A DNA stretch of 64,000 bases from Alphaproteobacteria bacterium (lineage in GTDB: Bacteria > Pseudomonadota > Alphaproteobacteria > Bin95). The notes beneath the pieces were generated by a model. It did not search any database and was not told the origin of the DNA. It worked only from the letters and a program-made list of their open reading frames with translations. The translations under genes and the position numbers were made by a program. Shown here piece by piece: positions 1 through 64,000 of the stretch. The DNA lies in contig CBDBGH010000003.1 in assembly GCA_965205265.1 (NCBI GenBank), positions 2,720,001-2,784,000 of the forward strand, given 5' to 3'. The first letter of the stretch is position 1. Each line of letters opens with the position of its first letter.

Positions 1-83
1 CGCCCCGATACCCCCGGTCGCCCCCGTAATCACCGCTACCTTGCCGGCCAGCCTTGCCATGCCCCGCTCTCCCCCGCGCCGTT

Positions 84-455
84 CTACCCGCCCCCACGCT
101 CCGGCGGCGCCGGATCGTGGACCGCGCCGGCGTATTCGACAAGCCCTTCCGCGCCAGGCAGGAAGACGACGCCCGCCCGCTTCCAGCCGGCGGCGATCCG
201 GCGCGCCCGGACCGTGCAGCCGAGCCAGCGCGCGAGCGCCGCCAGCAGGCAGAGCGCCAGCCCGCCCGCATTGGCGTAGATCATCCACGCCGCCATGCCC
301 GCCGGCTCGAAGAACAGCAGGAAGGCCAGCGCCAGCCCGCCGATCGCCGCCAGCCAGACCGCGCAGATCGAGCCGTCCGCCTCCCGCGCAAGCCCCGCCA
401 CCGCCCGCGCATCGCGCCCGATAGCCGGCTGGAACTCAGTGGGCAGCCCGGTCAT
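84..455 (-). CDS. hypothetical small membrane protein
   Basis: ORF with two hydrophobic segments (ICAVWLAAIGGLALAFLLFF; GGLALCLLAALA); start placed at the ATG at 455, no family recognised. Confidence 0.4.
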   Translation of the reverse strand: MTGLPTEFQPAIGRDARAVAGLAREADGSICAVWLAAIGGLALAFLLFFEPAGMAAWMIYANAGGLALCLLAALARWLGCTVRARRIAAGWKRAGVVFLPGAEGLVEYAGAVHDPAPPERGGG

Positions 456-575
456 GAACGGCTCCTCCGCAATTGCGACGGATGCGACGACCCGCCAGGT
501 CAGCCCTGCCGGGCGCCGGCGCTCACTATAGGATATAAGCGAAGATTCCTGCACCGGACGACACCGGAACGCGCC

Positions 576-704
576 ATGCCGCAGCACGTCGACCGCGATG
601 AGGACATCGAGGACCTGCTCGCCGCCATCGACAGGCTCCGCGACCCCGACGATCCGGTGTTGGCGTGGGACGAGGTCCGGTATGAACTTCTCGATAGGGA
701 CTAA
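576..704 (+). CDS. 42-aa acidic peptide resembling the C-terminal half of a RelB/DUF6290-type antitoxin
   Basis: MPQHVDRDEDIEDLLAAIDRLRDPDDPVLAWDEVRYELLDRD; EDxEDL...WDEV..EL pattern of type II antitoxin tails; no toxin gene adjacent. Confidence 0.4.
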   Translation: MPQHVDRDEDIEDLLAAIDRLRDPDDPVLAWDEVRYELLDRD

Positions 705-765
705 TACCAGCGGTCGTTGACCGGAACCCGTTCCGGCTTGGACGCCGCCGCCCTGATTGCCCGTC

Positions 766-853
766 CGTCATGCCCGGACTTGTTCCGGGCATCCATGCGG
801 CCGCCCGGCAGAAGCGGTGGAGGGAGATGCCCGGAACAAGTCCGGGCATGACG
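766..853. repeat. REP-like palindromic element
   Basis: Perfect 28-bp inverted repeat CGTCATGCCCGGACTTGTTCCGGGCATC (766-793) / GATGCCCGGAACAAGTCCGGGCATGACG (826-853); each arm is itself a hairpin. Confidence 0.85.
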
Positions 854-979
854 ATATGGGGAACGGGCATCACGGGAAGAGGAGCGGGGCAGCGCCTTTG
901 GCCCTGTCTCGAAACGCCCCGGCACCAGTTCCCAAACGGACACTCAGAATGAGGGGAACTGGCGCGCTGTCGCCGAGGG

Positions 980-1555
980 CTACTTGTCCTCGACGCCGAG
1001 CGCGGCGGTGCGGAAGCGGCGCTTGAGGTGCGGGCCGTCCTGCGGCGGCAGCGCGCCGGGTTCGCTCTCCGGCGCGACCTTGAGGATGGCGACCAGCGGC
1101 CCTACGCCCTGCCGGAGCGCAGCGACGGCCTCCGCCAGCTCGGCTTCCGTGCGGACCGTCCAAGATTGCCGGACGCCGCCCGCCGCCGCCATGGCGGCAA
1201 GGTCCGCGCCGCGCGCCGTGTGCGTCGCCTGCCCGCCGGTCTCGCCATAGCGCTCATTGTCGAGGATGCAGATCGCGAGGTTCTCCGGCGCCTCGGCCCC
1301 GACGGTCGCGAACGCGCCCGCGCTCATCAGCGCGTCGCCGTCGCCCGTCACCACCAGCACCCGGCGCTCCGGCTGCGCCAGCGCGATCCCGAGGCCCGCC
1401 GGTACGGCCCCGCCCATCGCGCCCCAGAGATAGAAATTGCGCGGGTCGTCGCCGGCCGCGAAACAGTCGAAGCAGGGCTGGCCGAGCCCCGCGACCACCA
1501 GCAGGCCGCCCCGGTCCGCCAGCAGCCGGCTGACGGCCTCCCTCCGGTTCAGCAT
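980..1555 (-). CDS. comE: ThDP-dependent decarboxylase beta subunit (sulfopyruvate/phosphonopyruvate decarboxylase family)
   Basis: GDGD...N ThDP motif (VTGDGDALM...LDNERY), NFYLWGAMG; overlaps the alpha subunit gene. Confidence 0.8.
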   Translation of the reverse strand: MLNRREAVSRLLADRGGLLVVAGLGQPCFDCFAAGDDPRNFYLWGAMGGAVPAGLGIALAQPERRVLVVTGDGDALMSAGAFATVGAEAPENLAICILDNERYGETGGQATHTARGADLAAMAAAGGVRQSWTVRTEAELAEAVAALRQGVGPLVAILKVAPESEPGALPPQDGPHLKRRFRTAALGVEDK

Positions 1556-2073
1556 GAGGCCGGCTCCTCGAACACCTTGGCGCCGATCAGCCGCTGCCCG
1601 AGCAGCACGGCGGCGATGGAGTTGGTGAAATAGGCGAAGCGGAAGGCCGACCCGACGGTCTCGCGCACGTCTTCCGGCCGGTCGCAGCGGTAGCAGGTCG
1701 CCCCACAGAGCTCCAGATGCGCCTGGGTCGTTGCGCCCATCGGCTTCTGCCAGCTATTGAACTCGCCCCATTCGCCGCGCATGGTCACCAGCATCACCAG
1801 CGGGAAGGCGCAGGTCCTGGCCAGGGAGAGCATGTTGACGCAGTTGCCGACGCCCGAGGATTGCAGCAGCAGCACGCCCTTCGCGCCGCCGAGCCAGGCG
1901 CCGGCGAGCAGCGCCACGCCCTCCTCCTCCGTGGTGAGCGACACCGCGCGCAGGTCGTTGTCCTCTATCGAGCGCTCGATCAGCCGGCTGTGCCCGGCGT
2001 CCGGCACATAGGCGACCTGCGTCACGCCCGCCGCCTTGATGGTCTCGAAAATCCCGTCCCGCCAGTCGTCCAT
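1549..2073 (-). CDS. comD: ThDP-dependent decarboxylase alpha subunit (sulfopyruvate/phosphonopyruvate decarboxylase family)
   Basis: YVPDAGH, TTEEEGVAL.AGAWLGG, LQSSGVGN motifs; start MDDWRD at 2073 inside the longer ORF. Confidence 0.8.
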   Translation of the reverse strand: MDDWRDGIFETIKAAGVTQVAYVPDAGHSRLIERSIEDNDLRAVSLTTEEEGVALLAGAWLGGAKGVLLLQSSGVGNCVNMLSLARTCAFPLVMLVTMRGEWGEFNSWQKPMGATTQAHLELCGATCYRCDRPEDVRETVGSAFRFAYFTNSIAAVLLGQRLIGAKVFEEPASC

Positions 2074-2124
2074 GTCCGTTCCGGCCCCCCCTGTCGGCGC
2101 TTCCATATACCGGAGCCGGCGAGC

Positions 2125-3321
2125 ATGAGCACCTCCCGGGTCCATTTGGCGGAGACCGCGCGCCCGGCGCTCCGCATCTCGCTCTTCTATACCGCCTATT
2201 TCACCATGGTCGGCGTCTATCAGCCCTTTTTCCCGCTCTGGCTGGAGTCGCGGGGCCTGGACGCCACCGACATCGCCTGGGTCATGGCCGCGAGCATATT
2301 CCTGCGCGTGGCCGTCAACCCCGGCGTCATGCTGTTCGCGGACTGGCGGGGCGAAAGGCGGCGCTATGCGTTCCGCTTTGCGCTCGCCTCGGTGGCGGTC
2401 GCCGCCTGTTTCCCGCTGGCGGAAGGCTTCTGGCCGGTGCTCGGCCTCGTGCTGCTGTTCGCGCTCGCCCACGGGCCGACCCTGCCGCTTTCGGACAATA
2501 TCGCGCTGCTGACGGCGCGCGCCCGCCGGCTCGACTACGGCAGAATGCGCGTGTGGGGCTCGGTCGCCTTCATCATGGCCTCGACGGCCGGCGGATGGGC
2601 GCTGGCCGGGCGCGGCGACGAGGCCATCGTCGCGGCCATGGTCGCCGGGCTCCTGCTGGTGACGGCGGCGACGGCGACCCTTCCGGACGCCCGCCCGGAG
2701 ACCCCGCCAGGGGCGCACCGGGCCATGCGCCGGGCGCTCGGGCGGCTGGTGCAGGACGGCGGCTTCCTGCTCTGCACCGGCGCCATCGCCTGCAACATGG
2801 CGAGCCATGCCGTGCTGATGGGCTACGGCACGATCCACTGGGAGAAGGCGGGCTACGACAAGGACATCACCGGGCCGCTATGGGCGGTGGGCGTCATCTC
2901 GGAAGTTGCGCTCTTCGCGCTCGGCAACCGGGTCGCGGACCGGCTCGGCATCGCCGGCCTGATTGCGCTCGGCGCCTCGGCCGCCATGCTGCGCTGGGCC
3001 GGCACGGCGCTGACGACCGAGCTCTGGCTGCTCGCGCCGGTGCAGATGCTGCACGGCTTCACCTTCGCCGCAACCCATCTCGGCGGCATGATCTACCTCC
3101 AGCGCCATGTGCCGCCGGAAATCTCGGCGACCGCGCAGGGCCTCTATTCGTCCATTGCGATGGGCGGAGCCCTCGGCTGCGCGCTGCTGGCGGCCGGGCC
3201 GCTCTACGAGAGCTTCGGCGGCGATGCGTTCTGGTTCATGTCGGCGCTTTCGGCGTGCAGCCTGCTGCTGGCGGGCGTCCTTGCGCGCCGGATGCGCCGC
3301 GGGCCGCGCCCGCCGGGTTAG
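2125..3321 (+). CDS. MFS transporter, HcaT/PPP-like
   Basis: About 12 hydrophobic segments; PFFPLWL, DYGRMRVWGSVAF, QMLHGFTFAATHLG motifs. Confidence 0.8.
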   Translation: MSTSRVHLAETARPALRISLFYTAYFTMVGVYQPFFPLWLESRGLDATDIAWVMAASIFLRVAVNPGVMLFADWRGERRRYAFRFALASVAVAACFPLAEGFWPVLGLVLLFALAHGPTLPLSDNIALLTARARRLDYGRMRVWGSVAFIMASTAGGWALAGRGDEAIVAAMVAGLLLVTAATATLPDARPETPPGAHRAMRRALGRLVQDGGFLLCTGAIACNMASHAVLMGYGTIHWEKAGYDKDITGPLWAVGVISEVALFALGNRVADRLGIAGLIALGASAAMLRWAGTALTTELWLLAPVQMLHGFTFAATHLGGMIYLQRHVPPEISATAQGLYSSIAMGGALGCALLAAGPLYESFGGDAFWFMSALSACSLLLAGVLARRMRRGPRPPG

Positions 3322-3354
3322 TACGGTGTCTGTTCATGTTGAACCGGAGCGGCA

Positions 3355-3512
3355 GCCGCCCTTCGATACGCACCCGCTGGCGCGGGCGCTACTCAGGGTG
3401 AGGGACAGGAGGAAGCGGTGCGGGGCTGCTCAGGGTAAGGAAAGGCAGGAAGGCACAGCTCCGAAAATTCCCTCATCCCGAGTAGCGGCGGAGCCGCGTA
3501 TCGAGGGACGGC
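3355..3512. repeat. pair of inverted REP/RIME-like units between convergent genes
   Basis: GCCGCCCTTCGATACGC...GCTACTCAGGGTGAGGG (3355-3404) mirrored by CCCTCATCCCGAGTAGC...GCGTATCGAGGGACGGC (3470-3512). Confidence 0.7.
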
Positions 3513-3545
3513 TCGACTTCCGTTTCAGACTGAACGGGTCCCGCT

Positions 3546-3992
3546 CTAGCGTTCCTCCAGCGCGGCGCGCATGGCGGCGGCGCCGGCGGCCTCCCGGAGC
3601 GCCTTCACCGTATCCCGGTCGCGAAGCGCGCGCGAGACCCGCGCCAACGCCTTCAGATGCTCCGCGCCGGCGCTTTCGGGCGCGAGCAGCAGGAAGAAGA
3701 GATCGACCGGCTCGTCGTCCACCGCCTCGAAGGGCACGGCCTCCCGCGAGCGGATGAGGAAGCCGTGAATGCCCTCGAGGCCGGCCATCTTGGCGTGCGG
3801 AATGGCGATGCCGCGCCCGACGCCGGTGCTGCCGAGCTTCTCCCGGTCCACCAGCACGGTGAACACCGCCTTCGAGCTGAGCCCCAGGCTGTCGGCTGCG
3901 ACCGACGCCATCTGCTCCAGCGCGTGTTTCTTGCTGGAGGCCTCCAGATCGGCGATCACGCCGCCGGGGCCCACCAGCTCGAGGACGCCCAT
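3546..3992 (-). CDS. ptsN: PTS IIA nitrogen-regulatory protein
   Basis: REKLGSTGVGRGIAIPHAK, HLKALARVSR; downstream of rpoN-hpf. Confidence 0.92.
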   Translation of the reverse strand: MGVLELVGPGGVIADLEASSKKHALEQMASVAADSLGLSSKAVFTVLVDREKLGSTGVGRGIAIPHAKMAGLEGIHGFLIRSREAVPFEAVDDEPVDLFFLLLAPESAGAEHLKALARVSRALRDRDTVKALREAAGAAAMRAALEER

Positions 3993-3999
3993 CGCCGCG

Positions 4000-4584
4000 T
4001 CAGCCGCTGCGGCCGGGCTGGCCGTCGGGATCGACCCAGCCGACATTGCCGTCGGCGCGCCGGTAGATCATGTTCAGTCCCCCATGTGCGGCATTGCGGA
4101 AGAGCAGGGCCGGCCGGTCGCCGAAGTCCATGCGCATCACCGCCTCGCCGACGCTGAGCGTGAGCACGTCTTCGGTCATCTCCGCGATGATCGCCGGCGC
4201 GTCCTCGGCCGCCTCCTCGCCCGCGCCTTCCGGCTCGTCGAGGATGCGATGGGCGACCGGCCAGCGGTCCGGTTCGGCCTCTTCGCGGCGATGATGATTG
4301 CGCAGCCGGCGTTTGTGGCGGCGCAGGCGCTTGGCCACCTTGTCCTCGGCTTCGCCGAAGGCCTGCCACGGGTCGGCCGCCTGGCCGTGCGTCTGCACCG
4401 TGAGCCCGCGCCCGGCATGGACCGAGACATCGGCCCGGACGCCCGCACCCTGCTTCGAAAACGCGACCTGGGCGTCGATCGCCCGGTCGAAATAGCGGGC
4501 CACCGACTGCTCGAGCGACGCCTTGACCCTGTCGGCGAGCCTCTGGCTCACCTCCAATTGCTTACCGCTTACGGAAATCCGCAC
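4000..4584 (-). CDS. hpf: ribosome hibernation promoting factor (long HPF)
   Basis: GTG start VRISVSGKQ, KRLRRHKRRL, LSVGEAVMRMD...NMIYRRADGNVGW. Confidence 0.9.
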   Translation of the reverse strand: MRISVSGKQLEVSQRLADRVKASLEQSVARYFDRAIDAQVAFSKQGAGVRADVSVHAGRGLTVQTHGQAADPWQAFGEAEDKVAKRLRRHKRRLRNHHRREEAEPDRWPVAHRILDEPEGAGEEAAEDAPAIIAEMTEDVLTLSVGEAVMRMDFGDRPALLFRNAAHGGLNMIYRRADGNVGWVDPDGQPGRSG

Positions 4585-4652
4585 CTGCCGCTCCCACCTG
4601 TCTCCGGACCGGGCGGTTCTTCGGAACATTTACGAGCGCAGACCGTCCCCGG

Positions 4653-6080
4653 TCAATGGCCTTTTCCAACGGCGCCCGCCAATTTCCGCCGGCGGCGCTG
4701 CGCGGAGGACGGAATACCCATTGTCTCCCGGTATTTGGCGACCGTGCGGCGCGCAATTTCGATGCCCTCGACGCGCATCGCGTCCGCCAGCTTGTCGTCC
4801 GAAAGCGTCCTGCCGGGGTCCTCGGCATCGACCAGCGCCTTCAACCGGTGCCGGACCGCTTCGGCCGAATGGGCCTCGCCGCCGCCCGTCCCCGCTATGG
4901 CGGCGGTAAAGAAATATTTGAGTTCGAAGAGACCGAGCGGCGTGGCCATCGTCTTGTTGGCGGTCACGCGGCTCACCGTGCTCTCGTGGAGTCCCACCGC
5001 GGCTGCAATGTCCCTGAGCGTCAGCGGGCGCAGATGCCGGACTCCCCGGGCGAAGAAGTCATGCTGCCGGCGCACCAGCTCGGCGGCGACCTTGAGCATG
5101 GTTTCCGCCCGCTGGTGCAGCGCCTTCACCAGCCAGTTGGCGCTGCTCAGCCTGTCGGCGATGAACTCGCGATCGGCGTCCGAGGCCGCATCGCCGCGCA
5201 CGCGCGCGTAATACTCGCGGTCCACCAGAACGCGCGGCAGCGCCTCGTCATTGAGTTCGACCGCCCAGCCGCCGCCGGCATGCGCGCGGACCAGGATATC
5301 CGGGACTGCCGGCATGATGGCCGCATCCCCGTCGAAGGCGGACGCCGGTTTCGGATCCAGAGACCGCAGCTCCCGCACCATTGCCGCGAGTTCGTCCCTG
5401 TCGACGCCGCAGGCCCTGGCGAGGACATCGAAGCGCCTCGCCGCCAGCAGGTCCAGATGGTCGAGCAGCGCCGCCATGGCCGGTCCGTAGCGGCCCCGGT
5501 CGCGCAATTGCAGGGCCAGGCATTCGGCGAGCGACCGGGCGAACAGGCCCGCCGGCTCGAACTGCTGCAGGCTTAGCAGCACCCGCTCGATATCCTCCGG
5601 CAACGCGCCGAGGCCGCGGGCGAAGTCCTCCGGATCGGCGGTGAACCAGCCGGAGGGGTCGAGCGCGTCGATGAGCGCCCGCCCGATCAGCCGGTCGCGG
5701 GGATCGGCGATGTCGAGCATCAACTGTCGCTCCAGGCGGTCGCGCAGGCTGGGCGCCGCCGCCACCCGCTCCTCGGGGCCGGGCAAATCGCCGTCGAAGC
5801 CTGCCGCAGAGCGGGGGACGGCGAACGCGTCCGCCGCAGGAATGCCCTCTCCTGTCGTTCCGGCAGGGAATTCGGGCCCGCCGGGCGCAGCGGCCGCGGC
5901 CTCGCCGTCGGTTTCGCTGCGCTTCAGCAGCGGGTTCTCCTCAAGCTGGGATTCGACGAATGCCTCCAGTTCGAGGCTGCCCATCTGCAGCAGCCTGATC
6001 GACTGCAGCAGCCTGGGCGTCATCGCCAGCCCCTGGGCCTGGCGTTGCCGCAGCCTCGGTCCGGGCGTCATCGTCCTCAT
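4653..6080 (-). CDS. rpoN: RNA polymerase sigma-54 factor
   Basis: RpoN box ARRTVAKYR, HESTVSR HTH, Gln/Leu-rich region I. Confidence 0.97.
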   Translation of the reverse strand: MRTMTPGPRLRQRQAQGLAMTPRLLQSIRLLQMGSLELEAFVESQLEENPLLKRSETDGEAAAAAPGGPEFPAGTTGEGIPAADAFAVPRSAAGFDGDLPGPEERVAAAPSLRDRLERQLMLDIADPRDRLIGRALIDALDPSGWFTADPEDFARGLGALPEDIERVLLSLQQFEPAGLFARSLAECLALQLRDRGRYGPAMAALLDHLDLLAARRFDVLARACGVDRDELAAMVRELRSLDPKPASAFDGDAAIMPAVPDILVRAHAGGGWAVELNDEALPRVLVDREYYARVRGDAASDADREFIADRLSSANWLVKALHQRAETMLKVAAELVRRQHDFFARGVRHLRPLTLRDIAAAVGLHESTVSRVTANKTMATPLGLFELKYFFTAAIAGTGGGEAHSAEAVRHRLKALVDAEDPGRTLSDDKLADAMRVEGIEIARRTVAKYRETMGIPSSAQRRRRKLAGAVGKGH

Positions 6081-6137
6081 GCAGCCGTTCGCCGCTCCCG
6101 TCCTCTCCCCCGGGGCGCGTTATAGCCCAAAACGGTG

Positions 6138-6881
6138 CTACAGGCTGAAGCTGTCGCCCAGATAGACGCGGCGGACATGCTCGTCGGCGATGATGTCGGC
6201 CGGAAGGCCTTCCTTGAGGATGGCCCCGCCCGCCAGGATATAGGCGCGATCCACGATCTCCAGCGTCTCGCGGACATTGTGGTCGGTAATCAGCACACCG
6301 ATGCCGCGGTCCTTGAGATGCGAGACGAGGTCGCGGATCTCGCCGACGGCAATGGGGTCGATGCCGGCCAGCGGCTCATCCAGCAGCACGTAGTTCGGGC
6401 GCGCCGCCAGTGAGCGCGCGATCTCCACCCGCCGCCGCTCGCCGCCGGAAAGCGCCATCGCCGCCGAACGGCGCAAATGGCCGATGGCGAACTCCTGCAG
6501 CAGGTCTTCCAGCACCGCGGCGCGCATGTTCCGGTCCTTCTCGACGACTTCGAGCACGGCGCGGATGTTCGCCTCCACCGTCATGCCGCGGAAGATCGAG
6601 GGCTCCTGCGGCAGATAGCCGAGCCCGAGCCGCGCGCGGCGGTAGAGCGGAAGGCCGGTCACGTCCTGCCCGTCGATGCTGACATTTCCTCTGTCCGGCA
6701 CGGTCAGGCCGGTCATGATGTAGAAGCAGGTGGTCTTGCCGGCGCCGTTGGGCCCGAGCAGGCCAACGGCCTCGCCCCGCCCGACGGAAAGCGAGACATC
6801 GCGCAGGACCGTGCGTCTGCGATAGCGTTTGGCGAGGCCGGATGCGGTGAGGCCGGACGCGGCGAGGCCGGGCTCCCTCAT
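6138..6881 (-). CDS. lptB: LPS export ABC ATPase
   Basis: GPNGAGKTT, YLPQEPSIFR, LSGGERRRVEIAR, DHNVRETL. Confidence 0.95.
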   Translation of the reverse strand: MREPGLAASGLTASGLAKRYRRRTVLRDVSLSVGRGEAVGLLGPNGAGKTTCFYIMTGLTVPDRGNVSIDGQDVTGLPLYRRARLGLGYLPQEPSIFRGMTVEANIRAVLEVVEKDRNMRAAVLEDLLQEFAIGHLRRSAAMALSGGERRRVEIARSLAARPNYVLLDEPLAGIDPIAVGEIRDLVSHLKDRGIGVLITDHNVRETLEIVDRAYILAGGAILKEGLPADIIADEHVRRVYLGDSFSL

Positions 6882-7678
6882 CGCGCCGGCGCGAGGTCCG
6901 TCGCTCCGGGCTCGAACAGGCCGCTCACCCGCCCGCCGGCGCCCGCCACAAGGCGGCTGCGGCCCTTTGCGATGTCCACCTCGGCGCATTCGCCGGCCAT
7001 CCGGTTGGGGCCCTGCTGCAGGCGGACATTGCCGCAGACTTCGGCAGTCTGCGCCTCGGTGTCGTAGAAGCCGCGCTCGCCGGTAACCGAGTCCGGCCCG
7101 TTGCGGACCTCCACCTTGCCGAACGCTTCCAGGCGCCGCGCCGCCAGCTTGCCGTCTCCCACATCCTCGAACCGCAGCACCAGCGTTTCGGCCGAGACGG
7201 ACTCCTCCGCCCGCACCGCCCGCACCGCGCCCCGCGCCACGGCGTAATTCTCGTCCCTGTGGAATTCGAGGCTGTCGTGCGCCGTGATCCGGTAGTCCGC
7301 GGTCCGGAGCGAAAGGTCGCCGCCGCGAAGCACGATGAGCGACCGGTCGAGGTCGTAGATCGCCTCGGCGCCGTTCGCCGTTCCGTCGGGCGAGTCGATC
7401 GTCACGCCGCCCCGCGCCTCGACCCGTTCGATTTGCGTTTTTCCCGCCTCGTCCGACCGGTAGTGGGCGGACAGGGTCTCCGCCTGCAGCACGAGTTCGC
7501 CCTGTGCGGCGCGGACATTCCCCTCCGCGATATAGACCTTCTCGTCCCGGCGCCACTCGATGCTCCGGCCGGCTTCGATCTGGAACGGCCCGCCCGTGCC
7601 GGCCGCGAGGTCGAGCTCGAAGCCCCACGCCGCCGCGGAGGCCAGAACCGGGAGGATGGCGAACGCGGCCCGCTTCAT
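6878..7678 (-). CDS. lptA: LptA/OstA-family periplasmic LPS transport protein
   Basis: Signal peptide MKRAAFAILPVLASAAAWG, repeated beta-jellyroll motifs; lies between lptC and lptB. Confidence 0.8.
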   Translation of the reverse strand: MKRAAFAILPVLASAAAWGFELDLAAGTGGPFQIEAGRSIEWRRDEKVYIAEGNVRAAQGELVLQAETLSAHYRSDEAGKTQIERVEARGGVTIDSPDGTANGAEAIYDLDRSLIVLRGGDLSLRTADYRITAHDSLEFHRDENYAVARGAVRAVRAEESVSAETLVLRFEDVGDGKLAARRLEAFGKVEVRNGPDSVTGERGFYDTEAQTAEVCGNVRLQQGPNRMAGECAEVDIAKGRSRLVAGAGGRVSGLFEPGATDLAPAR

Positions 7679-8313
7679 TGCCGGGGCGCCGCCGGGGCCG
7701 GGTCGAAGCTGACGGTGGAGCGGCCGAGCAGGCGGATCCTGTTGCCGCCGTCCAGTACCCGGAACCCCTCGGCCCGGAACCGGCCGGAATTGCCCGCGCC
7801 CTCCACCGGCCTGTCGCCGGACGCGGTTCTGTCGGCAATGTTGACGAATGCCGACTGGGTGAGGATCGCATAGCCGGCCTCGTGGCGGAGCTGGACCTCG
7901 CCCGACAGATGCACCGTCCGCTCCGTCCAGTCCACAATGCCGCTCTCGCCGCTGCCGGACAGCCATGCGCCGCCCGGGAGGACCATCCAGGCCCTCGGGC
8001 GTTCCATGTGGAAGCGCCGGCCCTCGCTGCCGAGCCGCCGGACCCCGGTGGACCGGATCGAGAAGGGCCGGTCGTCGTCCCAGCCGAATGCCTCCATATT
8101 GGTCATCGCGAGCTGCGCCGTCGCCTCGTCCTTCCATTCCGGCCCCAGAATCTCGTCGGTTTCCGGCCAGGTAAAGACCGCAAGCAGCAGGGCCCCCGCT
8201 GCAGCCGGCAAGGCGATTTTCGCCCACTGCACGAACGAAGAATAGGAGCGCGAATCGTGCGGCCTCCGGCCCCTGCCGGCGAAAGCGAAATATGCCCGGC
8301 CGCGAGGCGCCAC
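7675..8313 (-). CDS. lptC: LPS export protein LptC
   Basis: YSSFVQWAKIALP + single TM + beta-rich domain; operon position. Confidence 0.8.
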   Translation of the reverse strand: MAPRGRAYFAFAGRGRRPHDSRSYSSFVQWAKIALPAAAGALLLAVFTWPETDEILGPEWKDEATAQLAMTNMEAFGWDDDRPFSIRSTGVRRLGSEGRRFHMERPRAWMVLPGGAWLSGSGESGIVDWTERTVHLSGEVQLRHEAGYAILTQSAFVNIADRTASGDRPVEGAGNSGRFRAEGFRVLDGGNRIRLLGRSTVSFDPAPAAPRQ

Positions 8314-8316
8314 CGC

Positions 8317-9288
8317 TCAGGCGACCCCGGCGCGCAGGCAGTCGTGGACATGGACGATGCCGACGGGCGCGTCGTCCTCGACCACAAAGAGGGCGGTAAT
8401 CTGCGCCTCGTTCATGACCGCCAGCGCCTCGGCCACCAGCGCCCTCGGGCGGATGGTCTTGGGCGATGCGGTCATGATCGCCGAGACGGGGCGCTGCAAC
8501 AGGTCCGTGCTCATCGAGCGCCGCAGGTCGCCGTCCGTCACGATGCCGAGAAGCGCGCCCGCATCGTCCGTCACGCCGACGCAGCCGAACGCCTTGGACG
8601 AAATCTCGAACAGGGCCTCGCCCATGACCGTGTCGGGCCCGACGAGCGGCATGGCGTCGCCCGCATGCATGATATCGGAGACGAGCTTGAGGCTCTGGCC
8701 GAGCGAGCCGCCGGGATGCAGGGTGCGGAAATCGTCCGCCGAGAAGCCCTTGCGCTCCAGCAGCGCCACCGCCAGGGCATCGCCGAGCGCCAGCATCATG
8801 GTGGTCGAGGTGGTGGGCGCAAGGCCCATCGGGCAGGCCTCGGACACCGGCGGCAGCACGACCGCCAGCGCCGCCGCTTCGGCGAGCGGACTGTCGGCAT
8901 TCGCCGTTACCGCGATCAAGGGCACGGAGTAGCGCGCTGCATGGGCAATTACGGCGGCGAGCTCGGCCGTGCCGCCGGAGTTCGAAAGCGCCAGCAGAAC
9001 ATCGTCCCGCGCAATCATCCCGAGGTCGCCATGCGCCGCTTCGCCCGGATGGACGAAATGCGCGGGCGTGCCCGTCGAGGCCAGGGTGGAGGCGATCTTG
9101 ACGGCGACATGGCCGCTCTTGCCCATCCCGCAAACGATCACCCGCCCGCTGGCCCCGGCCAGGATATCCACCGCTTCGTCGAAGGCCCCGTCCAGACTGT
9201 TGGCGAGCGACAGCAGCGCATCCGCTTCCATCGACAGCACCCGGCGTCCGGCCGCGCGCACTGCGTTATCCGGGGATTCAGTGAGCAA
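8317..9288 (-). CDS. kdsD: arabinose-5-phosphate isomerase (KpsF/GutQ, SIS + CBS domains)
   Basis: GMGKSGH, HPGEAAHGDLG, APTTSTT, HPGGSLG; TTG start after AGGAGG. Confidence 0.93.
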   Translation of the reverse strand: MLTESPDNAVRAAGRRVLSMEADALLSLANSLDGAFDEAVDILAGASGRVIVCGMGKSGHVAVKIASTLASTGTPAHFVHPGEAAHGDLGMIARDDVLLALSNSGGTAELAAVIAHAARYSVPLIAVTANADSPLAEAAALAVVLPPVSEACPMGLAPTTSTTMMLALGDALAVALLERKGFSADDFRTLHPGGSLGQSLKLVSDIMHAGDAMPLVGPDTVMGEALFEISSKAFGCVGVTDDAGALLGIVTDGDLRRSMSTDLLQRPVSAIMTASPKTIRPRALVAEALAVMNEAQITALFVVEDDAPVGIVHVHDCLRAGVA

Positions 9289-9889
9289 AGATGTCCTCCT
9301 CGGCCCAGCCTTCGAGGTCGAGCCGCGCGCGAACCGGCAGGAAATCGAAACAGGCCGCCGCCAGTTCCATCCGGCCCTCCCTGGCAAGCATCGAATCCAG
9401 CCGTTCCTTCAGGCGGTGAAGATACAACACATCGGCGGCGGCGTAGTCCCGCTGCGGCCCGGTGAGGTCCGATGCGCCCCAGTCGGACGATTGCTGGGTC
9501 TTGGAGATCTCGATGCCGAGCAATTCCTTGCAGAGGTCCTTCAGGCCGTGCCGGTCGGTGTAGGTGCGCACCAGCCGGGAGGCCGTGCGGGTGCAATATA
9601 CGGGCCGGGCCGCCGCGCCGAGATAGCGGTCCAGCACCGCGAGGTCGAAGCGGGCGAAGTGGAACAATTTGGTGACGCCCGGGTCCGTCAGCAAGGCCTT
9701 GAGACGCGGGGCGGCATAATCGCCGTCGGGAAACTGGACCAGATGGGCGTTGCCGTCTCCCGCCGAGAGCTGGACCACGCAGAGCCGGTCCCGGAACGGC
9801 TTCAGCCCCATGGTTTCGGTATCGACCGCCGCCATGGCGCCGAAGGTCAGGCCTTCGGGAATATCTTTGCGGTGGAGGTGGACTGCCAT
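9278..9889 (-). CDS. rnd: ribonuclease D (DEDD exonuclease)
   Basis: VDTETMGL, HFARFD, QQSSDWG, YAAADV. Confidence 0.9.
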   Translation of the reverse strand: MAVHLHRKDIPEGLTFGAMAAVDTETMGLKPFRDRLCVVQLSAGDGNAHLVQFPDGDYAAPRLKALLTDPGVTKLFHFARFDLAVLDRYLGAAARPVYCTRTASRLVRTYTDRHGLKDLCKELLGIEISKTQQSSDWGASDLTGPQRDYAAADVLYLHRLKERLDSMLAREGRMELAAACFDFLPVRARLDLEGWAEEDIFAH

Positions 9890-10095
9890 TGCGCGGAGCC
9901 TAGCATACCCCCTCCGTTCGGGGGAGACGCGCGGGGACCGGGACCCGACCCGGCCGATATAGACCGGCATTTGACAGCCCAGGCCGGCTGCGCGAGTGTT
10001 CCGGCGGTGTGACAGGCAGGACTTGCGAGTCGCCGGCGGGCGCGGGCGAGTCCCGTCCTGCCCGCTGACGTTAGCAACCGGGAGGAGGAATTTTC

Positions 10096-11088
10096 ATGAC
10101 CGCAATGCGTCGAGTATTGCCCCTGACGGCCGCGGCTGCGCTGTTGTCGTTCGGCGCCACCGCGCTTTCGGCGGCGGAATGGGATCTGCCGCTGGCCTGG
10201 CCGGACGGCAATTTCCATGTCGAAAACGCCAAGGTGTTTGCCGCCGAGGTCGAGAAGGCGACCGAAGGCCGCGTCAAGATCAACATCCATCCCGGCGGCT
10301 CGCTCGGTTTCAAGGGCCCGGAGATGTTGACCGCGGTCCGCGACGGGCTCGTGCCCATCGGCGACGTGCTGCTGAACCAGCAGGTCGGCGAATCTGCGCT
10401 TGTGGGTATCGAGGCCCAGCCCTATCTGGTCTCCGGCTTCGATGAACTGCGGACCCTGCACGAGCATTTCCGCCCGGTGCTGAACGAGGTCGCGGCCCAG
10501 TTCAACCAGAAGGTGCTCTACATGGTGCCGTGGCCCCGGCAATATGTTTACACGAAGGTGCCGATCGGCAAGCTCGAGGATCTGGCGGGCATCAAGATCC
10601 GCACCTATGACAAGACGACCACCGCGCTGTTCAACGCCATCGGCATGACGGCGGTCCAGCTTCCCTGGGGCGAGGTCGTGCCGTCGCTCGCCGCCGGCAC
10701 CATCGACGCCGTCACCACCTCCGCGAGTTCGGGCGTGGACGGCAAGTTCTGGGAGTTTCTCAAGTTCATGTATCCGACCGCCCATGTCTGGGGTTCGAAC
10801 ATGGTGAACGTCAATCTGGACGCCTGGGCGGCCATCGACGAGAAGGACCGGGCGGCCATCGAGGAGGTCGCCAAGCGGCTCGAGGCCCCGTTCTGGGATG
10901 TCAGCCGCATGGAGGACGAGGCCAAGTCCAAGATCCTGAACGACAACGGCGTCGCGATGGGCGTGGTCACGCCCGAGATGCTCTCGGGCATGCAGAACGC
11001 CACCAAGCCCATGGTCGCCGCCTACATGGAAGCCAATCCGAAGGCCAAGATGGTCATCGAGAACTTCTGGAAGGCTGTCGGACGCTGA
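10096..11088 (+). CDS. dctP: TRAP transporter solute-binding protein
   Basis: Signal peptide, HPGGSLG, GIKIRT, PWGEVVPSL; strong SD GGAGGAGG. Confidence 0.9.
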   Translation: MTAMRRVLPLTAAAALLSFGATALSAAEWDLPLAWPDGNFHVENAKVFAAEVEKATEGRVKINIHPGGSLGFKGPEMLTAVRDGLVPIGDVLLNQQVGESALVGIEAQPYLVSGFDELRTLHEHFRPVLNEVAAQFNQKVLYMVPWPRQYVYTKVPIGKLEDLAGIKIRTYDKTTTALFNAIGMTAVQLPWGEVVPSLAAGTIDAVTTSASSGVDGKFWEFLKFMYPTAHVWGSNMVNVNLDAWAAIDEKDRAAIEEVAKRLEAPFWDVSRMEDEAKSKILNDNGVAMGVVTPEMLSGMQNATKPMVAAYMEANPKAKMVIENFWKAVGR

Positions 11089-11104
11089 ACGACCGTTAGG
11101 CGGC

Positions 11105-11133
11105 GCGGCTCCCCGGTTCCGCCGGGGAGCCGC
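11105..11133 (+). terminator. GC-rich stem-loop after dctP (attenuator or mRNA stabiliser)
   Basis: 12-bp stem GCGGCTCCCCGG / CCGGGGAGCCGC with 5-nt loop; no U tract. Confidence 0.6.
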
Positions 11134-11149
11134 TCGCAGGGAGGGGCCG

Positions 11150-11674
11150 GTGCGGGCAGCGCTGAGTGCCGTGGACAGGGTGTCTCAAGCCGCCGGCGTC
11201 ATTGCCGTGCTGCTCGTGGTCGGCATCGTGATCCTGATTATCGCGGAAGTGATCTGCCGCACGGTCTTCAACATCTCGCTCAGCTTCGCCTGGGAATACA
11301 GTTCCTATTTCCTGGGCACCGCGATCTTCCTCGGCGCCGCCTTCACGCTTCGAACCGGCGGCCAGGTCCGCGTTGCGTTCCTGATCACCAGCCGCAACGC
11401 CCGCGTGGCCTACATGTCCGAACTTCTGGCCACGGTCTTCGGCGTCGCCATCACCTGTTACTTGGCCTATTCCATGATCCTGTTCGCCTGGCAGACTTTC
11501 GTCGCCGGCAGCACCTCGTTCACCGTGGTCGCCGTACCCCTGATCTATCCGACCTCCGGCCTCGCGGTCGGCGCAACGCTCCTGGCCGTCCAGATGATCG
11601 TCCGCCTCATCCGGCTGCTTATCGACGATCCGCCGGACGACCGGGAAGCCATGCGCTCCTACAGCGTCGAGTAA
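11150..11674 (+). CDS. dctQ: TRAP small permease
   Basis: Four TM segments; position between dctP and dctM. Confidence 0.88.
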   Translation: MRAALSAVDRVSQAAGVIAVLLVVGIVILIIAEVICRTVFNISLSFAWEYSSYFLGTAIFLGAAFTLRTGGQVRVAFLITSRNARVAYMSELLATVFGVAITCYLAYSMILFAWQTFVAGSTSFTVVAVPLIYPTSGLAVGATLLAVQMIVRLIRLLIDDPPDDREAMRSYSVE

Positions 11675-11690
11675 CAGGGCCGGGGCGTCC

Positions 11691-12995
11691 ATGACAACCA
11701 CCATTGTCTTCACGGTCCTCGGCCTTCTTGCAGTCACGCTTGCCGCGGGCGTGTGGGTCGCCGTCTCGCTGTTTTCCGTCGGGCTGATCTCGCTCGGCGT
11801 CTTCCGGTCCATGCCGGTGGAGAAGCTGCTCGCCCAGATGATCTGGAACGTCACGACGACGCCGGAACTGCTGGCGCTGCCGATGTTCATCCTGATGGCG
11901 GAAATCCTGTTCCGCACCAAGCTTTCCGAGACGCTGTTCGCCGGCATCACGCCCTGGACGACCCGCCTTCCGGGCCGCCTGCTGCATGTCAATGTGCTCG
12001 GCTGCACGCTCTTCGCCGCGATTTCGGGCTCGTCCGCCGCCACCACGGCCACGGTGGGGCGCATCACGCTCACCGAGCTGTTCCGGCGGGGCTACGACAA
12101 GGACCTGGCGATGGGGTCGCTGGCGGGCGCCGGCACGCTCGGCCTGCTGATCCCGCCGAGCCTGGTGCTGATCGTTTACGGCGTGCTCGCCGAGACCTCG
12201 ATCCTGAAGCTCTTCATCGCCGGCGTCGTTCCGGGCCTGCTGCTGGCGCTCGGCTACATGCTCTACATCGCGGTCAGGACGCTCACCCGGCCTTCCATGG
12301 CGTCGAACGAGGACCTCCATGTCCCGATGGCCGAGCGGCTGGCCGGCCTTCGCCATCTCGGTCCGGTCGTCTTCCTGATCGTCCTCGTTCTGGGCTCCAT
12401 GTACGGCGGTTACGCCAGCCCGTCTGAGGCCGCAGCCGTCGGCGTCGTCGGCGCGCTCATCGTGAGCGCGATGCAGGGCACGCTCACCTTCGGCAATCTG
12501 CGCCAGGCCTGTTTCGGCGCCGTGCGCACCATCTCGATGATCGGCCTGATCGTGGCAGGCGCCTATTTCCTGTCCATCGCCATCGGCTATCTGGGCGTGC
12601 CGCGCATCATCGCCGGCGAGATCGCCGGGCTCGGCCTCTCGCCTTTCGGGCTCATCCTGCTGCTGCTGGTGTTCTATGCCATTCTCGGCTGCGTGCTGGA
12701 GGGCATGTCGAGCATCGTCATGACCTTGCCGATCACCCTTGCGCTGGTCACGCAGGCGGGCTTCGACAAGGTGTGGTTCGGCATTTTCCTGGTGATCGTC
12801 GTCGAGATGGCGCAGATCACGCCGCCGGTCGGCTTCAACCTGTTCGTCATTCAGGGCATGACGGGCGAGAAGATCGGCCGCATCGCCATTGCGACGCTGC
12901 CCTTCTTCTTCATCATGGCAGGCATGGCGCTCCTGATTACGATCTTTCCCGAGATCGTCATGTTCCTGCCCGACAACATCAAGCTGAAGGGCTGA
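11691..12995 (+). CDS. dctM: TRAP large permease
   Basis: FAAISGSSAAT, GTLGLLIPPS, QITPPVGFNLF. Confidence 0.93.
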   Translation: MTTTIVFTVLGLLAVTLAAGVWVAVSLFSVGLISLGVFRSMPVEKLLAQMIWNVTTTPELLALPMFILMAEILFRTKLSETLFAGITPWTTRLPGRLLHVNVLGCTLFAAISGSSAATTATVGRITLTELFRRGYDKDLAMGSLAGAGTLGLLIPPSLVLIVYGVLAETSILKLFIAGVVPGLLLALGYMLYIAVRTLTRPSMASNEDLHVPMAERLAGLRHLGPVVFLIVLVLGSMYGGYASPSEAAAVGVVGALIVSAMQGTLTFGNLRQACFGAVRTISMIGLIVAGAYFLSIAIGYLGVPRIIAGEIAGLGLSPFGLILLLLVFYAILGCVLEGMSSIVMTLPITLALVTQAGFDKVWFGIFLVIVVEMAQITPPVGFNLFVIQGMTGEKIGRIAIATLPFFFIMAGMALLITIFPEIVMFLPDNIKLKG

Positions 12996-13020
12996 ACCGC
13001 CGGTCTCCGGCGATCCCGCT

Positions 13021-13464
13021 TCACTCCGCCGCTGCGGGATGCGGCGCGGTGCGTTCGATCAGCGCCTTCAGCGCCGCCATCGATTCCTCATGCCGGCGCA
13101 AGGCCTCCTCGTCGCGCCGCTTAGCCTCCTCGTCGCGCCGCCGGGCGTCCTCGTCCGCCCTGGCGGCGTCGCGCGCAAAGGCCGTCATCACTTCCTCGTG
13201 GCGGCGCTCGTCGGCTTCGTAGCGCCGGCGCGATTCCTCCCTGGCGGCATCCCGCTCCGCCTTCCAGGCGGCGTGCTCCGCTTGCCGGGTAGCGATCTCG
13301 GCGTCCCGGTCCGCCTTGCGCTGGGCGGAACTCCGGTCCATCGCGCGGATGCCGACCCAGATCACCCCGATCTGGCCGGTGCCGACCAGCAGGCCGACCG
13401 CCACCAACGCCATCGCCGCCAGCGCCGTGGCCGCATTGGGGTGCGCGATTATCCAGTCCAGCAT
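13021..13464 (-). CDS. hypothetical membrane-anchored coiled-coil protein
   Basis: N-terminal hydrophobic segment then heptad-spaced RR(H/D)EE repeats. Confidence 0.6.
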   Translation of the reverse strand: MLDWIIAHPNAATALAAMALVAVGLLVGTGQIGVIWVGIRAMDRSSAQRKADRDAEIATRQAEHAAWKAERDAAREESRRRYEADERRHEEVMTAFARDAARADEDARRRDEEAKRRDEEALRRHEESMAALKALIERTAPHPAAAE

Positions 13465-13522
13465 CCGCCATTCTCCGCCGCCATGCTGACCGGCAGGCTC
13501 CGTCCGGTCAAGCCGCCCGGCT

Positions 13523-15202
13523 TCATGCCGCCCCCTTCCAGCCATAGTCGCTGCGGGCCGCCGCCTCGCTGACGAGTCCGTCCTCCATATCCGCCGCCAC
13601 GGCTTCGCGCGCGCGGCCCCCGGAGGGTCCGTGCCCGCCGCCGCCCGGCGTGTGGACGACGAGCCGTTCGCCGGCGGGAATCGTCTGCGTGCCCTTGCCC
13701 TTCAGCCGGGTTCCCGACGCCAGGAAGACCGCGCCCGGCTCGCCGCCGCCGCCGCCGGCCCGCCCCCGCGCCGGGTTCTCGATGCGCTCGAAGGCCGCCA
13801 GCAACTCCATGTCCCTGCCATTGGCGGCTTCGACCTCGATGGTCTGGCCCGCCCCGCCGCGCCAGGTTCCGGGGCCGGCCGAGTCGATGCGCAGCTCCTT
13901 CCTGCGGAACAGCACCGGCGTCATCGTCTCGACGATCTCCACCGGCGTGCCCTTCACCCCGCTCGGATAGGCCGTGCCGTTCAGGCCGTCCTTCACGCCG
14001 CGCGCGCCGGTGCCCCCGTTGGTGACGGCGGTGAAGGCGAACAGGCTGCGCTCGTTCGAGCCGCGTTCGGCCTCGCCCCGGAAGGTGAGGTTCCAGAGCG
14101 ACGAGGCGCCCTCCGCCGGCACGCGCTCAGGCACCACTTTCTCCAGGCAGCCGAACACGACATCCGGCAGAAGCTGGCCGATGAGATGGCGGGCGCAAAC
14201 GGCCGCCGGATAGGGCGCATTGAGGATGGAGCGTTCCGGGGCCGTCACCCGGAAGGCGGAGAGCGAGCCCGCATTGTTCGGCACGCCCGGCGCGATCGCG
14301 CAGCCGAGCCCGAAGCTGGTGTAGGCGGTGGTGTAGGCGCTCGGCACATTGACGCCGTAGCGCGACATGGGCGAGGTGCCGTCGTAATCGACATGGATGC
14401 CGTCGCCGCCGATCTCGAGCGTGGCGACCAGGTCTATCGGCCGGTCGTAGCCGTCCACGGTCATCGTGTTGCGATACTTGCCCTTCGGCAGTTCGGCGAT
14501 TTCCGCAAGGACGGCGCGGCGGGAGCTGGAGACGATGTATTCGCCGAGCTCGTCCAGGTCCTCCAGGCCGAACTCGTCCATCATCTCGACCAGGCGCACG
14601 CAGCCCACCTCGTTGCAGGCGGCGAGCGAATAGACATCGCCCTCGCACTCCACCGGCTCGCGGGTGTTGCGCCGGACCATCGCCATGAGGGTGTTGTCGA
14701 TCTTTCCCCGGTCGGCGAGCTTCAGCATCGGGATGTAGAGCCCCTCCATATGCACATCGGTCGCGTCCGGGCCGGTGCCGATGCCGCCTATGTCGGTCAG
14801 ATGCGAGGTGCAGGAGAACATGCCGACGATCCGGCCCCGGCGGAAACAGGGCGTTGTCAGCACGAAGTCGTTGAGGTGTCCCGTGCCCAGCCAGGGATCG
14901 TTGGTGATGTAGATGTCGCCCTCGTTCATTTCCGCAATCGGGAAGTGGCGGATGAAGTGCTGCACGGACTCAGCCATCGAATTGACATGGCCCGGCGTGC
15001 CCGTCACCGCCTGGGCCAGCATCCGGCCCTTCAGGTCGAACACGCCGGCCGAAAGGTCTCCGCATTCGCGCACGATGGGGCTGAACGCCGTTCTCAGCAG
15101 CGTCTGCGCCTGCTCCTCGACCACCGAGATCAGGCGGTTCCACATCACCTGCCTGGTTATGACATCGAGTCCGTCTCTCTTCGCCATCGCCCGATCCCTC
15201 AA
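13523..15202 (-). CDS. hydantoinase B / 5-oxoprolinase family protein
   Basis: RTAFSPIVRECGDLS, NDPWLGTGHLND, HLTDIGG, TPGGGG. Confidence 0.92.
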   Translation of the reverse strand: MRDRAMAKRDGLDVITRQVMWNRLISVVEEQAQTLLRTAFSPIVRECGDLSAGVFDLKGRMLAQAVTGTPGHVNSMAESVQHFIRHFPIAEMNEGDIYITNDPWLGTGHLNDFVLTTPCFRRGRIVGMFSCTSHLTDIGGIGTGPDATDVHMEGLYIPMLKLADRGKIDNTLMAMVRRNTREPVECEGDVYSLAACNEVGCVRLVEMMDEFGLEDLDELGEYIVSSSRRAVLAEIAELPKGKYRNTMTVDGYDRPIDLVATLEIGGDGIHVDYDGTSPMSRYGVNVPSAYTTAYTSFGLGCAIAPGVPNNAGSLSAFRVTAPERSILNAPYPAAVCARHLIGQLLPDVVFGCLEKVVPERVPAEGASSLWNLTFRGEAERGSNERSLFAFTAVTNGGTGARGVKDGLNGTAYPSGVKGTPVEIVETMTPVLFRRKELRIDSAGPGTWRGGAGQTIEVEAANGRDMELLAAFERIENPARGRAGGGGGEPGAVFLASGTRLKGKGTQTIPAGERLVVHTPGGGGHGPSGGRAREAVAADMEDGLVSEAAARSDYGWKGAA

Positions 15203-17283
15203 GCCTGTCTTTCCAGCACGATATTGCCCCCCGGCGCGAGCATGGCCCGGAATGTCCGGGAAACGAAGGTCGAAGTCTGCTCTTCGACGATCAGCGCCGG
15301 GCCGTCCAGCCCGTCGCCCGCGGCAAGGTCCGCGCGCCGGTAGAGCGGCACCCGCGCCGCCTCGCCGCTTTCCGTGTCGAACATGCTGCGCCAGGCGGCC
15401 GGTTCCGCCGAAGCCGGCGCAGGCGCCCGGCCGTCGGGGGCGGGCATCGCCTCCTCCGTGGAAACCGTCAGGCCCCAGGACAGCACCTCGACATCGGCGT
15501 CCGGAATGGTCCGCTTGAACAGCCGCTCGTATTCGCGGTCATAGGCCGCCTGCAGGACCCGCCCATCATCGGGCCCGAGATGCTCCGCTTCGACCGCCAC
15601 GGCGATCTCGTGCCCCTGCCCGAGATAGCGCATATAGGCAACGCGGCGCTCGGCGAGCGCCGCGCCGAACGCCCCGGATTCCACGACGGTGCGGGCTTCG
15701 CGGCGCATGTCGGCCATGAGCTCGTTCACGGCGTCCGCATCGAGGGCCGAGAGGCGCATGTTGAGGCTGCGCACGACCTCATAGGCGACCGGGGCCCGGA
15801 GGAAGCCGATGGCGGACCCGACCCCGGCATCGACCGGCACGACGATCCGCCGGATGCCGAGCTTCTCCGCAATCCGGCAGGCATGGAGCGGTGCGGCGCC
15901 GCCGAAGGCGATGATCGTCTGCTCGGCCGCGACCTTGCCCTCCTCGACCGCCAGCACCCGCGCCGCGTTCGACATGTTCTCATCGACGATTTCGACGATG
16001 CCCTGCGCCGCCTGCGACCGGTCGAGCTCCAGCGGCGCGCCGACGCTGCGGCCCACCGCCGCGCCCGAAAGCTCGGGCCGGAGTTCGATGCGCCCGCCGG
16101 CGAAACCCGCCGGGTCGATGCGGCCGAGCACGATGTCGGCGTCGGTAACGGTCGCGTCGGTTCCGCTGCGGTTATATCCCGCCGGTCCGGGCTCCGCGCC
16201 GGCGCTCTCCGGCCCCACGGCAATCCGGCCGAGCCGGTCCACGCGGGCGATGGAGCCGCCGCCCGCGCCGATCTCCACCATCTCGATCACCGGGATGCGG
16301 AGCGGCAGGCCGCTGCCCTTCATGAAGCGGGCCTGGCGGTCGATCTCGAATTCGCGCGCGCGCCTCGGCTCCAGGTTCTCGATGAAGCAGATCTTCGCTG
16401 TGGTGCCGCCCATGTCGAAGGACATGACCTTGTCGAGGCCGGCGCGCGCGGCGATGTCGCGCGCCAGCAGCACCCCGCCGGCCGGCCCGGACTCGACCAG
16501 CCGGACCGGCTGGCGCCGCGCCGTCTCGACGGTCGTGAGGCCGCCGCCGGATGTCATGAGCAGCATCGGGCAGACGATGCCGATCCCGGCCAGCATCCCG
16601 TCCAGACGCGCGAGATAGCCTTCCATCAGCGGGCGGACATAGGCATTCACGCTCGCCGTGGTGAAGCGCTCATATTCCCTGACTTCCGGACATACCTCGG
16701 AGGCCAGCGTCACCGAAAGCTCCGGCAGGGCCTCGCGGAGAATCGTTTCCACCCGCCGCTCATGCACCGGATTGGCGTAGGCGTGGAGGAACCCGACCGC
16801 CACGCTCTCGATCCGCGCGGCGGAGAGCGCCGGGGCGAGCGCCTGCACGGCCTCCTCGTCGAGCGGCACGAGAACGCCGCCCCTGGCATCGACGCGCTCC
16901 GGCACGGTGAAGCGCAGCCGGCGCGGCACGATGGGCTGCACCTTCTCGATCATCAGGTCGTACTGGTCGTACCGGGTCTCGTAGCCGACCTCGAGAATGT
17001 CGCGGAAACCTTCCGTCGTGATGAGCGCGGTGCGCGCGCCGCGCCGTTCGAGCACGGCGTTGGTGGCGAGCGTCGTGCCGTGCAGCACGAGCCCGACATC
17101 GCCGGCCTCAAGGCCCGCCTTGCGCAGCACTTCCCGCAGGGCCTCGATGACGCCCGCTTCCGGCGCGCGCGGCGTGGTCAGCACCTTGGCCGAGGTCCGC
17201 ATCCCGCCGGCTTCCAGCACGACATCCGTGAAGGTCCCGCCGACATCGATGCCGACCCTGCACCGGCTTTCCATCTCACTCAT
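15199..17283 (-). CDS. hydantoinase A / 5-oxoprolinase family protein
   Basis: GIDVGGTFTD, HGTTLATN, ESGPAGG, DMGGTT, GAGGGSIA. Confidence 0.93.
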   Translation of the reverse strand: MSEMESRCRVGIDVGGTFTDVVLEAGGMRTSAKVLTTPRAPEAGVIEALREVLRKAGLEAGDVGLVLHGTTLATNAVLERRGARTALITTEGFRDILEVGYETRYDQYDLMIEKVQPIVPRRLRFTVPERVDARGGVLVPLDEEAVQALAPALSAARIESVAVGFLHAYANPVHERRVETILREALPELSVTLASEVCPEVREYERFTTASVNAYVRPLMEGYLARLDGMLAGIGIVCPMLLMTSGGGLTTVETARRQPVRLVESGPAGGVLLARDIAARAGLDKVMSFDMGGTTAKICFIENLEPRRAREFEIDRQARFMKGSGLPLRIPVIEMVEIGAGGGSIARVDRLGRIAVGPESAGAEPGPAGYNRSGTDATVTDADIVLGRIDPAGFAGGRIELRPELSGAAVGRSVGAPLELDRSQAAQGIVEIVDENMSNAARVLAVEEGKVAAEQTIIAFGGAAPLHACRIAEKLGIRRIVVPVDAGVGSAIGFLRAPVAYEVVRSLNMRLSALDADAVNELMADMRREARTVVESGAFGAALAERRVAYMRYLGQGHEIAVAVEAEHLGPDDGRVLQAAYDREYERLFKRTIPDADVEVLSWGLTVSTEEAMPAPDGRAPAPASAEPAAWRSMFDTESGEAARVPLYRRADLAAGDGLDGPALIVEEQTSTFVSRTFRAMLAPGGNIVLERQA

Positions 17284-17388
17284 AAGGATATGCTTTCGCT
17301 GCCCGATCCTGCCCCGGACTGCGCCGCCCGGACCGCATGACGCCCGCCCAAGGATAGCGCAAGCGGCCCGCTTGCAAACCGCGTGCGC

Positions 17389-18135
17389 TCAGTGGTCGCT
17401 GAACAGGCTGCCGCAGCCGTATATCCGGTCGTCGAATCCGTTCGCGCGGTAGGCGTGCCAGGCGAGCGCGGCGTTGACCGCGACCACCGGCTTGCCGAGC
17501 CAGCCTTCCGCCTCCGCCGCGAGCCGCACCATGGAAAGGTTGGTGCCCACCTGCAGGATTGCATCCACGTCCGGTCCGTCGATCCCGCGCAGCGCGCCGC
17601 GCAACTCGTCCGGCGTCACCGCCGCGATGGCCGTGGCGCTCGGACATTCCAGATCGACGGAGCGGACCACCGGGAAGCCGGACTCCTCGAAATAGCGGAC
17701 GATCTGTTCGCGCATGACCGGCTGGTAGGGAGAGAGCACGGCGATCCGCCGCGCGCCCAGCGCCTCGAGCGCCGCACTGCACGCCTCCCCGCCCGTGGTC
17801 ACGCCGAGCCCGCAAAGCTTGCGGGCGCGTTCGAGGAACGCCGCGCCGCCCTCGCGCCCGCCCCAGAAGGTCGGCGCCGACATGCCCATCACCAGATAGT
17901 CCGGCTCGCAGGTCATCGCGTCGCGGACGGCCGTTTCGAAGGCCCGGTCCACCTGGCCGAGCAGCCGCTCGAAGGCGTCGTCCGAGTCGAGCGCCGGGTT
18001 CTCGAAATACATCCGCCCCGCCTGGAAAGTGACGCCCGGAATGCGGAAGAGATGGTTGAAATCGGCTTCCACCATTGCGTTGGTGGACGGCACGATGACC
18101 GCGATCTTGGCGCGGAATCCGGCGACATCGGGCAT
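17389..18135 (-). CDS. Asp/Glu racemase superfamily protein (maleate isomerase / arylmalonate decarboxylase-like)
   Basis: IVPSTNAMVE, RIAVLSPY, QVGTNL, GKPVVAVN. Confidence 0.8.
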   Translation of the reverse strand: MPDVAGFRAKIAVIVPSTNAMVEADFNHLFRIPGVTFQAGRMYFENPALDSDDAFERLLGQVDRAFETAVRDAMTCEPDYLVMGMSAPTFWGGREGGAAFLERARKLCGLGVTTGGEACSAALEALGARRIAVLSPYQPVMREQIVRYFEESGFPVVRSVDLECPSATAIAAVTPDELRGALRGIDGPDVDAILQVGTNLSMVRLAAEAEGWLGKPVVAVNAALAWHAYRANGFDDRIYGCGSLFSDH

Positions 18136-18315
18136 GGCGGTCGGGGCGCCTCCTCGGCGGGCGGTGCGGCGGTGCGGTTCCGGGCCGGACCATCGCAGGA
18201 AGGCCGGCCTTCCGCCAGCCCGGCGGCATGGCGGCACAATCGTCCATGTATTAAGGTTCCTGCGGAATCGCCGGTCCGGAACGGGGCGGCGCTTCCGTCA
18301 GCGGGAGGAGAGGCG

Positions 18316-19212
18316 ATGTCCGACGGTATCGTTTTCATCGACGGCGAATACATGGCTCCGGAAGACGCCACGATGTCGGTTTTCGATGTCGGGTTCGTCT
18401 GGGGGGATTGTGTTTATGACGTGACCTCCACCTGGAACGGCTGGTTCTTCATGCTCGACGAGCATCTGGAGCGGTTCCAGCGTTCCTGCGAGGGCTTTCG
18501 TCTGGAGAATCCCTACTCCTTCGAGGAAATGCGCCGCATCTGCGCTGAGTGTGTGGAGCGCACGGGGCTCGCAAACACCTATGTGAAGATGCAGGTCTCG
18601 CGCGGCGTGCCGCCGCCCGGCGTCCGGGACCCTCGCGGGCTGAAGCCCATCGTCCTGGTGTACGCCGTGCCCTATGTGTGGATATGGGGCGAGGACAAGT
18701 GCCGCAACGGCGCGACCCTCTATGTAAGCGGCGTCGAGCGGGTGTCGTCGAAGGCCATCGACCAGCGCTTCAAGAACTACAACCGGGCCGACCTCGTACA
18801 GGCGCGCCTCGAGGCCTACGACAATGACTGCGACGACGCCATCCTCGCAGGCCCCGACGGCTTCCTCTCGGAGGGGCCGGGCTTCAACGTCTTCGTCGTG
18901 CAGGACGGCAGGGTGGCGAGCCCCGACTACAATGTGCTGGAAGGCATCACGCGGCGGTCGGTGCGGGAGATCTGCGAGCGCGAGGGCATCCCCTTCGAGC
19001 TGCGCAAGATCCGCCCCGAGGAGCTCGAAGAGGCAGGCGAGGTGTTCACCAGCACCACCGCGGGCGGGGTCATGCCGATTACCGGGGTCAACGGCAAGAC
19101 GGTCGGCAACGGCCATGCCGGCATCGTCACCAGCCGCATCCAGTCGATCTACTGGAGCGAGCGCGCGGCGGGCTGGCACGGCGTCAGGCCGGGCGACATC
19201 CTCGCCGCCTGA
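18316..19212 (+). CDS. fold-type IV PLP aminotransferase
   Basis: HLERF, catalytic Lys in FKNYNRADL, SEGPGFN, LEGITR, TTAGG; start MSDG after SD GGAGGAG. Confidence 0.88.
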   Translation: MSDGIVFIDGEYMAPEDATMSVFDVGFVWGDCVYDVTSTWNGWFFMLDEHLERFQRSCEGFRLENPYSFEEMRRICAECVERTGLANTYVKMQVSRGVPPPGVRDPRGLKPIVLVYAVPYVWIWGEDKCRNGATLYVSGVERVSSKAIDQRFKNYNRADLVQARLEAYDNDCDDAILAGPDGFLSEGPGFNVFVVQDGRVASPDYNVLEGITRRSVREICEREGIPFELRKIRPEELEEAGEVFTSTTAGGVMPITGVNGKTVGNGHAGIVTSRIQSIYWSERAAGWHGVRPGDILAA

Positions 19213-19217
19213 ACGGC

Positions 19218-20780
19218 ATGGAGGGCGTTCCCCGCTCGGCAAGCGATTACGACGAGGCGTTCGATGTCGTCGTGGTCGGCTACGGTTTCGCCGGGTCCGT
19301 TTCGGCGCTGGAGGCGGCGCGCGCCGGCGCGCGGGTGCTGCTGATCGAGAAGACCGGCGTGCCGGGCGGCATCTCCATCTGCTCCTATGGGTCGGTGCGC
19401 TGCGCCCTCGACGCCGGGAAAGCCTACAGCTACCTGGCCGCGACCAATGGCGGGCGGACGCCTGACAATGTGAACCGCGTGCTCGCCGACGGCATGGCCG
19501 GGCTGGAGCCTTATGTGCGGGACCTTGCCAGGGTCAACGATGCGGAGATCGGCACCAGCGTCGAGGCCGGCAAGGCCGGCGGCAACTACCCGCTGCCGGG
19601 GTTCGACACCTTCTATCACACGACCGTTCACGCGGTGCCGAACTTCGACGCCCGCGCCGTCTATCCCTGGGCTAACGGGGCGCCGGGCGGGCCGATGCTG
19701 TTCAAGATACTCGACGACAATCTTGCGAACGAGGATGTCGCGATCCGGCTGAACACGCGCGGGCTGCGCCTGCTGACCTCGGAAGACGGGTCCGAAGTGC
19801 GCGGCATTACCGTCGAGGGACGGGACAGCATCCGCCATGTCAAGGCGCGGCGAGGCGTCATCCTCGCGTCGGGCGGGTTCGAGGGCAATGCCGAGAGGCA
19901 GGACCAGTTCTGGGAGGGCCGGCCCGTCCTGCCGGCCGCGGCCCGGCACAACACCGGCGACGGCATCGCCATGGCCCAGGACCTCGGCGCCGAGCTCTGG
20001 CACATGTGGCATTTCCACGGCGCCTACGGCTTCCGCAGCGCCGACCCGGACTACCCCTACGGCATAAGGGTCAAGCGCCTGCCGGACTGGCGCCCGGCCC
20101 AATCCGGCGAACATGACGACCCCGGCGTGAAGATGGCCTGGATCCTGCTGGACCGCGACGGGCGGCGCTACATGAACGAATACCTGCCCTACACCCACGA
20201 CACCGGCCACCGGCAGATGCAGTTCTACGACACGGTGCGGCAGGACTATCCGCGCATCCCGAGCGCCATGATCTGCGACGAGAACGGCCGCCGGCTCTAC
20301 CCGCTCGGCCAGCCCACCTCCAACGACGAGGGCATCCGGCTGGACTGGAGCGAGGACAATCTGGCGGAAGTGGAGTCGGGCGCGCTCAAGCGGGCGGGCA
20401 CGGTGGGCGCGCTTGCCGCCGCGCTCGGCCTCGACCCCGCCGCCGCGGAGGCCAGCGTCGCGCGCTGGAACGAGCTCTGCGCGGCCGGGCGCGACGGGGA
20501 TTTCGGCCGTCCGCCCGGAACCATGACGCCCATCGACACGCCGCCCTTCTACGGCGCGCCGATATGGCCGGTGGTGTCGAACACCCAGGGCGGGCCGGTC
20601 CACGATGCCGGCCAGCGGATCGTCAATGTGTTCGGCGCGCCGATCCCGAGGCTCTACGCAGCGGGCGAACTCGGCAGCGCCTTCGGCCACCTCTACCTCT
20701 CCGGCGGCAACATCGCCGAATGCTTCGTCTCCGGCCGCATCGCCGGCGCCGGCGCGGCGGCGCTTCCCGGCTGGGAATAG
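19218..20780 (+). CDS. FAD-binding oxidoreductase (fumarate reductase / 3-ketosteroid dehydrogenase flavoprotein family)
   Basis: VVVVGYGFAG, ILASGGF, NTGDG, TQGG, IPRLYAAGE. Confidence 0.85.
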   Translation: MEGVPRSASDYDEAFDVVVVGYGFAGSVSALEAARAGARVLLIEKTGVPGGISICSYGSVRCALDAGKAYSYLAATNGGRTPDNVNRVLADGMAGLEPYVRDLARVNDAEIGTSVEAGKAGGNYPLPGFDTFYHTTVHAVPNFDARAVYPWANGAPGGPMLFKILDDNLANEDVAIRLNTRGLRLLTSEDGSEVRGITVEGRDSIRHVKARRGVILASGGFEGNAERQDQFWEGRPVLPAAARHNTGDGIAMAQDLGAELWHMWHFHGAYGFRSADPDYPYGIRVKRLPDWRPAQSGEHDDPGVKMAWILLDRDGRRYMNEYLPYTHDTGHRQMQFYDTVRQDYPRIPSAMICDENGRRLYPLGQPTSNDEGIRLDWSEDNLAEVESGALKRAGTVGALAAALGLDPAAAEASVARWNELCAAGRDGDFGRPPGTMTPIDTPPFYGAPIWPVVSNTQGGPVHDAGQRIVNVFGAPIPRLYAAGELGSAFGHLYLSGGNIAECFVSGRIAGAGAAALPGWE

Positions 20781-20788
20781 CCCGCCGC

Positions 20789-21891
20789 TCAACTCTCGAA
20801 CGGCGCGGAGTCGGCGAAGCGGTCGAGGACGTTCTGTGTGATGCGCGAGATGTTGTTGTCGTAATTGTTGTGGGAGAGGCTGCCGCAATAGGTGATGGAG
20901 CCGACGGAGAAGACGGCCCCGCCCGCGGCGGTCTCGAAGAACGCCAGGTTCGAGCGGACCAGCGCCTCGGGCGGCTCGCCCGGCCAGGTGACGAGATGGG
21001 TCAGCAGCTCCTCCGGCACCACGACGAAGGTGTCGCCGTGCCGCTCGGAGGTCGCGAGCACGAGCGTGTTCGGCGGCGAGCCGAGGCGCGTGTCCACCCG
21101 GTCCAGCTCGAAGCCGGCCGCGCCCCCGCCAGAGAGGCCGAAATCGCCGAGTATGCGGTCCGGCACGCCCTCGAAGATCCAGGCCGCGCGCGGGTCGTCG
21201 GCGCCGGGGCCGCGCACATAGTATGAGCCGACGAACTGCCCCTGGGCGGAGAAGCCGACGCCTGCGAGCTTCTGCGGCGGGCGGTCGTTGCGCCGCCAGA
21301 GGCCGCCATATTCCCCGTCGAGCGCGTTGTAATACTCGCCGGGCTCCGCCGCCCAGGCGCGGATGCCGCCCTCGCCCCGCCGGATTTCCACGGCGCCGGG
21401 CGCGGCGTCGCTGACCGCCACCCGCCAGTAGAAGCCGTTGCCGCCGAGATACATGAGCCGCCCGCCCTTATCGAGATGGCGCTGGAGCGCGTCCAGCGTG
21501 TTGGCCGTGTGGTATTCGGGATGGGAGCCTGTCAGCACGACGCGGTAGGGCGAAATCAGGTCGTAGCCCTCGCGGTCCAGGTCGTGGTCGGTCACGAGGT
21601 CGAACTCGTAGCCCTTCTCCTCCAGCCAGTCGATGAGGTGGGTGTCGCCCGGATAGTGGCGCAGCCCCGAGCCCGCCTCGTCCAGATAGCTCATATAGCC
21701 GGAGCGCTGCGTCAGCACCGGGCGGCGCTGCGAGGCGAAGCAGATGCCGCTGCCGTCGGTGTGACGGTCATAGGTGGACAGGCCGTACTCCTTGTGGCGG
21801 TCGGCCGTAAGTTTGCGGGCGCCCCACTCCCGCGCCCGCGCCAGATACGCCTCGGTCGTCACGCCCCGCGCATAGTTGCCATACACCGTGT
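20789..21891 (-). pseudogene. C-terminal half of an N,N-dimethylformamidase large-subunit family gene, 5'-truncated
   Basis: GLSTYDRHTDGSG, DTHLIDWLE, GSHPEY, LMYLGGNGFYW, GAVFSVGSI; frame begins mid-domain (TVYGNY) against AT-richer island sequence. Confidence 0.8.
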
Positions 21892-22011
21892 GCGCACCAA
21901 TGGTGCTAACTATCTGAAATTACGTTGTTTTTTCTCCCGAACAACTGCCATCCGGGGAACTGAATTGCAACTGCCAGTTCCCCAGCTGCCACAGCAGGCG
22001 GGAGAGAAGGC

Positions 22012-23136
22012 ATGCCTGGAACTATCCTTACCGACGCCCGTGTCAGGGCGCTCAAATCCCGCAAGACGGTCCGGGACGTCCGCGACGGCAAGCTCAGGGG
22101 CTTCGGCGTCCGCGTGTCGCCTTCGGGCCGCAAGCGGTTCTTCCTCCAGTGCCAGCACTGCGGCGAGCGCGTCTGGAAGATCGTCGGCGATGCCGGGGCC
22201 ATTAGCGTCGCAGAGGCGCGGTCCGTTGCGGCTGAAATGCTCGCCGCCATCCGGCGCGGGGAGGAGACGCCTGCCTCGCCCGGCGAGGCGCTGTTCGAGG
22301 CTGTCGCCGAGACCGCATTCCGTCGTCGCGAGAGGGTCTGGAAACCGGGCACGCTCTATGTGAACCGCAGCTACCTGCGCAGCCAGCTCCTGCCGCATTT
22401 CGCCGGGCGTCCGATTGCTGACATCGACCGGCAGGAGGTGAGGAACTGGTTCGCCCGCCTGCGCGCGACGCCAGTGGCGGCGGACCGGTCGATGCCGGTG
22501 CTGTCCGTCATCATGAAGGAGGCGGAGGCCATGGGTATGCGCCCGGAAGGCTCCAATCCTTGCCGGGGCGTGCGGCGCTACCGCCGCAAGGGCCGCGAGC
22601 GGTTCCTGTCTGATGACGAGGTCCGCCGCCTGTCCGCGAGGCTCACCGCCCACGAAGTCCGGTTTCCGCAACAATCCGCCTTCATCCGCCTGCTGCTGCT
22701 CACCGGCTGCCGCAAGGGCGAGATGCTGACGCTGCAATGGTCCGACTACCGGGACGGCCACTTGCATCTCCGGGACAGCAAGACCGGTCCCAGAACCGTC
22801 TGGCTGTCCGGGGCGGCCCGGCGCGTTCTTGACAGCCTTGAGCGGCAGGGGCGCTGGGTGTTCCCGGCGGCGCGCGGTGATCGGCCGCGGAGCCTTCGCT
22901 GGCTGGACTATTTCTGGTCCAGGCTGCGCGCCGAGGCGGAACTTGACGACATGCATCTCCACGACCTGCGCCACTCGATGGCGACCATCGCTCTGAGGCA
23001 GGGCGAGACCGTACTGGCGATCAGCCGCCTGCTCGGTCACCGCAAGCCGGAGACGACGCTGAAATACCTCCACCTTCCCGACGCCGCGGTACACGAGGCC
23101 GCCGAGACGGTCGGCGCGGCGCTTGGGGGAGAATGA
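22012..23136 (+). CDS. tyrosine recombinase/integrase with arm-binding domain (1 of 2)
   Basis: RGFGVRVSPSGRK arm domain; LTGCRKGE, HDLRH, LLGH, TTLKY catalytic set intact. Confidence 0.92.
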   Translation: MPGTILTDARVRALKSRKTVRDVRDGKLRGFGVRVSPSGRKRFFLQCQHCGERVWKIVGDAGAISVAEARSVAAEMLAAIRRGEETPASPGEALFEAVAETAFRRRERVWKPGTLYVNRSYLRSQLLPHFAGRPIADIDRQEVRNWFARLRATPVAADRSMPVLSVIMKEAEAMGMRPEGSNPCRGVRRYRRKGRERFLSDDEVRRLSARLTAHEVRFPQQSAFIRLLLLTGCRKGEMLTLQWSDYRDGHLHLRDSKTGPRTVWLSGAARRVLDSLERQGRWVFPAARGDRPRSLRWLDYFWSRLRAEAELDDMHLHDLRHSMATIALRQGETVLAISRLLGHRKPETTLKYLHLPDAAVHEAAETVGAALGGE

Positions 23137-23139
23137 GCC

Positions 23140-24405
23140 ATGGCCGCCACGGAACGGATGAAACTCACCGAGGCGACCATCGCCCGGCTCCGACCCCGCG
23201 AGCGCGAATACACGGTCTGGGACACGCGCGTCGCCGGGCTCGGCATCAGAGTGCGGCCCTCCGGGGGATGCAGCTATGTGCTGCTTCTCGACGCCGGCGG
23301 GCGCACGAAGCGCGTCTCGCTCGGGCGGGTCGGTGTCAAGAGCCTGGAAGAGGTCCGAAGGGAGTGCCATGCCCGCCGGGCAAACCCGGAGCCGGAGAGA
23401 GGGACCGCGCCGGCGTATGCCGTCCCGCTGTTCCGGGACTTCGTCGCCGGGCCGTGGAAGGAGGCGCATTTCGACCGCTTCAAGCCTTCGACGCAGCGGG
23501 CGGCCCGGTATCAGCTGGCGGCGCAACTCCTGCCGGCCTTCGGGGCGAAGGCGCTGGACCGCATCGGCGAGGGCGGCATCAGGCGCTGGTTCGAGCCCTA
23601 CAGCCGCACCGCCCCCGGCAACGCCAATCACGCCCTCGGGCGTCTCAGGCAGATTTTGAACTTCGCCGTCGCCTGCGGCCATATTGAACGCAATCCGGCC
23701 GACGGCATCGCGTTCAACCGGCTGGCGAAGCTCACGCGCTTCCTGTCCCGCGAGGAGATTGCGCGCCTGCACGCCGTCCTAGACGCCCGGACCCGCGAGG
23801 GCGACCGCCAGCAGGCCGACATCATCCGTCTCTTGCTGCTCACCGGATGCCGCCGGGGCGAGATCGTCGGCCTCAGATGGTCGGAGGTCCGCGACGGGGC
23901 ACTAGCGCTCGCCGACGCCAAGACGGGGCCGAGGACAGTTGCCCTCAATAGGCAGGCGAGAGCCATTCTCGACCGGCAGCCGCGCACGGGCAGCGCGTTC
24001 GTGTTTCCCTCGCCGCTCGATCCCGCCCGCCCGCGCGGCCCCGATCTCAGGCTGTGGCATCGTGTGCGCTGCGAAGCCGGCATCGAGGACTGCCGCCTTC
24101 ACGACCTGCGGCACACGATGTCGAGTCATGCCGTGATGAACGGCGTGCCCGTGCCGGTGGTCTCCCGGCTGCTCGGGCATTCCAATGTGCAGATGACGAT
24201 GCGCTATGCCCACCTCGCAGACCGCGACACCGAAGCGGCGGCGGAGCGTGTGGGGGAAGTCATCGACGCGCTCATGAACCAGCAGGGGACAGGAACGTTG
24301 GCGGCCGGCGACCCTACCGCCGCCCTGTCTCCCGCTGGCCGCGATCAATCCGGGACCGAGTCGCCCGGACGAGGCGGCAGCATTCCCCGACGCCGGCACG
24401 GATGA
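23140..24405 (+). CDS. tyrosine recombinase/integrase with arm-binding domain (2 of 2)
   Basis: WDTRVAGLGIRVRPSG; LTGCRRGE, HDLRH, LLGH, MTMRY. Confidence 0.92.
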   Translation: MAATERMKLTEATIARLRPREREYTVWDTRVAGLGIRVRPSGGCSYVLLLDAGGRTKRVSLGRVGVKSLEEVRRECHARRANPEPERGTAPAYAVPLFRDFVAGPWKEAHFDRFKPSTQRAARYQLAAQLLPAFGAKALDRIGEGGIRRWFEPYSRTAPGNANHALGRLRQILNFAVACGHIERNPADGIAFNRLAKLTRFLSREEIARLHAVLDARTREGDRQQADIIRLLLLTGCRRGEIVGLRWSEVRDGALALADAKTGPRTVALNRQARAILDRQPRTGSAFVFPSPLDPARPRGPDLRLWHRVRCEAGIEDCRLHDLRHTMSSHAVMNGVPVPVVSRLLGHSNVQMTMRYAHLADRDTEAAAERVGEVIDALMNQQGTGTLAAGDPTAALSPAGRDQSGTESPGRGGSIPRRRHG

Positions 24406-24918
24406 GCGTAAGCGCTGCATCATTGCCTGTCCCGGTCGCCGTGGGGAGCGTCCCCGCTTTCCCTCGTCTGCCAGTCCACCCTGTGGTTCGCGTCTGCGCC
24501 CCTAGGCCGGATCTTCCCGCCGTTGAGTTGCTGCGTGTTGGCGAGATGTTCCGCTCCCCTAAGGTGTTGACGACGGCACGGTTACTCGTGCCGGTGCCGC
24601 GCTCGTAGGCCGCCCACCTCTCGCCCCAGCGCGCCGAGTCCATATCGAACTTAACCCCCAGCGTGCCAGTGATGTCGACCGACCCGCCGATAAAGCCCTT
24701 CCTAGGGCCCTCCCTCCATTCACCTTCATCCCTCTTCAACCGTACTGGTCAGCCCTCTTGCTCTCACCCTTTTGACTGACCGTGCAAAACACCCTACCAT
24801 TTCTTTAGCCTCGCGCCTCAGCCACCGTTACGACCTTCCACCCCTTCTGTTCTCCTAGCACCCACGAGCACTCCTTTCCTGCTCTTCGCCACCTTCCGCC
24901 TCCAGTGCGAGCACCTCA

Positions 24919-27216
24919 ATGCCCGAGCGAACCTTTGTTGCATTCTCTTCGGCTGATACCGTCCTCGCCGAACTCATTGACACGGCCTGTGAACACGCTC
25001 AAACCTCGAAACGCATTCTTGAGCCTTGGAACCGATTCGACCCCTCTGGTACTCCGATAGATAAAACGGTCTATTCTTGGATTGAAGACGCAGACTCGCT
25101 TATAGCTGACGTCTCAGAGCCCAACGACAACGTCACCTATGAAATCGGCTTGGCCTTGGGCCTGCGGAAACCACTACGACTAATTCGTGCTTCGAATAAA
25201 GCCTTAAAGAACTTGGTATCAGTAGGCCTTCTGCACAATGTTGGACACGACGAATACACCAATACCGCCTCTTTGGCCGCTATACTGAAGAAACCCATCT
25301 CGCCAAACAACTGGCCCAAGTCAAGCCCAAATCGCGAACATCCAGTATATTTTCTTCAACTGACTGGGGACGAAGATATCTCTCGCCGCGTCGCAAGTCA
25401 CATAAAGAAAATTATTAAATTGAAGTACCGGTCCATGAACCCCAATGAAGTGGATCGCCTGACGGCTTCCGAAGCATTCGAGCATATCTCTCAGTCCTTT
25501 GGCATTATTGCAGTTTGGGACAACTCCGAAGCAGGCTCTTCGACACGGCAAAATCAACGCACCTCTTTCGCGATTGGTGTTGCCCGGGGCCTAGACATTC
25601 CCTTTTTGCTTCTTGCCCACAAAGATGACAGGCTTCCACTCGACCTAGACGAAATAGCGACCCGATGGGAGCATATTGCTGGACTATCCTCCATTATGAG
25701 GAGATTTCGCGACGAGATATACGAATACCAGGAAGCCTTTGTTGAAATCAAGCCCAATACCGAGCGATTTCTTGACCAAGTGTATTGTGGAGATCCTGCG
25801 GCAGAAAATGAAGCATCCCAGCTGGAGACATACTTCCTTGAAACGGAGCAATTTCGACTAACATCATCCGGAGATCTGAACATCCTATTGGGGAGAAAGG
25901 GCAGCGGAAAAACAGCCATTTTTCTCCAAACACGAAATAGAACACGCTCAGAAAAATCGAATATAGTTGTTGATTTGCAGCCGGAAGGCTATCAGTTGAT
26001 TCGGTTAAAGGAGTTTGTGCTAGAATATCTTTCTATCGGTGCTCGAAAAGAATTTATCGCCTCTTTCTGGGAATATATCGTATGGCTGGAAATTGCTTAT
26101 AAAATTTTAGAAAAGGATCACCGCCGGGCCCGATATGATTTTGAGTTGATGGAAAGATATAGGCAGTTGGAGAAATTTTACCAAGAGCGGGCGGAAGGAG
26201 AGGGGGACTTTAGTGAACGACTTCAAGCCCTCGTCGAAAGAATTATTACCCGTTATGAAGGCCAAAGCGGATGGCAGGAGGGATCATTGGCGTCATCCCG
26301 CGTGCTGGAAATAGTTTATGGCAAGGAAATTACCCAAATACGAGAGGAGGTTTTGGGATACCTTTCGAGAAAGGGCGTGGTATTCTTTTTGTTTGATAAC
26401 CTGGATCGATTTTGGACACCGCCTTCATTCACTGAGTTGGATGCTGAAATTATCTCGGGGTTAATTGAGTCGCTAAAGGATATACGACGAAGATTTTCGC
26501 GAAAACAGTTAGAGTTTAGCTGGGCAATTTTTCTTCGCAGTGATGTATTCGAGTTCGTCATTGGTGCTATGGCGGACTACGGGAAGCTTAGCGTGGCGAG
26601 TGTGGAATGGAATGACAGAGCCTTATTGGAGCAGCTGTTCAAGAATCGAATATTGAAAGGCTTGCGAGCTGGTAAACGGAGGTGGGGCGAAGTATGGGAA
26701 CAGGTGTCCGTGCAACGGGTGGATGGTAAACGAACGTTGGAGTTTCTAGTCGAATCTTCGCTAATGCGCCCGAGATATCTCATTCGGCTGTTTGAAACCG
26801 CAAGGAGGAGGGCGGTAACGTTAGGTCGCAACACCGTGCAAGAAGAGGATTATCGCTTGGCTTTGGAGGAGCTGGGCTGGCAGGTATTGGAAGATTTTGA
26901 CCGAGAGCTGAAGGATGTGGTTCCCGCCGCGGAGGACTTGATGTTTGATTTGCTTCAGTTGGGGACCGAGTTTTCGTTGAATCGTTTACGCCGAGCAGTC
27001 GAAGCTAGAGCGCGGGCGGGGGATGTGGTCGATATGGTTGTGGACGTGTTGATATGGACAGGCTGTATCGGCGTCAAAAACGGTAGTGGGGTCACTTACA
27101 TTTCCGATTGCGGGTTTAGAAGGGCGTATATTCGATCATTGCTCCGCGACGAGGACGCGCAGGTTATAGTTTTTCATCCCACGTTGGCGGCCGTGATTGG
27201 GGGACCAACGACATAG
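24919..27216 (+). CDS. 765-aa protein: tandem NDT/TIR-like domains fused to a P-loop ATPase (Sll1717/FunZ-like)
   Basis: IADVSEPNDNVTYEIGLALGLRKP; GDPAAENE, Walker A GRKGSGKT, Walker B FLFDNLD, FLRSD, RPR; visibly lower GC than flanks. Confidence 0.8.
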   Translation: MPERTFVAFSSADTVLAELIDTACEHAQTSKRILEPWNRFDPSGTPIDKTVYSWIEDADSLIADVSEPNDNVTYEIGLALGLRKPLRLIRASNKALKNLVSVGLLHNVGHDEYTNTASLAAILKKPISPNNWPKSSPNREHPVYFLQLTGDEDISRRVASHIKKIIKLKYRSMNPNEVDRLTASEAFEHISQSFGIIAVWDNSEAGSSTRQNQRTSFAIGVARGLDIPFLLLAHKDDRLPLDLDEIATRWEHIAGLSSIMRRFRDEIYEYQEAFVEIKPNTERFLDQVYCGDPAAENEASQLETYFLETEQFRLTSSGDLNILLGRKGSGKTAIFLQTRNRTRSEKSNIVVDLQPEGYQLIRLKEFVLEYLSIGARKEFIASFWEYIVWLEIAYKILEKDHRRARYDFELMERYRQLEKFYQERAEGEGDFSERLQALVERIITRYEGQSGWQEGSLASSRVLEIVYGKEITQIREEVLGYLSRKGVVFFLFDNLDRFWTPPSFTELDAEIISGLIESLKDIRRRFSRKQLEFSWAIFLRSDVFEFVIGAMADYGKLSVASVEWNDRALLEQLFKNRILKGLRAGKRRWGEVWEQVSVQRVDGKRTLEFLVESSLMRPRYLIRLFETARRRAVTLGRNTVQEEDYRLALEELGWQVLEDFDRELKDVVPAAEDLMFDLLQLGTEFSLNRLRRAVEARARAGDVVDMVVDVLIWTGCIGVKNGSGVTYISDCGFRRAYIRSLLRDEDAQVIVFHPTLAAVIGGPTT

Positions 27217-27773
27217 AGAGAGTTCAAAGGAAGCGGACGGTCCCGCCGCGGGCCAGGGCCCTGGAGGGCCGCGAGCATTCGCTTCACTGAGGGGTCTGCG
27301 GGGCTCGTTCCAGTTCTCCCTTGCGCCGGTTCTGCGCCGGCAGCCATTGCGTCGTGCTTCGCCGTGCTGCGTCCGGCCGGTCGGTGGTCCGGCCAGAGGC
27401 GCAAGAGGGCGGCGAAACGCGCCCGTCCGGCCTTGAGGGCCGGCCGTAGGCGCTTCTCTAGGTCGGGGCAGCATGCCTCCGTCCCGGGATTCGATCGCCG
27501 CTCCGCCCGGTCCACGCCGCGCGTCCCGGTTTCCGCTGTGCCCACCGCCGCCTTCCCCGCCTCCGGTCGCCTCACCATCTTGCGGTGATACGTAGTCCGA
27601 TCGTGTGCTCCGGCGCCGCCGCGCCTGCTTCGGGCCCGGCGGCCTCGCGCTGGTTGGCTTCGAGTGCGAGTGCGAGTTCGAGTGCACCGTAAGCGATGCG
27701 GCAGGGGCACCTTCCGCTCGGTCTCGGGATTTGAGACTCCGCTACGTTCGGGAGGACGTAGAGGAGTTTCTCC

Positions 27774-28163
27774 ATGGAGCGCACTGCGGAGTTTCTCAGC
27801 CCGGTCGAGGTGATCGGTGGAGTGAAGGGTCGCCGTCGCTGGCCGGAAGAGTTGAAGGCGCGGATTGTAGCGGAGACGCTTGAGCCTGGCGCGAGGGTGG
27901 CCTCGGTAGCACGGCGTTACGATCTTCGCCCAAGCCATCTGTCGGACTGGCGTCGCAAGGCGCGGGAGGGTCGCCTGGTTTTGCCTGCAGCGGACGAGGC
28001 AGTGGAGTTTGCGCCGCTGGTGGTCCGGGCTGAAGGGCACGGCGCCGAGGCGAACGGTGGGTGTCTGGAAGTGGTTCTGGACCGGGTTACGGTCCGTCTG
28101 GATGCGGCGGTGCCGGCGGGCCGGCTGGCGGAGATCGTGTCTGCGCTGAATGCGCTGTCATGA
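27774..28163 (+). CDS. tnpA: IS66 accessory protein TnpA (HTH)
   Basis: RRRWPEELKARIVAETLEPGARVASVARRY. Confidence 0.9.
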   Translation: MERTAEFLSPVEVIGGVKGRRRWPEELKARIVAETLEPGARVASVARRYDLRPSHLSDWRRKAREGRLVLPAADEAVEFAPLVVRAEGHGAEANGGCLEVVLDRVTVRLDAAVPAGRLAEIVSALNALS

Positions 28164-28513
28164 TCTTCCCGTCGAACCGGGTGCGGATCGTTGTCGCAAC
28201 GAAGCCCGTCGACTTCCGCCGCCAGCACGACGGCCTTGTCGCGCATGTGAAGGGCGCGCTGCGGCGGGACCCGTTCACCGGCACGGTATACGTCTTTCGA
28301 TCGAGGCGAGCTGACAGGCTGAAGCTGGTCTTCTGGGACGGGACCGGGCTGGTGCTGATCTACAAGCGTCTGGAGGACCAGGGCTTTGTATGGCCGGCGA
28401 TCCGCGACGGGGTGATGTCGCTGAGCCATGCGCAGTTCGAGGCCTTGTTCGCGGGCCTGGACTGGCGTCGCGTGCGGGCGCTGTCGGCGCGGCGCCCGGC
28501 TGAGGCGGAGTGA
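28160..28513 (+). CDS. tnpB: IS66 accessory protein TnpB
   Basis: PVDFR...DGL, FRSRRADRLKLVFWDGTG. Confidence 0.92.
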   Translation: MIFPSNRVRIVVATKPVDFRRQHDGLVAHVKGALRRDPFTGTVYVFRSRRADRLKLVFWDGTGLVLIYKRLEDQGFVWPAIRDGVMSLSHAQFEALFAGLDWRRVRALSARRPAEAE

Positions 28514-29881
28514 CTCAGCCGGTGGATCGGGGCGTCCGGCTCCGCGACACTGTGCTACCAAGCGAGCCATGGCTGCGCTTGCGGAGATCGACCTTGAAAC
28601 GCTGACACCCGAACAGCGGGAAGCGGCGGTGCAGGCGATCATGGCGCTGGAGACGCTTCGCACCGAGAACGAGGTGTTGACGGACCGCAATGAGGCGCAG
28701 TCCGAGCGCATCCGCCGTCTCGAACACCTGGTGCGCGAGCTGCAGCGCGTTATCTACGGGAAAAGGTCGGAGAAGCTGACGGCGGACGAGCGCCAGCTGG
28801 CGTTCGAGGACCTTGTTGCGGCGGCGGAAGAGATCGAGGAAGCGATCACGCCGGCCGATCCGGCGCCGGCCCAATCGCCGAAGCGTCCTCGCCCGGCGCG
28901 CAATCTCGGCCATTTGCCGGACCACCTGGAGCGGATCGAGCAGGTGATCGAGCCGGAGAGCACGCTCTGCCCCTGCGGCTGCGGGGAAATGGCGAAGATC
29001 GGCGAGGATCGCACGGAGCGCCTGGACATCGTGCCGGCGCAGTTGCGGGTGATCGTCACGGTGCGCCCGAAATACGCCTGCCGCCGGTGTGAGGAAGGCG
29101 TGACCCAGGCGCCGGCGCCGGCCCGGCTGATCGAAGGGGCGCTGCCGACCGAAGGCGCTATCGCGCATGTGCTGGTCTCGAAATACGCCGATCATTGTCC
29201 GTTGCACCGTCAGACGCAGATCTATGCCCGCTCAGGCCTCGATCTGGACCGCTCGACGCTGGCCGGCTGGGTCGGCAAGGCCTCGTTCCACCTCAGGCCG
29301 GTGGTTGACCGCCTGGCACGGCACCTGAAACGGTCGTCCAAGCTCTTCATGGATGAGACGCGGGCGCCGGTGCTCGATCCGGGCCGCGGCAGGACGAAGA
29401 CCGGCTGGTTATGGGCGCTGGCCCGCGACGACCGTTCCTGGGGCGGGCCCGATCCACCGGGCGTCGTCTACTTCTACGCCCCCGGGCGCGGCGGCGAACA
29501 TGCGGAGCGCTTCCTTGATGGCTTCGACGGCATCCTGCAGGTCGATGGCTATGCCGGCTACAGCCGGCTGGCCGGACCGAGCCGCAAGGGCGGCGCGCCG
29601 CTGCGGCTGGCCTACTGTTGGGCCCATTGTCGGCGCCGGCTTCGCGAAATCCACGACAGCAGCGGCTCGGAAATCGCAGCCGAGGGCTTACGCCGGATCG
29701 CCGAACTCTACGCCATCGAGGCCGATATACGCGGCAGCCCGCCGGAGCTGCGCCTCGCCGAACGGCAAACGCGCTCCGCGCCCCTGGTGTTAGCGACGGT
29801 TAGGAAGGGCGTTTATTTGCTGGCGCGGAACGGCCGGTTTGTGCGGCTTGCGAGCAGCGTCGCATGGGTTAGGTGTTGCGT

Positions 29882-30775
29882 TCATCTGATTGGGCGGTCA
29901 TCGGTTTCGAGCGGCTCGCCGTCGCGGTCACGGATGAGCATGTCGTTCCAGTCCTGGTTTTCGAGGGCCGGTCGCATTCGGACGATTCTTGTGTCGTTGT
30001 CTTGCATGCGGCGGGCGGCGTGATCGCCGTATCGTGTAGCGTCCCAGGCACAGAAGATACGGCGCGGGTTCCAGGCCTCGACCCATTTGGGGATTCTGGC
30101 CGTGATGGCGCCGGTGGAGACGACGGCGCATTTGCTGCGTTTTTCCGGGACGAGGTGGAGGGAGAGGATCGACAGGGCGTCGAGGGCGCTGCCGGTGAGG
30201 ATGACGGTGCCGGGCCAGTCGGGCTCCCATGACATCCAGAAGCCGCCGTCTGCGGCCGGCTCCTGCGCTGCGGGGAGGGTCTCTATGCCGACCACCTTGC
30301 TGGCGGCGTTTCGGCGGAGGAACACGGGATTGCCGCGCCGGTCGGCACGGATCAGGCCGAGGCCTCGGCATAGCTCGACGAGCGCGTCGGCGAGGCCGCG
30401 CTGCTCGATGAGGTATTGCCGCAGCGCCGGCCAGCGAGGGTCCTGGCACGAGGGCTCCGCCTCACAGCGACTGTTCGGGAGCCGTGAGTGGCGCGGCAGT
30501 TGGGCGAGGAAGTCGAGGGCTTCGGTCGTTGGGCATCCGAGCGCATGAACCGCCAGCTGGATGGCCCCGGCGCCTCCCTCTCCGCGCAGATGGTCGTAGA
30601 ACATGAAGCGGTTGATGGAGAGGACCGAACCGGCTCGTCTCCAGCGCGCGGCATCGGCGGGATCGCGGCGATAGCCGAGGGCGTGGACCACGTCTTCGAG
30701 GGGGCAGCTTCGCAGCCCCTCGGCCCGCAGGCGGCGATCCCATGGATGCAGATGCTGCACGGCTGGCTCAGGCAT
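29882..30775 (-). CDS. DUF3991/Toprim primase-like passenger protein
   Basis: [47 protein letters not shown]; overlaps istB stop. Confidence 0.72.
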
Positions 30776-31553
30776 CCCCCGTGTCTTGCGCCGTGCTCTT
30801 GCCCGCTCCTTTTGCCGATCGCCGCCGGCGGCGATCGGCGCTGCGCTGCTTCTGGCGTTCCTCGGCCTCCTTGCGGCGGTATGAGTCGCCGTCGATGGCG
30901 AGGATCTCGGCATTGTGGACGAGCCGGTCGACAAGGGCCACGAGGCAGGCGGCGTTGGGGAAGGCCTCGCTCCACTCGGCGAAGGGGCGGTTTGTGGTGA
31001 TGATGGTGGAGCGCTGCTGGCTGCGGCTTGAGACGATATTGAACAGCAGGTCGGCATGACGGTTGGAGTAGGAGAGATATCCGACTTCGTCGATGACCAG
31101 GAGGTGCTGGCGGGCGTAGAAGCGCAGCCTGCGCTGGAGCATTGTGTCGGAGTCGATGGCGGCGAGCTCGCCGAGCAGGCTGGCGGCGGTTGCGAAGCGC
31201 ACGGTGTGGCCTTCGAGGACGGCGCGGTGTGCGATATTGGCGGCGATTGTGGACTTGCCGACGCCGTTGGGGCCGATGAGGACGACATTGGCGCCCTCGC
31301 GGAGGAAGTTGAGGGTCATGAGGTCCTCGACGGCCATGCGGTCGCATCGCCTTGGCCAGTCCCAGTCGAAGTCGGCGAGCGGCTTGAACTGTCCGAGGCG
31401 GGCGGCGGTGAGGCGTCGCCTGAGGCTTCGGCTTCGCCTCTCTTCCTCTTCCCATGCGATCAGGGGCGGGAGCCAGTCGCGCTCCGCAACCTCGCTCCAG
31501 TGGGCGAGGAGGCCGTGCAGTCCGAGCGCCGTGGCGCGGTCCTTGAGGGTCAT
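30768..31553 (-). CDS. istB: IS21 helper ATPase
   Basis: [31 protein letters not shown]. Confidence 0.95.
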
Positions 31554-33055
31554 TCTTCGCTGTCCTCCTCGTGGTGGCTTGCGAGCCCGTCGTATCCGCC
31601 GAGGTCGTGATCGCGGACCGCGATATCGCGCAGTCTTGGATCGCCGGGCAGGTCGATGGGGATGGGTGGTGGCTCGTTGCGCTGTTCGCGCCGCCGGTTC
31701 AGGCTGAAGCGCACCGCATTGGGATGGGGGACGCCGCGCTCAAGGGCTTCATCGATGGCGGCTTCGAGTTCGACGGCTCCGTAGTCGTCGAGCAGGCGCA
31801 GCAGGGAGGCGACGGTTGTGCCGATATTGCCGCCGCGCCTGGCGGTCTCGGCAAGCAGGCGCTCGCTGTCGGGGGCGGCCTGGAGAAGGCGGCTCTGCCC
31901 GCGCAGGCGGTGGGCGTGACGTTTGAGCCTGACCAGCTCCTCGATGTGCTCGGGGGTCTCGATGCGGGCCGCCTTGTCGAAGCTGCGCGGATGACGGGCG
32001 ACGGTGTCGGCGCCGTCGAGGATGCGTACCTCCTCCAGTGTCGCGACCACGGTGAGGGTGCGCCGCGTATGGGTATGCGGGACGCTATAGTCATTGAGGT
32101 CGAACCTGGCGTAGGGGGTCTTGCCGATCCTGACCTCGACCCTCTCGTCGACGGGGGGCCGGTCGTCGGGCAGCGCCATCAGGGAGCCGCGCTCGCGCTC
32201 GAAGGCCTCGCGCACGGTGAGGGAGCGGTCGTCCGGCCAGCGACGGTCGGCGGCGACGCCGTCGCACCAGGCGCGGGCCCGGGCGTTCAGGTCGTCGAGG
32301 TCGCGCCAGGCGCGGGCGGCGAAGAAGTTGTCGCGCACATAGCGTATGGCGCGCTCCACGCGCCCCTTCTCGTTGCCGCGCGCGACCGCGACCGGCTTGG
32401 GCAGGAAGCGGTAGCGGGCGGCGAAGTCGAGGAGCCGGGGGTTGAACCGGATGGCGTCGCCCTGGCGCTCCAGCACGACGCTCTTCAGGTTGTCGTACCA
32501 TAGCTCGCGGGGCACGCCCTGCCAGGCCTCGAAGGCCTCGACATGGCCGCGCAGGAAGTTGTCCATCGCGGCATTGAGGTAGAAGTGCAGGAAGATGCGG
32601 CGCGAGTAGCTCAGCACCATCACGAAGCCCATCAGCGGGCGCTCCGCGCGCCCGATCCTCACCTTGCCGAAGTGGGCCCAGTCCACCTGGGCCAGCTCGC
32701 CGGGCAGGGTCTTGAGGCGCAGATAGGCCTCGGCCACAGGCCGCGGGCGCTCCGGCGCGATCATGCGCCGGAAGTGGCTCTGGCTGCCCCGGTAGCCGCG
32801 CTCGACCGCCATCTGGTAGAGCCGGCTGGCTGGCAGCCTGGGCCAGACCGCCAGGGTCTGGCGGATGAAGGGCCGGAACGGATCGATCATCGAAGCCCTG
32901 CGCCGCCTCTCACGCGCGGGCGCCCCGGCGGCCGCTACCGCGCGCTCGACCGTGCCGTGGTGGACGCCGAGCTGGCGCGCGATCGTGCCGATCCTCCACT
33001 TCTCGGCAAAATACAGCCGCTGGATCTCGGCACGGGTCTGCTTGTCGATCGCCAT
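31550..33055 (-). CDS. istA: IS21 transposase
   Basis: N-terminal HTH, PGELAQVDW, YDNLK, KGRVER. Confidence 0.95.
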   Translation of the reverse strand: MAIDKQTRAEIQRLYFAEKWRIGTIARQLGVHHGTVERAVAAAGAPARERRRRASMIDPFRPFIRQTLAVWPRLPASRLYQMAVERGYRGSQSHFRRMIAPERPRPVAEAYLRLKTLPGELAQVDWAHFGKVRIGRAERPLMGFVMVLSYSRRIFLHFYLNAAMDNFLRGHVEAFEAWQGVPRELWYDNLKSVVLERQGDAIRFNPRLLDFAARYRFLPKPVAVARGNEKGRVERAIRYVRDNFFAARAWRDLDDLNARARAWCDGVAADRRWPDDRSLTVREAFERERGSLMALPDDRPPVDERVEVRIGKTPYARFDLNDYSVPHTHTRRTLTVVATLEEVRILDGADTVARHPRSFDKAARIETPEHIEELVRLKRHAHRLRGQSRLLQAAPDSERLLAETARRGGNIGTTVASLLRLLDDYGAVELEAAIDEALERGVPHPNAVRFSLNRRREQRNEPPPIPIDLPGDPRLRDIAVRDHDLGGYDGLASHHEEDSEE

Positions 33056-33056
33056 C

Positions 33057-33491
33057 TCACTCCCTTCGCGCCTGGCGCAGGCCCGGATAGACCGCCAGGC
33101 CGCAGAACCGACCGCAGCGCTCGCAGCGGAACACCCGGGCGGGACGGTCGGGCCCGAAGGGCCGGGTTCCGGACCGCCCCGCCGGTATGCGCGCCACATC
33201 AGGACGCCGGCGCGCGACGGTCAAAGGGTGATGCGTCACTTTCTGCGCGATGGCCCGAACTGCCGGCTGCCGCACACGGCGCCGTTCGCGGTAGCGCCGC
33301 TGGCGCTCGGCATGCTTGTGACGGCCCCGGCGGCTGTTCTGGTAGCGCTGCCCCGCAAGGCGCACCGACCGACGCCGCGCCCGCCCGCTGCAACGCGGCG
33401 AACAGTAGATATGGCCAGAGTCGCAGCGCCGGCAGAGAACCACCTGGCGGCGGCACAGGGCGCAGGTGAACAGGCGGGCGGCGTTCCTCAT
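33057..33491 (-). CDS. Cys-rich, basic putative zinc-finger protein upstream of istA
   Basis: CALC..CRRC..YCSPRC and C-terminal CERC..C; stop 1 bp before the istA start. Confidence 0.7.
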   Translation of the reverse strand: MRNAARLFTCALCRRQVVLCRRCDSGHIYCSPRCSGRARRRSVRLAGQRYQNSRRGRHKHAERQRRYRERRRVRQPAVRAIAQKVTHHPLTVARRRPDVARIPAGRSGTRPFGPDRPARVFRCERCGRFCGLAVYPGLRQARRE

Positions 33492-33720
33492 CGCGACCGA
33501 TGAGAACGGGGTGGACCCACGCCCGGACGCGCACGATACTGCGCTTCCGGGCCGCGCCTTGCATGGCTCGGGGGGTGCGGCGCCGGTCGTTGCCACCAAG
33601 CCAACGGGGCCGGCGCCGCATCGTTCTCAGAAGCCCCAGTCTACCCCCTGCCGCAGCCCGGGAACGGCCAACCCGGTCGCCAGGACGTCGCCGCCCTCCG
33701 GGAGGCGAAAATCTCAACGC

Positions 33721-33777
33721 GACGGGGGCCGAGGACTCCGGTCGGGCTACGCCCTCCTTCCGTCCTCGGCCCCCGTC
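33721..33777. repeat. 16-bp perfect hairpin near the IS21 end
   Basis: GACGGGGGCCGAGGAC / GTCCTCGGCCCCCGTC around a GGGCTACGCCC mini-hairpin. Confidence 0.7.
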
Positions 33778-34375
33778 ATAAACCCGGCCGCGCCTGTCTC
33801 ACGCTGTTTGTCGTGCGCACCACAAAAGCGCGCTACGCCAGCAAATATGCGCCCTTTATGATAATCACCGACACCTGGTCGAGGCCTTCGGCGAATGGCT
33901 GACGCAGCAGCGCGTCCGCGTCTCGCCCAAGTCCCGGCTCGGCGAAAAGCTCGCCTATATCGCCCGTCATTGGGACGGCCTCCGGATCTTCCTCGACGAC
34001 GGCCGCGTCGAAATGGATAGCAATGCCGTCGAAAACAGCCTGCGGCCCGTGGTCCTTACACGGAAAAACGCCTTGTTCGCCGGTCACGACGACGGCGCCG
34101 CCGCCTGGGGACGCATAGCATCCCTCATCCAGACGGCGAAGTTGAACGAGGTCGAGCCACACGCCTGGCTCAAGGCCACACTCGAAGCCATCGCAGCCGG
34201 TCATCCCAATGACCGCCTCGATGAACTGCTTCCCTGGAACTTCAAGCCGTCGTCAAGCTGAAAGCCGGCTGCCTCGCCCGCACCGCATACAGTGCACCTG
34301 CAAAGCCGCGCATGTTGCGGTAGAGGCACCATGCGAGGCTGTGTTCGCGGTGGGCGTTTCGACATGTCGAAGCCG

Positions 34376-34886
34376 AGAGACAGGGGCCAAGACCAACATG
34401 GCCCGCACCCACGGCTGGGCCCCGCGCGGCAAACGTCTGCGCATGGCCGTCCCTCACGGACACTGGAACACAACCACCTTCGTCGCCGGGCTCACGCCGC
34501 GCGGCATGATTGCCCCCTTCGTGCTCTCCGGCGCCATCGACCGCGATGCCTTCGAGGCCTACGTCAAAGTGGTCCTCGTCCCCGAACTGAGGCCCGGCGA
34601 TATCGTCGTCATGGACAACCTCTCAAGCCACAAGGGACCCAGGGTCCGCAAGATGATCGAAGACGCCGGCGCGCAACTCCTCTTCCTGCCGCCCTATAGT
34701 CCTGACTTCAATCCCATCGAACTCGCCTTCGCAAAGCTCAAGGCAAGGCTACGAAAAGCTGCCGAGAGAACTGTCGACAGCCTCTGGAACACCATCGGAC
34801 AAATCTCCCAGACCTTCTCACCGCAAGAATGCAAAAACTACTTCAATGCCGCAGGATACTCCGCAACATGATCGGATTCCGCTCTA
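34376..34886 (+). mobile_element. IS630-family remnant (3' half of transposase and right end)
   Basis: ETGAKTNMAR, VVMDNLSSHK, LPPYSPDFNPIE; end ...GATCGGATTCCGCTC-TA. Confidence 0.85.
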
Positions 34887-35074
34887 ATTGACCAATATCG
34901 TCCCAAAACAGAAACTACGACCAGCACGCTTCCACATATGGACAACATTGCTCCAAATTGTGTTCCGTCGAATTCCGGTTGGAAAAAAAGAACGGACAGG
35001 AGAAAAAGCATGCCACAACAGCGCAAAGCTGTAATTCTATTTCTCTGACGCACATAAGAACTGTCTCGACCCAT
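34887..35074 (-). pseudogene. N-terminus of a membrane protein (ICMT/PEMT methyltransferase-like) truncated at the IS630 end
   Basis: Two TM segments ending VLGRYWSI exactly at the IS630 TA; AT-rich. Confidence 0.45.
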
Positions 35075-35591
35075 ATCCTCGCTCCTGACATCTGGCAGGC
35101 TATCGTCTCACGATGCTCCGGAATTGCAACGACGTCAAAACCTGATCGTGTCCCGAAAGGAGCTAAGCGATTTCGGAAGATTGTAGTTCCGTTTAGTTTG
35201 CGGGGGAACGGAGCCGCTTACGGTCCTTCAGGAAACCGCTTGTCGAGAGTATCGGCGCAGCAGTTTGCGTTATACGTACGATTTGACCGAGGGGGAACAG
35301 GGCGCGGTGGCGGAGCCGTTCTCGCCGCCGCCACGGTGCAGGAGTTTGCCGGTCCTCCCCGGATCGATGTCCCGGTTCAAGACCGTGCGGAAGCAGGCCT
35401 TTCGTTCATCCGGCAACGGCTTTGCAATGGGAGAGCGAGTCCGTCGATCACGCGCGCAATATGTGCGGGGCGCGAGGGTGCCGGAGGGGCGTTGCAACCC
35501 GCCCCTCCGGCGGCCGGCCCGGACTGGAAGGAGGCACGGGGAGTGCCTGTTCTGTCCGGGCCGGCCATTCTGCGCCGCCGCTGCCCCTGTG

Positions 35592-36848
35592 TCAGAATTG
35601 CTTGACGAAAGAAAGTTCGGCGCGATTGCGGTCGTAGTCGAGGGCCTGGGCGTTGGTCTCGCGCTCCTCGCGGATGAGGGAGAGGCGGGGGCTGAAGCCC
35701 GCCAGGGTGAAGGCGCGGTTGTGGACCGAGACGGAGAGCGTCCGGGTCTCGTCCTCGCGCGGCTCGCGGTCGATCGTGTTGTGGGCGAAGCCCCGGCCCT
35801 GGTAATCGGTGCGCCGCAGGGAGGCGCGCAGGCCCACCGTGAAGCCGGCCGGCAGCGCCAGAGTGGCGCCCAGGCTCGCCTGCGGGCCGGCGCTGCGCCA
35901 GTGTTCGGAGTTGGCGCGGCTCCAGTTCCAGCCGGCATTGCCGCTGAGGCGCAGGATCGGCAGCGCGGCCCATACGGTCCCGAGCAGGACATCCCCTTCC
36001 GGGCCGTCGAGATGGTTGCAGTCGCGGCAGTTGCGCCGGGCGGCGTTCGCGCGCGCGAACAGGACGAGGCGCGGCGTCAGCCGGTGCTCGCCCTCCAGGC
36101 GCAGGCCGAAGCGGTCGGTCTCGGGCACGCCGGCGGTCCACTGCCGGTCCACCGTCGCCAGCAGGCTCGCTTCGGTGCGTGCGTCGATCAGCCGGCGCGG
36201 GCCGAGATGGGCGGCGAGGAAATGGCGGTCGAAGTCCCCGCCCTTGTATTGGCGGATGTTGGTGTTCGCCCCGGAGCGCAGCCGCCAGCGCGGCCCGAGC
36301 GGATACTGGTATTCGCCGCCGCCCCAGATCGAGACACCGAGGCCGGATTCGGGCTTCGCGGGGTCGTCGAGGGTGAAGGGCAGGCGGCCGAAGGGCGTGT
36401 CGAGGAAGACCGTGCGCTCGCCCGAGGCGGCGTTGAGGTTGCTGTCGGGCGCCAGCGCCGCGCCGAACTGCGCCTCCCAGCGCCGCCGCGCGCGCATGAC
36501 GCGCAGGAAGCGCTGGATGTTGGCGGCCACAGCGGGGGGCACGTCGCCCGCCAGCACCTGCTCGAAGTGGCGGCGCGCGAGCGTGTCCTCCTCCTTCAGG
36601 AAGAAGGCGCGGGCGAGTTCGAGCCGCACGCGCACGAGCTCCGGGCTATTCACCAGGATGGCGCGGAAGGCGGCGATGGCCTCGTCCAGCTTTTCGTCGC
36701 GGGCCTCGCGGTCCGCGATGGCATGGGCGGCATTGAGGGCGTCCATGCCGGCGCGGAACAGCGTCCCGGTCCGGTCCTGGCCGTAGGCGACGGTGGCCGC
36801 GGCGAGCACTAGCAGGCCGGCGACGAAGGCGAATACGAGCATGCGCAT
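35592..36848 (-). CDS. Slam / DUF560 outer-membrane translocator (type XI secretion)
   Basis: Signal peptide, TPR motif RVRLELARAFF, APDSNLN, beta-barrel ending LSFVKQF. Confidence 0.88.
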   Translation of the reverse strand: MRMLVFAFVAGLLVLAAATVAYGQDRTGTLFRAGMDALNAAHAIADREARDEKLDEAIAAFRAILVNSPELVRVRLELARAFFLKEEDTLARRHFEQVLAGDVPPAVAANIQRFLRVMRARRRWEAQFGAALAPDSNLNAASGERTVFLDTPFGRLPFTLDDPAKPESGLGVSIWGGGEYQYPLGPRWRLRSGANTNIRQYKGGDFDRHFLAAHLGPRRLIDARTEASLLATVDRQWTAGVPETDRFGLRLEGEHRLTPRLVLFARANAARRNCRDCNHLDGPEGDVLLGTVWAALPILRLSGNAGWNWSRANSEHWRSAGPQASLGATLALPAGFTVGLRASLRRTDYQGRGFAHNTIDREPREDETRTLSVSVHNRAFTLAGFSPRLSLIREERETNAQALDYDRNRAELSFVKQF

Positions 36849-36874
36849 GGAAACCACCAGCGGTGCGGGACAAG

Positions 36875-36907
36875 AAAACCCCCGGCCGCTCGGGGAGCAG
36901 CCGGGGG
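36875..36907 (-). terminator. intrinsic terminator-like hairpin between the cargo remnant and Slam
   Basis: Minus strand CCCCCGGCTGCTC-loop-GAGCGGCCGGGGG followed by TTTTC. Confidence 0.6.
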
Positions 36908-36970
36908 AAGGTCTTCAGGAAGGGGCTTTGACGCCCCCTCCTTTGTGTGGAGAAGCCCGGAGGCCGCTCC

Positions 36971-37132
36971 CTAGTCCTTCGTTGCGCCGAACGCGCCGGC
37001 CACCGAGCCGTTGCTGAAACCGGCGTTGAATTCGCCGACCACAGCAGCAGGCTGGGGAAAGATCCCGTCCGCACCCGCCGTCAAGTCGCCATAGAGAGTG
37101 GCGCTGAACGAGCCATCGCCATTGCCGCCCTT
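36971..37132 (-). pseudogene. 3' remnant of a TbpB-like Slam cargo gene
   Basis: GSFSATLYG...PAAVVGEFNAGFSNGSVAGAFGATKD*, matching the terminal strands of the other cargo (VGAFGAKRQ). Confidence 0.7.
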
Positions 37133-37220
37133 GGCCGCGCCTGTCTCACGCTGTTTGTCGTGCGCACCACAAAAGCGCGCTACGCCAGCAAATATGCGCC
37201 CTTTATGATAATCACCGACA
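37133..37220 (-). mobile_element. isolated IS21 end, identical to 33786-33873
   Basis: 88-bp exact match GGCCGCGCCTGTCTCACG...ATAATCACCGACA. Confidence 0.9.
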
Positions 37221-37288
37221 CTCCTTTCAGCCCGGGCCGGATCGGCCGGGCAAACCTTGGATTGTTCCTTTCGTGGCTGCCGCACGGA

Positions 37289-38392
37289 TCAGAAGCCGAC
37301 CGTGATGCCGGTGACGAAGCCGGCGCCCTCGATGCTGCTGCCGGCGTTGGCCGCAGGCATGCCTCTTTGCGCCCCAGGCACGCCGAAGTCGAACCGACCG
37401 GGCATCGCGCCGCGCTCCCTCTCGACCGCAAACAGCGAGCTCCTCCAGGCGACGCCCGGCGCCAGGCTGTAGCTCGCGGAGAGCATCGTGCCCGCCTGCT
37501 CGGTGCCGTCGTCGGCATCGGTCGCCGTGTGGCTGAGGCTGACCGCCATCGGGCCGTCCGAATACATTACGCCCGCGGCCACGATGTCGACGTCGGCCGA
37601 GGAGTTCGTATCCATGCCGTCATCCGCCGTCGCATAGGCGACATCGAAGCTGAACGCCCCCATGCCAACCTGAAGGCCGACATTCGTGTGATCGAAGTCG
37701 TCGGCACCGGTCTGGCTCATGTTGTAGTGGCCGAGCGAGAACGCGACATTGGCGCCGCCGAATTCGCCCTTGAAGTTGCCGCCGACCGCCCAGGCGTCAT
37801 TGTCGGTATCTCTGGGGGCTCCGCCTCTGCCTTCCTGCGCCTCGTTCGGGATATAGGTCGCGCCGAACTGCACGCCGTTCACGCGCGGCGAGAAGTAGGT
37901 GATGTTGTTCCTGTCGCCGAAGCCATGGCCGGCAGTGCCCAAGCCGATGGGGCCGCACTCGTTGACGTTGCCGCCGGTCCATCTGCCCATATCGCCGCAG
38001 AGCATGCCGAAACCGGCATCGCGCACGCCGTGATGGGTCAGCACCGAAGCGCCGTCCTCGGCGCCGAGTGTGATCGAGCCGAAGTCGCCGCGAACCGTGA
38101 GCTGCGACTCGTCGATACCGGGGTCGTTGCCTTCGAGTTCGACCTTGATGGAGACGGTCAGGCCGTTGTCCGCTTCCAGCTTGCCCCGGAAATGGACTTC
38201 GGTATCGGAGTGCTGGGCCACGCCGCCCTCGATATCCGCATTTGCGGAATCCTCGACGCTGGTCATGCCGACCCACTGTTGCATGTAGCCGCTGATACCG
38301 ACGGTCACCTTGTCCGCCGCCATAGCCGAGCCGGCAGCCATCACGCCCGCGAAGGCGAGCGCCGTCGTTCCCAAAAGGATGCGTTTCATCAT
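37289..38392 (-). CDS. outer-membrane porin (alphaproteobacterial Gram-negative porin)
   Basis: MKRILLGTTAL signal, DTEVHFRG...DNGL, ITYFSPRVNG, C-terminal Phe. Confidence 0.9.
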   Translation of the reverse strand: MMKRILLGTTALAFAGVMAAGSAMAADKVTVGISGYMQQWVGMTSVEDSANADIEGGVAQHSDTEVHFRGKLEADNGLTVSIKVELEGNDPGIDESQLTVRGDFGSITLGAEDGASVLTHHGVRDAGFGMLCGDMGRWTGGNVNECGPIGLGTAGHGFGDRNNITYFSPRVNGVQFGATYIPNEAQEGRGGAPRDTDNDAWAVGGNFKGEFGGANVAFSLGHYNMSQTGADDFDHTNVGLQVGMGAFSFDVAYATADDGMDTNSSADVDIVAAGVMYSDGPMAVSLSHTATDADDGTEQAGTMLSASYSLAPGVAWRSSLFAVERERGAMPGRFDFGVPGAQRGMPAANAGSSIEGAGFVTGITVGF

Positions 38393-38492
38393 CGTTGTCC
38401 CTGTTGCCAGTTACCGCTCCCTTGCGAGCAGCGCGACAATACTTTCCGAGGTTCACTCTATGCGCAATACACTTCAAGCAATTTATGGATTG

Positions 38493-38561
38493 TGTTGCAA
38501 TATCGCAACAGTGCCCCGCCTGTATGCACCCGCCTGTATGCAATGGCACCCTGCCTGTATG
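38493..38561. promoter_or_regulatory. candidate operators in the divergent porin/regulator interval
   Basis: Inverted repeat TGTTGC-N6-GCAACA (38493-38510); GCCTGTATG direct repeats at 38518, 38532 and 38553. Confidence 0.5.
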
Positions 38562-38602
38562 TTGATGCCGCGCCAACTAGAGGCAAGGGTATCGGGAGCG
38601 CC

Positions 38603-39007
38603 ATGCCGGACCTGAACATCAAGAACGTGCGGGCCTTCGTGGCCGTGGTGAGAGAGCGGAGCACGGCGAAGGCGGCGCATCGTTGCGGCATTTCGCGCGC
38701 GGGGATCGTCAGCCGACTGCAGGCGCTGGAAGGGGTGCTGGGCGTGAAGTTGCTGGAGCGGAACTTCCCTCCGAGCAAGGCGGAGACGGGCAGAACGCAA
38801 TTGACCGAGGAGGGGATGGCTCTCCTGCCGAGGGCCGTGGAACTCCTTCGAGCGCACGACGCGCTGTTCGACGCTCCGACGGGTCCCGATCCGCGCGAGA
38901 CGGATCGCATCCTGGCCGTCGGGCTGCTGGAGCTTGCGGTGACCGCGCTGCGGCAGGACCTGTCGGACGCCGACAGGATCCGGATTCACGAAATCCTGCT
39001 GGACTGA
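38603..39007 (+). CDS. short LysR-type HTH protein without a substrate-binding domain
   Basis: VRAFVAVVRERSTAKAAHRCGISRAGIVSRLQALE..LGVKLLER...LTEEG; 134 aa. Confidence 0.8.
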   Translation: MPDLNIKNVRAFVAVVRERSTAKAAHRCGISRAGIVSRLQALEGVLGVKLLERNFPPSKAETGRTQLTEEGMALLPRAVELLRAHDALFDAPTGPDPRETDRILAVGLLELAVTALRQDLSDADRIRIHEILLD

Positions 39008-39868
39008 AGATCACTCATGATTCGGGCGTTCCGCAGCTGTCCATCGACAGCCGCGCAGTGCGGCTTTTCATCTTCGGCGCCTTGCGAAGCAGGCGAAGTT
39101 GAAATCGATTGCGATGGACCTTTCTTTATGGTCGGTGATCGCGCCCTGGCTTTCGAAAATGGCCGGCAGGAAGCGAGTTCAGGCGGGCGAGCCGACTCTT
39201 CGAAATGGAAGGAGCGTGCGCTTCCGTTGGTCGGCATGATTTACCACGCGTATGGCTGCTTGTCGGTCGGCGCCTGTATCTGGAGCCGGGAGTGAGGACA
39301 GCGCTTGCGCCATGTCTGCGCCGGAGCGCCTTCAGGCAGCGCTGACGGAGGCTGAGCCCCTGCATTCGGAATATACCAGTGATATGGAATGCGGGATCGG
39401 CCGCGCCTGGCCCGATGCTCCCTTCCGGCATGGCGGCTGGCCGCGTTGCGGCGAGGACGGGTGTATCAGCACCGGAGGCGGTAATGCAGATTGCCGAGCA
39501 GGCGGCGACGGCGGCGTTCGTGTTCGATGCCGTGTTGCTGGTCATGGCGAGCCGGGGTCTCAGGCAGGAGCGGGATGCGCTACTTGCTACACATTGCGGG
39601 AGTGAGTGCCGGATGGAGATCGCGGCCGGAGCCGGCCGCAGGGCGGCGGAGTGCGGCCTCACGCCCTGAGATTATGGCGGTCAGGCGCCCGGTTCCGTGA
39701 GACGGGTCAGCCCCAGCATTGCCGTTGCCGCAGCATCGCAGGTTGACAATGTCCGATCCGCCGTGTTTCGCTTTGAATAGAGAGGTGGACGCGTTGACTG
39801 CGTGCGAGTTCGGAGGGCGTCGTCGGACCATGGCGTTGACATTGTCGGCATTGTCCGCGCGTATAATT

Positions 39869-40001
39869 GAGCGCCGAGCGCCGAGCGCCGAGCGCCGAGC
39901 GCCGAGCGCCGAGCGCCGAGCGCCGAGCGCCGAGCGCCGAGCGCCGAGCGCCGAGCGCCGAGCGCCGAGCGCCGAGCGCCGAGCGCCGAGCGCCGAGCGC
40001 C
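39869..40001 (+). repeat. perfect heptamer tandem repeat (GAGCGCC)19
   Basis: 133 bp, 19 exact units, starting 1 bp after TATAAT (39862-39867). Confidence 0.97.
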
Positions 40002-42016
40002 GGATGTTGTCCGGAGCTATCTGGCTCCGCTGAGTTTCCGCCGCCCGCACAGGGCGGATTTGCTTCCACAACACTCTGTACCGCCGTCGGGCTACCGGCG
40101 TTGCGGGCGGTTTTGCGCGCCTGCCGCCAGCCTGGGACGTTGGATGCTTTGCGACCGGTCCCGTTGGTCTCGCAAAACCTCGACGCCGTTCCGCAATCGC
40201 CGATCGGGCAGATCGGCAATCCCCCGAATTGTCAACTCGGAAATGGAGACACGGTTATGAAATTCACAACGGTCCTGAGGACCTCGATGGTCCTTCCGCT
40301 CGTCGCCCTGCTGGCGCTTGCCGGCTGCGGGGGCGGAGGAGGCGGAGGCACCGCCATGAACACCGGCGGGCCCGAATCGCCCGGCACCGGCGGACAACCC
40401 GGAACGGGAACCGGAGGACAGCCGGGCACAGAGCCTCCGACGCTGCCGCCTGCCACGCCTCGGACGCCAACCCTAGCCGAACTGGTTCCGGATCCGGCGA
40501 ACATGTTCGGGACCTTCTCGAAGGGGCTCCGTCTCGATAGCAGCGCCGGTCGGTCGTCTGTGAGCAATCGATTCTCGATCTCCTCTGTCGCGAGCGATGG
40601 CGATAGCGGGTTCCATGTGACCTATGTCGTCGACGGCACGGAAGAGACCGTTCATTTCTCCAAGGCCGACTTCGGAACCCGGGACTCAACCTCCTATACC
40701 AAGGATGTCGGCGGTCGACAGTACTGGCTCTGGGGCTATAGCGGCGGCTACGACGGTGTGGGCTACGGCATCGGGTCCGAGTTTCTCTACTTCGATCTTT
40801 TCGGCTCTCATCATCCGTCAGGAGGACGTATTCACACCATTTACGGGGTCCCGACCGGATCGAGCGGCATGCCCACAGGAACGGCAGCCTACTCGGGGCG
40901 GATGTTTGCCGATCAATACGACAACACTGTCGGCTCCACCTCCAGCCGTGTTGCCCGCGGTCGGGTTCAGGGCAATCTGGTCCTGACGGCGGACTTTGCG
41001 GACGCGACCCTGTCAGGGCGCATTTTCCGTCTCCGCATTCAACCACCGGGTGAATCGTCATACGAAAACATGCCCTCCACGACCCGGTTCGACATAGCCG
41101 ATGGCGCGATTGCCGGCGACGGGTTCACGGCCACTCTGACGGGCGTGGACGACGATGCGAACGCTCCGTTGGAAGACAGTATGCGCGGATTCACAGGCGA
41201 CATATCGGGCCGGTTCTACGGACCGAACGCGCATGAGTTCGGCGCGGTCTTCACCGCAGCCCGCGCCACGGACGCTACGGACGACTCGGCAATCCTAGGA
41301 CATTTGGGCGGCAGGCGCACCGATGTCGTCGGCGAGCACATGGACAACGAACCGTTGCAGGCCGGCGTCAACCGCCTCGACTACAGCTCGGCATCGCCCC
41401 GCGTTGTGGCCCAGGACGCGAACAACCGGATTACATCGATCGAAGCGGACGATGCTGGCGGATACACGGTCTCCTATCTTGTCGACGGGACGCCGCAGAC
41501 CGTGTCGCTGGGCGTCGATGACCTCGGTAGTTCAACTACTTCGCGCGACGCCTATCGCAAGAGAACTGGGACCCTCTCGGCGTGGCTCAGGCGTCCGGGG
41601 TGGTTAGTGCACAGGGTGCCGCAAGGGCTCCACTACAATGTGAAGGACTGGTCGCTCGTCGTTTATCCTGACGGGACTTCGACTTCGCTGGACTCTGGTG
41701 TCTGGGCGTCCGTTGTGCATGGCACCCGGACCGCCTCCACGAGCATGCCGCAGACGGGAATGGCGACCTATGCTGGCAGAGCGTCGGCCTATGTCTTCGA
41801 ACCCAGCCCGGGAGAGGGGCGCGCCTCGTCCAACTATGCTGAAGGCTACAGCGGCTCGCTGACGTTGTCGGCGGACTTCGCGGCGGGCAGCGTCTCCGGC
41901 CGGATTTCCGACCTCGAGCATAGCCCGACATACTTCAACAGCGGCACCTACAGTGCGGCCGCTGGCGAGTTCACGATCTCCAACGGAGCCATCCAGGGGA
42001 ACGCCCTGTCCGGCAC

Positions 42017-43932
42017 CCTGACTTCGACGGTTGGGCTGACTTCTGACCGATCTCGCGTCTGGAGTTTTCAGTAAAGCCAATGAGTTGGCAGTTGCGGTGC
42101 GGTCAAGCTGCGTTGTAGTGCCTAGTAAATCTTTGAGACTGTCAATGCCTCCGCCACGCGCTACACTCCCCCCATGTTCGTGCGCATCAAGACCTCCCCC
42201 AACAGCCCGCGACGCTCGGTCCAGATCGTCGAGGCCGTGCGCGACGGCGGCAAGGTCCGACAGCGCATCGTCCGCCATGTCGGCGTGGCCATGGACGAGG
42301 ACGAGCTCGAGCGCCTGAGGCAGCTCGGCGAGTACGTCAAGGCGAAGCTGGAGGACGAGCGTCAGCCGGCATTGTTTGCGCCCGAGAAGATCGCTGAGCA
42401 GGCGATCCGTGTCGGCCGCCGGGGGGACGGCAAGGAGGAACTCCCGGTCGACCTCAAGCAGCTTGAAGAGGAGCAGCGCCTGATCACAGGCATCCACGAG
42501 GTCTATGGCGAGATCTACCGGCTGCTGGGCCTCGACGCGCTGCTGCCGCGCTCGCGCTACCGGGCCTCCCATGACGCGCTGTTCCATGTGGTGATGGCGC
42601 GGGTAGCCAACCCCGACAGCAAGCGGGGCAGCGTGCGCCGGCTCGAGGAGGACTTCGGCGTGAGTCTTCCGCTCGAGAAGGTCTACCGGATGATGGATCA
42701 GCTCGACGCGACGGTGATCGAGCGACTGCGCACGCGCGTCGGCGAGGCGAGCCGGTCGCTGCTGCCGGAGCCGGTCGCGATCCTCTTCTTCGATTGCACC
42801 ACGCTCTACTTCGAGACGGCCGCCGAGGACGAGCTTCGCCAGCACGGCTTCAGCAAGGACGGCAAACACAAGGACTCGCAGGTTCTGCTGGCGCTGATGG
42901 TGACGCGCGAAGGGCTGCCGATCAGCTACGAGGTCTTCCCCGGCGCCACCTACGAGGGACACAGCATGGTCCCGGTCCTGCAGGACATGCAGCGCCGCCA
43001 CCAGGTGGAGCGCACGGTATGCGTGGCCGACCGGGGCATGCTGAGCGCCGACAACCTCGACGCCATGGACGCCATCGGCGGCGAGTATGTCGTCGGCGCG
43101 CGGCTGCGCAAGCTGCCGCTCGCGCTGCTGGGGCAGGTTCTCGACCCCGGGACCTATGCCCCGCTGGAGGGCTCACAGGACCGCCGGGTCGGCGAGTGGG
43201 AGTACAAGGGCCGTCGCCTGATCGTCGTCTTCTGCCCCCAGCGCGCACGCAAGGACGCGCACGAGCGCCGCCATCAGGTGGAACGCCTGCTCGACAGGCT
43301 GGCCCGCAGCGACAATCCCAGGGAACTGCTCTCCAATCACGGGGCGAAGCGCTTCATCGCCGTCGAGGGCGACGCACGGCTCACGGTGAACCCGGAGAAG
43401 ATCGCCGAGGCCGCACGATGGGACGGGCTCACCGGCGTCATCACCAATCTGCGCGACGCGCGCGTCACCGAAGTGATGGCTCACTACCAGGGGCTCTGGC
43501 AGGTCGAGGAGAGCTTCCGGATCACCAAACACGACCTGAAGATACGTCCCATCTGGCACTGGAACCCGGACCGGATCCGCGCTCACATCGCCATCGCCTT
43601 CCTGGCCTTCGCCTGCGTTCGACACCTTGCGTACCGCGTCGCCATCCAGAAGCGGCGGATGTCCCCGGAGGTCATCCGCTCCGCCCTCGTCCACCGCCAG
43701 TGCTCCCTGCTGCGCTGTCGGCAATCGGGCAACCGCTACGTCATCCCCTCGAAGCCGACACCGGCGGCGGAGCAGATTTACGCAACCATGGGGCTGCCCC
43801 TGACGATCACCCCGTATCAACTCGCCTGACCGTCGACGAAGCACGGCTCGAAGAAATGCCGGATGTAGTGCCTAGCCGAAATGAGAACCAGGCAATATCA
43901 ACTACTTATGCGAATCAACCGTCGAAGTCAGG
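42017..43932 (+). mobile_element. IS1634-family element
   Basis: 17-bp perfect IRs CCTGACTTCGACGGTTG / CAACCGTCGAAGTCAGG. Confidence 0.92.
42174..43829 (+). CDS. IS1634-family DDE transposase
   Basis: FFDCTTLYFE, GFSKDGK, VADRG, Y..LWQVEESFR..K. Confidence 0.93.
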   Translation: MFVRIKTSPNSPRRSVQIVEAVRDGGKVRQRIVRHVGVAMDEDELERLRQLGEYVKAKLEDERQPALFAPEKIAEQAIRVGRRGDGKEELPVDLKQLEEEQRLITGIHEVYGEIYRLLGLDALLPRSRYRASHDALFHVVMARVANPDSKRGSVRRLEEDFGVSLPLEKVYRMMDQLDATVIERLRTRVGEASRSLLPEPVAILFFDCTTLYFETAAEDELRQHGFSKDGKHKDSQVLLALMVTREGLPISYEVFPGATYEGHSMVPVLQDMQRRHQVERTVCVADRGMLSADNLDAMDAIGGEYVVGARLRKLPLALLGQVLDPGTYAPLEGSQDRRVGEWEYKGRRLIVVFCPQRARKDAHERRHQVERLLDRLARSDNPRELLSNHGAKRFIAVEGDARLTVNPEKIAEAARWDGLTGVITNLRDARVTEVMAHYQGLWQVEESFRITKHDLKIRPIWHWNPDRIRAHIAIAFLAFACVRHLAYRVAIQKRRMSPEVIRSALVHRQCSLLRCRQSGNRYVIPSKPTPAAEQIYATMGLPLTITPYQLA

Positions 43933-44538
43933 AGAACTGGGACCCTCTCGGCGTGGCTCAGGCGTCCGGGGTGGTTAGTGCACAGGGTGCCGCAAGGGCT
44001 CCACTACAATGTGAAGGACTGGTCGCTCGTCGTTTATCCTGACGGGACTTCGACTTCGCTGGACTCTGGTGTCTGGGCGTCCGTTGTGCATGGCACCCGG
44101 ACCGCCTCCACGAGCATGCCGCAGACGGGAATGGCGACCTATGCTGGCAGAGCGTCGGCCTATGTCTTCGAACCCAGCCCGGGAGAGGGGCGCGCCTCGT
44201 CCAACTATGCTGAAGGCTACAGCGGCTCGCTGACGTTGTCGGCGGACTTCGCGGCGGGCAGCGTCTCCGGCCGGATTTCCGACCTCGAGCATAGCCCGAC
44301 ATACTTCAACAGCGGCACCTACAGTGCGGCCGCTGGCGAGTTCACGATCTCCAACGGAGCCATCCAGGGGAACGCCCTGTCCGGCACCTTGTCAGGTCTA
44401 GGCTACAGCGGCACCGTCTCGGGCGCCTTCTACGGGCCGGCTGTCGACGAGGCCGCCGGCGTGATGCAGGCGGCGGGACCGGAAGGCAAGCTGCTTCACG
44501 GCTGGTTCGGCGGCGCCCGCCAGTAGCAACGCCCGCAG

Positions 44539-45849
44539 GTGCGCGCGGGCGCACTCCCGGCTGCGGTCGCGGCAGCGCTGCTGTTCGCCGCGACCGCGTT
44601 CGGTCAAACGGACGGTCCCCCGAACCGACCAGACGACATGCAGTTCGGCCGGCTTCTGTTCGAGGCCGGCCGTTTTCGTGACGCGCGCGCGTTCCTGGAG
44701 CAGGCCCGGCCGGGCGACGAAGAGGAGAAGGTCGAGCGGCTGTTCCTGTTGGGCCTCGTCGAGGCGCGGCTCGGCCACCTGCGGGAGGCCGCCGAGCGCT
44801 TCGAATCCATCCTCGCCCAGCGTCCCGAGCTGACGCGCGTCCGGCTGGAACTGGCCCGCGTCTATGGCCTGCTAGGACGCGACGAGAAGGCGCGCTTCCA
44901 TTTCGAAGCGACGCTTGCTGACGAACTACCGTCCTCGGTCGAGGAGGCGGTCGAGGCCTGGCTCGATCGCATCGACGCACGCAAGCGCTGGTCGGTTTCC
45001 GTCTCCGCCGCGATCCTGCCGGAGAGCAACCCGGCGAAGCGCACGGATGACGACGAGGTGCGCATTGGCGGCGTGCCGTTCCGGCTCGACGAGGATGCCC
45101 GTGAGGCCTCGGGTACGGGTCTCCTGTTCAGCGCGGGCGCGCAGTATTCGCCCGTGCTGGCCCACGACTGGCGCGGCGTTCTCGCCGTCTCGGCGGCGGC
45201 GAAGCTCTACGAGCAATCCGACTGGAACGATATTTCGGTCCAAAGCGATATCGGGATCGCGCGATTGTTCGACCGGGGCAGCGCAAGCGGTGGCATACGC
45301 CTCGGCCGGCGGTGGCTGGACGCAGATCGTTACAGCGACGGCATCGGTCCCTGGATGCGCGGCCGTCTGCGGCTGTCTCCGGCGTTGCGGATGGACGCCA
45401 CGCTAAATGCGGAGCGCCGCGACCATCCACAACATCCGGGCCTTGACGGCTGGACCGTTACATTCGGCCCCGGTCTGGACTACGCTCTCAGCTCCCGGAC
45501 GACCCTCCGGGCCGAACTCGACCTCGAACATGTAGAGGCCCGTGAAGATCGCCACGGCAGCCGGCTCGTGGGTCTGACCTTCGGGGTCTCCCATGCCTTC
45601 GAAGGCGGCCTCTCCGTGTCGCCCAGGGGGGCCGTCCACTGGCGGCGCCATGCAGGCCGGGACCCTCTCTTCGGGACGACGCGCTCGGACCGGCAGACAC
45701 GCCTCTCCGTGAACCTGCTCCACCGAGCGCTGCGATATCGCGGCTTTGCGCCCTATGTTGGCTTCTTCGTCGAGTGGAACCGGTCCAATATTCCGGTCAA
45801 CAGCTACAGCAACCGGGGCGGCATTCTCGGGGTCTCCAGGTCCTTTTAG
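44539..45849 (+). CDS. second Slam / DUF560 outer-membrane translocator
   Basis: Signal peptide, TPRs (RVRLELARVY), LPESNP, barrel ending GVSRSF. Confidence 0.88.
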   Translation: MRAGALPAAVAAALLFAATAFGQTDGPPNRPDDMQFGRLLFEAGRFRDARAFLEQARPGDEEEKVERLFLLGLVEARLGHLREAAERFESILAQRPELTRVRLELARVYGLLGRDEKARFHFEATLADELPSSVEEAVEAWLDRIDARKRWSVSVSAAILPESNPAKRTDDDEVRIGGVPFRLDEDAREASGTGLLFSAGAQYSPVLAHDWRGVLAVSAAAKLYEQSDWNDISVQSDIGIARLFDRGSASGGIRLGRRWLDADRYSDGIGPWMRGRLRLSPALRMDATLNAERRDHPQHPGLDGWTVTFGPGLDYALSSRTTLRAELDLEHVEAREDRHGSRLVGLTFGVSHAFEGGLSVSPRGAVHWRRHAGRDPLFGTTRSDRQTRLSVNLLHRALRYRGFAPYVGFFVEWNRSNIPVNSYSNRGGILGVSRSF

Positions 45850-46011
45850 CGCCGCGCCCCGAAGACAAAAGAGAAGAGAAGCCCCGGATTTCGGTAAGGT
45901 CGCGTCATGGCCCCAGTTGTACCATGTATGGCTATGGGCAGAAACCGAAAATGCCAACTCGATCAGGGGAAGCGCTTTTGAAGATTCTGTAACGGCTTCG
46001 GCGTTTGGATT

Positions 46012-46105
46012 GTAAGCGATGGTGGGCCGCTTGGCTTTCGGCTTGACGGGGGACGAAATTCCAGGGAGCAAGTCGTCGATGCGGCTGTTTGGATGCAAGC
46101 CTCCG
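46012..46105 (-). mobile_element. IS66 right-end remnant
   Basis: GTAAGCG terminus; minus strand encodes HPNSRIDDLLP, matching the TnpC tail HPNDRLDELLP. Confidence 0.7.
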
Positions 46106-46177
46106 AGGTAACCCGCCCAGTGGGAGAGGACCCCAACGGCACGCTCCAAACATGAGCCTGTATTGGACGCCTTGGCA

Positions 46178-47077
46178 TTACTGCCGTTTTGCGCCGAACG
46201 CGCCGACATAGGCCCCGGTGTCGAACACGCCCCAGGCCTCCTCGTGGGCGGGACCGTGGAAGTGCCCGTCGATGCGGTCGGTTCCGGCCGTGCCCTTGCC
46301 GAACCCGCCGTCGGACGGTGTCATGCCGATCCATCTGAGCGCCACGCCGGCGCCGCCGTCGTCGAGGTCAATGTCGACATCGACGAGGGGCCGCGACAGG
46401 TCTGCGATCCGCAGTTCCGCGGTCCCGGTAAGGCGCGCGAAGTCGGCGGTCCGGGCCGCCTCGGCGATACCTCGCCAGGTGGCGCTCCCTGTCCCGGCGG
46501 GGCTCGTCCCCGACGCCTCGCCGGCTGCCCAGGCATACGCCGCGTCGAAGCGGCCGCTCCACAGCTGCCCATCGGCCTCGGCCGCCAGCGTGCCCGCGCC
46601 GATCTCCACCGCCGCATAGCCGTGCTCGCCCCAGAAGCCGTAGCGCGTGAACGACGCATTGGAGACCGTCGCGGAGGCCCCGGAGAAGACCCTCGTGAGC
46701 GGCGGTCCGCCTGTCGTTCTCGTAACCGTCCCGAACCCGTCCCGCGTTCCGGCGCCGCCGGTGTCCGACAGATCCCGCAGGTCGCTCGCCGCGCACCCCG
46801 CGGCCGGGCAGGACAGAGGCACGGACCCGTCCTCTTCGATCGACAGTGCGCCGTCGCGCTCGAGCGTGTAGCCGAAGTGAAGCCACGAGACGACTTGTGC
46901 TGCGGAAGATCCGGCAGCAGGCGGCCGGGGCTCTGTCACAGGCGGTTGGGGCCCGGTGACAGGCGGCTGGGGACCGTCGCCGGAGGGGGAGCCGCCCCCG
47001 CCGCCGCAGGCAGCCAGCGCCAGCGCAGCCGCGAGCGCGGCGGCGCGCAGGGCCCGGTTCTTCATCGGGGTCTTCAT
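46178..47077 (-). CDS. single-lobe TbpB-like surface lipoprotein
   Basis: Lipobox LAAC-GGGGG, Pro-rich linker, barrel end GHFHGPAHEEAWGVF..VGAFGAKRQ. Confidence 0.85.
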   Translation of the reverse strand: MKTPMKNRALRAAALAAALALAACGGGGGSPSGDGPQPPVTGPQPPVTEPRPPAAGSSAAQVVSWLHFGYTLERDGALSIEEDGSVPLSCPAAGCAASDLRDLSDTGGAGTRDGFGTVTRTTGGPPLTRVFSGASATVSNASFTRYGFWGEHGYAAVEIGAGTLAAEADGQLWSGRFDAAYAWAAGEASGTSPAGTGSATWRGIAEAARTADFARLTGTAELRIADLSRPLVDVDIDLDDGGAGVALRWIGMTPSDGGFGKGTAGTDRIDGHFHGPAHEEAWGVFDTGAYVGAFGAKRQ

Positions 47078-47133
47078 TGCACCCGGCCTCCTTGCCGGCC
47101 GGCGGCCCGTCCGGATCGTCATGTCCGCCTCCC

Positions 47134-50100
47134 TCAGAACCGCAGCAGCAGGTCGAGCCGGAGCGCGTGCTCCGGCGTTGCCGCCGCGCGCTCGCGGCGC
47201 TCGCCCGCAAGTTCCAGGCGCAAGTCCGCGCGCGATGCGTCGAACCGGGTCCCGATCTTGAGACGCCCGCTGTCGCCCCCGGCAAGGCCCGCTTCCGCGA
47301 ACGGCGTCAGCACGCCCGCCGCCGCCAGGCCGAACCCGTAGCCGAGCCGCGCATCCACAGCGCCGCTGTTGCCGGACGCCGACGGGTTCGGCATCTCATC
47401 GCTCCACAGCGCCCGCGCGCCGCCCGCATCCGCGCCCCAGCGCGGGCTGAGCGCGAAGAACAGGCCGCGCCCGTCCGCCCCCGGACCGGCCCGCGCGGTC
47501 AGGCTCACGCCCTTCTCTTCCGCACCCTCCTCGCTGTGCGCCGTGAGCCAGCGCCCGCGCAGCTCCACCGCGATCTCCGGCGCAACCCAACGCAGCCCGC
47601 CGGCAAGCTCGACGCCGCTGCCCTCGAGGCCATCGCCGCCGTCCTGCCGCATCGCCGCCTCCAGGAACGGCTCGAACGCGGCATCGCCTTCCAGAGCGAA
47701 GCGCCGCGAGGCCTCCATGCCGGCACGCAGCCGCCAGCTGTCGGCGGACAGCCCGTGAATGGCGTCCGGGCCCTCTTCGATCTCGACCCGCGTGATGCTC
47801 GCATCCGCCCGTACCGCCAGCGCGACGCCGGCGAGATCGGGAAGCGCCCGCCTGGCCCCCAACGACGCCATGCGCATCGTGAGGCCGCCGGTCTCCGTCG
47901 CCCCGTCCTCCGGCTTGTGGCGCGCCTCGCCCTCGCCCGCGCCCACCACGCCGCGCAACTCAAGCCCGTCGCCCAGCGTCCAGCGCCCGTAGGGGTAGGC
48001 CGCCGTCAGCGATGTCTCCAGCCGGCCCCGGCCCGACGGGTCGTCGCCGGCAAAGGCGTAATCCGCCTCGCCCTCGCCGTGCGAGACCGCAAGCCCCGCC
48101 ACCCAGGGCCCGGCCCGTGCGTCAATCCCGAGCCAGCCCGTGCGCAACGCCCCGTCGTAGCTGAGCCCCGCCTCGCCGCGGCCCGCGAACGTCCCGAGAT
48201 CGCCCCGGCCCCACACGGCCCATAGCGGCGTCGTCGGGCTGGAACCGCTGCCCTCCGACGCGCCCAGATGCAGCGAGAAGGCGCTCGCGCCGAACAGCCG
48301 GCCGGCTTCCATCGTCCGGCTCCCTGCCGCCGCGCAGCCGGGGAGGCCGCCATAGCCGCCGCCGAACCGTTCCGCCGCGCAGGGCCGCAACCCGTTGTTC
48401 TCCGCGGTAGCCGTCGCGGCGCCGCCCTCCAGCGGCAGCCACTCGCCCGCCAGAGACAGGCCGCTCGCGCCGATGTCGCCGAACCTGGCGCCGATATTGT
48501 CCAGCGCGCCCGCCGTCGCGCGCCGCGCCACTGCCGCAAGCGCCTGCTCCACCGCAGCCTGAACCCGCGCCCGGCGCGGGTCCTCCGCCACGATTATGGC
48601 GAACGCGAGCTCAGCCGCGTCCCCGTCCTCGTCGGTCGCCCTGTAGGTGTAGGTCGTCGCCGCCTGGGTCGTCGTGGGTGTGCCCGTCAGCCTGCGCGTC
48701 AAGGGGTCGAACGACAGTCCCGCCGGCAGCGTCCCCAGCAGATCGTAGGTCAGCGTGCCGTCGCCGCCACTCGCCGCCGGAAGCAACAAATCCGCCATCG
48801 TCCGGTCCTGCGTCCAGGTCCGGTCCGGGATCGATGCATCGGCGGCAAAGCTCGGCGCCAGGTCCGTCACTGTCGGCCTCGAACTCGAGCCCGGCGGCGA
48901 ATTGGTCCTCGCGCGGCGTGTGCTCCGGGCCAGCCTGGGGGCGGGGTTGCCCGGACCGAGCGCGGTGACGGTAATGTCGTACTCGGTATTCGCCTCGAGG
49001 CCCGTGAATATGTGCGAAGTGGACGTGATGTCGTCTGACCCGGACAGGGTCGAGTTACTGACCTTCACGCTCCGGACCGCGTAACGCGTGGCGCCGTCCA
49101 CCGTGTCCCAAGTCGCCCGAAGCCGGTCGGTGGCGCCGTCCACCGCGGCCACCGTCAGGTTCGGGACTGCCGCCAGCGCCTCCTCCACCTCGATGGTGAA
49201 GGTCAGGGTCGCTCTGTCGCTGTCGGCGTCCGCAACCCTGTACGCGTAGGTCGTCGGGCCCTGCAGCGCCGTCGGCGTGCCGGACAGCGTCCGCGTCTCC
49301 TCGTCGAAGCTCAGCCCATCCGGCAGGAACAAGTTCCCGGGAGGGCCCAGAACCGAGTAATGCAGCGTCCCGTTGCCACCCGTCGCCGCCGGCAGAACCA
49401 GTGGCTCGATCTGCACGTCCTTCGTGAAGGACCGGTTCGCGATCGACGTGCCGGGCCGGAATGACGGCATCAGATCCTCCGCCACCACCGTGATCGAGAA
49501 CGTCAGCGATGCCGTGCGGTTCTTACGGTCCGTCGCCGTGTACGTGTAGGTCGTCTTGCCCTGCAGCGCCGTCGGCGTCCCGGTCAGAGCGCCGGGGTCC
49601 GGTCCGGCCGTTGACGCTCTGTTGGCTTCGAATGTCAGGCCCGCCGGCGGGGACGGACGCAGGGCGTAGGTCACCACGTCCCCGCTTCGCGCCCGCGGAA
49701 ACTTCAGCAACTCGATGTCAAGGCCCAAGGAGTAGATCTGGTCGGCGATCGACGCATCGGATGCAAAGCTCGGCGCGGCGTTGCCGTCGTCGTCCGTCAC
49801 CGTGACCCGCACGGAGGGCCCCCTGTTCACGTCGCCAAAGCCGGCGACCGCGTGGTCCACCTGCGCCCCGCGAGCCCTTTCGTTCACGAGGTTGTCGTTC
49901 ACTCCGGTCACGGTCACCGACTGAGGCATGTGCCAGTTCGCGGCCGTGAACCGAAGCGGCGTCGTGTCCACGCGCGCGTTCCCGGCTTGATCGGTGTGGA
50001 TGCTTGGCGTTACCGTCACCGTGCCCGTCGGCCGTCGGCCCAGAACCACCGTATAGCTCGCCTCGTTCTCCTTCGCTGACGTCGCCGGATCGTCAGCCTC

Positions 50101-50649
50101 CGCGACGACCAGATCCCGCGGCGTTACCGTCACGGCAGGGCCGTCATCGTCGAGCATTACCACTCGCACGACGTACTGCGAGCCCGGGCGGTAGCCTGCT
50201 CCGGACCTGACGATGAACTGCAGCCAGCCGTTCGGCTCATGGCTGTCGTCGCCGACAGTCCGGACGCGGATCGTCTTTTCGCTCTCTCCCCGATAGAAGG
50301 TGACGGTCCGTCTGCCGGTGTCCATCGGTTCGGCAATGTCGCTCCACTGGCTCTCGCCCACCGAGACGTTCACGGTCACGCCGCCCTGCGGCGCCGGGCT
50401 CGACAGCGTCACCGTGAAGGTCGCGTCCGTCCCCTCGAGTACCGGGCCTTCCCCTGCGACGCTGGCGCTCGGCACTGTCTGCGCGTGGGCCGGAAGCGAC
50501 ACGAGCGCGCCAAATGCAAACAGGAAGGCAAGGCGGCGGAAGTCACGGGACAACGCCAACGGAGCCCGGCGGGGCGCCCGCACCGTGCAAGGCACAAGCA
50601 CGCCCGGCGCTCCGTTCCGCGCCGGATTGTTCTCGGGATCGTTCGACAT
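47134..50649 (-). CDS. autotransporter-like adhesin (Calx-beta, three Ig/cadherin-like repeats, FN3, C-terminal beta-barrel)
   Basis: Signal LPAHA-Q; EGTDATFTVTLS; three PxGLxF..L.GTPT..TTYxY repeats; FTGLEANTEY; terminal LLLRF; start codon uncertain. Confidence 0.82.
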   Translation of the reverse strand: MSNDPENNPARNGAPGVLVPCTVRAPRRAPLALSRDFRRLAFLFAFGALVSLPAHAQTVPSASVAGEGPVLEGTDATFTVTLSSPAPQGGVTVNVSVGESQWSDIAEPMDTGRRTVTFYRGESEKTIRVRTVGDDSHEPNGWLQFIVRSGAGYRPGSQYVVRVVMLDDDGPAVTVTPRDLVVAEADDPATSAKENEASYTVVLGRRPTGTVTVTPSIHTDQAGNARVDTTPLRFTAANWHMPQSVTVTGVNDNLVNERARGAQVDHAVAGFGDVNRGPSVRVTVTDDDGNAAPSFASDASIADQIYSLGLDIELLKFPRARSGDVVTYALRPSPPAGLTFEANRASTAGPDPGALTGTPTALQGKTTYTYTATDRKNRTASLTFSITVVAEDLMPSFRPGTSIANRSFTKDVQIEPLVLPAATGGNGTLHYSVLGPPGNLFLPDGLSFDEETRTLSGTPTALQGPTTYAYRVADADSDRATLTFTIEVEEALAAVPNLTVAAVDGATDRLRATWDTVDGATRYAVRSVKVSNSTLSGSDDITSTSHIFTGLEANTEYDITVTALGPGNPAPRLARSTRRARTNSPPGSSSRPTVTDLAPSFAADASIPDRTWTQDRTMADLLLPAASGGDGTLTYDLLGTLPAGLSFDPLTRRLTGTPTTTQAATTYTYRATDEDGDAAELAFAIIVAEDPRRARVQAAVEQALAAVARRATAGALDNIGARFGDIGASGLSLAGEWLPLEGGAATATAENNGLRPCAAERFGGGYGGLPGCAAAGSRTMEAGRLFGASAFSLHLGASEGSGSSPTTPLWAVWGRGDLGTFAGRGEAGLSYDGALRTGWLGIDARAGPWVAGLAVSHGEGEADYAFAGDDPSGRGRLETSLTAAYPYGRWTLGDGLELRGVVGAGEGEARHKPEDGATETGGLTMRMASLGARRALPDLAGVALAVRADASITRVEIEEGPDAIHGLSADSWRLRAGMEASRRFALEGDAAFEPFLEAAMRQDGGDGLEGSGVELAGGLRWVAPEIAVELRGRWLTAHSEEGAEEKGVSLTARAGPGADGRGLFFALSPRWGADAGGARALWSDEMPNPSASGNSGAVDARLGYGFGLAAAGVLTPFAEAGLAGGDSGRLKIGTRFDASRADLRLELAGERRERAAATPEHALRLDLLLRF

Positions 50650-51159
50650 ACGCGCGCGCCTCATGGCAGGGGATCGCTCCAGCATCCTGTTTGAAATTGA
50701 GCCCGCGACCGATCCGGTCCGATGGCATGCGCCAGTCATGCAAACCGCTGCAGGTAAAGAAGTTGTGCTGCCTCGCCGACCCGCGCCAGGCGCGGGGCGA
50801 AGTGGGCACCGGCATGGCTCCGCTCACGCCAAGTGGACGAATGCTCCTACCAGGACGCGTGGAGCCCCGGACCGGAATCCGGCGAAGTTGGGAAGGAAGA
50901 AGCAGGACCGTCGCGTGGCGGGTGGTGCGAACCGGTTAGGGCTGGCTCAAAGGAGCGGTCCCGGTGTGCGGACAGAGAGGCCGCGGAAGACAAGGAACAG
51001 TACCGCAGCGCCCTCATGGATATTCACCCTTCAGCCTACACAGCGCCGCACGCGCTGCTGTCAACCTCTGGTTGTCCGACAAGATAGACCTCTCGCTGTC
51101 ACGACCGCGTCCGGAAACTGCCCCAATATCCGAAGAGGCCCCACCCCGAAAGAAAAAAG

Positions 51160-51830
51160 TGAATAACCCTTCGGCATAGGCCGCCTGTCGCATTTCTCCG
51201 GGATCGGGGAGGATGCGCGCTCGGGGTGGCGCGCCGTAAGTGCCCATCGAGGATAAGTGGGCACTATGCGGATGTCGGACGCAGAGCGGACGGGTTCGGG
51301 GGTCGATGGCCTGGGGCGCCGCCGTTGGTGTCGGTGGAGCAAAGCGCAGAAGCGCCGGATCGTTGCGGAGAGTTGTCAGCCCGGGATTCCGGTTTCGGTC
51401 GTGGCGCGGCGGCATGACGTGATCGCGAACCCGGTTTTCAGCTGACGTCGCCAGTATCGGGACCCGGCGCGCGTAGTGGGCGGCTTCGTCCCGGTAGTTG
51501 TCTCTTCGACGAAAGGGGCGAAGTCGGCGAAGCTGTTGCCGGCGCCGAGGGATATCGAACCGACTGCCTCCGGACGGATCGGGATTGCCCTGGCGGATGG
51601 CTCGCGCGCAACGGGCGACCGGGATGTGGATGCGGTGGCGCTGTCGCGGGTGCTTGGGGTTCTGGGGTGGCGATGATCCCGGTTCCGAGCGGGGCGCGGG
51701 TGTGGCTTGCGACCGGCGTGACGGACATGCGGCGCGGGATGAACACCCTGGCGCTGCAAGTCCAGCGGGGTCTCGGGCGGGACCCGCATGCGGGCAATCT
51801 CTCCATCTTCCGTGGACGCAAAGGAGATGG
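51160..51830 (+). mobile_element. degenerate IS66 (tnpA with internal stop, 5' part of tnpB)
   Basis: WSKAQKRRIVAES..VSVVARRH; MIPVPSGARVWLATGVTDMRRG; boundaries approximate. Confidence 0.75.
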
Positions 51831-51895
51831 GCCGTTGAACACGAAAGCCCTGTGGGGGGGTCTGGGTCAGGGCGCGCGATGCAGCGGGGATCGTC

Positions 51896-52090
51896 GTGGA
51901 TGCACGGCTGTACGATCTGCGACATGCGCACGCATCGCACGCGGTCATGAACGGCGAGAGCCTGCATATCGCGGGACGCCTGCTTGGGCATCGTCGCGCG
52001 TCCACGACCAACCACTGCGTCCATCTCGACGATGCGACCCTGAGCGAAGCCTCCGAACGGGCGGCGATGGCGATTCAGGAGAAATTTGGC
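51896..52090 (+). pseudogene. C-terminal remnant of a tyrosine integrase
   Basis: YDLRHAHASHAVMNG..RLLGH..TTNHC; catalytic Tyr lost; similar to 23140-24405 (HDLRHTMSSHAVMNG). Confidence 0.8.
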
Positions 52091-52484
52091 GGGAGTGTTG
52101 AAGACGAAAGCTTCGATGTCGGCAAAACCCGCGGCGAGCCGATGAACGCTCTGTGCAGCCAGCACTGGCGCGTGCCCTCGTATCCGCTCCGCCATCTGGC
52201 CCAGCACCGACCAGCCTCCGAAGCCGGTCAGCTGAGCGTCAGTGAATCCCATCTGGACTTTGGGGCGGCCGAGGAAATACCTTAGCTCATTGTAAGTCTG
52301 CCTTTACGCCCCGGCTAGGCGCTGGGCGGAGCAACATCCGGTGACCCCCCAGCGGGGCGAGCCGGTTCGGGACAAATGGCTCAGTCTGAGCAGGAGAAGC
52401 AAGCTGTGGCCGCACGACGTTTTGATCTTGCAAGCCCGGTCTGGCCGGTGAAATTGAGCGCCCCAGCGCCTCTAGGACGGCGCC

Positions 52485-53906
52485 GTGGCTAATAAGCGGG
52501 TCATCGTTATCGGAGGGGGGGCCGCAGGACTGAGCGCGGCCTACACGGCAAAGAAGCGCGGCCTCGCCCCCCTTTTGTTGGAGGCTACCGACCAGATTGG
52601 CGGGCGGATGGGCGGCGAGAGGATCGACGGCTTTTCGACGGACAAGGCCGCGGATTTTTTCCCGATTTCCTACGACACAACGTTCCGGCTATGCGAAGAG
52701 CTGGGTGTGCCGCTGACTAACCTTAGTATGGACATTGGCTGGTATAGGCACGGACGCTGGGTTGTCACGACGCCGATTACCTCTCTGGGGTCCTTGTTCA
52801 GGAACATAGGGCCGTTCCGGACCATCGAATTTCTATCGCTCCGAGGGATATGGCCGACTTTCAAGTTGGTCAGAAACCTCAAGGCCGATGCAAAGCACCT
52901 GAACTACGCGAGTACGCACCGCATCGCGAACATGGATACAGACGAGACCTATAGGGAGTACCTCGATAGGCTCGGCGTGCCCGAACCGGTGCGGGTGACG
53001 TTGGAGGGATTTCTGGGTTTAACCATGGGAAATCCCGAAGAATTTGGGGCGACCTGGATTCGGGCGTTCCTGGCCGAAGTTCTGCTGAAGCCGGAAAAGC
53101 TCTACACGCCGGTGGGTGGGTGCAGCCATCTGTCGGAAGTGCTGGGGGAGAAGCTGGGCAACGCTATTCGCGTCTCGACGCCGGTGAAGCGAGTGGTCAT
53201 TGAGAACGGAAGGGCGGTGGGCGTCGTTACCGACGATGGCTTCATGGAGGCCGACGCGGTCATTTCCAGTGTACCGGCGACGAAGGCGCTGGAGATCATG
53301 CCGGACCTGCCGGAGAGGATTCGCGACGCGCTAGGCACGGTGCAGTATTCGTTCGGCATCCGTGTAGTACTGGGCCTCAACCATCGGCCCCTTCCTCCTG
53401 GGTGGAGCGTGGCACTATATCCCGAAGACGACACGCCGTCGCTGTTGGACCGCACCGTCAACCTGCCTGAATGCGCGCCGCCCGGCAAGGCTCTGCTCGA
53501 CCTTTGGGTTGGGGAGAGCCGCGCCAAAGACTTGCTGGAATTCGACGACGAGCAGATTGCCCGTACGCTGCTGGCGGATGCTCATGGCAAGGCGCCTCCA
53601 GGCTCGATGCTTCCGCAGTACGAGGACGTGCTCTTTGCGCGTGTGTACCGCTGGCACGAGGCGGTTTGCAAGGGGCTGCCCGGCATGTTCACTGCGGTGA
53701 AGCAAATGCGGCTGGATTTGGCGGAAGATCTGCAGAACCTCCGCATCGTGGGCGATTTCATGCGGTCGCCGATTGTAAACGGCGCCATCACGAGCGGCGT
53801 CGAAACGGCGAACGAAGTTGCTGATTTGCTGGAGACCCCCCAACCGCCTAACAGGCTGTGGAAGAACGGCCTGAGTGGATTATTTTGTGGACGCCTGTGG
53901 GCGTGA
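52485..53906 (+). CDS. flavin-dependent oxidoreductase (amine oxidase / protoporphyrinogen oxidase-like)
   Basis: IGGGAAGLSAA..LLEA..IGGR, GDF..NGAITSG; the last ~18 codons read into an IS end. Confidence 0.82.
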   Translation: MANKRVIVIGGGAAGLSAAYTAKKRGLAPLLLEATDQIGGRMGGERIDGFSTDKAADFFPISYDTTFRLCEELGVPLTNLSMDIGWYRHGRWVVTTPITSLGSLFRNIGPFRTIEFLSLRGIWPTFKLVRNLKADAKHLNYASTHRIANMDTDETYREYLDRLGVPEPVRVTLEGFLGLTMGNPEEFGATWIRAFLAEVLLKPEKLYTPVGGCSHLSEVLGEKLGNAIRVSTPVKRVVIENGRAVGVVTDDGFMEADAVISSVPATKALEIMPDLPERIRDALGTVQYSFGIRVVLGLNHRPLPPGWSVALYPEDDTPSLLDRTVNLPECAPPGKALLDLWVGESRAKDLLEFDDEQIARTLLADAHGKAPPGSMLPQYEDVLFARVYRWHEAVCKGLPGMFTAVKQMRLDLAEDLQNLRIVGDFMRSPIVNGAITSGVETANEVADLLETPQPPNRLWKNGLSGLFCGRLWA

Positions 53907-54420
53907 TCGTATCGGTCGGATGGATTTGTTCGGAGTGAACGAGGCGGGGAATTTCAGCGCAGCAGTACGGCCCTGCGGACGGGAAGCCTTGCCGGCGCCG
54001 GCGTGACGGAGCGCCCAACGGCGGCCCTACGCCGGGTCCCGGCGGTCATGCGGCAGCCTTCAAGAGCTTCGGCAGTCGGATCAGGTCGTAGGCGGCCAGC
54101 GCCGGGGTGAACTGCCAGTCAACCCGGGCCAGGCCGCGATGTCGGGTCTTCGAGAGGCACGCCCCGTCTTCAACCAGCCGAAGACCTCCTCGATCCGTTT
54201 GCGGTGAACCTGGCTCGCTCGATATCCCTCGCTCGCCGCCATCTCTTCGCCGATATTCGAGCGCCGGCCCGCGGTGTTGCGCGCCGCATGTGCCTCGGCG
54301 CCGAAGGCTTTGCAGGTCCTGACGAACTCCGCCGTGTCATAGGCCTTGTCCGCTCCCACCGACACAGCCCGGTCGGGCTCCTCCCGGCGCCCTTCGGCAT
54401 GACCTCGCCGGCCAGGCATT
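53852..54420 (-). mobile_element. IS5-family remnant, frameshifted
   Basis: GADKAYD, RKRIEEVFGWLK, RHRGLARVDWQF..LIRLPKLL; end CTAA-CAGGCTGTGGAAGAA; inner boundary approximate. Confidence 0.75.
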
Positions 54421-54847
54421 TCGCTTGGCCGCAGCCCGACATCCGCGCGGCCTCGGTCAGAACCGCGAACGTCGCAGCTCCGGCTATTGCTGTGCAAGCC
54501 CCAGCAACATGGCGTCCGGCGTATAGCTCGCAACGCCTTAATGGTCGCCAACGCACTTGCCCATGTCGCACATCGCCGACGCGGCCGACGCCTGCGGCCC
54601 GATACGCTGGCCGTCTTCCGGCGTGCAGAGCTGCGGCTTCTCCATGCCGAGCCGCTCCGCGACCTTCGCGCCGAAAGCGAAGGCGGTCCCGAATTCGACC
54701 TCAACATCGGAAGTCCGCAGAAAAAGTAATCGGCCGTCCTACCGAACGAAGATGAACTTATGGACCTCATATTAATTCGGTATTTGCCGGCGCAGTTGGC
54801 CGGCTCCATCCTGCCGCGAGTGCAATAGCTGCGAAAGGAGCAGACAG

Positions 54848-55342
54848 ATGCACGTCAGACGAATCGACGTACGGAGCCTGGCGGCCGCGGTCGCGGCGCT
54901 GGGCATCGTGGCGGCGCTGGCCGGTCCCGCGCTGGCTGGCGGGGACAGCGGTCCGCCCGCCCGTACGGGCAAGATCCACGACGACTGCGAACTGTTCAGC
55001 CTCACGGTGACGACCAGCAGCGTCACGATGAAGGCGGCCTGCAGGGTCAGCGATGAAAACACCAGCATGAAGTGGTCGACCGTCAACCTCAGCAACAATA
55101 TCAAGGTCGACACGAAGGAGACGGGCCATCTGAGGTGGGGCGGCAGCAACTTCCAGGACCACTGCAGCGGCATCGCCGTCGAGCAGCAGGACAGCGGCGT
55201 GAAGCTGAAGGCCACATGCAACTACTACTGCAATTTCGACAGAGGCCGGTATTTCGGCTGCCCCTCGGGGAGCACGAATACGTCGCTGCAGTTGGCCGAC
55301 TACTACGAGGCGAGTTCCAGCGGCACCCTGGCGGTCAAATGA
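54848..55342 (+). CDS. secreted CVNH (cyanovirin-N-like) protein, copy 1
   Basis: Sec signal ending PALA; GKIHDDC..KAAC..VNL..GHLRW..NFQDHC..LKATC..TSLQL..GTL; 6 Cys. Confidence 0.72.
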   Translation: MHVRRIDVRSLAAAVAALGIVAALAGPALAGGDSGPPARTGKIHDDCELFSLTVTTSSVTMKAACRVSDENTSMKWSTVNLSNNIKVDTKETGHLRWGGSNFQDHCSGIAVEQQDSGVKLKATCNYYCNFDRGRYFGCPSGSTNTSLQLADYYEASSSGTLAVK

Positions 55343-56155
55343 GCCGGCGGCGGCTTGGGACCGGCAGGCTGGACAGGCGGCGTTCGCCGGAGAGGCGCCG
55401 AGGACAGGCTTAATCGGCGCGACAGGAATTCGGTATTGGCCTGCCGCAACCTGCCCGCCCCAGGCTTCGGGGCGTGCAACGACTGCGAAGAAAGGAGCAG
55501 ACAGATGCGCACAAGACGAATCGGCATACGGAGCCTGGCGGTCGCGGTCGCGGCGCTGGGCGTCGCGGCGGTCCTGGCCGGCCCCGCATTGGCGGGGGGA
55601 GGCGGACCCTCCGCCCGGACCGGGAAGATCCACCAGGATTGCGACCAGTTCAGCACGCAGGCGTCGGGCGACAAGCTCCTGCTCAAGGCAAACTGCAGGA
55701 CCAGCGACGACAACGAGAACAAGAAGCAGACGAGCGTGAACCTCGCGGCCAACATCGGCAACGCCGACGGCTATTTGACCTGGAACGGAAACAGCTTCCA
55801 CAAGAGCTGCAACAAAATCGCCGCCGAGAAGCATAACGACGGCGTGAAGCTGAAGGCTTCATGCAGCTATCAGTATTGCAGGAAACCGAACCAGTTCCAG
55901 GACTTCGGCTGCCAGACCAAGAGACGGGATACGTCGCTGGAGCTGAACTCCTACTACGAGGTGAACTCGTCGGGCGACCTGACGGTCAAATAGGCCGGCG
56001 GCGGCTCGGGACCGGCAGGATCGGCAGGCGGCCTTCGCCGGAGAGGCGCCGAGGACAGGCTTAATCGGCGCGACAGGAACTCGGTATTGGCCTGCCGCAA
56101 CCTGCCGGCCCCAGGCTTCGGGGCGTGCAACGACTGCGAAGAAAGGGGCAGACAG
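55343..56155 (+). repeat. type-A leader repeats (55343-55504 and 55994-56155, 162 bp each)
   Basis: Near-identical spacers ending GCGAAGAAAGG(A/G)GCAGACAG-ATG. Confidence 0.9.
55505..55993 (+). CDS. secreted CVNH protein, copy 2
   Basis: SVNLAANIGNADGYLTWNGNSFHKSC aligns with cyanovirin-N SIDLNSVIENVDGSLKWQPSNFIETC; 6 Cys. Confidence 0.82.
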   Translation: MRTRRIGIRSLAVAVAALGVAAVLAGPALAGGGGPSARTGKIHQDCDQFSTQASGDKLLLKANCRTSDDNENKKQTSVNLAANIGNADGYLTWNGNSFHKSCNKIAAEKHNDGVKLKASCSYQYCRKPNQFQDFGCQTKRRDTSLELNSYYEVNSSGDLTVK

Positions 56156-56617
56156 ATGCGCGTAATGCGATTCAATGAACGGAGCCTGTTTGGCGCTATT
56201 GCCGCGCTGGGCGTCGCGGCAATGCTGGCCGGCCCTGCGCTGGCGGGGGGGTCGGGCCCCGACCCCCGGACTGGAAACATCCACGACGACTGCAACCAGT
56301 TCAGCCTGCAGGAGGACGGCGACAAGCTCCTGCTCAAGGCGAAGTGCAGGACGAGCGACAGCAACACCGACAAGAAGGAGACGAGCATCGACCTCGCCGC
56401 CAGTATCGGCAACGACAATGGCTACCTGAAATGGAACCAGAGCCTCTTCCACAAGAGCTGCGACACCCTCAGCCTCTCGCCCCACACCCAGGGAGTACTG
56501 CTGTGGGCCAGCTGCACCTACCTGCTGCAGCAGTACCACAAGCAGAAACGCAGAACGAAGATGGAGCTGGGTGACCGCTATCGGACCGACTCGTCGGGGG
56601 ATCTGGCGATCCGGTAA
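56156..56617 (+). CDS. secreted CVNH protein, copy 3
   Basis: TSIDLAASIGNDNGYLKW..FHKSC; 4 Cys. Confidence 0.82.
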   Translation: MRVMRFNERSLFGAIAALGVAAMLAGPALAGGSGPDPRTGNIHDDCNQFSLQEDGDKLLLKAKCRTSDSNTDKKETSIDLAASIGNDNGYLKWNQSLFHKSCDTLSLSPHTQGVLLWASCTYLLQQYHKQKRRTKMELGDRYRTDSSGDLAIR

Positions 56618-57436
56618 TGGCGCTTCGGGCCGGGCTCCGAAGACGGGCTTATGGGAGCGATAGGAATTCGGTATTTGCGTGGCGCAACCGCCGGTTCCAC
56701 GCTTCGGGAAGTGCGGCAACCGCGAAGAAAGGAGCGGACAGATGCGCGTAATACGATTCCATGCACGGAGCTTGGTCGGCGCTATCGCCGCGCTGGGCAT
56801 TGCGGCGGCGCTGGCCGGTCCCGCCCTAGCCGGCGGGGGCGGCGGTCCTCCCGCACGGACGGGGGCAATCCACGATGACTGCGAGGGGGTAAGCCTTCAG
56901 GAATCGGGCGGTAAGCTGGAACTTCGGGCCAACTGCAGAACCAGCGACGAAAATGAGGACAAGGCGCAGACAAGCATCGACCTTTCCGACATCAAGGCTG
57001 TCCCAAATCATCGAGTGGGCATCCTTCCGAACAGCGAGCGAATCAACCCCTTCCCCGGACTGGGATGGAGGGAATCGGGCTGGAGCCGCTTTTACGACGC
57101 CTGCCATAGCACCGAACTCCAAAAGCGTTCCGGCGGTGTCTGGGGAATAAAGACGCGGTGCAGAATTCAGATATGCGCTGCGGATTGGGGCGGCCGTATG
57201 ACCAACTGCAGCGATTCCGAAACCTGGGGGTATTTCGATCTGCACAGCAAGTACTGGGTGAACTCGGCAGGCAAGCTGGCGATCAGGTAAGCCGCTCTGG
57301 ACTGGGTCTCCGTTACCGGGTGGACCGGGGTTCGAAGACGGACTTATGGGAGCGATAGGAATTCGGTATTTGCGTGGCGCAACCGCCGGTTCCACGCTTC
57401 GGGAAGTGCAACAACCGCGAAGAAAGGAGCGGACAG
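56618..57436 (+). repeat. type-B leader repeats (within 56618-56741 and 57291-57436)
   Basis: About 100 bp shared, CGAAGACG..CTTATGGGAGCGATAGGAATTCGGTATTTGCG...GAAAGGAGCGGACAG-ATG. Confidence 0.9.
56742..57290 (+). CDS. secreted CVNH-like protein, copy 4 (divergent, with insertion)
   Basis: LELRANC..TSIDL, then a longer segment replacing IGNxDG; 6 Cys; ends VNSAGKLAIR. Confidence 0.7.
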   Translation: MRVIRFHARSLVGAIAALGIAAALAGPALAGGGGGPPARTGAIHDDCEGVSLQESGGKLELRANCRTSDENEDKAQTSIDLSDIKAVPNHRVGILPNSERINPFPGLGWRESGWSRFYDACHSTELQKRSGGVWGIKTRCRIQICAADWGGRMTNCSDSETWGYFDLHSKYWVNSAGKLAIR

Positions 57437-57901
57437 ATGCGCGTAATGCGATTCAATGCACGCAGCCTGGTCGGGGCTATCGCCGCGCTGGGCATTGCGG
57501 CGATGCTGGCCGGCCCCGCTGTGGCCGGAGGCGGATCGTCCGGCCGGACGGGGCATATCAACAAGGATTGCAGCGGGTTCAGCCTGCAGACCGACGGCGA
57601 CAAGTGCCTGTTCAAGGCGAGCTGCAGGACGAACGACGACAACGAGGACAAGAAGGCGACCAGCATCGACATCGCGGCCAATATCGGCAACTACGGGGGC
57701 AACCTGACGTGGAACTACAGCCGCTTTCACAAGAGTTGCGGCCAGATCAGCCTCGATGACCTGAGTGTGAAGGCATACTGTCCGTATTCGGTCTGTCCCC
57801 GGAATACGGGAGGCGAATGCCAAACGAGGTGGAAGTGGTCATGGTTCAACCTGACTACGAAATACAAGGTGAACTCGTCGGGCGATCTGGCCTTGAAGTA
57901 A
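57437..57901 (+). CDS. secreted CVNH protein, copy 5
   Basis: TSIDIAANIGNYGGNLTWNYSRFHKSC; 7 Cys; ends VNSSGDLALK. Confidence 0.8.
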   Translation: MRVMRFNARSLVGAIAALGIAAMLAGPAVAGGGSSGRTGHINKDCSGFSLQTDGDKCLFKASCRTNDDNEDKKATSIDIAANIGNYGGNLTWNYSRFHKSCGQISLDDLSVKAYCPYSVCPRNTGGECQTRWKWSWFNLTTKYKVNSSGDLALK

Positions 57902-57943
57902 GCCGCCCGACGGCGGTGTCCCGTTCGGAAGGCGCGCGATAGC

Positions 57944-59665
57944 ATGGAACGCATCCCGGGGGACGGATCCCCGGCAGCCCGAACCTGCCATACGGAGCTT
58001 CCGGCGTCGGCTCCGCTCTCCGATAGCCCGGAGAGTGGAGCCCTGCCGCGAAGCGCCTTCAGGCTGCGCATTGCCGGCGGATTCGCCTCGCTCCGGGGCT
58101 GGCGCCGTTGGTGCGCGGCGACGCTGTCGGGCCTGTTGGCCGCAACCGCGCAACCGCCGCTGCTGCTGCTCCCTGCGCTCTTCGCCGGCTTCGCCGGGCT
58201 GCTCTGGCTGCTGGCCGGCGCGTCCGGGGCCCGGCAGCGGTGGTTCGACGGGTGGCTGTTCGGGATCGGGTATTTCGGCGCCGGGCTTTACTGGATTGCG
58301 GCCGCATCCGAGAACGACGCCAACCGGCTCCCGTGGCTGGTTCCGGCCATCACGGTCGGCCTGGTGCTGGTGCTTGCGCTGTTTCCCGCCGCCGCCGCGC
58401 TGGCGGCGGGCCGGCGGCCGCTGCGCCCGGCCGGGATCCTGGCGTTCGCGGGCGCCTTCACCCTGTTCGAATGGGTGCGCGGCTGGATCTTATCGGGATT
58501 TGCGTGGAATCCGGTCGGCAATATCTGGATCGAGGTCCTCCCGGTGCTGCAGGCGGCGTCGTGGTTCGGCGTTTACGGCCTGACCTTCGCGACCGTCTAT
58601 GCGGCCGCAGGCCTGGCCGCGCTCGCGTTGCGGGAACGCGGGGCAGGGGCGGCCGCGCTGTCGGGCGTCCTGCTTCTGGCCGGGTTAGCGGCGGCGGGCG
58701 CCGTCCGGCTGTCCGGAGCCCCGGCGGACTCTGGCGGCGGGGCGGCGCTGCGCATCGTGCAGCCGCATGTCGCCTCCCGCGGCAATTGGACTTCGAGCAG
58801 GCAGGCCGAGATCTTCCGGCGGTTGACCCGGATGACCGGACAAGACATGCCGGCGGGCGCCGTCGTCATCTGGCCGGAGGTGGCGATGCCCTATGTGGTG
58901 CAGATCGACGCGGAGAGCGACCCCCGGCTTGCCGGGCTGGCGCCGGAGGGCGGATACCTGATCACCGGCGCGGTCCGGTACCGGTATGAGAACGACCGGC
59001 AGGCGGAGGCCTGGAACGGCCTCATCGCGGTCGATGACGAAGCCCGCATCGTCGCCCAGTACCAGAAGCACCACCTTGTCCCGCTCGGCGAGTATGTTCC
59101 GTTTCCCGAACTGTTCGGCCTGCGGCGGGTCACCTGGGGCCGGCTGAACTTCTCGCCCGGCCCGGGGCTTGCCCTGCTCGACCTTCCGGGCCTGGTGCCG
59201 TTCGCGCCCCAGATCTGCTACGAGATCATCTTCCCGGACGCGGCGGTGGACCGGAGCGCTCCCCGTCCGGCCTGGCTGCTCTCGCTGACCAATGACGGGT
59301 GGTTCGGCGAGACCGCCGGCCCCTATCAGCATTTCGCATCGGCGCGGATGCGGGCGGTGGAGGAAGGCGCGCCGCTGGTGCGCGCGGCCAATACCGGCAT
59401 CTCCGCGGTCACGGACGCATACGGGCGCGTGACGCACCGCCTGGAACCGGGAGCGCGCGGTGTCATCGATGCGCGGCTGCCGCCCCCGTCTCCGTCCCCG
59501 ACGCTCTTTTCGCGGTACGGAAATGCCGCGGCGGCGATTCCTGTGCTCCTCGCCGGCCTGTTCCTGGCGGCGCGGAGGCTGCCGGCGATCTTCCGATACA
59601 GGCGGGCCATCGGATCGGGCAGAAAGGGGAACGGCGCGGACCCGGCCCTCGCCCGGGACAGGTGA
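57944..59665 (+). CDS. lnt: apolipoprotein N-acyltransferase
   Basis: WPE, YQKHHLVPLGEY, ICYE catalytic triad, TNDGWFG, RAANTGIS; true start may be further downstream. Confidence 0.93.
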   Translation: MERIPGDGSPAARTCHTELPASAPLSDSPESGALPRSAFRLRIAGGFASLRGWRRWCAATLSGLLAATAQPPLLLLPALFAGFAGLLWLLAGASGARQRWFDGWLFGIGYFGAGLYWIAAASENDANRLPWLVPAITVGLVLVLALFPAAAALAAGRRPLRPAGILAFAGAFTLFEWVRGWILSGFAWNPVGNIWIEVLPVLQAASWFGVYGLTFATVYAAAGLAALALRERGAGAAALSGVLLLAGLAAAGAVRLSGAPADSGGGAALRIVQPHVASRGNWTSSRQAEIFRRLTRMTGQDMPAGAVVIWPEVAMPYVVQIDAESDPRLAGLAPEGGYLITGAVRYRYENDRQAEAWNGLIAVDDEARIVAQYQKHHLVPLGEYVPFPELFGLRRVTWGRLNFSPGPGLALLDLPGLVPFAPQICYEIIFPDAAVDRSAPRPAWLLSLTNDGWFGETAGPYQHFASARMRAVEEGAPLVRAANTGISAVTDAYGRVTHRLEPGARGVIDARLPPPSPSPTLFSRYGNAAAAIPVLLAGLFLAARRLPAIFRYRRAIGSGRKGNGADPALARDR

Positions 59666-59764
59666 GAGTCCCGGGTCCGATTGGCTATCCAACTCCGACG
59701 GGCTATTTTGAACGCCGAATGGGCACTTCAGCGAATGCCGTCCGAGGACCGGCCCGGCAATGTC

Positions 59765-61261
59765 ATGAGGAAGGGAACGATCCTGGGTTTCGCCGCCGTG
59801 TGCCTCGTCGTTCTGGTGCAGGACAGGGAGGATGCGCTGGCCGCCGGGCAGCCGGAGACGGTCCGGCTCACTCTGGCCGAGGCGGTGGAACGGGCGTTGC
59901 GCCGCAACCCGAAGCTCGTGGAAGCCAGGCTCGACCGGACTCTAGAGAAGTTCGACCTCGAACAGGCCGAAGCCATGTTTGCGCCGGAGGTGAGTTTCGG
60001 CACAGCAGCTACCGGTTACAAGCTCGACCGGGGCGCGGACACAAGGAGCTACGAGTTCCGTGCAGGGCCCAGCGTGACTATGAAGCTGCCCACGGGCGGA
60101 GAGATCGGCGTCAAACCGGCCTGGACCGCGACGCTCGACCGTACCGGCGAACCCGGCCAAGTTTACGATGCGACGATGGAGTTGTCCTTCTCGCATCCGC
60201 TGCTGAAGGGCGCGGGGCTGGACGCCGGCCTGGCGCCGATCAGGCTCGCGCGCATAGCGGAGGAGAGCAATGTCCTGAAACTCAGGGCCGACGCGATGGA
60301 TGTCGTCACCTCGGTGATCGAGGCCTACCGCGCGGCGATCCGGGCGGAGAAACAGGTCGAGATCGACGAGGGCGCGCTGCAGCGCGCAAAGGAAACGCTT
60401 GAGGTCAACCGGCTGCTCGTCGACACCGGCAGGATGGCGCGGGCGGATATCGTTCAGACCGAGGCCGACATCGCGAGGCGGGAACTGGACGTGGTCCGCA
60501 GCCGGGACCGCATGGACGACGCCGGGAGGAAGCTGAACGTCCTTCTCGATCTGGACAGCGGCATCCGGCTCGTGCCCGTCGATCCGCTGACCGTCGAACC
60601 GCACCGGCCCGACCTGGAGGCCATCCGGGCGCTGGGCCGGGAACGCAACCCCGGCTATCTCGGGGCGCGGCTGGCCCTGCGGGCCGCCGAGATCCGGCTG
60701 GAGCAGGCGGAGGACAACTCGCTCTGGGACCTGTCGTTCACGGCCAGGGCCGAGTTCGGGGGACAAGGCGGTTCGTTCGGTTCGGGGCTGGGAGACCTGG
60801 CCGGCGATAGCAGGAACGAGGGCGCCTATTCCCTCGGCCTCGCCCTGAGCGTACCGCTGGGCGACACGGCGGCGAAGGCCGCCAAACGGGCGCAACTGGC
60901 TGCGCGGCTGGACCGCCGGAAGGCGGAGCGCGCGCTGGCGACGGCCGCGCGCGAGTTGGACACCGGCCTGCTCAACGCGGTGCGCGCGGTGGAGCTGGGG
61001 CTGACGCAAATGGAGCTGGCGCGCCAGGCGCTGGCGCTCGCCGAGGAAAAACTCCGGATCGAACAGGGGAAGCTCCGGCTGGGCCTGACGTCGAATTACC
61101 GGCTGGCCTCCTTCCAGACCGATCTCGTCAATGCGCAGGTCAGCGAGCTCGATGCAAAGGTCGGGTATCTGAACGCGGTTGCGGCGCTCGACAGGGCGGC
61201 GGGCACGGTCCTCGATACCTGGAATATCGATATCCGCAGCCTGTCCGAGGACCGGAAATGA
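59765..61261 (+). CDS. TolC-family outer-membrane factor
   Basis: Signal peptide, LTLAEAVERALRRNP, two OEP-like coiled-coil repeats. Confidence 0.88.
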   Translation: MRKGTILGFAAVCLVVLVQDREDALAAGQPETVRLTLAEAVERALRRNPKLVEARLDRTLEKFDLEQAEAMFAPEVSFGTAATGYKLDRGADTRSYEFRAGPSVTMKLPTGGEIGVKPAWTATLDRTGEPGQVYDATMELSFSHPLLKGAGLDAGLAPIRLARIAEESNVLKLRADAMDVVTSVIEAYRAAIRAEKQVEIDEGALQRAKETLEVNRLLVDTGRMARADIVQTEADIARRELDVVRSRDRMDDAGRKLNVLLDLDSGIRLVPVDPLTVEPHRPDLEAIRALGRERNPGYLGARLALRAAEIRLEQAEDNSLWDLSFTARAEFGGQGGSFGSGLGDLAGDSRNEGAYSLGLALSVPLGDTAAKAAKRAQLAARLDRRKAERALATAARELDTGLLNAVRAVELGLTQMELARQALALAEEKLRIEQGKLRLGLTSNYRLASFQTDLVNAQVSELDAKVGYLNAVAALDRAAGTVLDTWNIDIRSLSEDRK

Positions 61262-63060
61262 GCGCGCCGGTTCACGAGGCCATTCTGGATGACATGGACG
61301 ACGGCGTCGTGTCGATCGCGAAGGACGGCAGCATCATATTCGTCAACGCGGCCGCCGCGCGCATTCTCGGACTGGAGGGCGCCCGGGTCGAGGGCCGCAA
61401 GTTCGGCGAGGTCTTTGCGGCGCTGGAAGGCCTGGACCCGTTCACCGAAACCGTTCTCGACGCGGTCGGCGAGGAGCAGGATATCGGCCGGAAGGCCATC
61501 GAGATCCACGCCGGGGGCGAACGGCGCCTGCTGAAGATCGGCACGTCCTGGCTGCATTCCGGCAAGGGGGCGGACAGCCGGCGCGCGGGCATCGTTGCGG
61601 TCTTCTCGGATATCACGGAAATCCAGGAGTTGCGCGAGACGGAAATCAGGCTGGGCGAGAGGATCAGGGAGCAGTACGGCGAGCTCCAGGACGCCTACCG
61701 CAAGATCGAGGAGAGCAACAGCGAACTGTCGTCGACGCTTCGGCGCGTGCAGGCGATAAAGGTCGTCGCCGCCGCGGTGGCCGCGATTATTCTCGGCGCC
61801 GGATACTACGCCTGGCGAACGACCCAGGGCCCCATTGCCGCCGAGGCGGCGGCGCCGGCGGGAGAAGGCGGGCAACCCGCCACCCTGGTCGTCCAGCCCC
61901 GGCAATTGCGCTCGACCGTGTCCTTCCCCGGTCGGCTTGGACCGCGGCGGCAAACGAATGTCGTCAGCCCGGTCCCCGGCGTTGTGAGCGCGCTGCATTT
62001 CCAGTACGGCGACAAGGTCGAGAAAGGGCAGGTTCTGCTTGAACTCGACATTTCGAAGATCGTTCGGGAACACCGGTCGGTGCGGGCGAAATACATCGAG
62101 ACCGTCAAGCGCGCCAAGGAACTTGAGGACTGGGAGAGCGGCCCCGAAATGCTGGCCGCGCATCGCGCCCTGGACCGGTCCCGGCGCACCCTCGACAGGC
62201 AGAAGCGGAAGCTGGAGCAGACCGCCTTTCTGCTCGAAAGCGGCGTGATCCCCGCATCGGAACACGAAGCGGCCCTGGAGCAGTACGAAAGCCTCAAGGT
62301 CGAGCACCGGACGACGGAGGAGAAGCTCGAGGCGGTGCGGGAACGGGGCGGCGCTGCGGCCAGGGAGGTGTCGAAGCTGGAATTGCAGACGGTGGAGGAG
62401 CAGCTCCGCGAGTTGGAGGCTGCGATGGAGCTGTCTGCTGTGCGGGCGCCGATATCGGGCATCGTCGCGCAACCGGCTCAGGACCGCCTGGGCTTCCCGG
62501 GACAATCGGATGGGGGCAGGCTTCCCCTGAAGGGAACGCAGGTATCGCGCGGGCAACTTCTGCTGACCGTTGCGGATGTCGAATCCCTCTCCGTCAAGGG
62601 GTCCGTCGATGAAGTGGAGGTGACGAAGCTGCGTGTGGGGCAACCGGTCGCCGTCACCGGGGATGCGTTCGCCGGCGTTGCGCTCTCCGGCGCCCTCAGC
62701 AGCGTCTCTTCGCAGGCCGCCAATGCCGTGTCGCATGGCAACCAGCCCGCGCTTTTCAGCTTTGTCGCCGCGCTCGACGAATTGGGCCCGGGGGTCCGGC
62801 AACGGTTGCGGCTGGGCATGACGGTCGATGTCGAGGTCGTAATCGAGGACATGCCCGAAGCATTGCTCGTCCCGCTTCGGGCGGTGCAGCGGCGAGGCGA
62901 TTCGCTGTCCGTCCGGGTCCTGGACCGGGCCACCGGCGAAATACGGGCCGTGGAGGTCGAAACCGGGACGACGACCCGCGACTCGGTGCATGTCAGGCGC
63001 GGGCTCTCCGCCGGCGATACGATCGTTCTCGACGACAGGGACAGCGGGCCCCGCGGATGA
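61258..63060 (+). CDS. PAS domain fused to a MacA/HlyD-like periplasmic adaptor
   Basis: ILDDMDDGVVSI..G.IIFVNAAAARILG...VFSDITE (PAS), coiled coil, TM, GDKVEKGQVL, VRAPISGIV, LRLGMT, GLSAGD. Confidence 0.85.
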   Translation: MSAPVHEAILDDMDDGVVSIAKDGSIIFVNAAAARILGLEGARVEGRKFGEVFAALEGLDPFTETVLDAVGEEQDIGRKAIEIHAGGERRLLKIGTSWLHSGKGADSRRAGIVAVFSDITEIQELRETEIRLGERIREQYGELQDAYRKIEESNSELSSTLRRVQAIKVVAAAVAAIILGAGYYAWRTTQGPIAAEAAAPAGEGGQPATLVVQPRQLRSTVSFPGRLGPRRQTNVVSPVPGVVSALHFQYGDKVEKGQVLLELDISKIVREHRSVRAKYIETVKRAKELEDWESGPEMLAAHRALDRSRRTLDRQKRKLEQTAFLLESGVIPASEHEAALEQYESLKVEHRTTEEKLEAVRERGGAAAREVSKLELQTVEEQLRELEAAMELSAVRAPISGIVAQPAQDRLGFPGQSDGGRLPLKGTQVSRGQLLLTVADVESLSVKGSVDEVEVTKLRVGQPVAVTGDAFAGVALSGALSSVSSQAANAVSHGNQPALFSFVAALDELGPGVRQRLRLGMTVDVEVVIEDMPEALLVPLRAVQRRGDSLSVRVLDRATGEIRAVEVETGTTTRDSVHVRRGLSAGDTIVLDDRDSGPRG

Positions 63061-63788
63061 TCCGGCTCGAAGGCATCCGCAAGAGCTATCGGGTCGGCCC
63101 GGTGATGGTGGACGTCCTCAACGGCGTCTCGCTCGAAGTGCGGGCAGGCGATCTGCTGTCCGTCATGGGTCCTTCGGGATGCGGCAAGTCAACGCTCATG
63201 AACATCATCGGGCTTCTGGACCGGCCGACGAGCGGCTCCTATTTCCTGAACGGGCGCGATGCGGCCGGCATGGGCGACGACGAAGTCTCGGCGGTGCGGA
63301 ACGCCAATATCGGGTTCGTGTTCCAGTCCTTCCACCTGCTGCCCCGGCTGACGGCGGCGCAAAATGCGGGGCTTCCGCTCATATACAGGGGCGAGCCGGA
63401 GGACCGGATCAGGCGGCAGGCCGTCGAAGCGCTGGACCGGGTGGGCCTGGCGGACCGGGCCGGGCATCGGCCCAACCAGCTTTCCGGCGGCCAGCAGCAA
63501 CGCGTCGCGGTGGCGCGCGCCCTCATCGGGAGCCCGTCCGTCATCCTCGCCGACGAGCCGACGGGCGCTCTCGATCCCGATACCGGCCGGGAAATCATGG
63601 ACATGTTCGAACGGCTGAGCTCCGAGCAGCAGATGGCCGTGGTGATCGTCACCCACAGCCCGGAGGTTTCCGAGCGGTGCCGCCGGCGCGCCCGCGTCGA
63701 GGACGGACTCGTGCGGGAAGAGCGAGCCGACGGGGCTGCGGCGCAGCAGGACGGGCGCAGCGGCGGCGGTCGTGCTTTCCAGGGCTAA
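63057..63788 (+). CDS. MacB/LolD-type ABC ATP-binding protein
   Basis: GPSGCGKST, IGFVFQSFHL, LSGGQQQRVAVARAL, ADEPTGALD. Confidence 0.93.
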   Translation: MIRLEGIRKSYRVGPVMVDVLNGVSLEVRAGDLLSVMGPSGCGKSTLMNIIGLLDRPTSGSYFLNGRDAAGMGDDEVSAVRNANIGFVFQSFHLLPRLTAAQNAGLPLIYRGEPEDRIRRQAVEALDRVGLADRAGHRPNQLSGGQQQRVAVARALIGSPSVILADEPTGALDPDTGREIMDMFERLSSEQQMAVVIVTHSPEVSERCRRRARVEDGLVREERADGAAAQQDGRSGGGRAFQG

Positions 63789-64000
63789 CGTCAAGGAAGC
63801 CGTCGCCAGCCTTGCGGGCATTCGCGGCCGCAGCATTCTTGCGCTGTTCGGCATCGTGGTCGGCATCGGCTCGGTGATCGCGATGATCTCGACGGGCGAG
63901 ATCGTGAAGGAACAGGCGCTGAAGCAGTTCGAGGGGCTCGGCACCGATATCCTGGCGATCCGCCGGGTGCATACCCGGGTTCGGGGGAAGACCCTGAAAT
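63772..64000 (+). CDS. MacB-type ABC permease, N-terminus (runs off the window)
   Basis: GTG start, RSILALFGIVVGIGSVIAMISTGE...LGTD. Confidence 0.85.
   Translation, partial: MLSRANVKEAVASLAGIRGRSILALFGIVVGIGSVIAMISTGEIVKEQALKQFEGLGTDILAIRRVHTRVRGKTLK

Follow-up and report, generated by a model that had tools for sequence, protein, structure and literature searches.

Five diverged CVNH-family genes with predicted Sec-type export signals form a tandem array in an alphaproteobacterial genome

Based on sequence profile searches, structure prediction and comparison with already known relatives, we find that a 64,000-nucleotide stretch of an alphaproteobacterial chromosome (the window) carries an array of five paralogous single-domain CVNH proteins, members of the family of cyanovirin-N, which is known but here unusually expanded. 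On balance we favour the interpretation that the five are exported carbohydrate-binding proteins whose surfaces have diverged so as to recognise different glycans. The analysis partly supports the overall interpretation in the initial annotation of this DNA, which had described an array of secreted, cyanovirin-N-like lectins.

The array occupies positions 54848-57901 of the window and comprises five co-oriented genes on the plus strand, encoding proteins of 153-182 residues, as first annotated and as confirmed by the open reading frame list together with a check of start codons. These are paralog 1 (54848-55342; 164 residues, six cysteines, signal peptide at about residues 1-30), paralog 2 (55505-55993; 162 residues, six cysteines), paralog 3 (56156-56617; 153 residues, the four core cysteines only, the shortest insertion), paralog 4 (56742-57290; 182 residues, six cysteines, two insertions) and paralog 5 (57437-57901; 154 residues, seven cysteines). 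The start of paralog 2 was assigned to the ATG at 55505, which has a Shine-Dalgarno sequence before it and lies within a longer listed reading frame (55355-55993). Each gene possesses its own Shine-Dalgarno sequence, with GAAAGGAGC(A/G)GACAG preceding the ATG; in paralog 3 the sequence before the ATG reads GAAAGGGGC. The intergenic gaps, 124-162 nt in length, contain conserved upstream regions only. When the window was translated in six frames and searched with a profile, the five paralogs were the five matches at E ≤ 5e-54, and no sixth or decayed copy emerged, the next match having E = 4.2. The other paralogs share 41-53% identity with paralog 1, and 45 columns of the five-paralog alignment are invariant; the GC3 of the five genes (0.70-0.88) is near the values of neighbouring host genes.

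Assignment to CVNH is borne out by the family profile, by sequence searches of the PDB and by the predicted fold. Four paralogs exceed the Pfam PF08881 (CVNH) gathering cut-off of 24.5 bits (paralogs 1, 2, 3 and 5 with 28.8, 38.8, 46.7 and 35.5 bits, respectively) and paralog 4 fails by profile with 15.7 bits, while 18 of the 24 sequences in the subfamily alignment (A4) match CVNH at E ≤ 0.01. Searching the PDB with a profile gave 23 matches, 17 of which are cyanovirin-N or CVNH sequences (E ≤ 0.0031); the other six are weak (E ≥ 0.42), and five of these hit the signal-peptide part of the query. AlphaFold2 models, built from shallow alignments of 5 and 24 sequences, reached a pLDDT of 78.6 and a pTM of 0.71 for the mature part of paralog 3, and 83.7 and 0.73 for paralog 4. 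The CVNH fold is built of two pseudo-symmetric halves, each consisting of a triple-stranded sheet and a hairpin. In Foldseek searches against the PDB, the matches listed at E ≤ 0.001 were CVNH structures only, for paralog 3 (TM 0.68-0.76 for monomeric entries) as well as for paralog 4 (13 of 13; TM by target ≤ 0.76). The internal tandem repeat is visible in the sequences themselves, as IGNxxGxLxW and VNSSGxLxV recur across the two halves and a single profile segment (positions 21-85) aligns with both halves of cyanovirin-N. The motif IGNxxGxLxW, annotated as common to the array, holds for paralogs 2, 3 and 5 but is altered by insertions or substitutions in paralogs 1 and 4.

The four core cysteines noted in the initial annotation are invariant in all five paralogs and in all 24 subfamily sequences, and in the PDB profile-search alignment they correspond to C8, C22, C58 and C73 of cyanovirin-N. 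This arrangement suggests that the two family-typical intra-repeat disulfides (equivalents of C8-C22 and C58-C73) are probably formed. An extra cysteine pair is present in four of the five paralogs, and paralog 5 has a seventh cysteine in addition. In paralog 4, one insertion lies in the first-repeat loop and one after the fourth cysteine; in its model the extra cysteines (mature residues 107 and 118) are located on facing strands 96-109 and 115-128 of the DSSP string. In four of the five proteins, the insertion after the fourth cysteine would form an elongated beta-hairpin that is probably held together by a third disulfide. The insertion and, usually, the extra cysteine pair are, together with an invariant RTG..DC N-terminus, marks of a small subfamily, of which we found 19 full-length representatives among 1.84 billion, including two from the window.

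All five N-termini have the features of a Sec-type signal peptide, namely a net charge of +2 to +4 over residues 1-10 and a 20-residue hydrophobic stretch (mean Kyte-Doolittle 2.0-2.3) that ends in ALA or AVA and is followed by a GG-rich linker, so that each paralog is predicted to carry a Sec signal with an AxA end. Lipoproteins are ruled out because no cysteine lies close to the cleavage site, and no lipobox is present. A Tat signal is unlikely because the RR pair of paralogs 1 and 2 is absent from paralogs 3-5; no Tat-signal model was among the NCBIfam matches of the five paralogs at E ≤ 10. In Gram-negative bacteria a Sec signal delivers a protein to the periplasm and does not by itself place it outside the cell. 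The earlier description of the proteins as secreted is thus an inference: from the Sec-type features of all five, export to the periplasm can be predicted, but these features do not indicate passage across the outer membrane.

Neither high-mannose binding nor antiviral activity found any support here. Cyanovirin-N binds Man-alpha-1,2-Man N-glycans in vitro. Its domain-B pocket is formed by E41, N42, V43, D44, S52, N53, F54, E56, T57, K74, R76 and Q78, according to excerpts of PMC8091458. Reading our alignments by eye against the residue list in these excerpts, we count three of 12 identities in paralog 2, four in paralog 3, three in paralog 5, about three in paralog 1 and two in paralog 4, and the insertion sits at pocket positions 74-78, in place of the K74-Q78 strand. 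A cyanovirin-N-type domain-B pocket thus does not appear to be conserved in the five sequences. Also, NCBIfam NF052356 ('mannose-binding lectin') is the best NCBIfam match of all five, with profile positions 3-94 of 103 covered by paralogs 2, 3 and 5; yet the scores of paralogs 1-5 (32.0, 51.3, 55.9, 16.2 and 44.5 bits) all lie under its curated equivalog cut-off of 80 bits, so the proteins are not members of that equivalog. Mannose specificity would nonetheless be in line with the identity of the nearest solved relatives, cyanovirin-N, Cyt-CVNH and microvirin, and by the same by-eye reading paralogs 2, 3 and 5 keep the equivalents of N42 and F54 and a hydroxyl (Ser) at the T57 position. Because the hydrogen bonds of cyanovirin-N to the sugar come mostly from the backbone, as stated in the same excerpts (PMC8091458), weak side-chain conservation is tolerable, and the few shared residues lower the chance of mannose binding without precluding it. 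With the pocket remodelled by the insertion, we nevertheless consider it unlikely that the array encodes secreted high-mannose-specific lectins that neutralise glycosylated viruses or aid colonisation of a eukaryotic host via Man-alpha-1,2-Man N-glycans.

The five genes are most alike outside their mature coding parts. Mean nucleotide identity among the paralogs is 0.79 over the 100 nt upstream, falls to 0.75 across the signal region and drops further to 0.59 across the mature part, and the alignment of the five upstream regions (A3) has 64 invariant columns. The conserved region upstream of paralog 1 (54748-54847, plus strand, as are the others), presumed to hold a promoter and a 5' UTR with the Shine-Dalgarno sequence, shares 67-75% identity with the other four. 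The regions of paralogs 2 (55405-55504) and 3 (56056-56155) are 97% identical, with 69% identity of the mature coding parts, and those of paralogs 4 (56642-56741) and 5 (57337-57436) likewise 97% identical, with 57% in the mature coding parts. Since each gene keeps its own conserved upstream region, each is probably transcribed as a unit of its own, with control common to all five. As a lead from inspection by eye, CTTATG-N17-GTATTT is invariant upstream of all five genes and presumably resembles an alphaproteobacterial promoter consensus. Within positions 54000-58500, a sigma-70 consensus scan gave no promoter-like site, terminator-like sites numbered three, all on the minus strand (4.0 expected), and Rfam returned only one sub-threshold chance match (24.9 bits against 55). 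RNAalifold pairs GCUCC/GCCCC/GUUCC of the leader with the Shine-Dalgarno sequence, with three of 25 pairs covarying, and this pairing is present in three of the five single-sequence folds. A leader hairpin masking the Shine-Dalgarno sequence is not supported, as the single-sequence folds are no stabler than shuffles (z -1.10 to +0.14).

The duplications are old, because the nearest relatives of paralogs 1 and 4 come from other sources and not from the array. In the tree, paralog 1 is sister to P0009 (support 100/99), from an 804-bp contig, and paralog 4 to P0007 (100/100), on a 1081-bp contig, neither of which belongs to this chromosome; paralog 5 groups with paralog 4 and P0007 (95/96). Two further members, P0010 and P0017, appear to be located elsewhere on the same 5,463,552-bp chromosome, so that the genome appears to hold at least seven, five in the array and two dispersed. 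It is highly improbable that the copies merely duplicate one functional gene, being redundant or in decay and having no roles of their own. The mature-part pN/pS of 0.59-1.17 could be taken in that sense, but it is unreliable, and dN/dS uninformative, because synonymous change has almost reached saturation (pS 0.33-0.60, where saturation in this GC-rich genome lies at 0.57-0.64). Decay might also be suspected from the sub-threshold Pfam score of paralog 4, which is, on the other side, still confidently modelled as CVNH; moreover, all five reading frames are intact, with conserved Shine-Dalgarno sequence, signal peptide and core cysteines, and the placement of paralogs 1 and 4 argues for lineages kept over a long time. 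The diversified repertoire that had been proposed for the array agrees with conserved export and regulatory parts next to divergent mature parts, while pN/pS, given the saturation, does not bear on positive selection.

As to how widespread such arrays are, we found no published description of one in the literature. The taxonomic novelty is nevertheless smaller than the initial annotation implied, as databases already contain CVNH proteins of Pseudomonadota; this is also the commonest phylum of the nearest CVNH clusters in the ESM Atlas (scores 0.83-0.86; a lead only). A tblastn search with paralog 2 against 72,556 plasmids gave no matches. Pattern scans of genome contigs, which also missed the window's own genome, yielded 590 stretches with the signal-peptide pattern, none confirmed, and one of the CRTSD type, unconfirmed.

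The array is bounded on its left by an IS5-family transposase remnant (54081-54809, minus strand), which scores 47.5 bits with NF033581, whose cut-off is 140, and covers no more than positions 191-261 of the 285 in that profile. The array lies at the edge of a mobile-element-rich region with integrases, IS66 and IS21, where an autotransporter gene and Slam/TbpB-like pairs occur as well. A search for att-like direct repeats from the left island boundary to the array gave only chance matches of 12-13 nt. The IS66 matches are nearly all on alphaproteobacterial plasmids, and the best tblastn matches of RpoN are from Azospirillum (58%), which makes an alphaproteobacterial host plausible. Directly downstream of the array are genes for Lnt, TolC, an adaptor (MacA-like) and a MacB/LolD-like ATPase. 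This setting, at the border of mobile-element and surface-protein genes and beside a possible exporter, together with the fast divergence of the mature parts, could point to a CVNH scaffold serving a non-glycan role, i.e. protein binding or bacteriocin- or effector-like antagonism, with exit perhaps via the adjacent TolC/MacA-like/MacB-like system. A precedent is a fungal CVNH effector that works by binding a plant host peroxidase, as described in extracts from PMC11064801, and because of this example a lectin role does not follow from the fold alone. Against such a role, the neighbourhood by itself is weak evidence, no small immunity-like gene is paired with the paralogs in the gaps between them, and neither Pfam nor NCBIfam reveals an attached toxin or enzyme domain; we therefore doubt this explanation.

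For the favoured carbohydrate-binding function, we propose the following scheme. Each paralog would be made with a cleavable Sec signal peptide and delivered to the periplasm, where two intra-repeat disulfides, and a third in four of the five, would stabilise it, and the proteins would then bind carbohydrates in the envelope or extracellularly. From the diverged binding surfaces it would follow that the five, with at least two dispersed paralogs, recognise a panel of different glycans; the likeliest targets would be polysaccharides, either those on the surface of the producer itself or those of microbes nearby, as reported for microvirin. The copies stem from old duplications and are maintained, with the 5' regions probably kept alike by gene conversion or selection. 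A more far-reaching version, which we regard as quite unlikely, is that the array and the at least two dispersed paralogs constitute a multigene recognition repertoire of an undescribed alphaproteobacterial CVNH subfamily that discriminates foreign surfaces, with gene conversion preserving the export and regulatory modules while ligand-facing loops, including the clamped hairpin where cyanovirin-N has its main sugar pocket, diversify. If true, the array would be a lectin panel against competitors, hosts, or glycosylated phage or viral particles, and a bacterial counterpart of the lectin families expanded in eukaryotic innate recognition; if only the producer's own polysaccharide is bound, it would represent an ordinary family expansion.

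To our knowledge, CVNH lectins have been studied almost wholly as antiviral reagents. Excerpts of a review describe the natural role of these cyanobacterial lectins as almost entirely unknown (PMC4390846). A genome from outside the cyanobacteria that holds at least seven members, five of them arrayed with conserved control regions and divergent binding surfaces, would offer a tractable way to study the native function of CVNH proteins in their producer and the evolution of specificity, and the inserted, probably disulfide-clamped hairpin may yield new, practically useful glycan specificities.

Among known systems, Cyt-CVNH (PDB 5k79, 'Cyanovirin-N domain protein') is the best structural match of both models (paralog 3, E 6.4e-07, TM 0.74/0.79; paralog 4, E 6.1e-05, TM by target 0.74). 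It matches in sequence with E 6.2e-09, shares the two-repeat, four-cysteine layout, and starts with TGQFSKTC, which aligns with the invariant RTG..DC of the subfamily; however, with 108 residues and 17-28% identity, it is devoid of the long insertion after the fourth cysteine and of the extra cysteine pair. The fungal proteins (GzCVNH 2l2f, NcCVNH 2jzl, TbCVNH 2jzk, MoCVNH-LysM 2l9y and the SsCVNH effector) have the same fold (TM 0.70-0.73) but are eukaryotic and in some cases fused to LysM. SsCVNH is secreted and, like the paralogs, small and equipped with a signal peptide, but acts on the peroxidase rather than, as far as shown in the extracts cited above, on a glycan (PMC11064801). Cyanovirin-N of Nostoc ellipsosporum (PDB 1iiy, 2ezm, 3ezm and others) agrees with the paralogs in fold, repeat architecture and the (I/V)xNxxGxLxW/Y motif of both halves, whereas the second repeat of the paralogs has 20-50 residues more and most of their pocket residues differ. 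Microvirin from Microcystis aeruginosa (PDB 2y1s, 'Mannan-binding lectin'; E 3.1e-07, TM 0.72) is likewise a bacterial CVNH lectin but is cyanobacterial, does not have the subfamily's insertion and is, we assume, encoded by a single gene. According to the review excerpts, many cyanobacterial lectins have signal peptides, and microvirin binds the LPS of its own producer and has been proposed to act when colonies form (PMC4390846); by analogy, this LPS role may serve as the model for the function that we propose for the array.

The five genes previously reported at 54848..57901 form a tandem array of cyanovirin-N homology (CVNH) lectin genes, and both the gene count and the family membership are confirmed by the open reading frames, Pfam, profile comparison to PDB sequences and structural models. 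The open reading frame list combined with a start-codon check places all on the forward strand, i.e. paralog 1 at 54848-55342 (164 aa), paralog 2 at 55505-55993 (162 aa), paralog 3 at 56156-56617 (153 aa), paralog 4 at 56742-57290 (182 aa) and paralog 5 at 57437-57901 (154 aa), with span and sizes identical to those first described. Each ATG is preceded at the usual spacing by GAAAGGAGC(A/G)GACAG, with the variant GAAAGGGGC in paralog 3. The GC3 of the genes (0.70-0.88) is similar to that of neighbouring host genes, and their total GC is lower (0.60-0.64 versus 0.67 in the entire window) because codon positions 1 and 2 are lower in GC. Identity to paralog 1 is 41-53%, with 45 invariant columns in the five-protein alignment. 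A profile of the five mature parts (following the signal peptide) searched against the six-frame translation of the entire window detected no sixth or decayed copy, returning the five paralogs at E<=5e-54 and the next match at E=4.2.

The CVNH assignment is sound. Four of the five proteins reach the 24.5-bit cut-off of the Pfam CVNH model PF08881 (28.8, 38.8, 46.7, 15.7 and 35.5 bits for paralogs 1-5), paralog 4 falling below it, and the 'mannose-binding lectin' equivalog NF052356 is the top NCBIfam match for all five at 16.2-55.9 bits, none attaining its 80-bit cut-off. When a five-paralog profile was compared to PDB sequences, cyanovirin-N or CVNH entries made up 17 of the 23 matches at E<=1, with E between 1.6e-15 and 0.0031; the remainder were weak (E>=0.42), five of these six aligning to the signal-peptide part of the query. 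With a profile of 13 mature sequences, CVNH entries account for all 16 matches at E<=0.001. In the profile alignments, the four invariant cysteines of the paralogs align to C8, C22, C58 and C73 of cyanovirin-N, and both cyanovirin-N halves align to one identical profile segment, thus revealing an internal repeat. Relatives in the protein collection already bear a precomputed PF08881 label, and hence automatic annotation would pick up these genes.

The predicted structures support a CVNH fold for paralogs 3 and 4, the most and least typical copies, respectively. An AlphaFold2 model of mature paralog 3, based on a 5-sequence alignment (pLDDT 78.6, pTM 0.71), yielded 25 Foldseek matches in the PDB at E<=0.001, the next being at E=0.15. 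Every one of the matches listed at this level is a CVNH structure, including cyanovirin-N variants, Cyt-CVNH (5k79), GzCVNH, CrCVNH, NcCVNH, TbCVNH, microvirin, MoCVNH and the designed LKAMG, with TM 0.68-0.76 among monomeric entries. For paralog 4, modelled using 24 sequences (pLDDT 83.7, pTM 0.73), all 13 matches at E<=0.001 are CVNH structures, with target-normalised TM up to 0.76.

The N-termini of all five paralogs share a net charge of +2 to +4 across residues 1-10, a 20-residue hydrophobic segment (mean hydropathy 2.0-2.3) terminating in ALA or AVA, and a Gly/Pro/Ser-rich linker leading to an invariant RTG. We read these features as a Sec/signal peptidase I signal, since an RR pair is confined to paralogs 1 and 2 and no twin-arginine model was matched by the five proteins among NCBIfam models at E<=10. 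A lipoprotein identity was rejected, as the cleavage motif has no nearby cysteine. In a Gram-negative cell, a Sec signal is evidence for periplasmic export only.

Conservation along the genes is mosaic. Mean pairwise nucleotide identity is 0.79 in the 100-nt stretches preceding the start codons (54748-54847, 55405-55504, 56056-56155, 56642-56741 and 57337-57436 for paralogs 1-5), 0.75 in the signal-peptide part and 0.59 in the mature part. Upstream identity reaches 97% both between paralogs 2 and 3 and between paralogs 4 and 5, versus 69% and 57%, respectively, for the mature parts. The alignment of the five upstream regions has 64 invariant columns, which suggests that each paralog has its own control region. 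Among the invariant blocks is CTTATG-N17-GTATTT, promoter-like by eye; a consensus promoter scan of 54000-58500 returned nothing, and no Rfam family was found for the leaders. A leader hairpin hiding the Shine-Dalgarno sequence is not supported, no significant leader structure having been detected. Either selection or gene conversion may have preserved the similarity of the 5' modules as the mature domains diverged. The mature-part pN/pS among paralogs (0.59-1.17) is uninterpretable because pS (0.33-0.60) is near the saturation level of 0.57-0.64 determined from unrelated host genes.

The phylogeny points to an old array. In a maximum-likelihood tree of 28 mature sequences, comprising 24 from the subfamily and, as outgroup, 4 matches of greater distance, with no rows dropped, paralog 1 groups with the collection protein P0009 (support 100/99) and paralog 4 with P0007 (100/100), paralog 5 being sister to the latter pair (95/96), and paralog 3 groups with P0006 at a lower support of 82/63. 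The remaining subfamily branching is unresolved, with 16 of 25 inner branches open and the bootstrap short of full convergence. The sole records of P0009 and P0007 come from short contigs (804 and 1081 bp, respectively), and the window proteins belong to a 5,463,552-bp contig; consequently, the lineages of paralogs 1 and 4, at minimum, are older than the split from other organisms. Judged from these sequences, the array is old and maintained rather than a recent amplification. Two further members of the same subfamily, P0010 (165 aa) and P0017 (166 aa), from the sources ncbi and ena, are recorded with the same 5,463,552-bp longest contig as the window proteins and are not encoded in the window, and so this genome probably holds at least seven members, five of them in the array. 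P0023 and P0114 are both recorded from a 2,358-bp contig, which hints at tandem pairs of subfamily genes also in another organism. Pattern scans of a collection of genome contigs confirmed no related locus there, nor the window's own.

A region rich in mobile elements and surface proteins, with a GC of 0.654 versus 0.69 on either side, has the array at its right edge. Core genes occupy the left part of the window (among them rpoN, hpf, ptsN, lptC, a SIS/CBS sugar isomerase, a TRAP transporter and hydantoinases), and the mobile-element region follows from ~22 kb, with two tandem integrases, an Sll1717-family ATPase, IS66, IS21 and other transposases. At its start, in the area covering 22012-24405 and 24919-27216, the two tyrosine integrases adjoin a gene for a protein of 765 aa that carries a P-loop ATPase domain of the Sll1717 family (274.9 bits, cut-off 75). 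Its N-terminus is weakly similar to nucleoside 2-deoxyribosyltransferases and it weakly matches an anti-phage model; this may be a defence gene. Further along lie two Slam/TbpB-like pairs, a porin and a 1201-aa autotransporter. The two Slam (surface lipoprotein assembly modifier) genes and the adjacent or nearby TbpB-like beta-barrel lipoprotein genes (35592-36857 on the reverse strand; 39867-42074, 43978-44526 and 44539-45849 on the forward strand) make up a system for surface-lipoprotein display that shares the island with the array, a DDE transposase gene (42174-43829) separating the large TbpB-like gene from the downstream TbpB-like/Slam pair. A 94-nt tRNA-Ala called by ARAGORN at 37373-37466 (reverse strand), inside the porin frame (37289-38392), is probably a false positive. 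The autotransporter (47134-50739, reverse strand), whose passenger carries He_PIG Ig-like and fibronectin type III domains, is a likely adhesin located a few kb upstream of the lectin genes. Closer to these are IS66 orf2-like, tyrosine recombinase C-terminus and IS5 transposase remnants (51667-52285 and 54081-54809), with a lone flavin amine-oxidase-family gene (52485-53906, GC 0.60) between them; the IS5 remnant stops 39 nt before paralog 1. On the other side, lnt begins 43 nt past paralog 5 (TIGR00546, 286.7 bits, cut-off 132.9), followed by TolC, a PAS-MacA-like adaptor and a MacB/LolD-like ATPase (57944-63788, forward strand), all with core-like GC. The N-terminal PAS domain of the adaptor is an unusual fusion. 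No att-like repeats were found between the left island boundary and the array. The IS66 element matches mostly alphaproteobacterial plasmids, best a Geminicoccaceae bacterium, and RpoN, compared by tblastn to the plasmid/chromid collection, is closest to Azospirillum (58%), Methylobacterium and Sinorhizobium. On this evidence, the host is plausibly an alphaproteobacterium.

Based on these analyses, we propose that the paralogs most likely operate as follows. The proteins would be exported via Sec, then fold, stabilised by disulfides, and finally bind glycans at or beyond the envelope, with specificities differing per paralog; only the genes, fold and signal features of this mechanism are established here. 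The expansion is best described as a tandem array maintained over a long time, in which the export and control modules are conserved and the mature domains have diverged.

According to PMC11064801, a paper on a fungal CVNH effector that cites Percudani 2005, the CVNH domain is found chiefly in cyanobacteria, filamentous ascomycetes and a fern. A review of cyanobacterial glycans (PMC4390846) reports that microvirin binds the LPS of its producer, with a proposed role in colony formation, and that many cyanobacterial lectins have signal peptides, their biological roles being virtually unknown. Among the papers listed by literature searches largely outside subscription journals and judged by title and abstract, none described such an array or a proteobacterial CVNH, and those pairing cyanovirin with alphaproteobacteria were general reviews; PMC4428218 was rejected as a CVNH paper, 'CVNH' there being a piece of an accession prefix. 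The suggested lack of a described alphaproteobacterial array agrees with this literature, but in the ESM Atlas the nearest clusters are two CVNH clusters (95 and 328 members) with Pseudomonadota as the commonest phylum and one of 192 members from Cyanobacteriota, at scores (0.83-0.86) under the 0.9 level that make them a lead only.

A mature-profile HMMER search of 1.84 billion representative proteins returned 102 matches at E<=0.001, of which 21 reached E<=1e-10 and 4 reached E<=1e-30. Nineteen of the 102 (148-182 aa, two being the window's own) cover essentially the whole profile and mark out a distinct subfamily. Common to them are similar signal peptides, RTG....DC as an invariant start, CR..D following the second cysteine, the four cysteines and, relative to cyanovirin-N, an insertion after the fourth. 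Paralogs 1, 2, 4 and 5 have an extra cysteine pair inside this insertion. In the paralog 4 model it forms a long hairpin (strands 96-109 and 115-128) with, in our own reading, Cys 107 and 118 on facing strands, consistent with a third disulfide between them. The insertion starts at the position of K74-Q78 of cyanovirin-N, within the main (domain B) sugar pocket. Of the twelve residues given for this pocket in PMC8091458, 2-4 are identical in any paralog by our own reading of the alignments, paralogs 2, 3 and 5 retaining N42 and F54 with Ser in place of T57. As cyanovirin-N-sugar hydrogen bonds come mostly from backbone atoms, according to the same paper, the few identities argue against presuming a cyanovirin-like specificity, not against sugar binding itself. 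High-mannose or antiviral activity of the array proteins is not supported by any result here. We regard the array proteins as new members of the CVNH lectin family, if somewhat aberrant ones.
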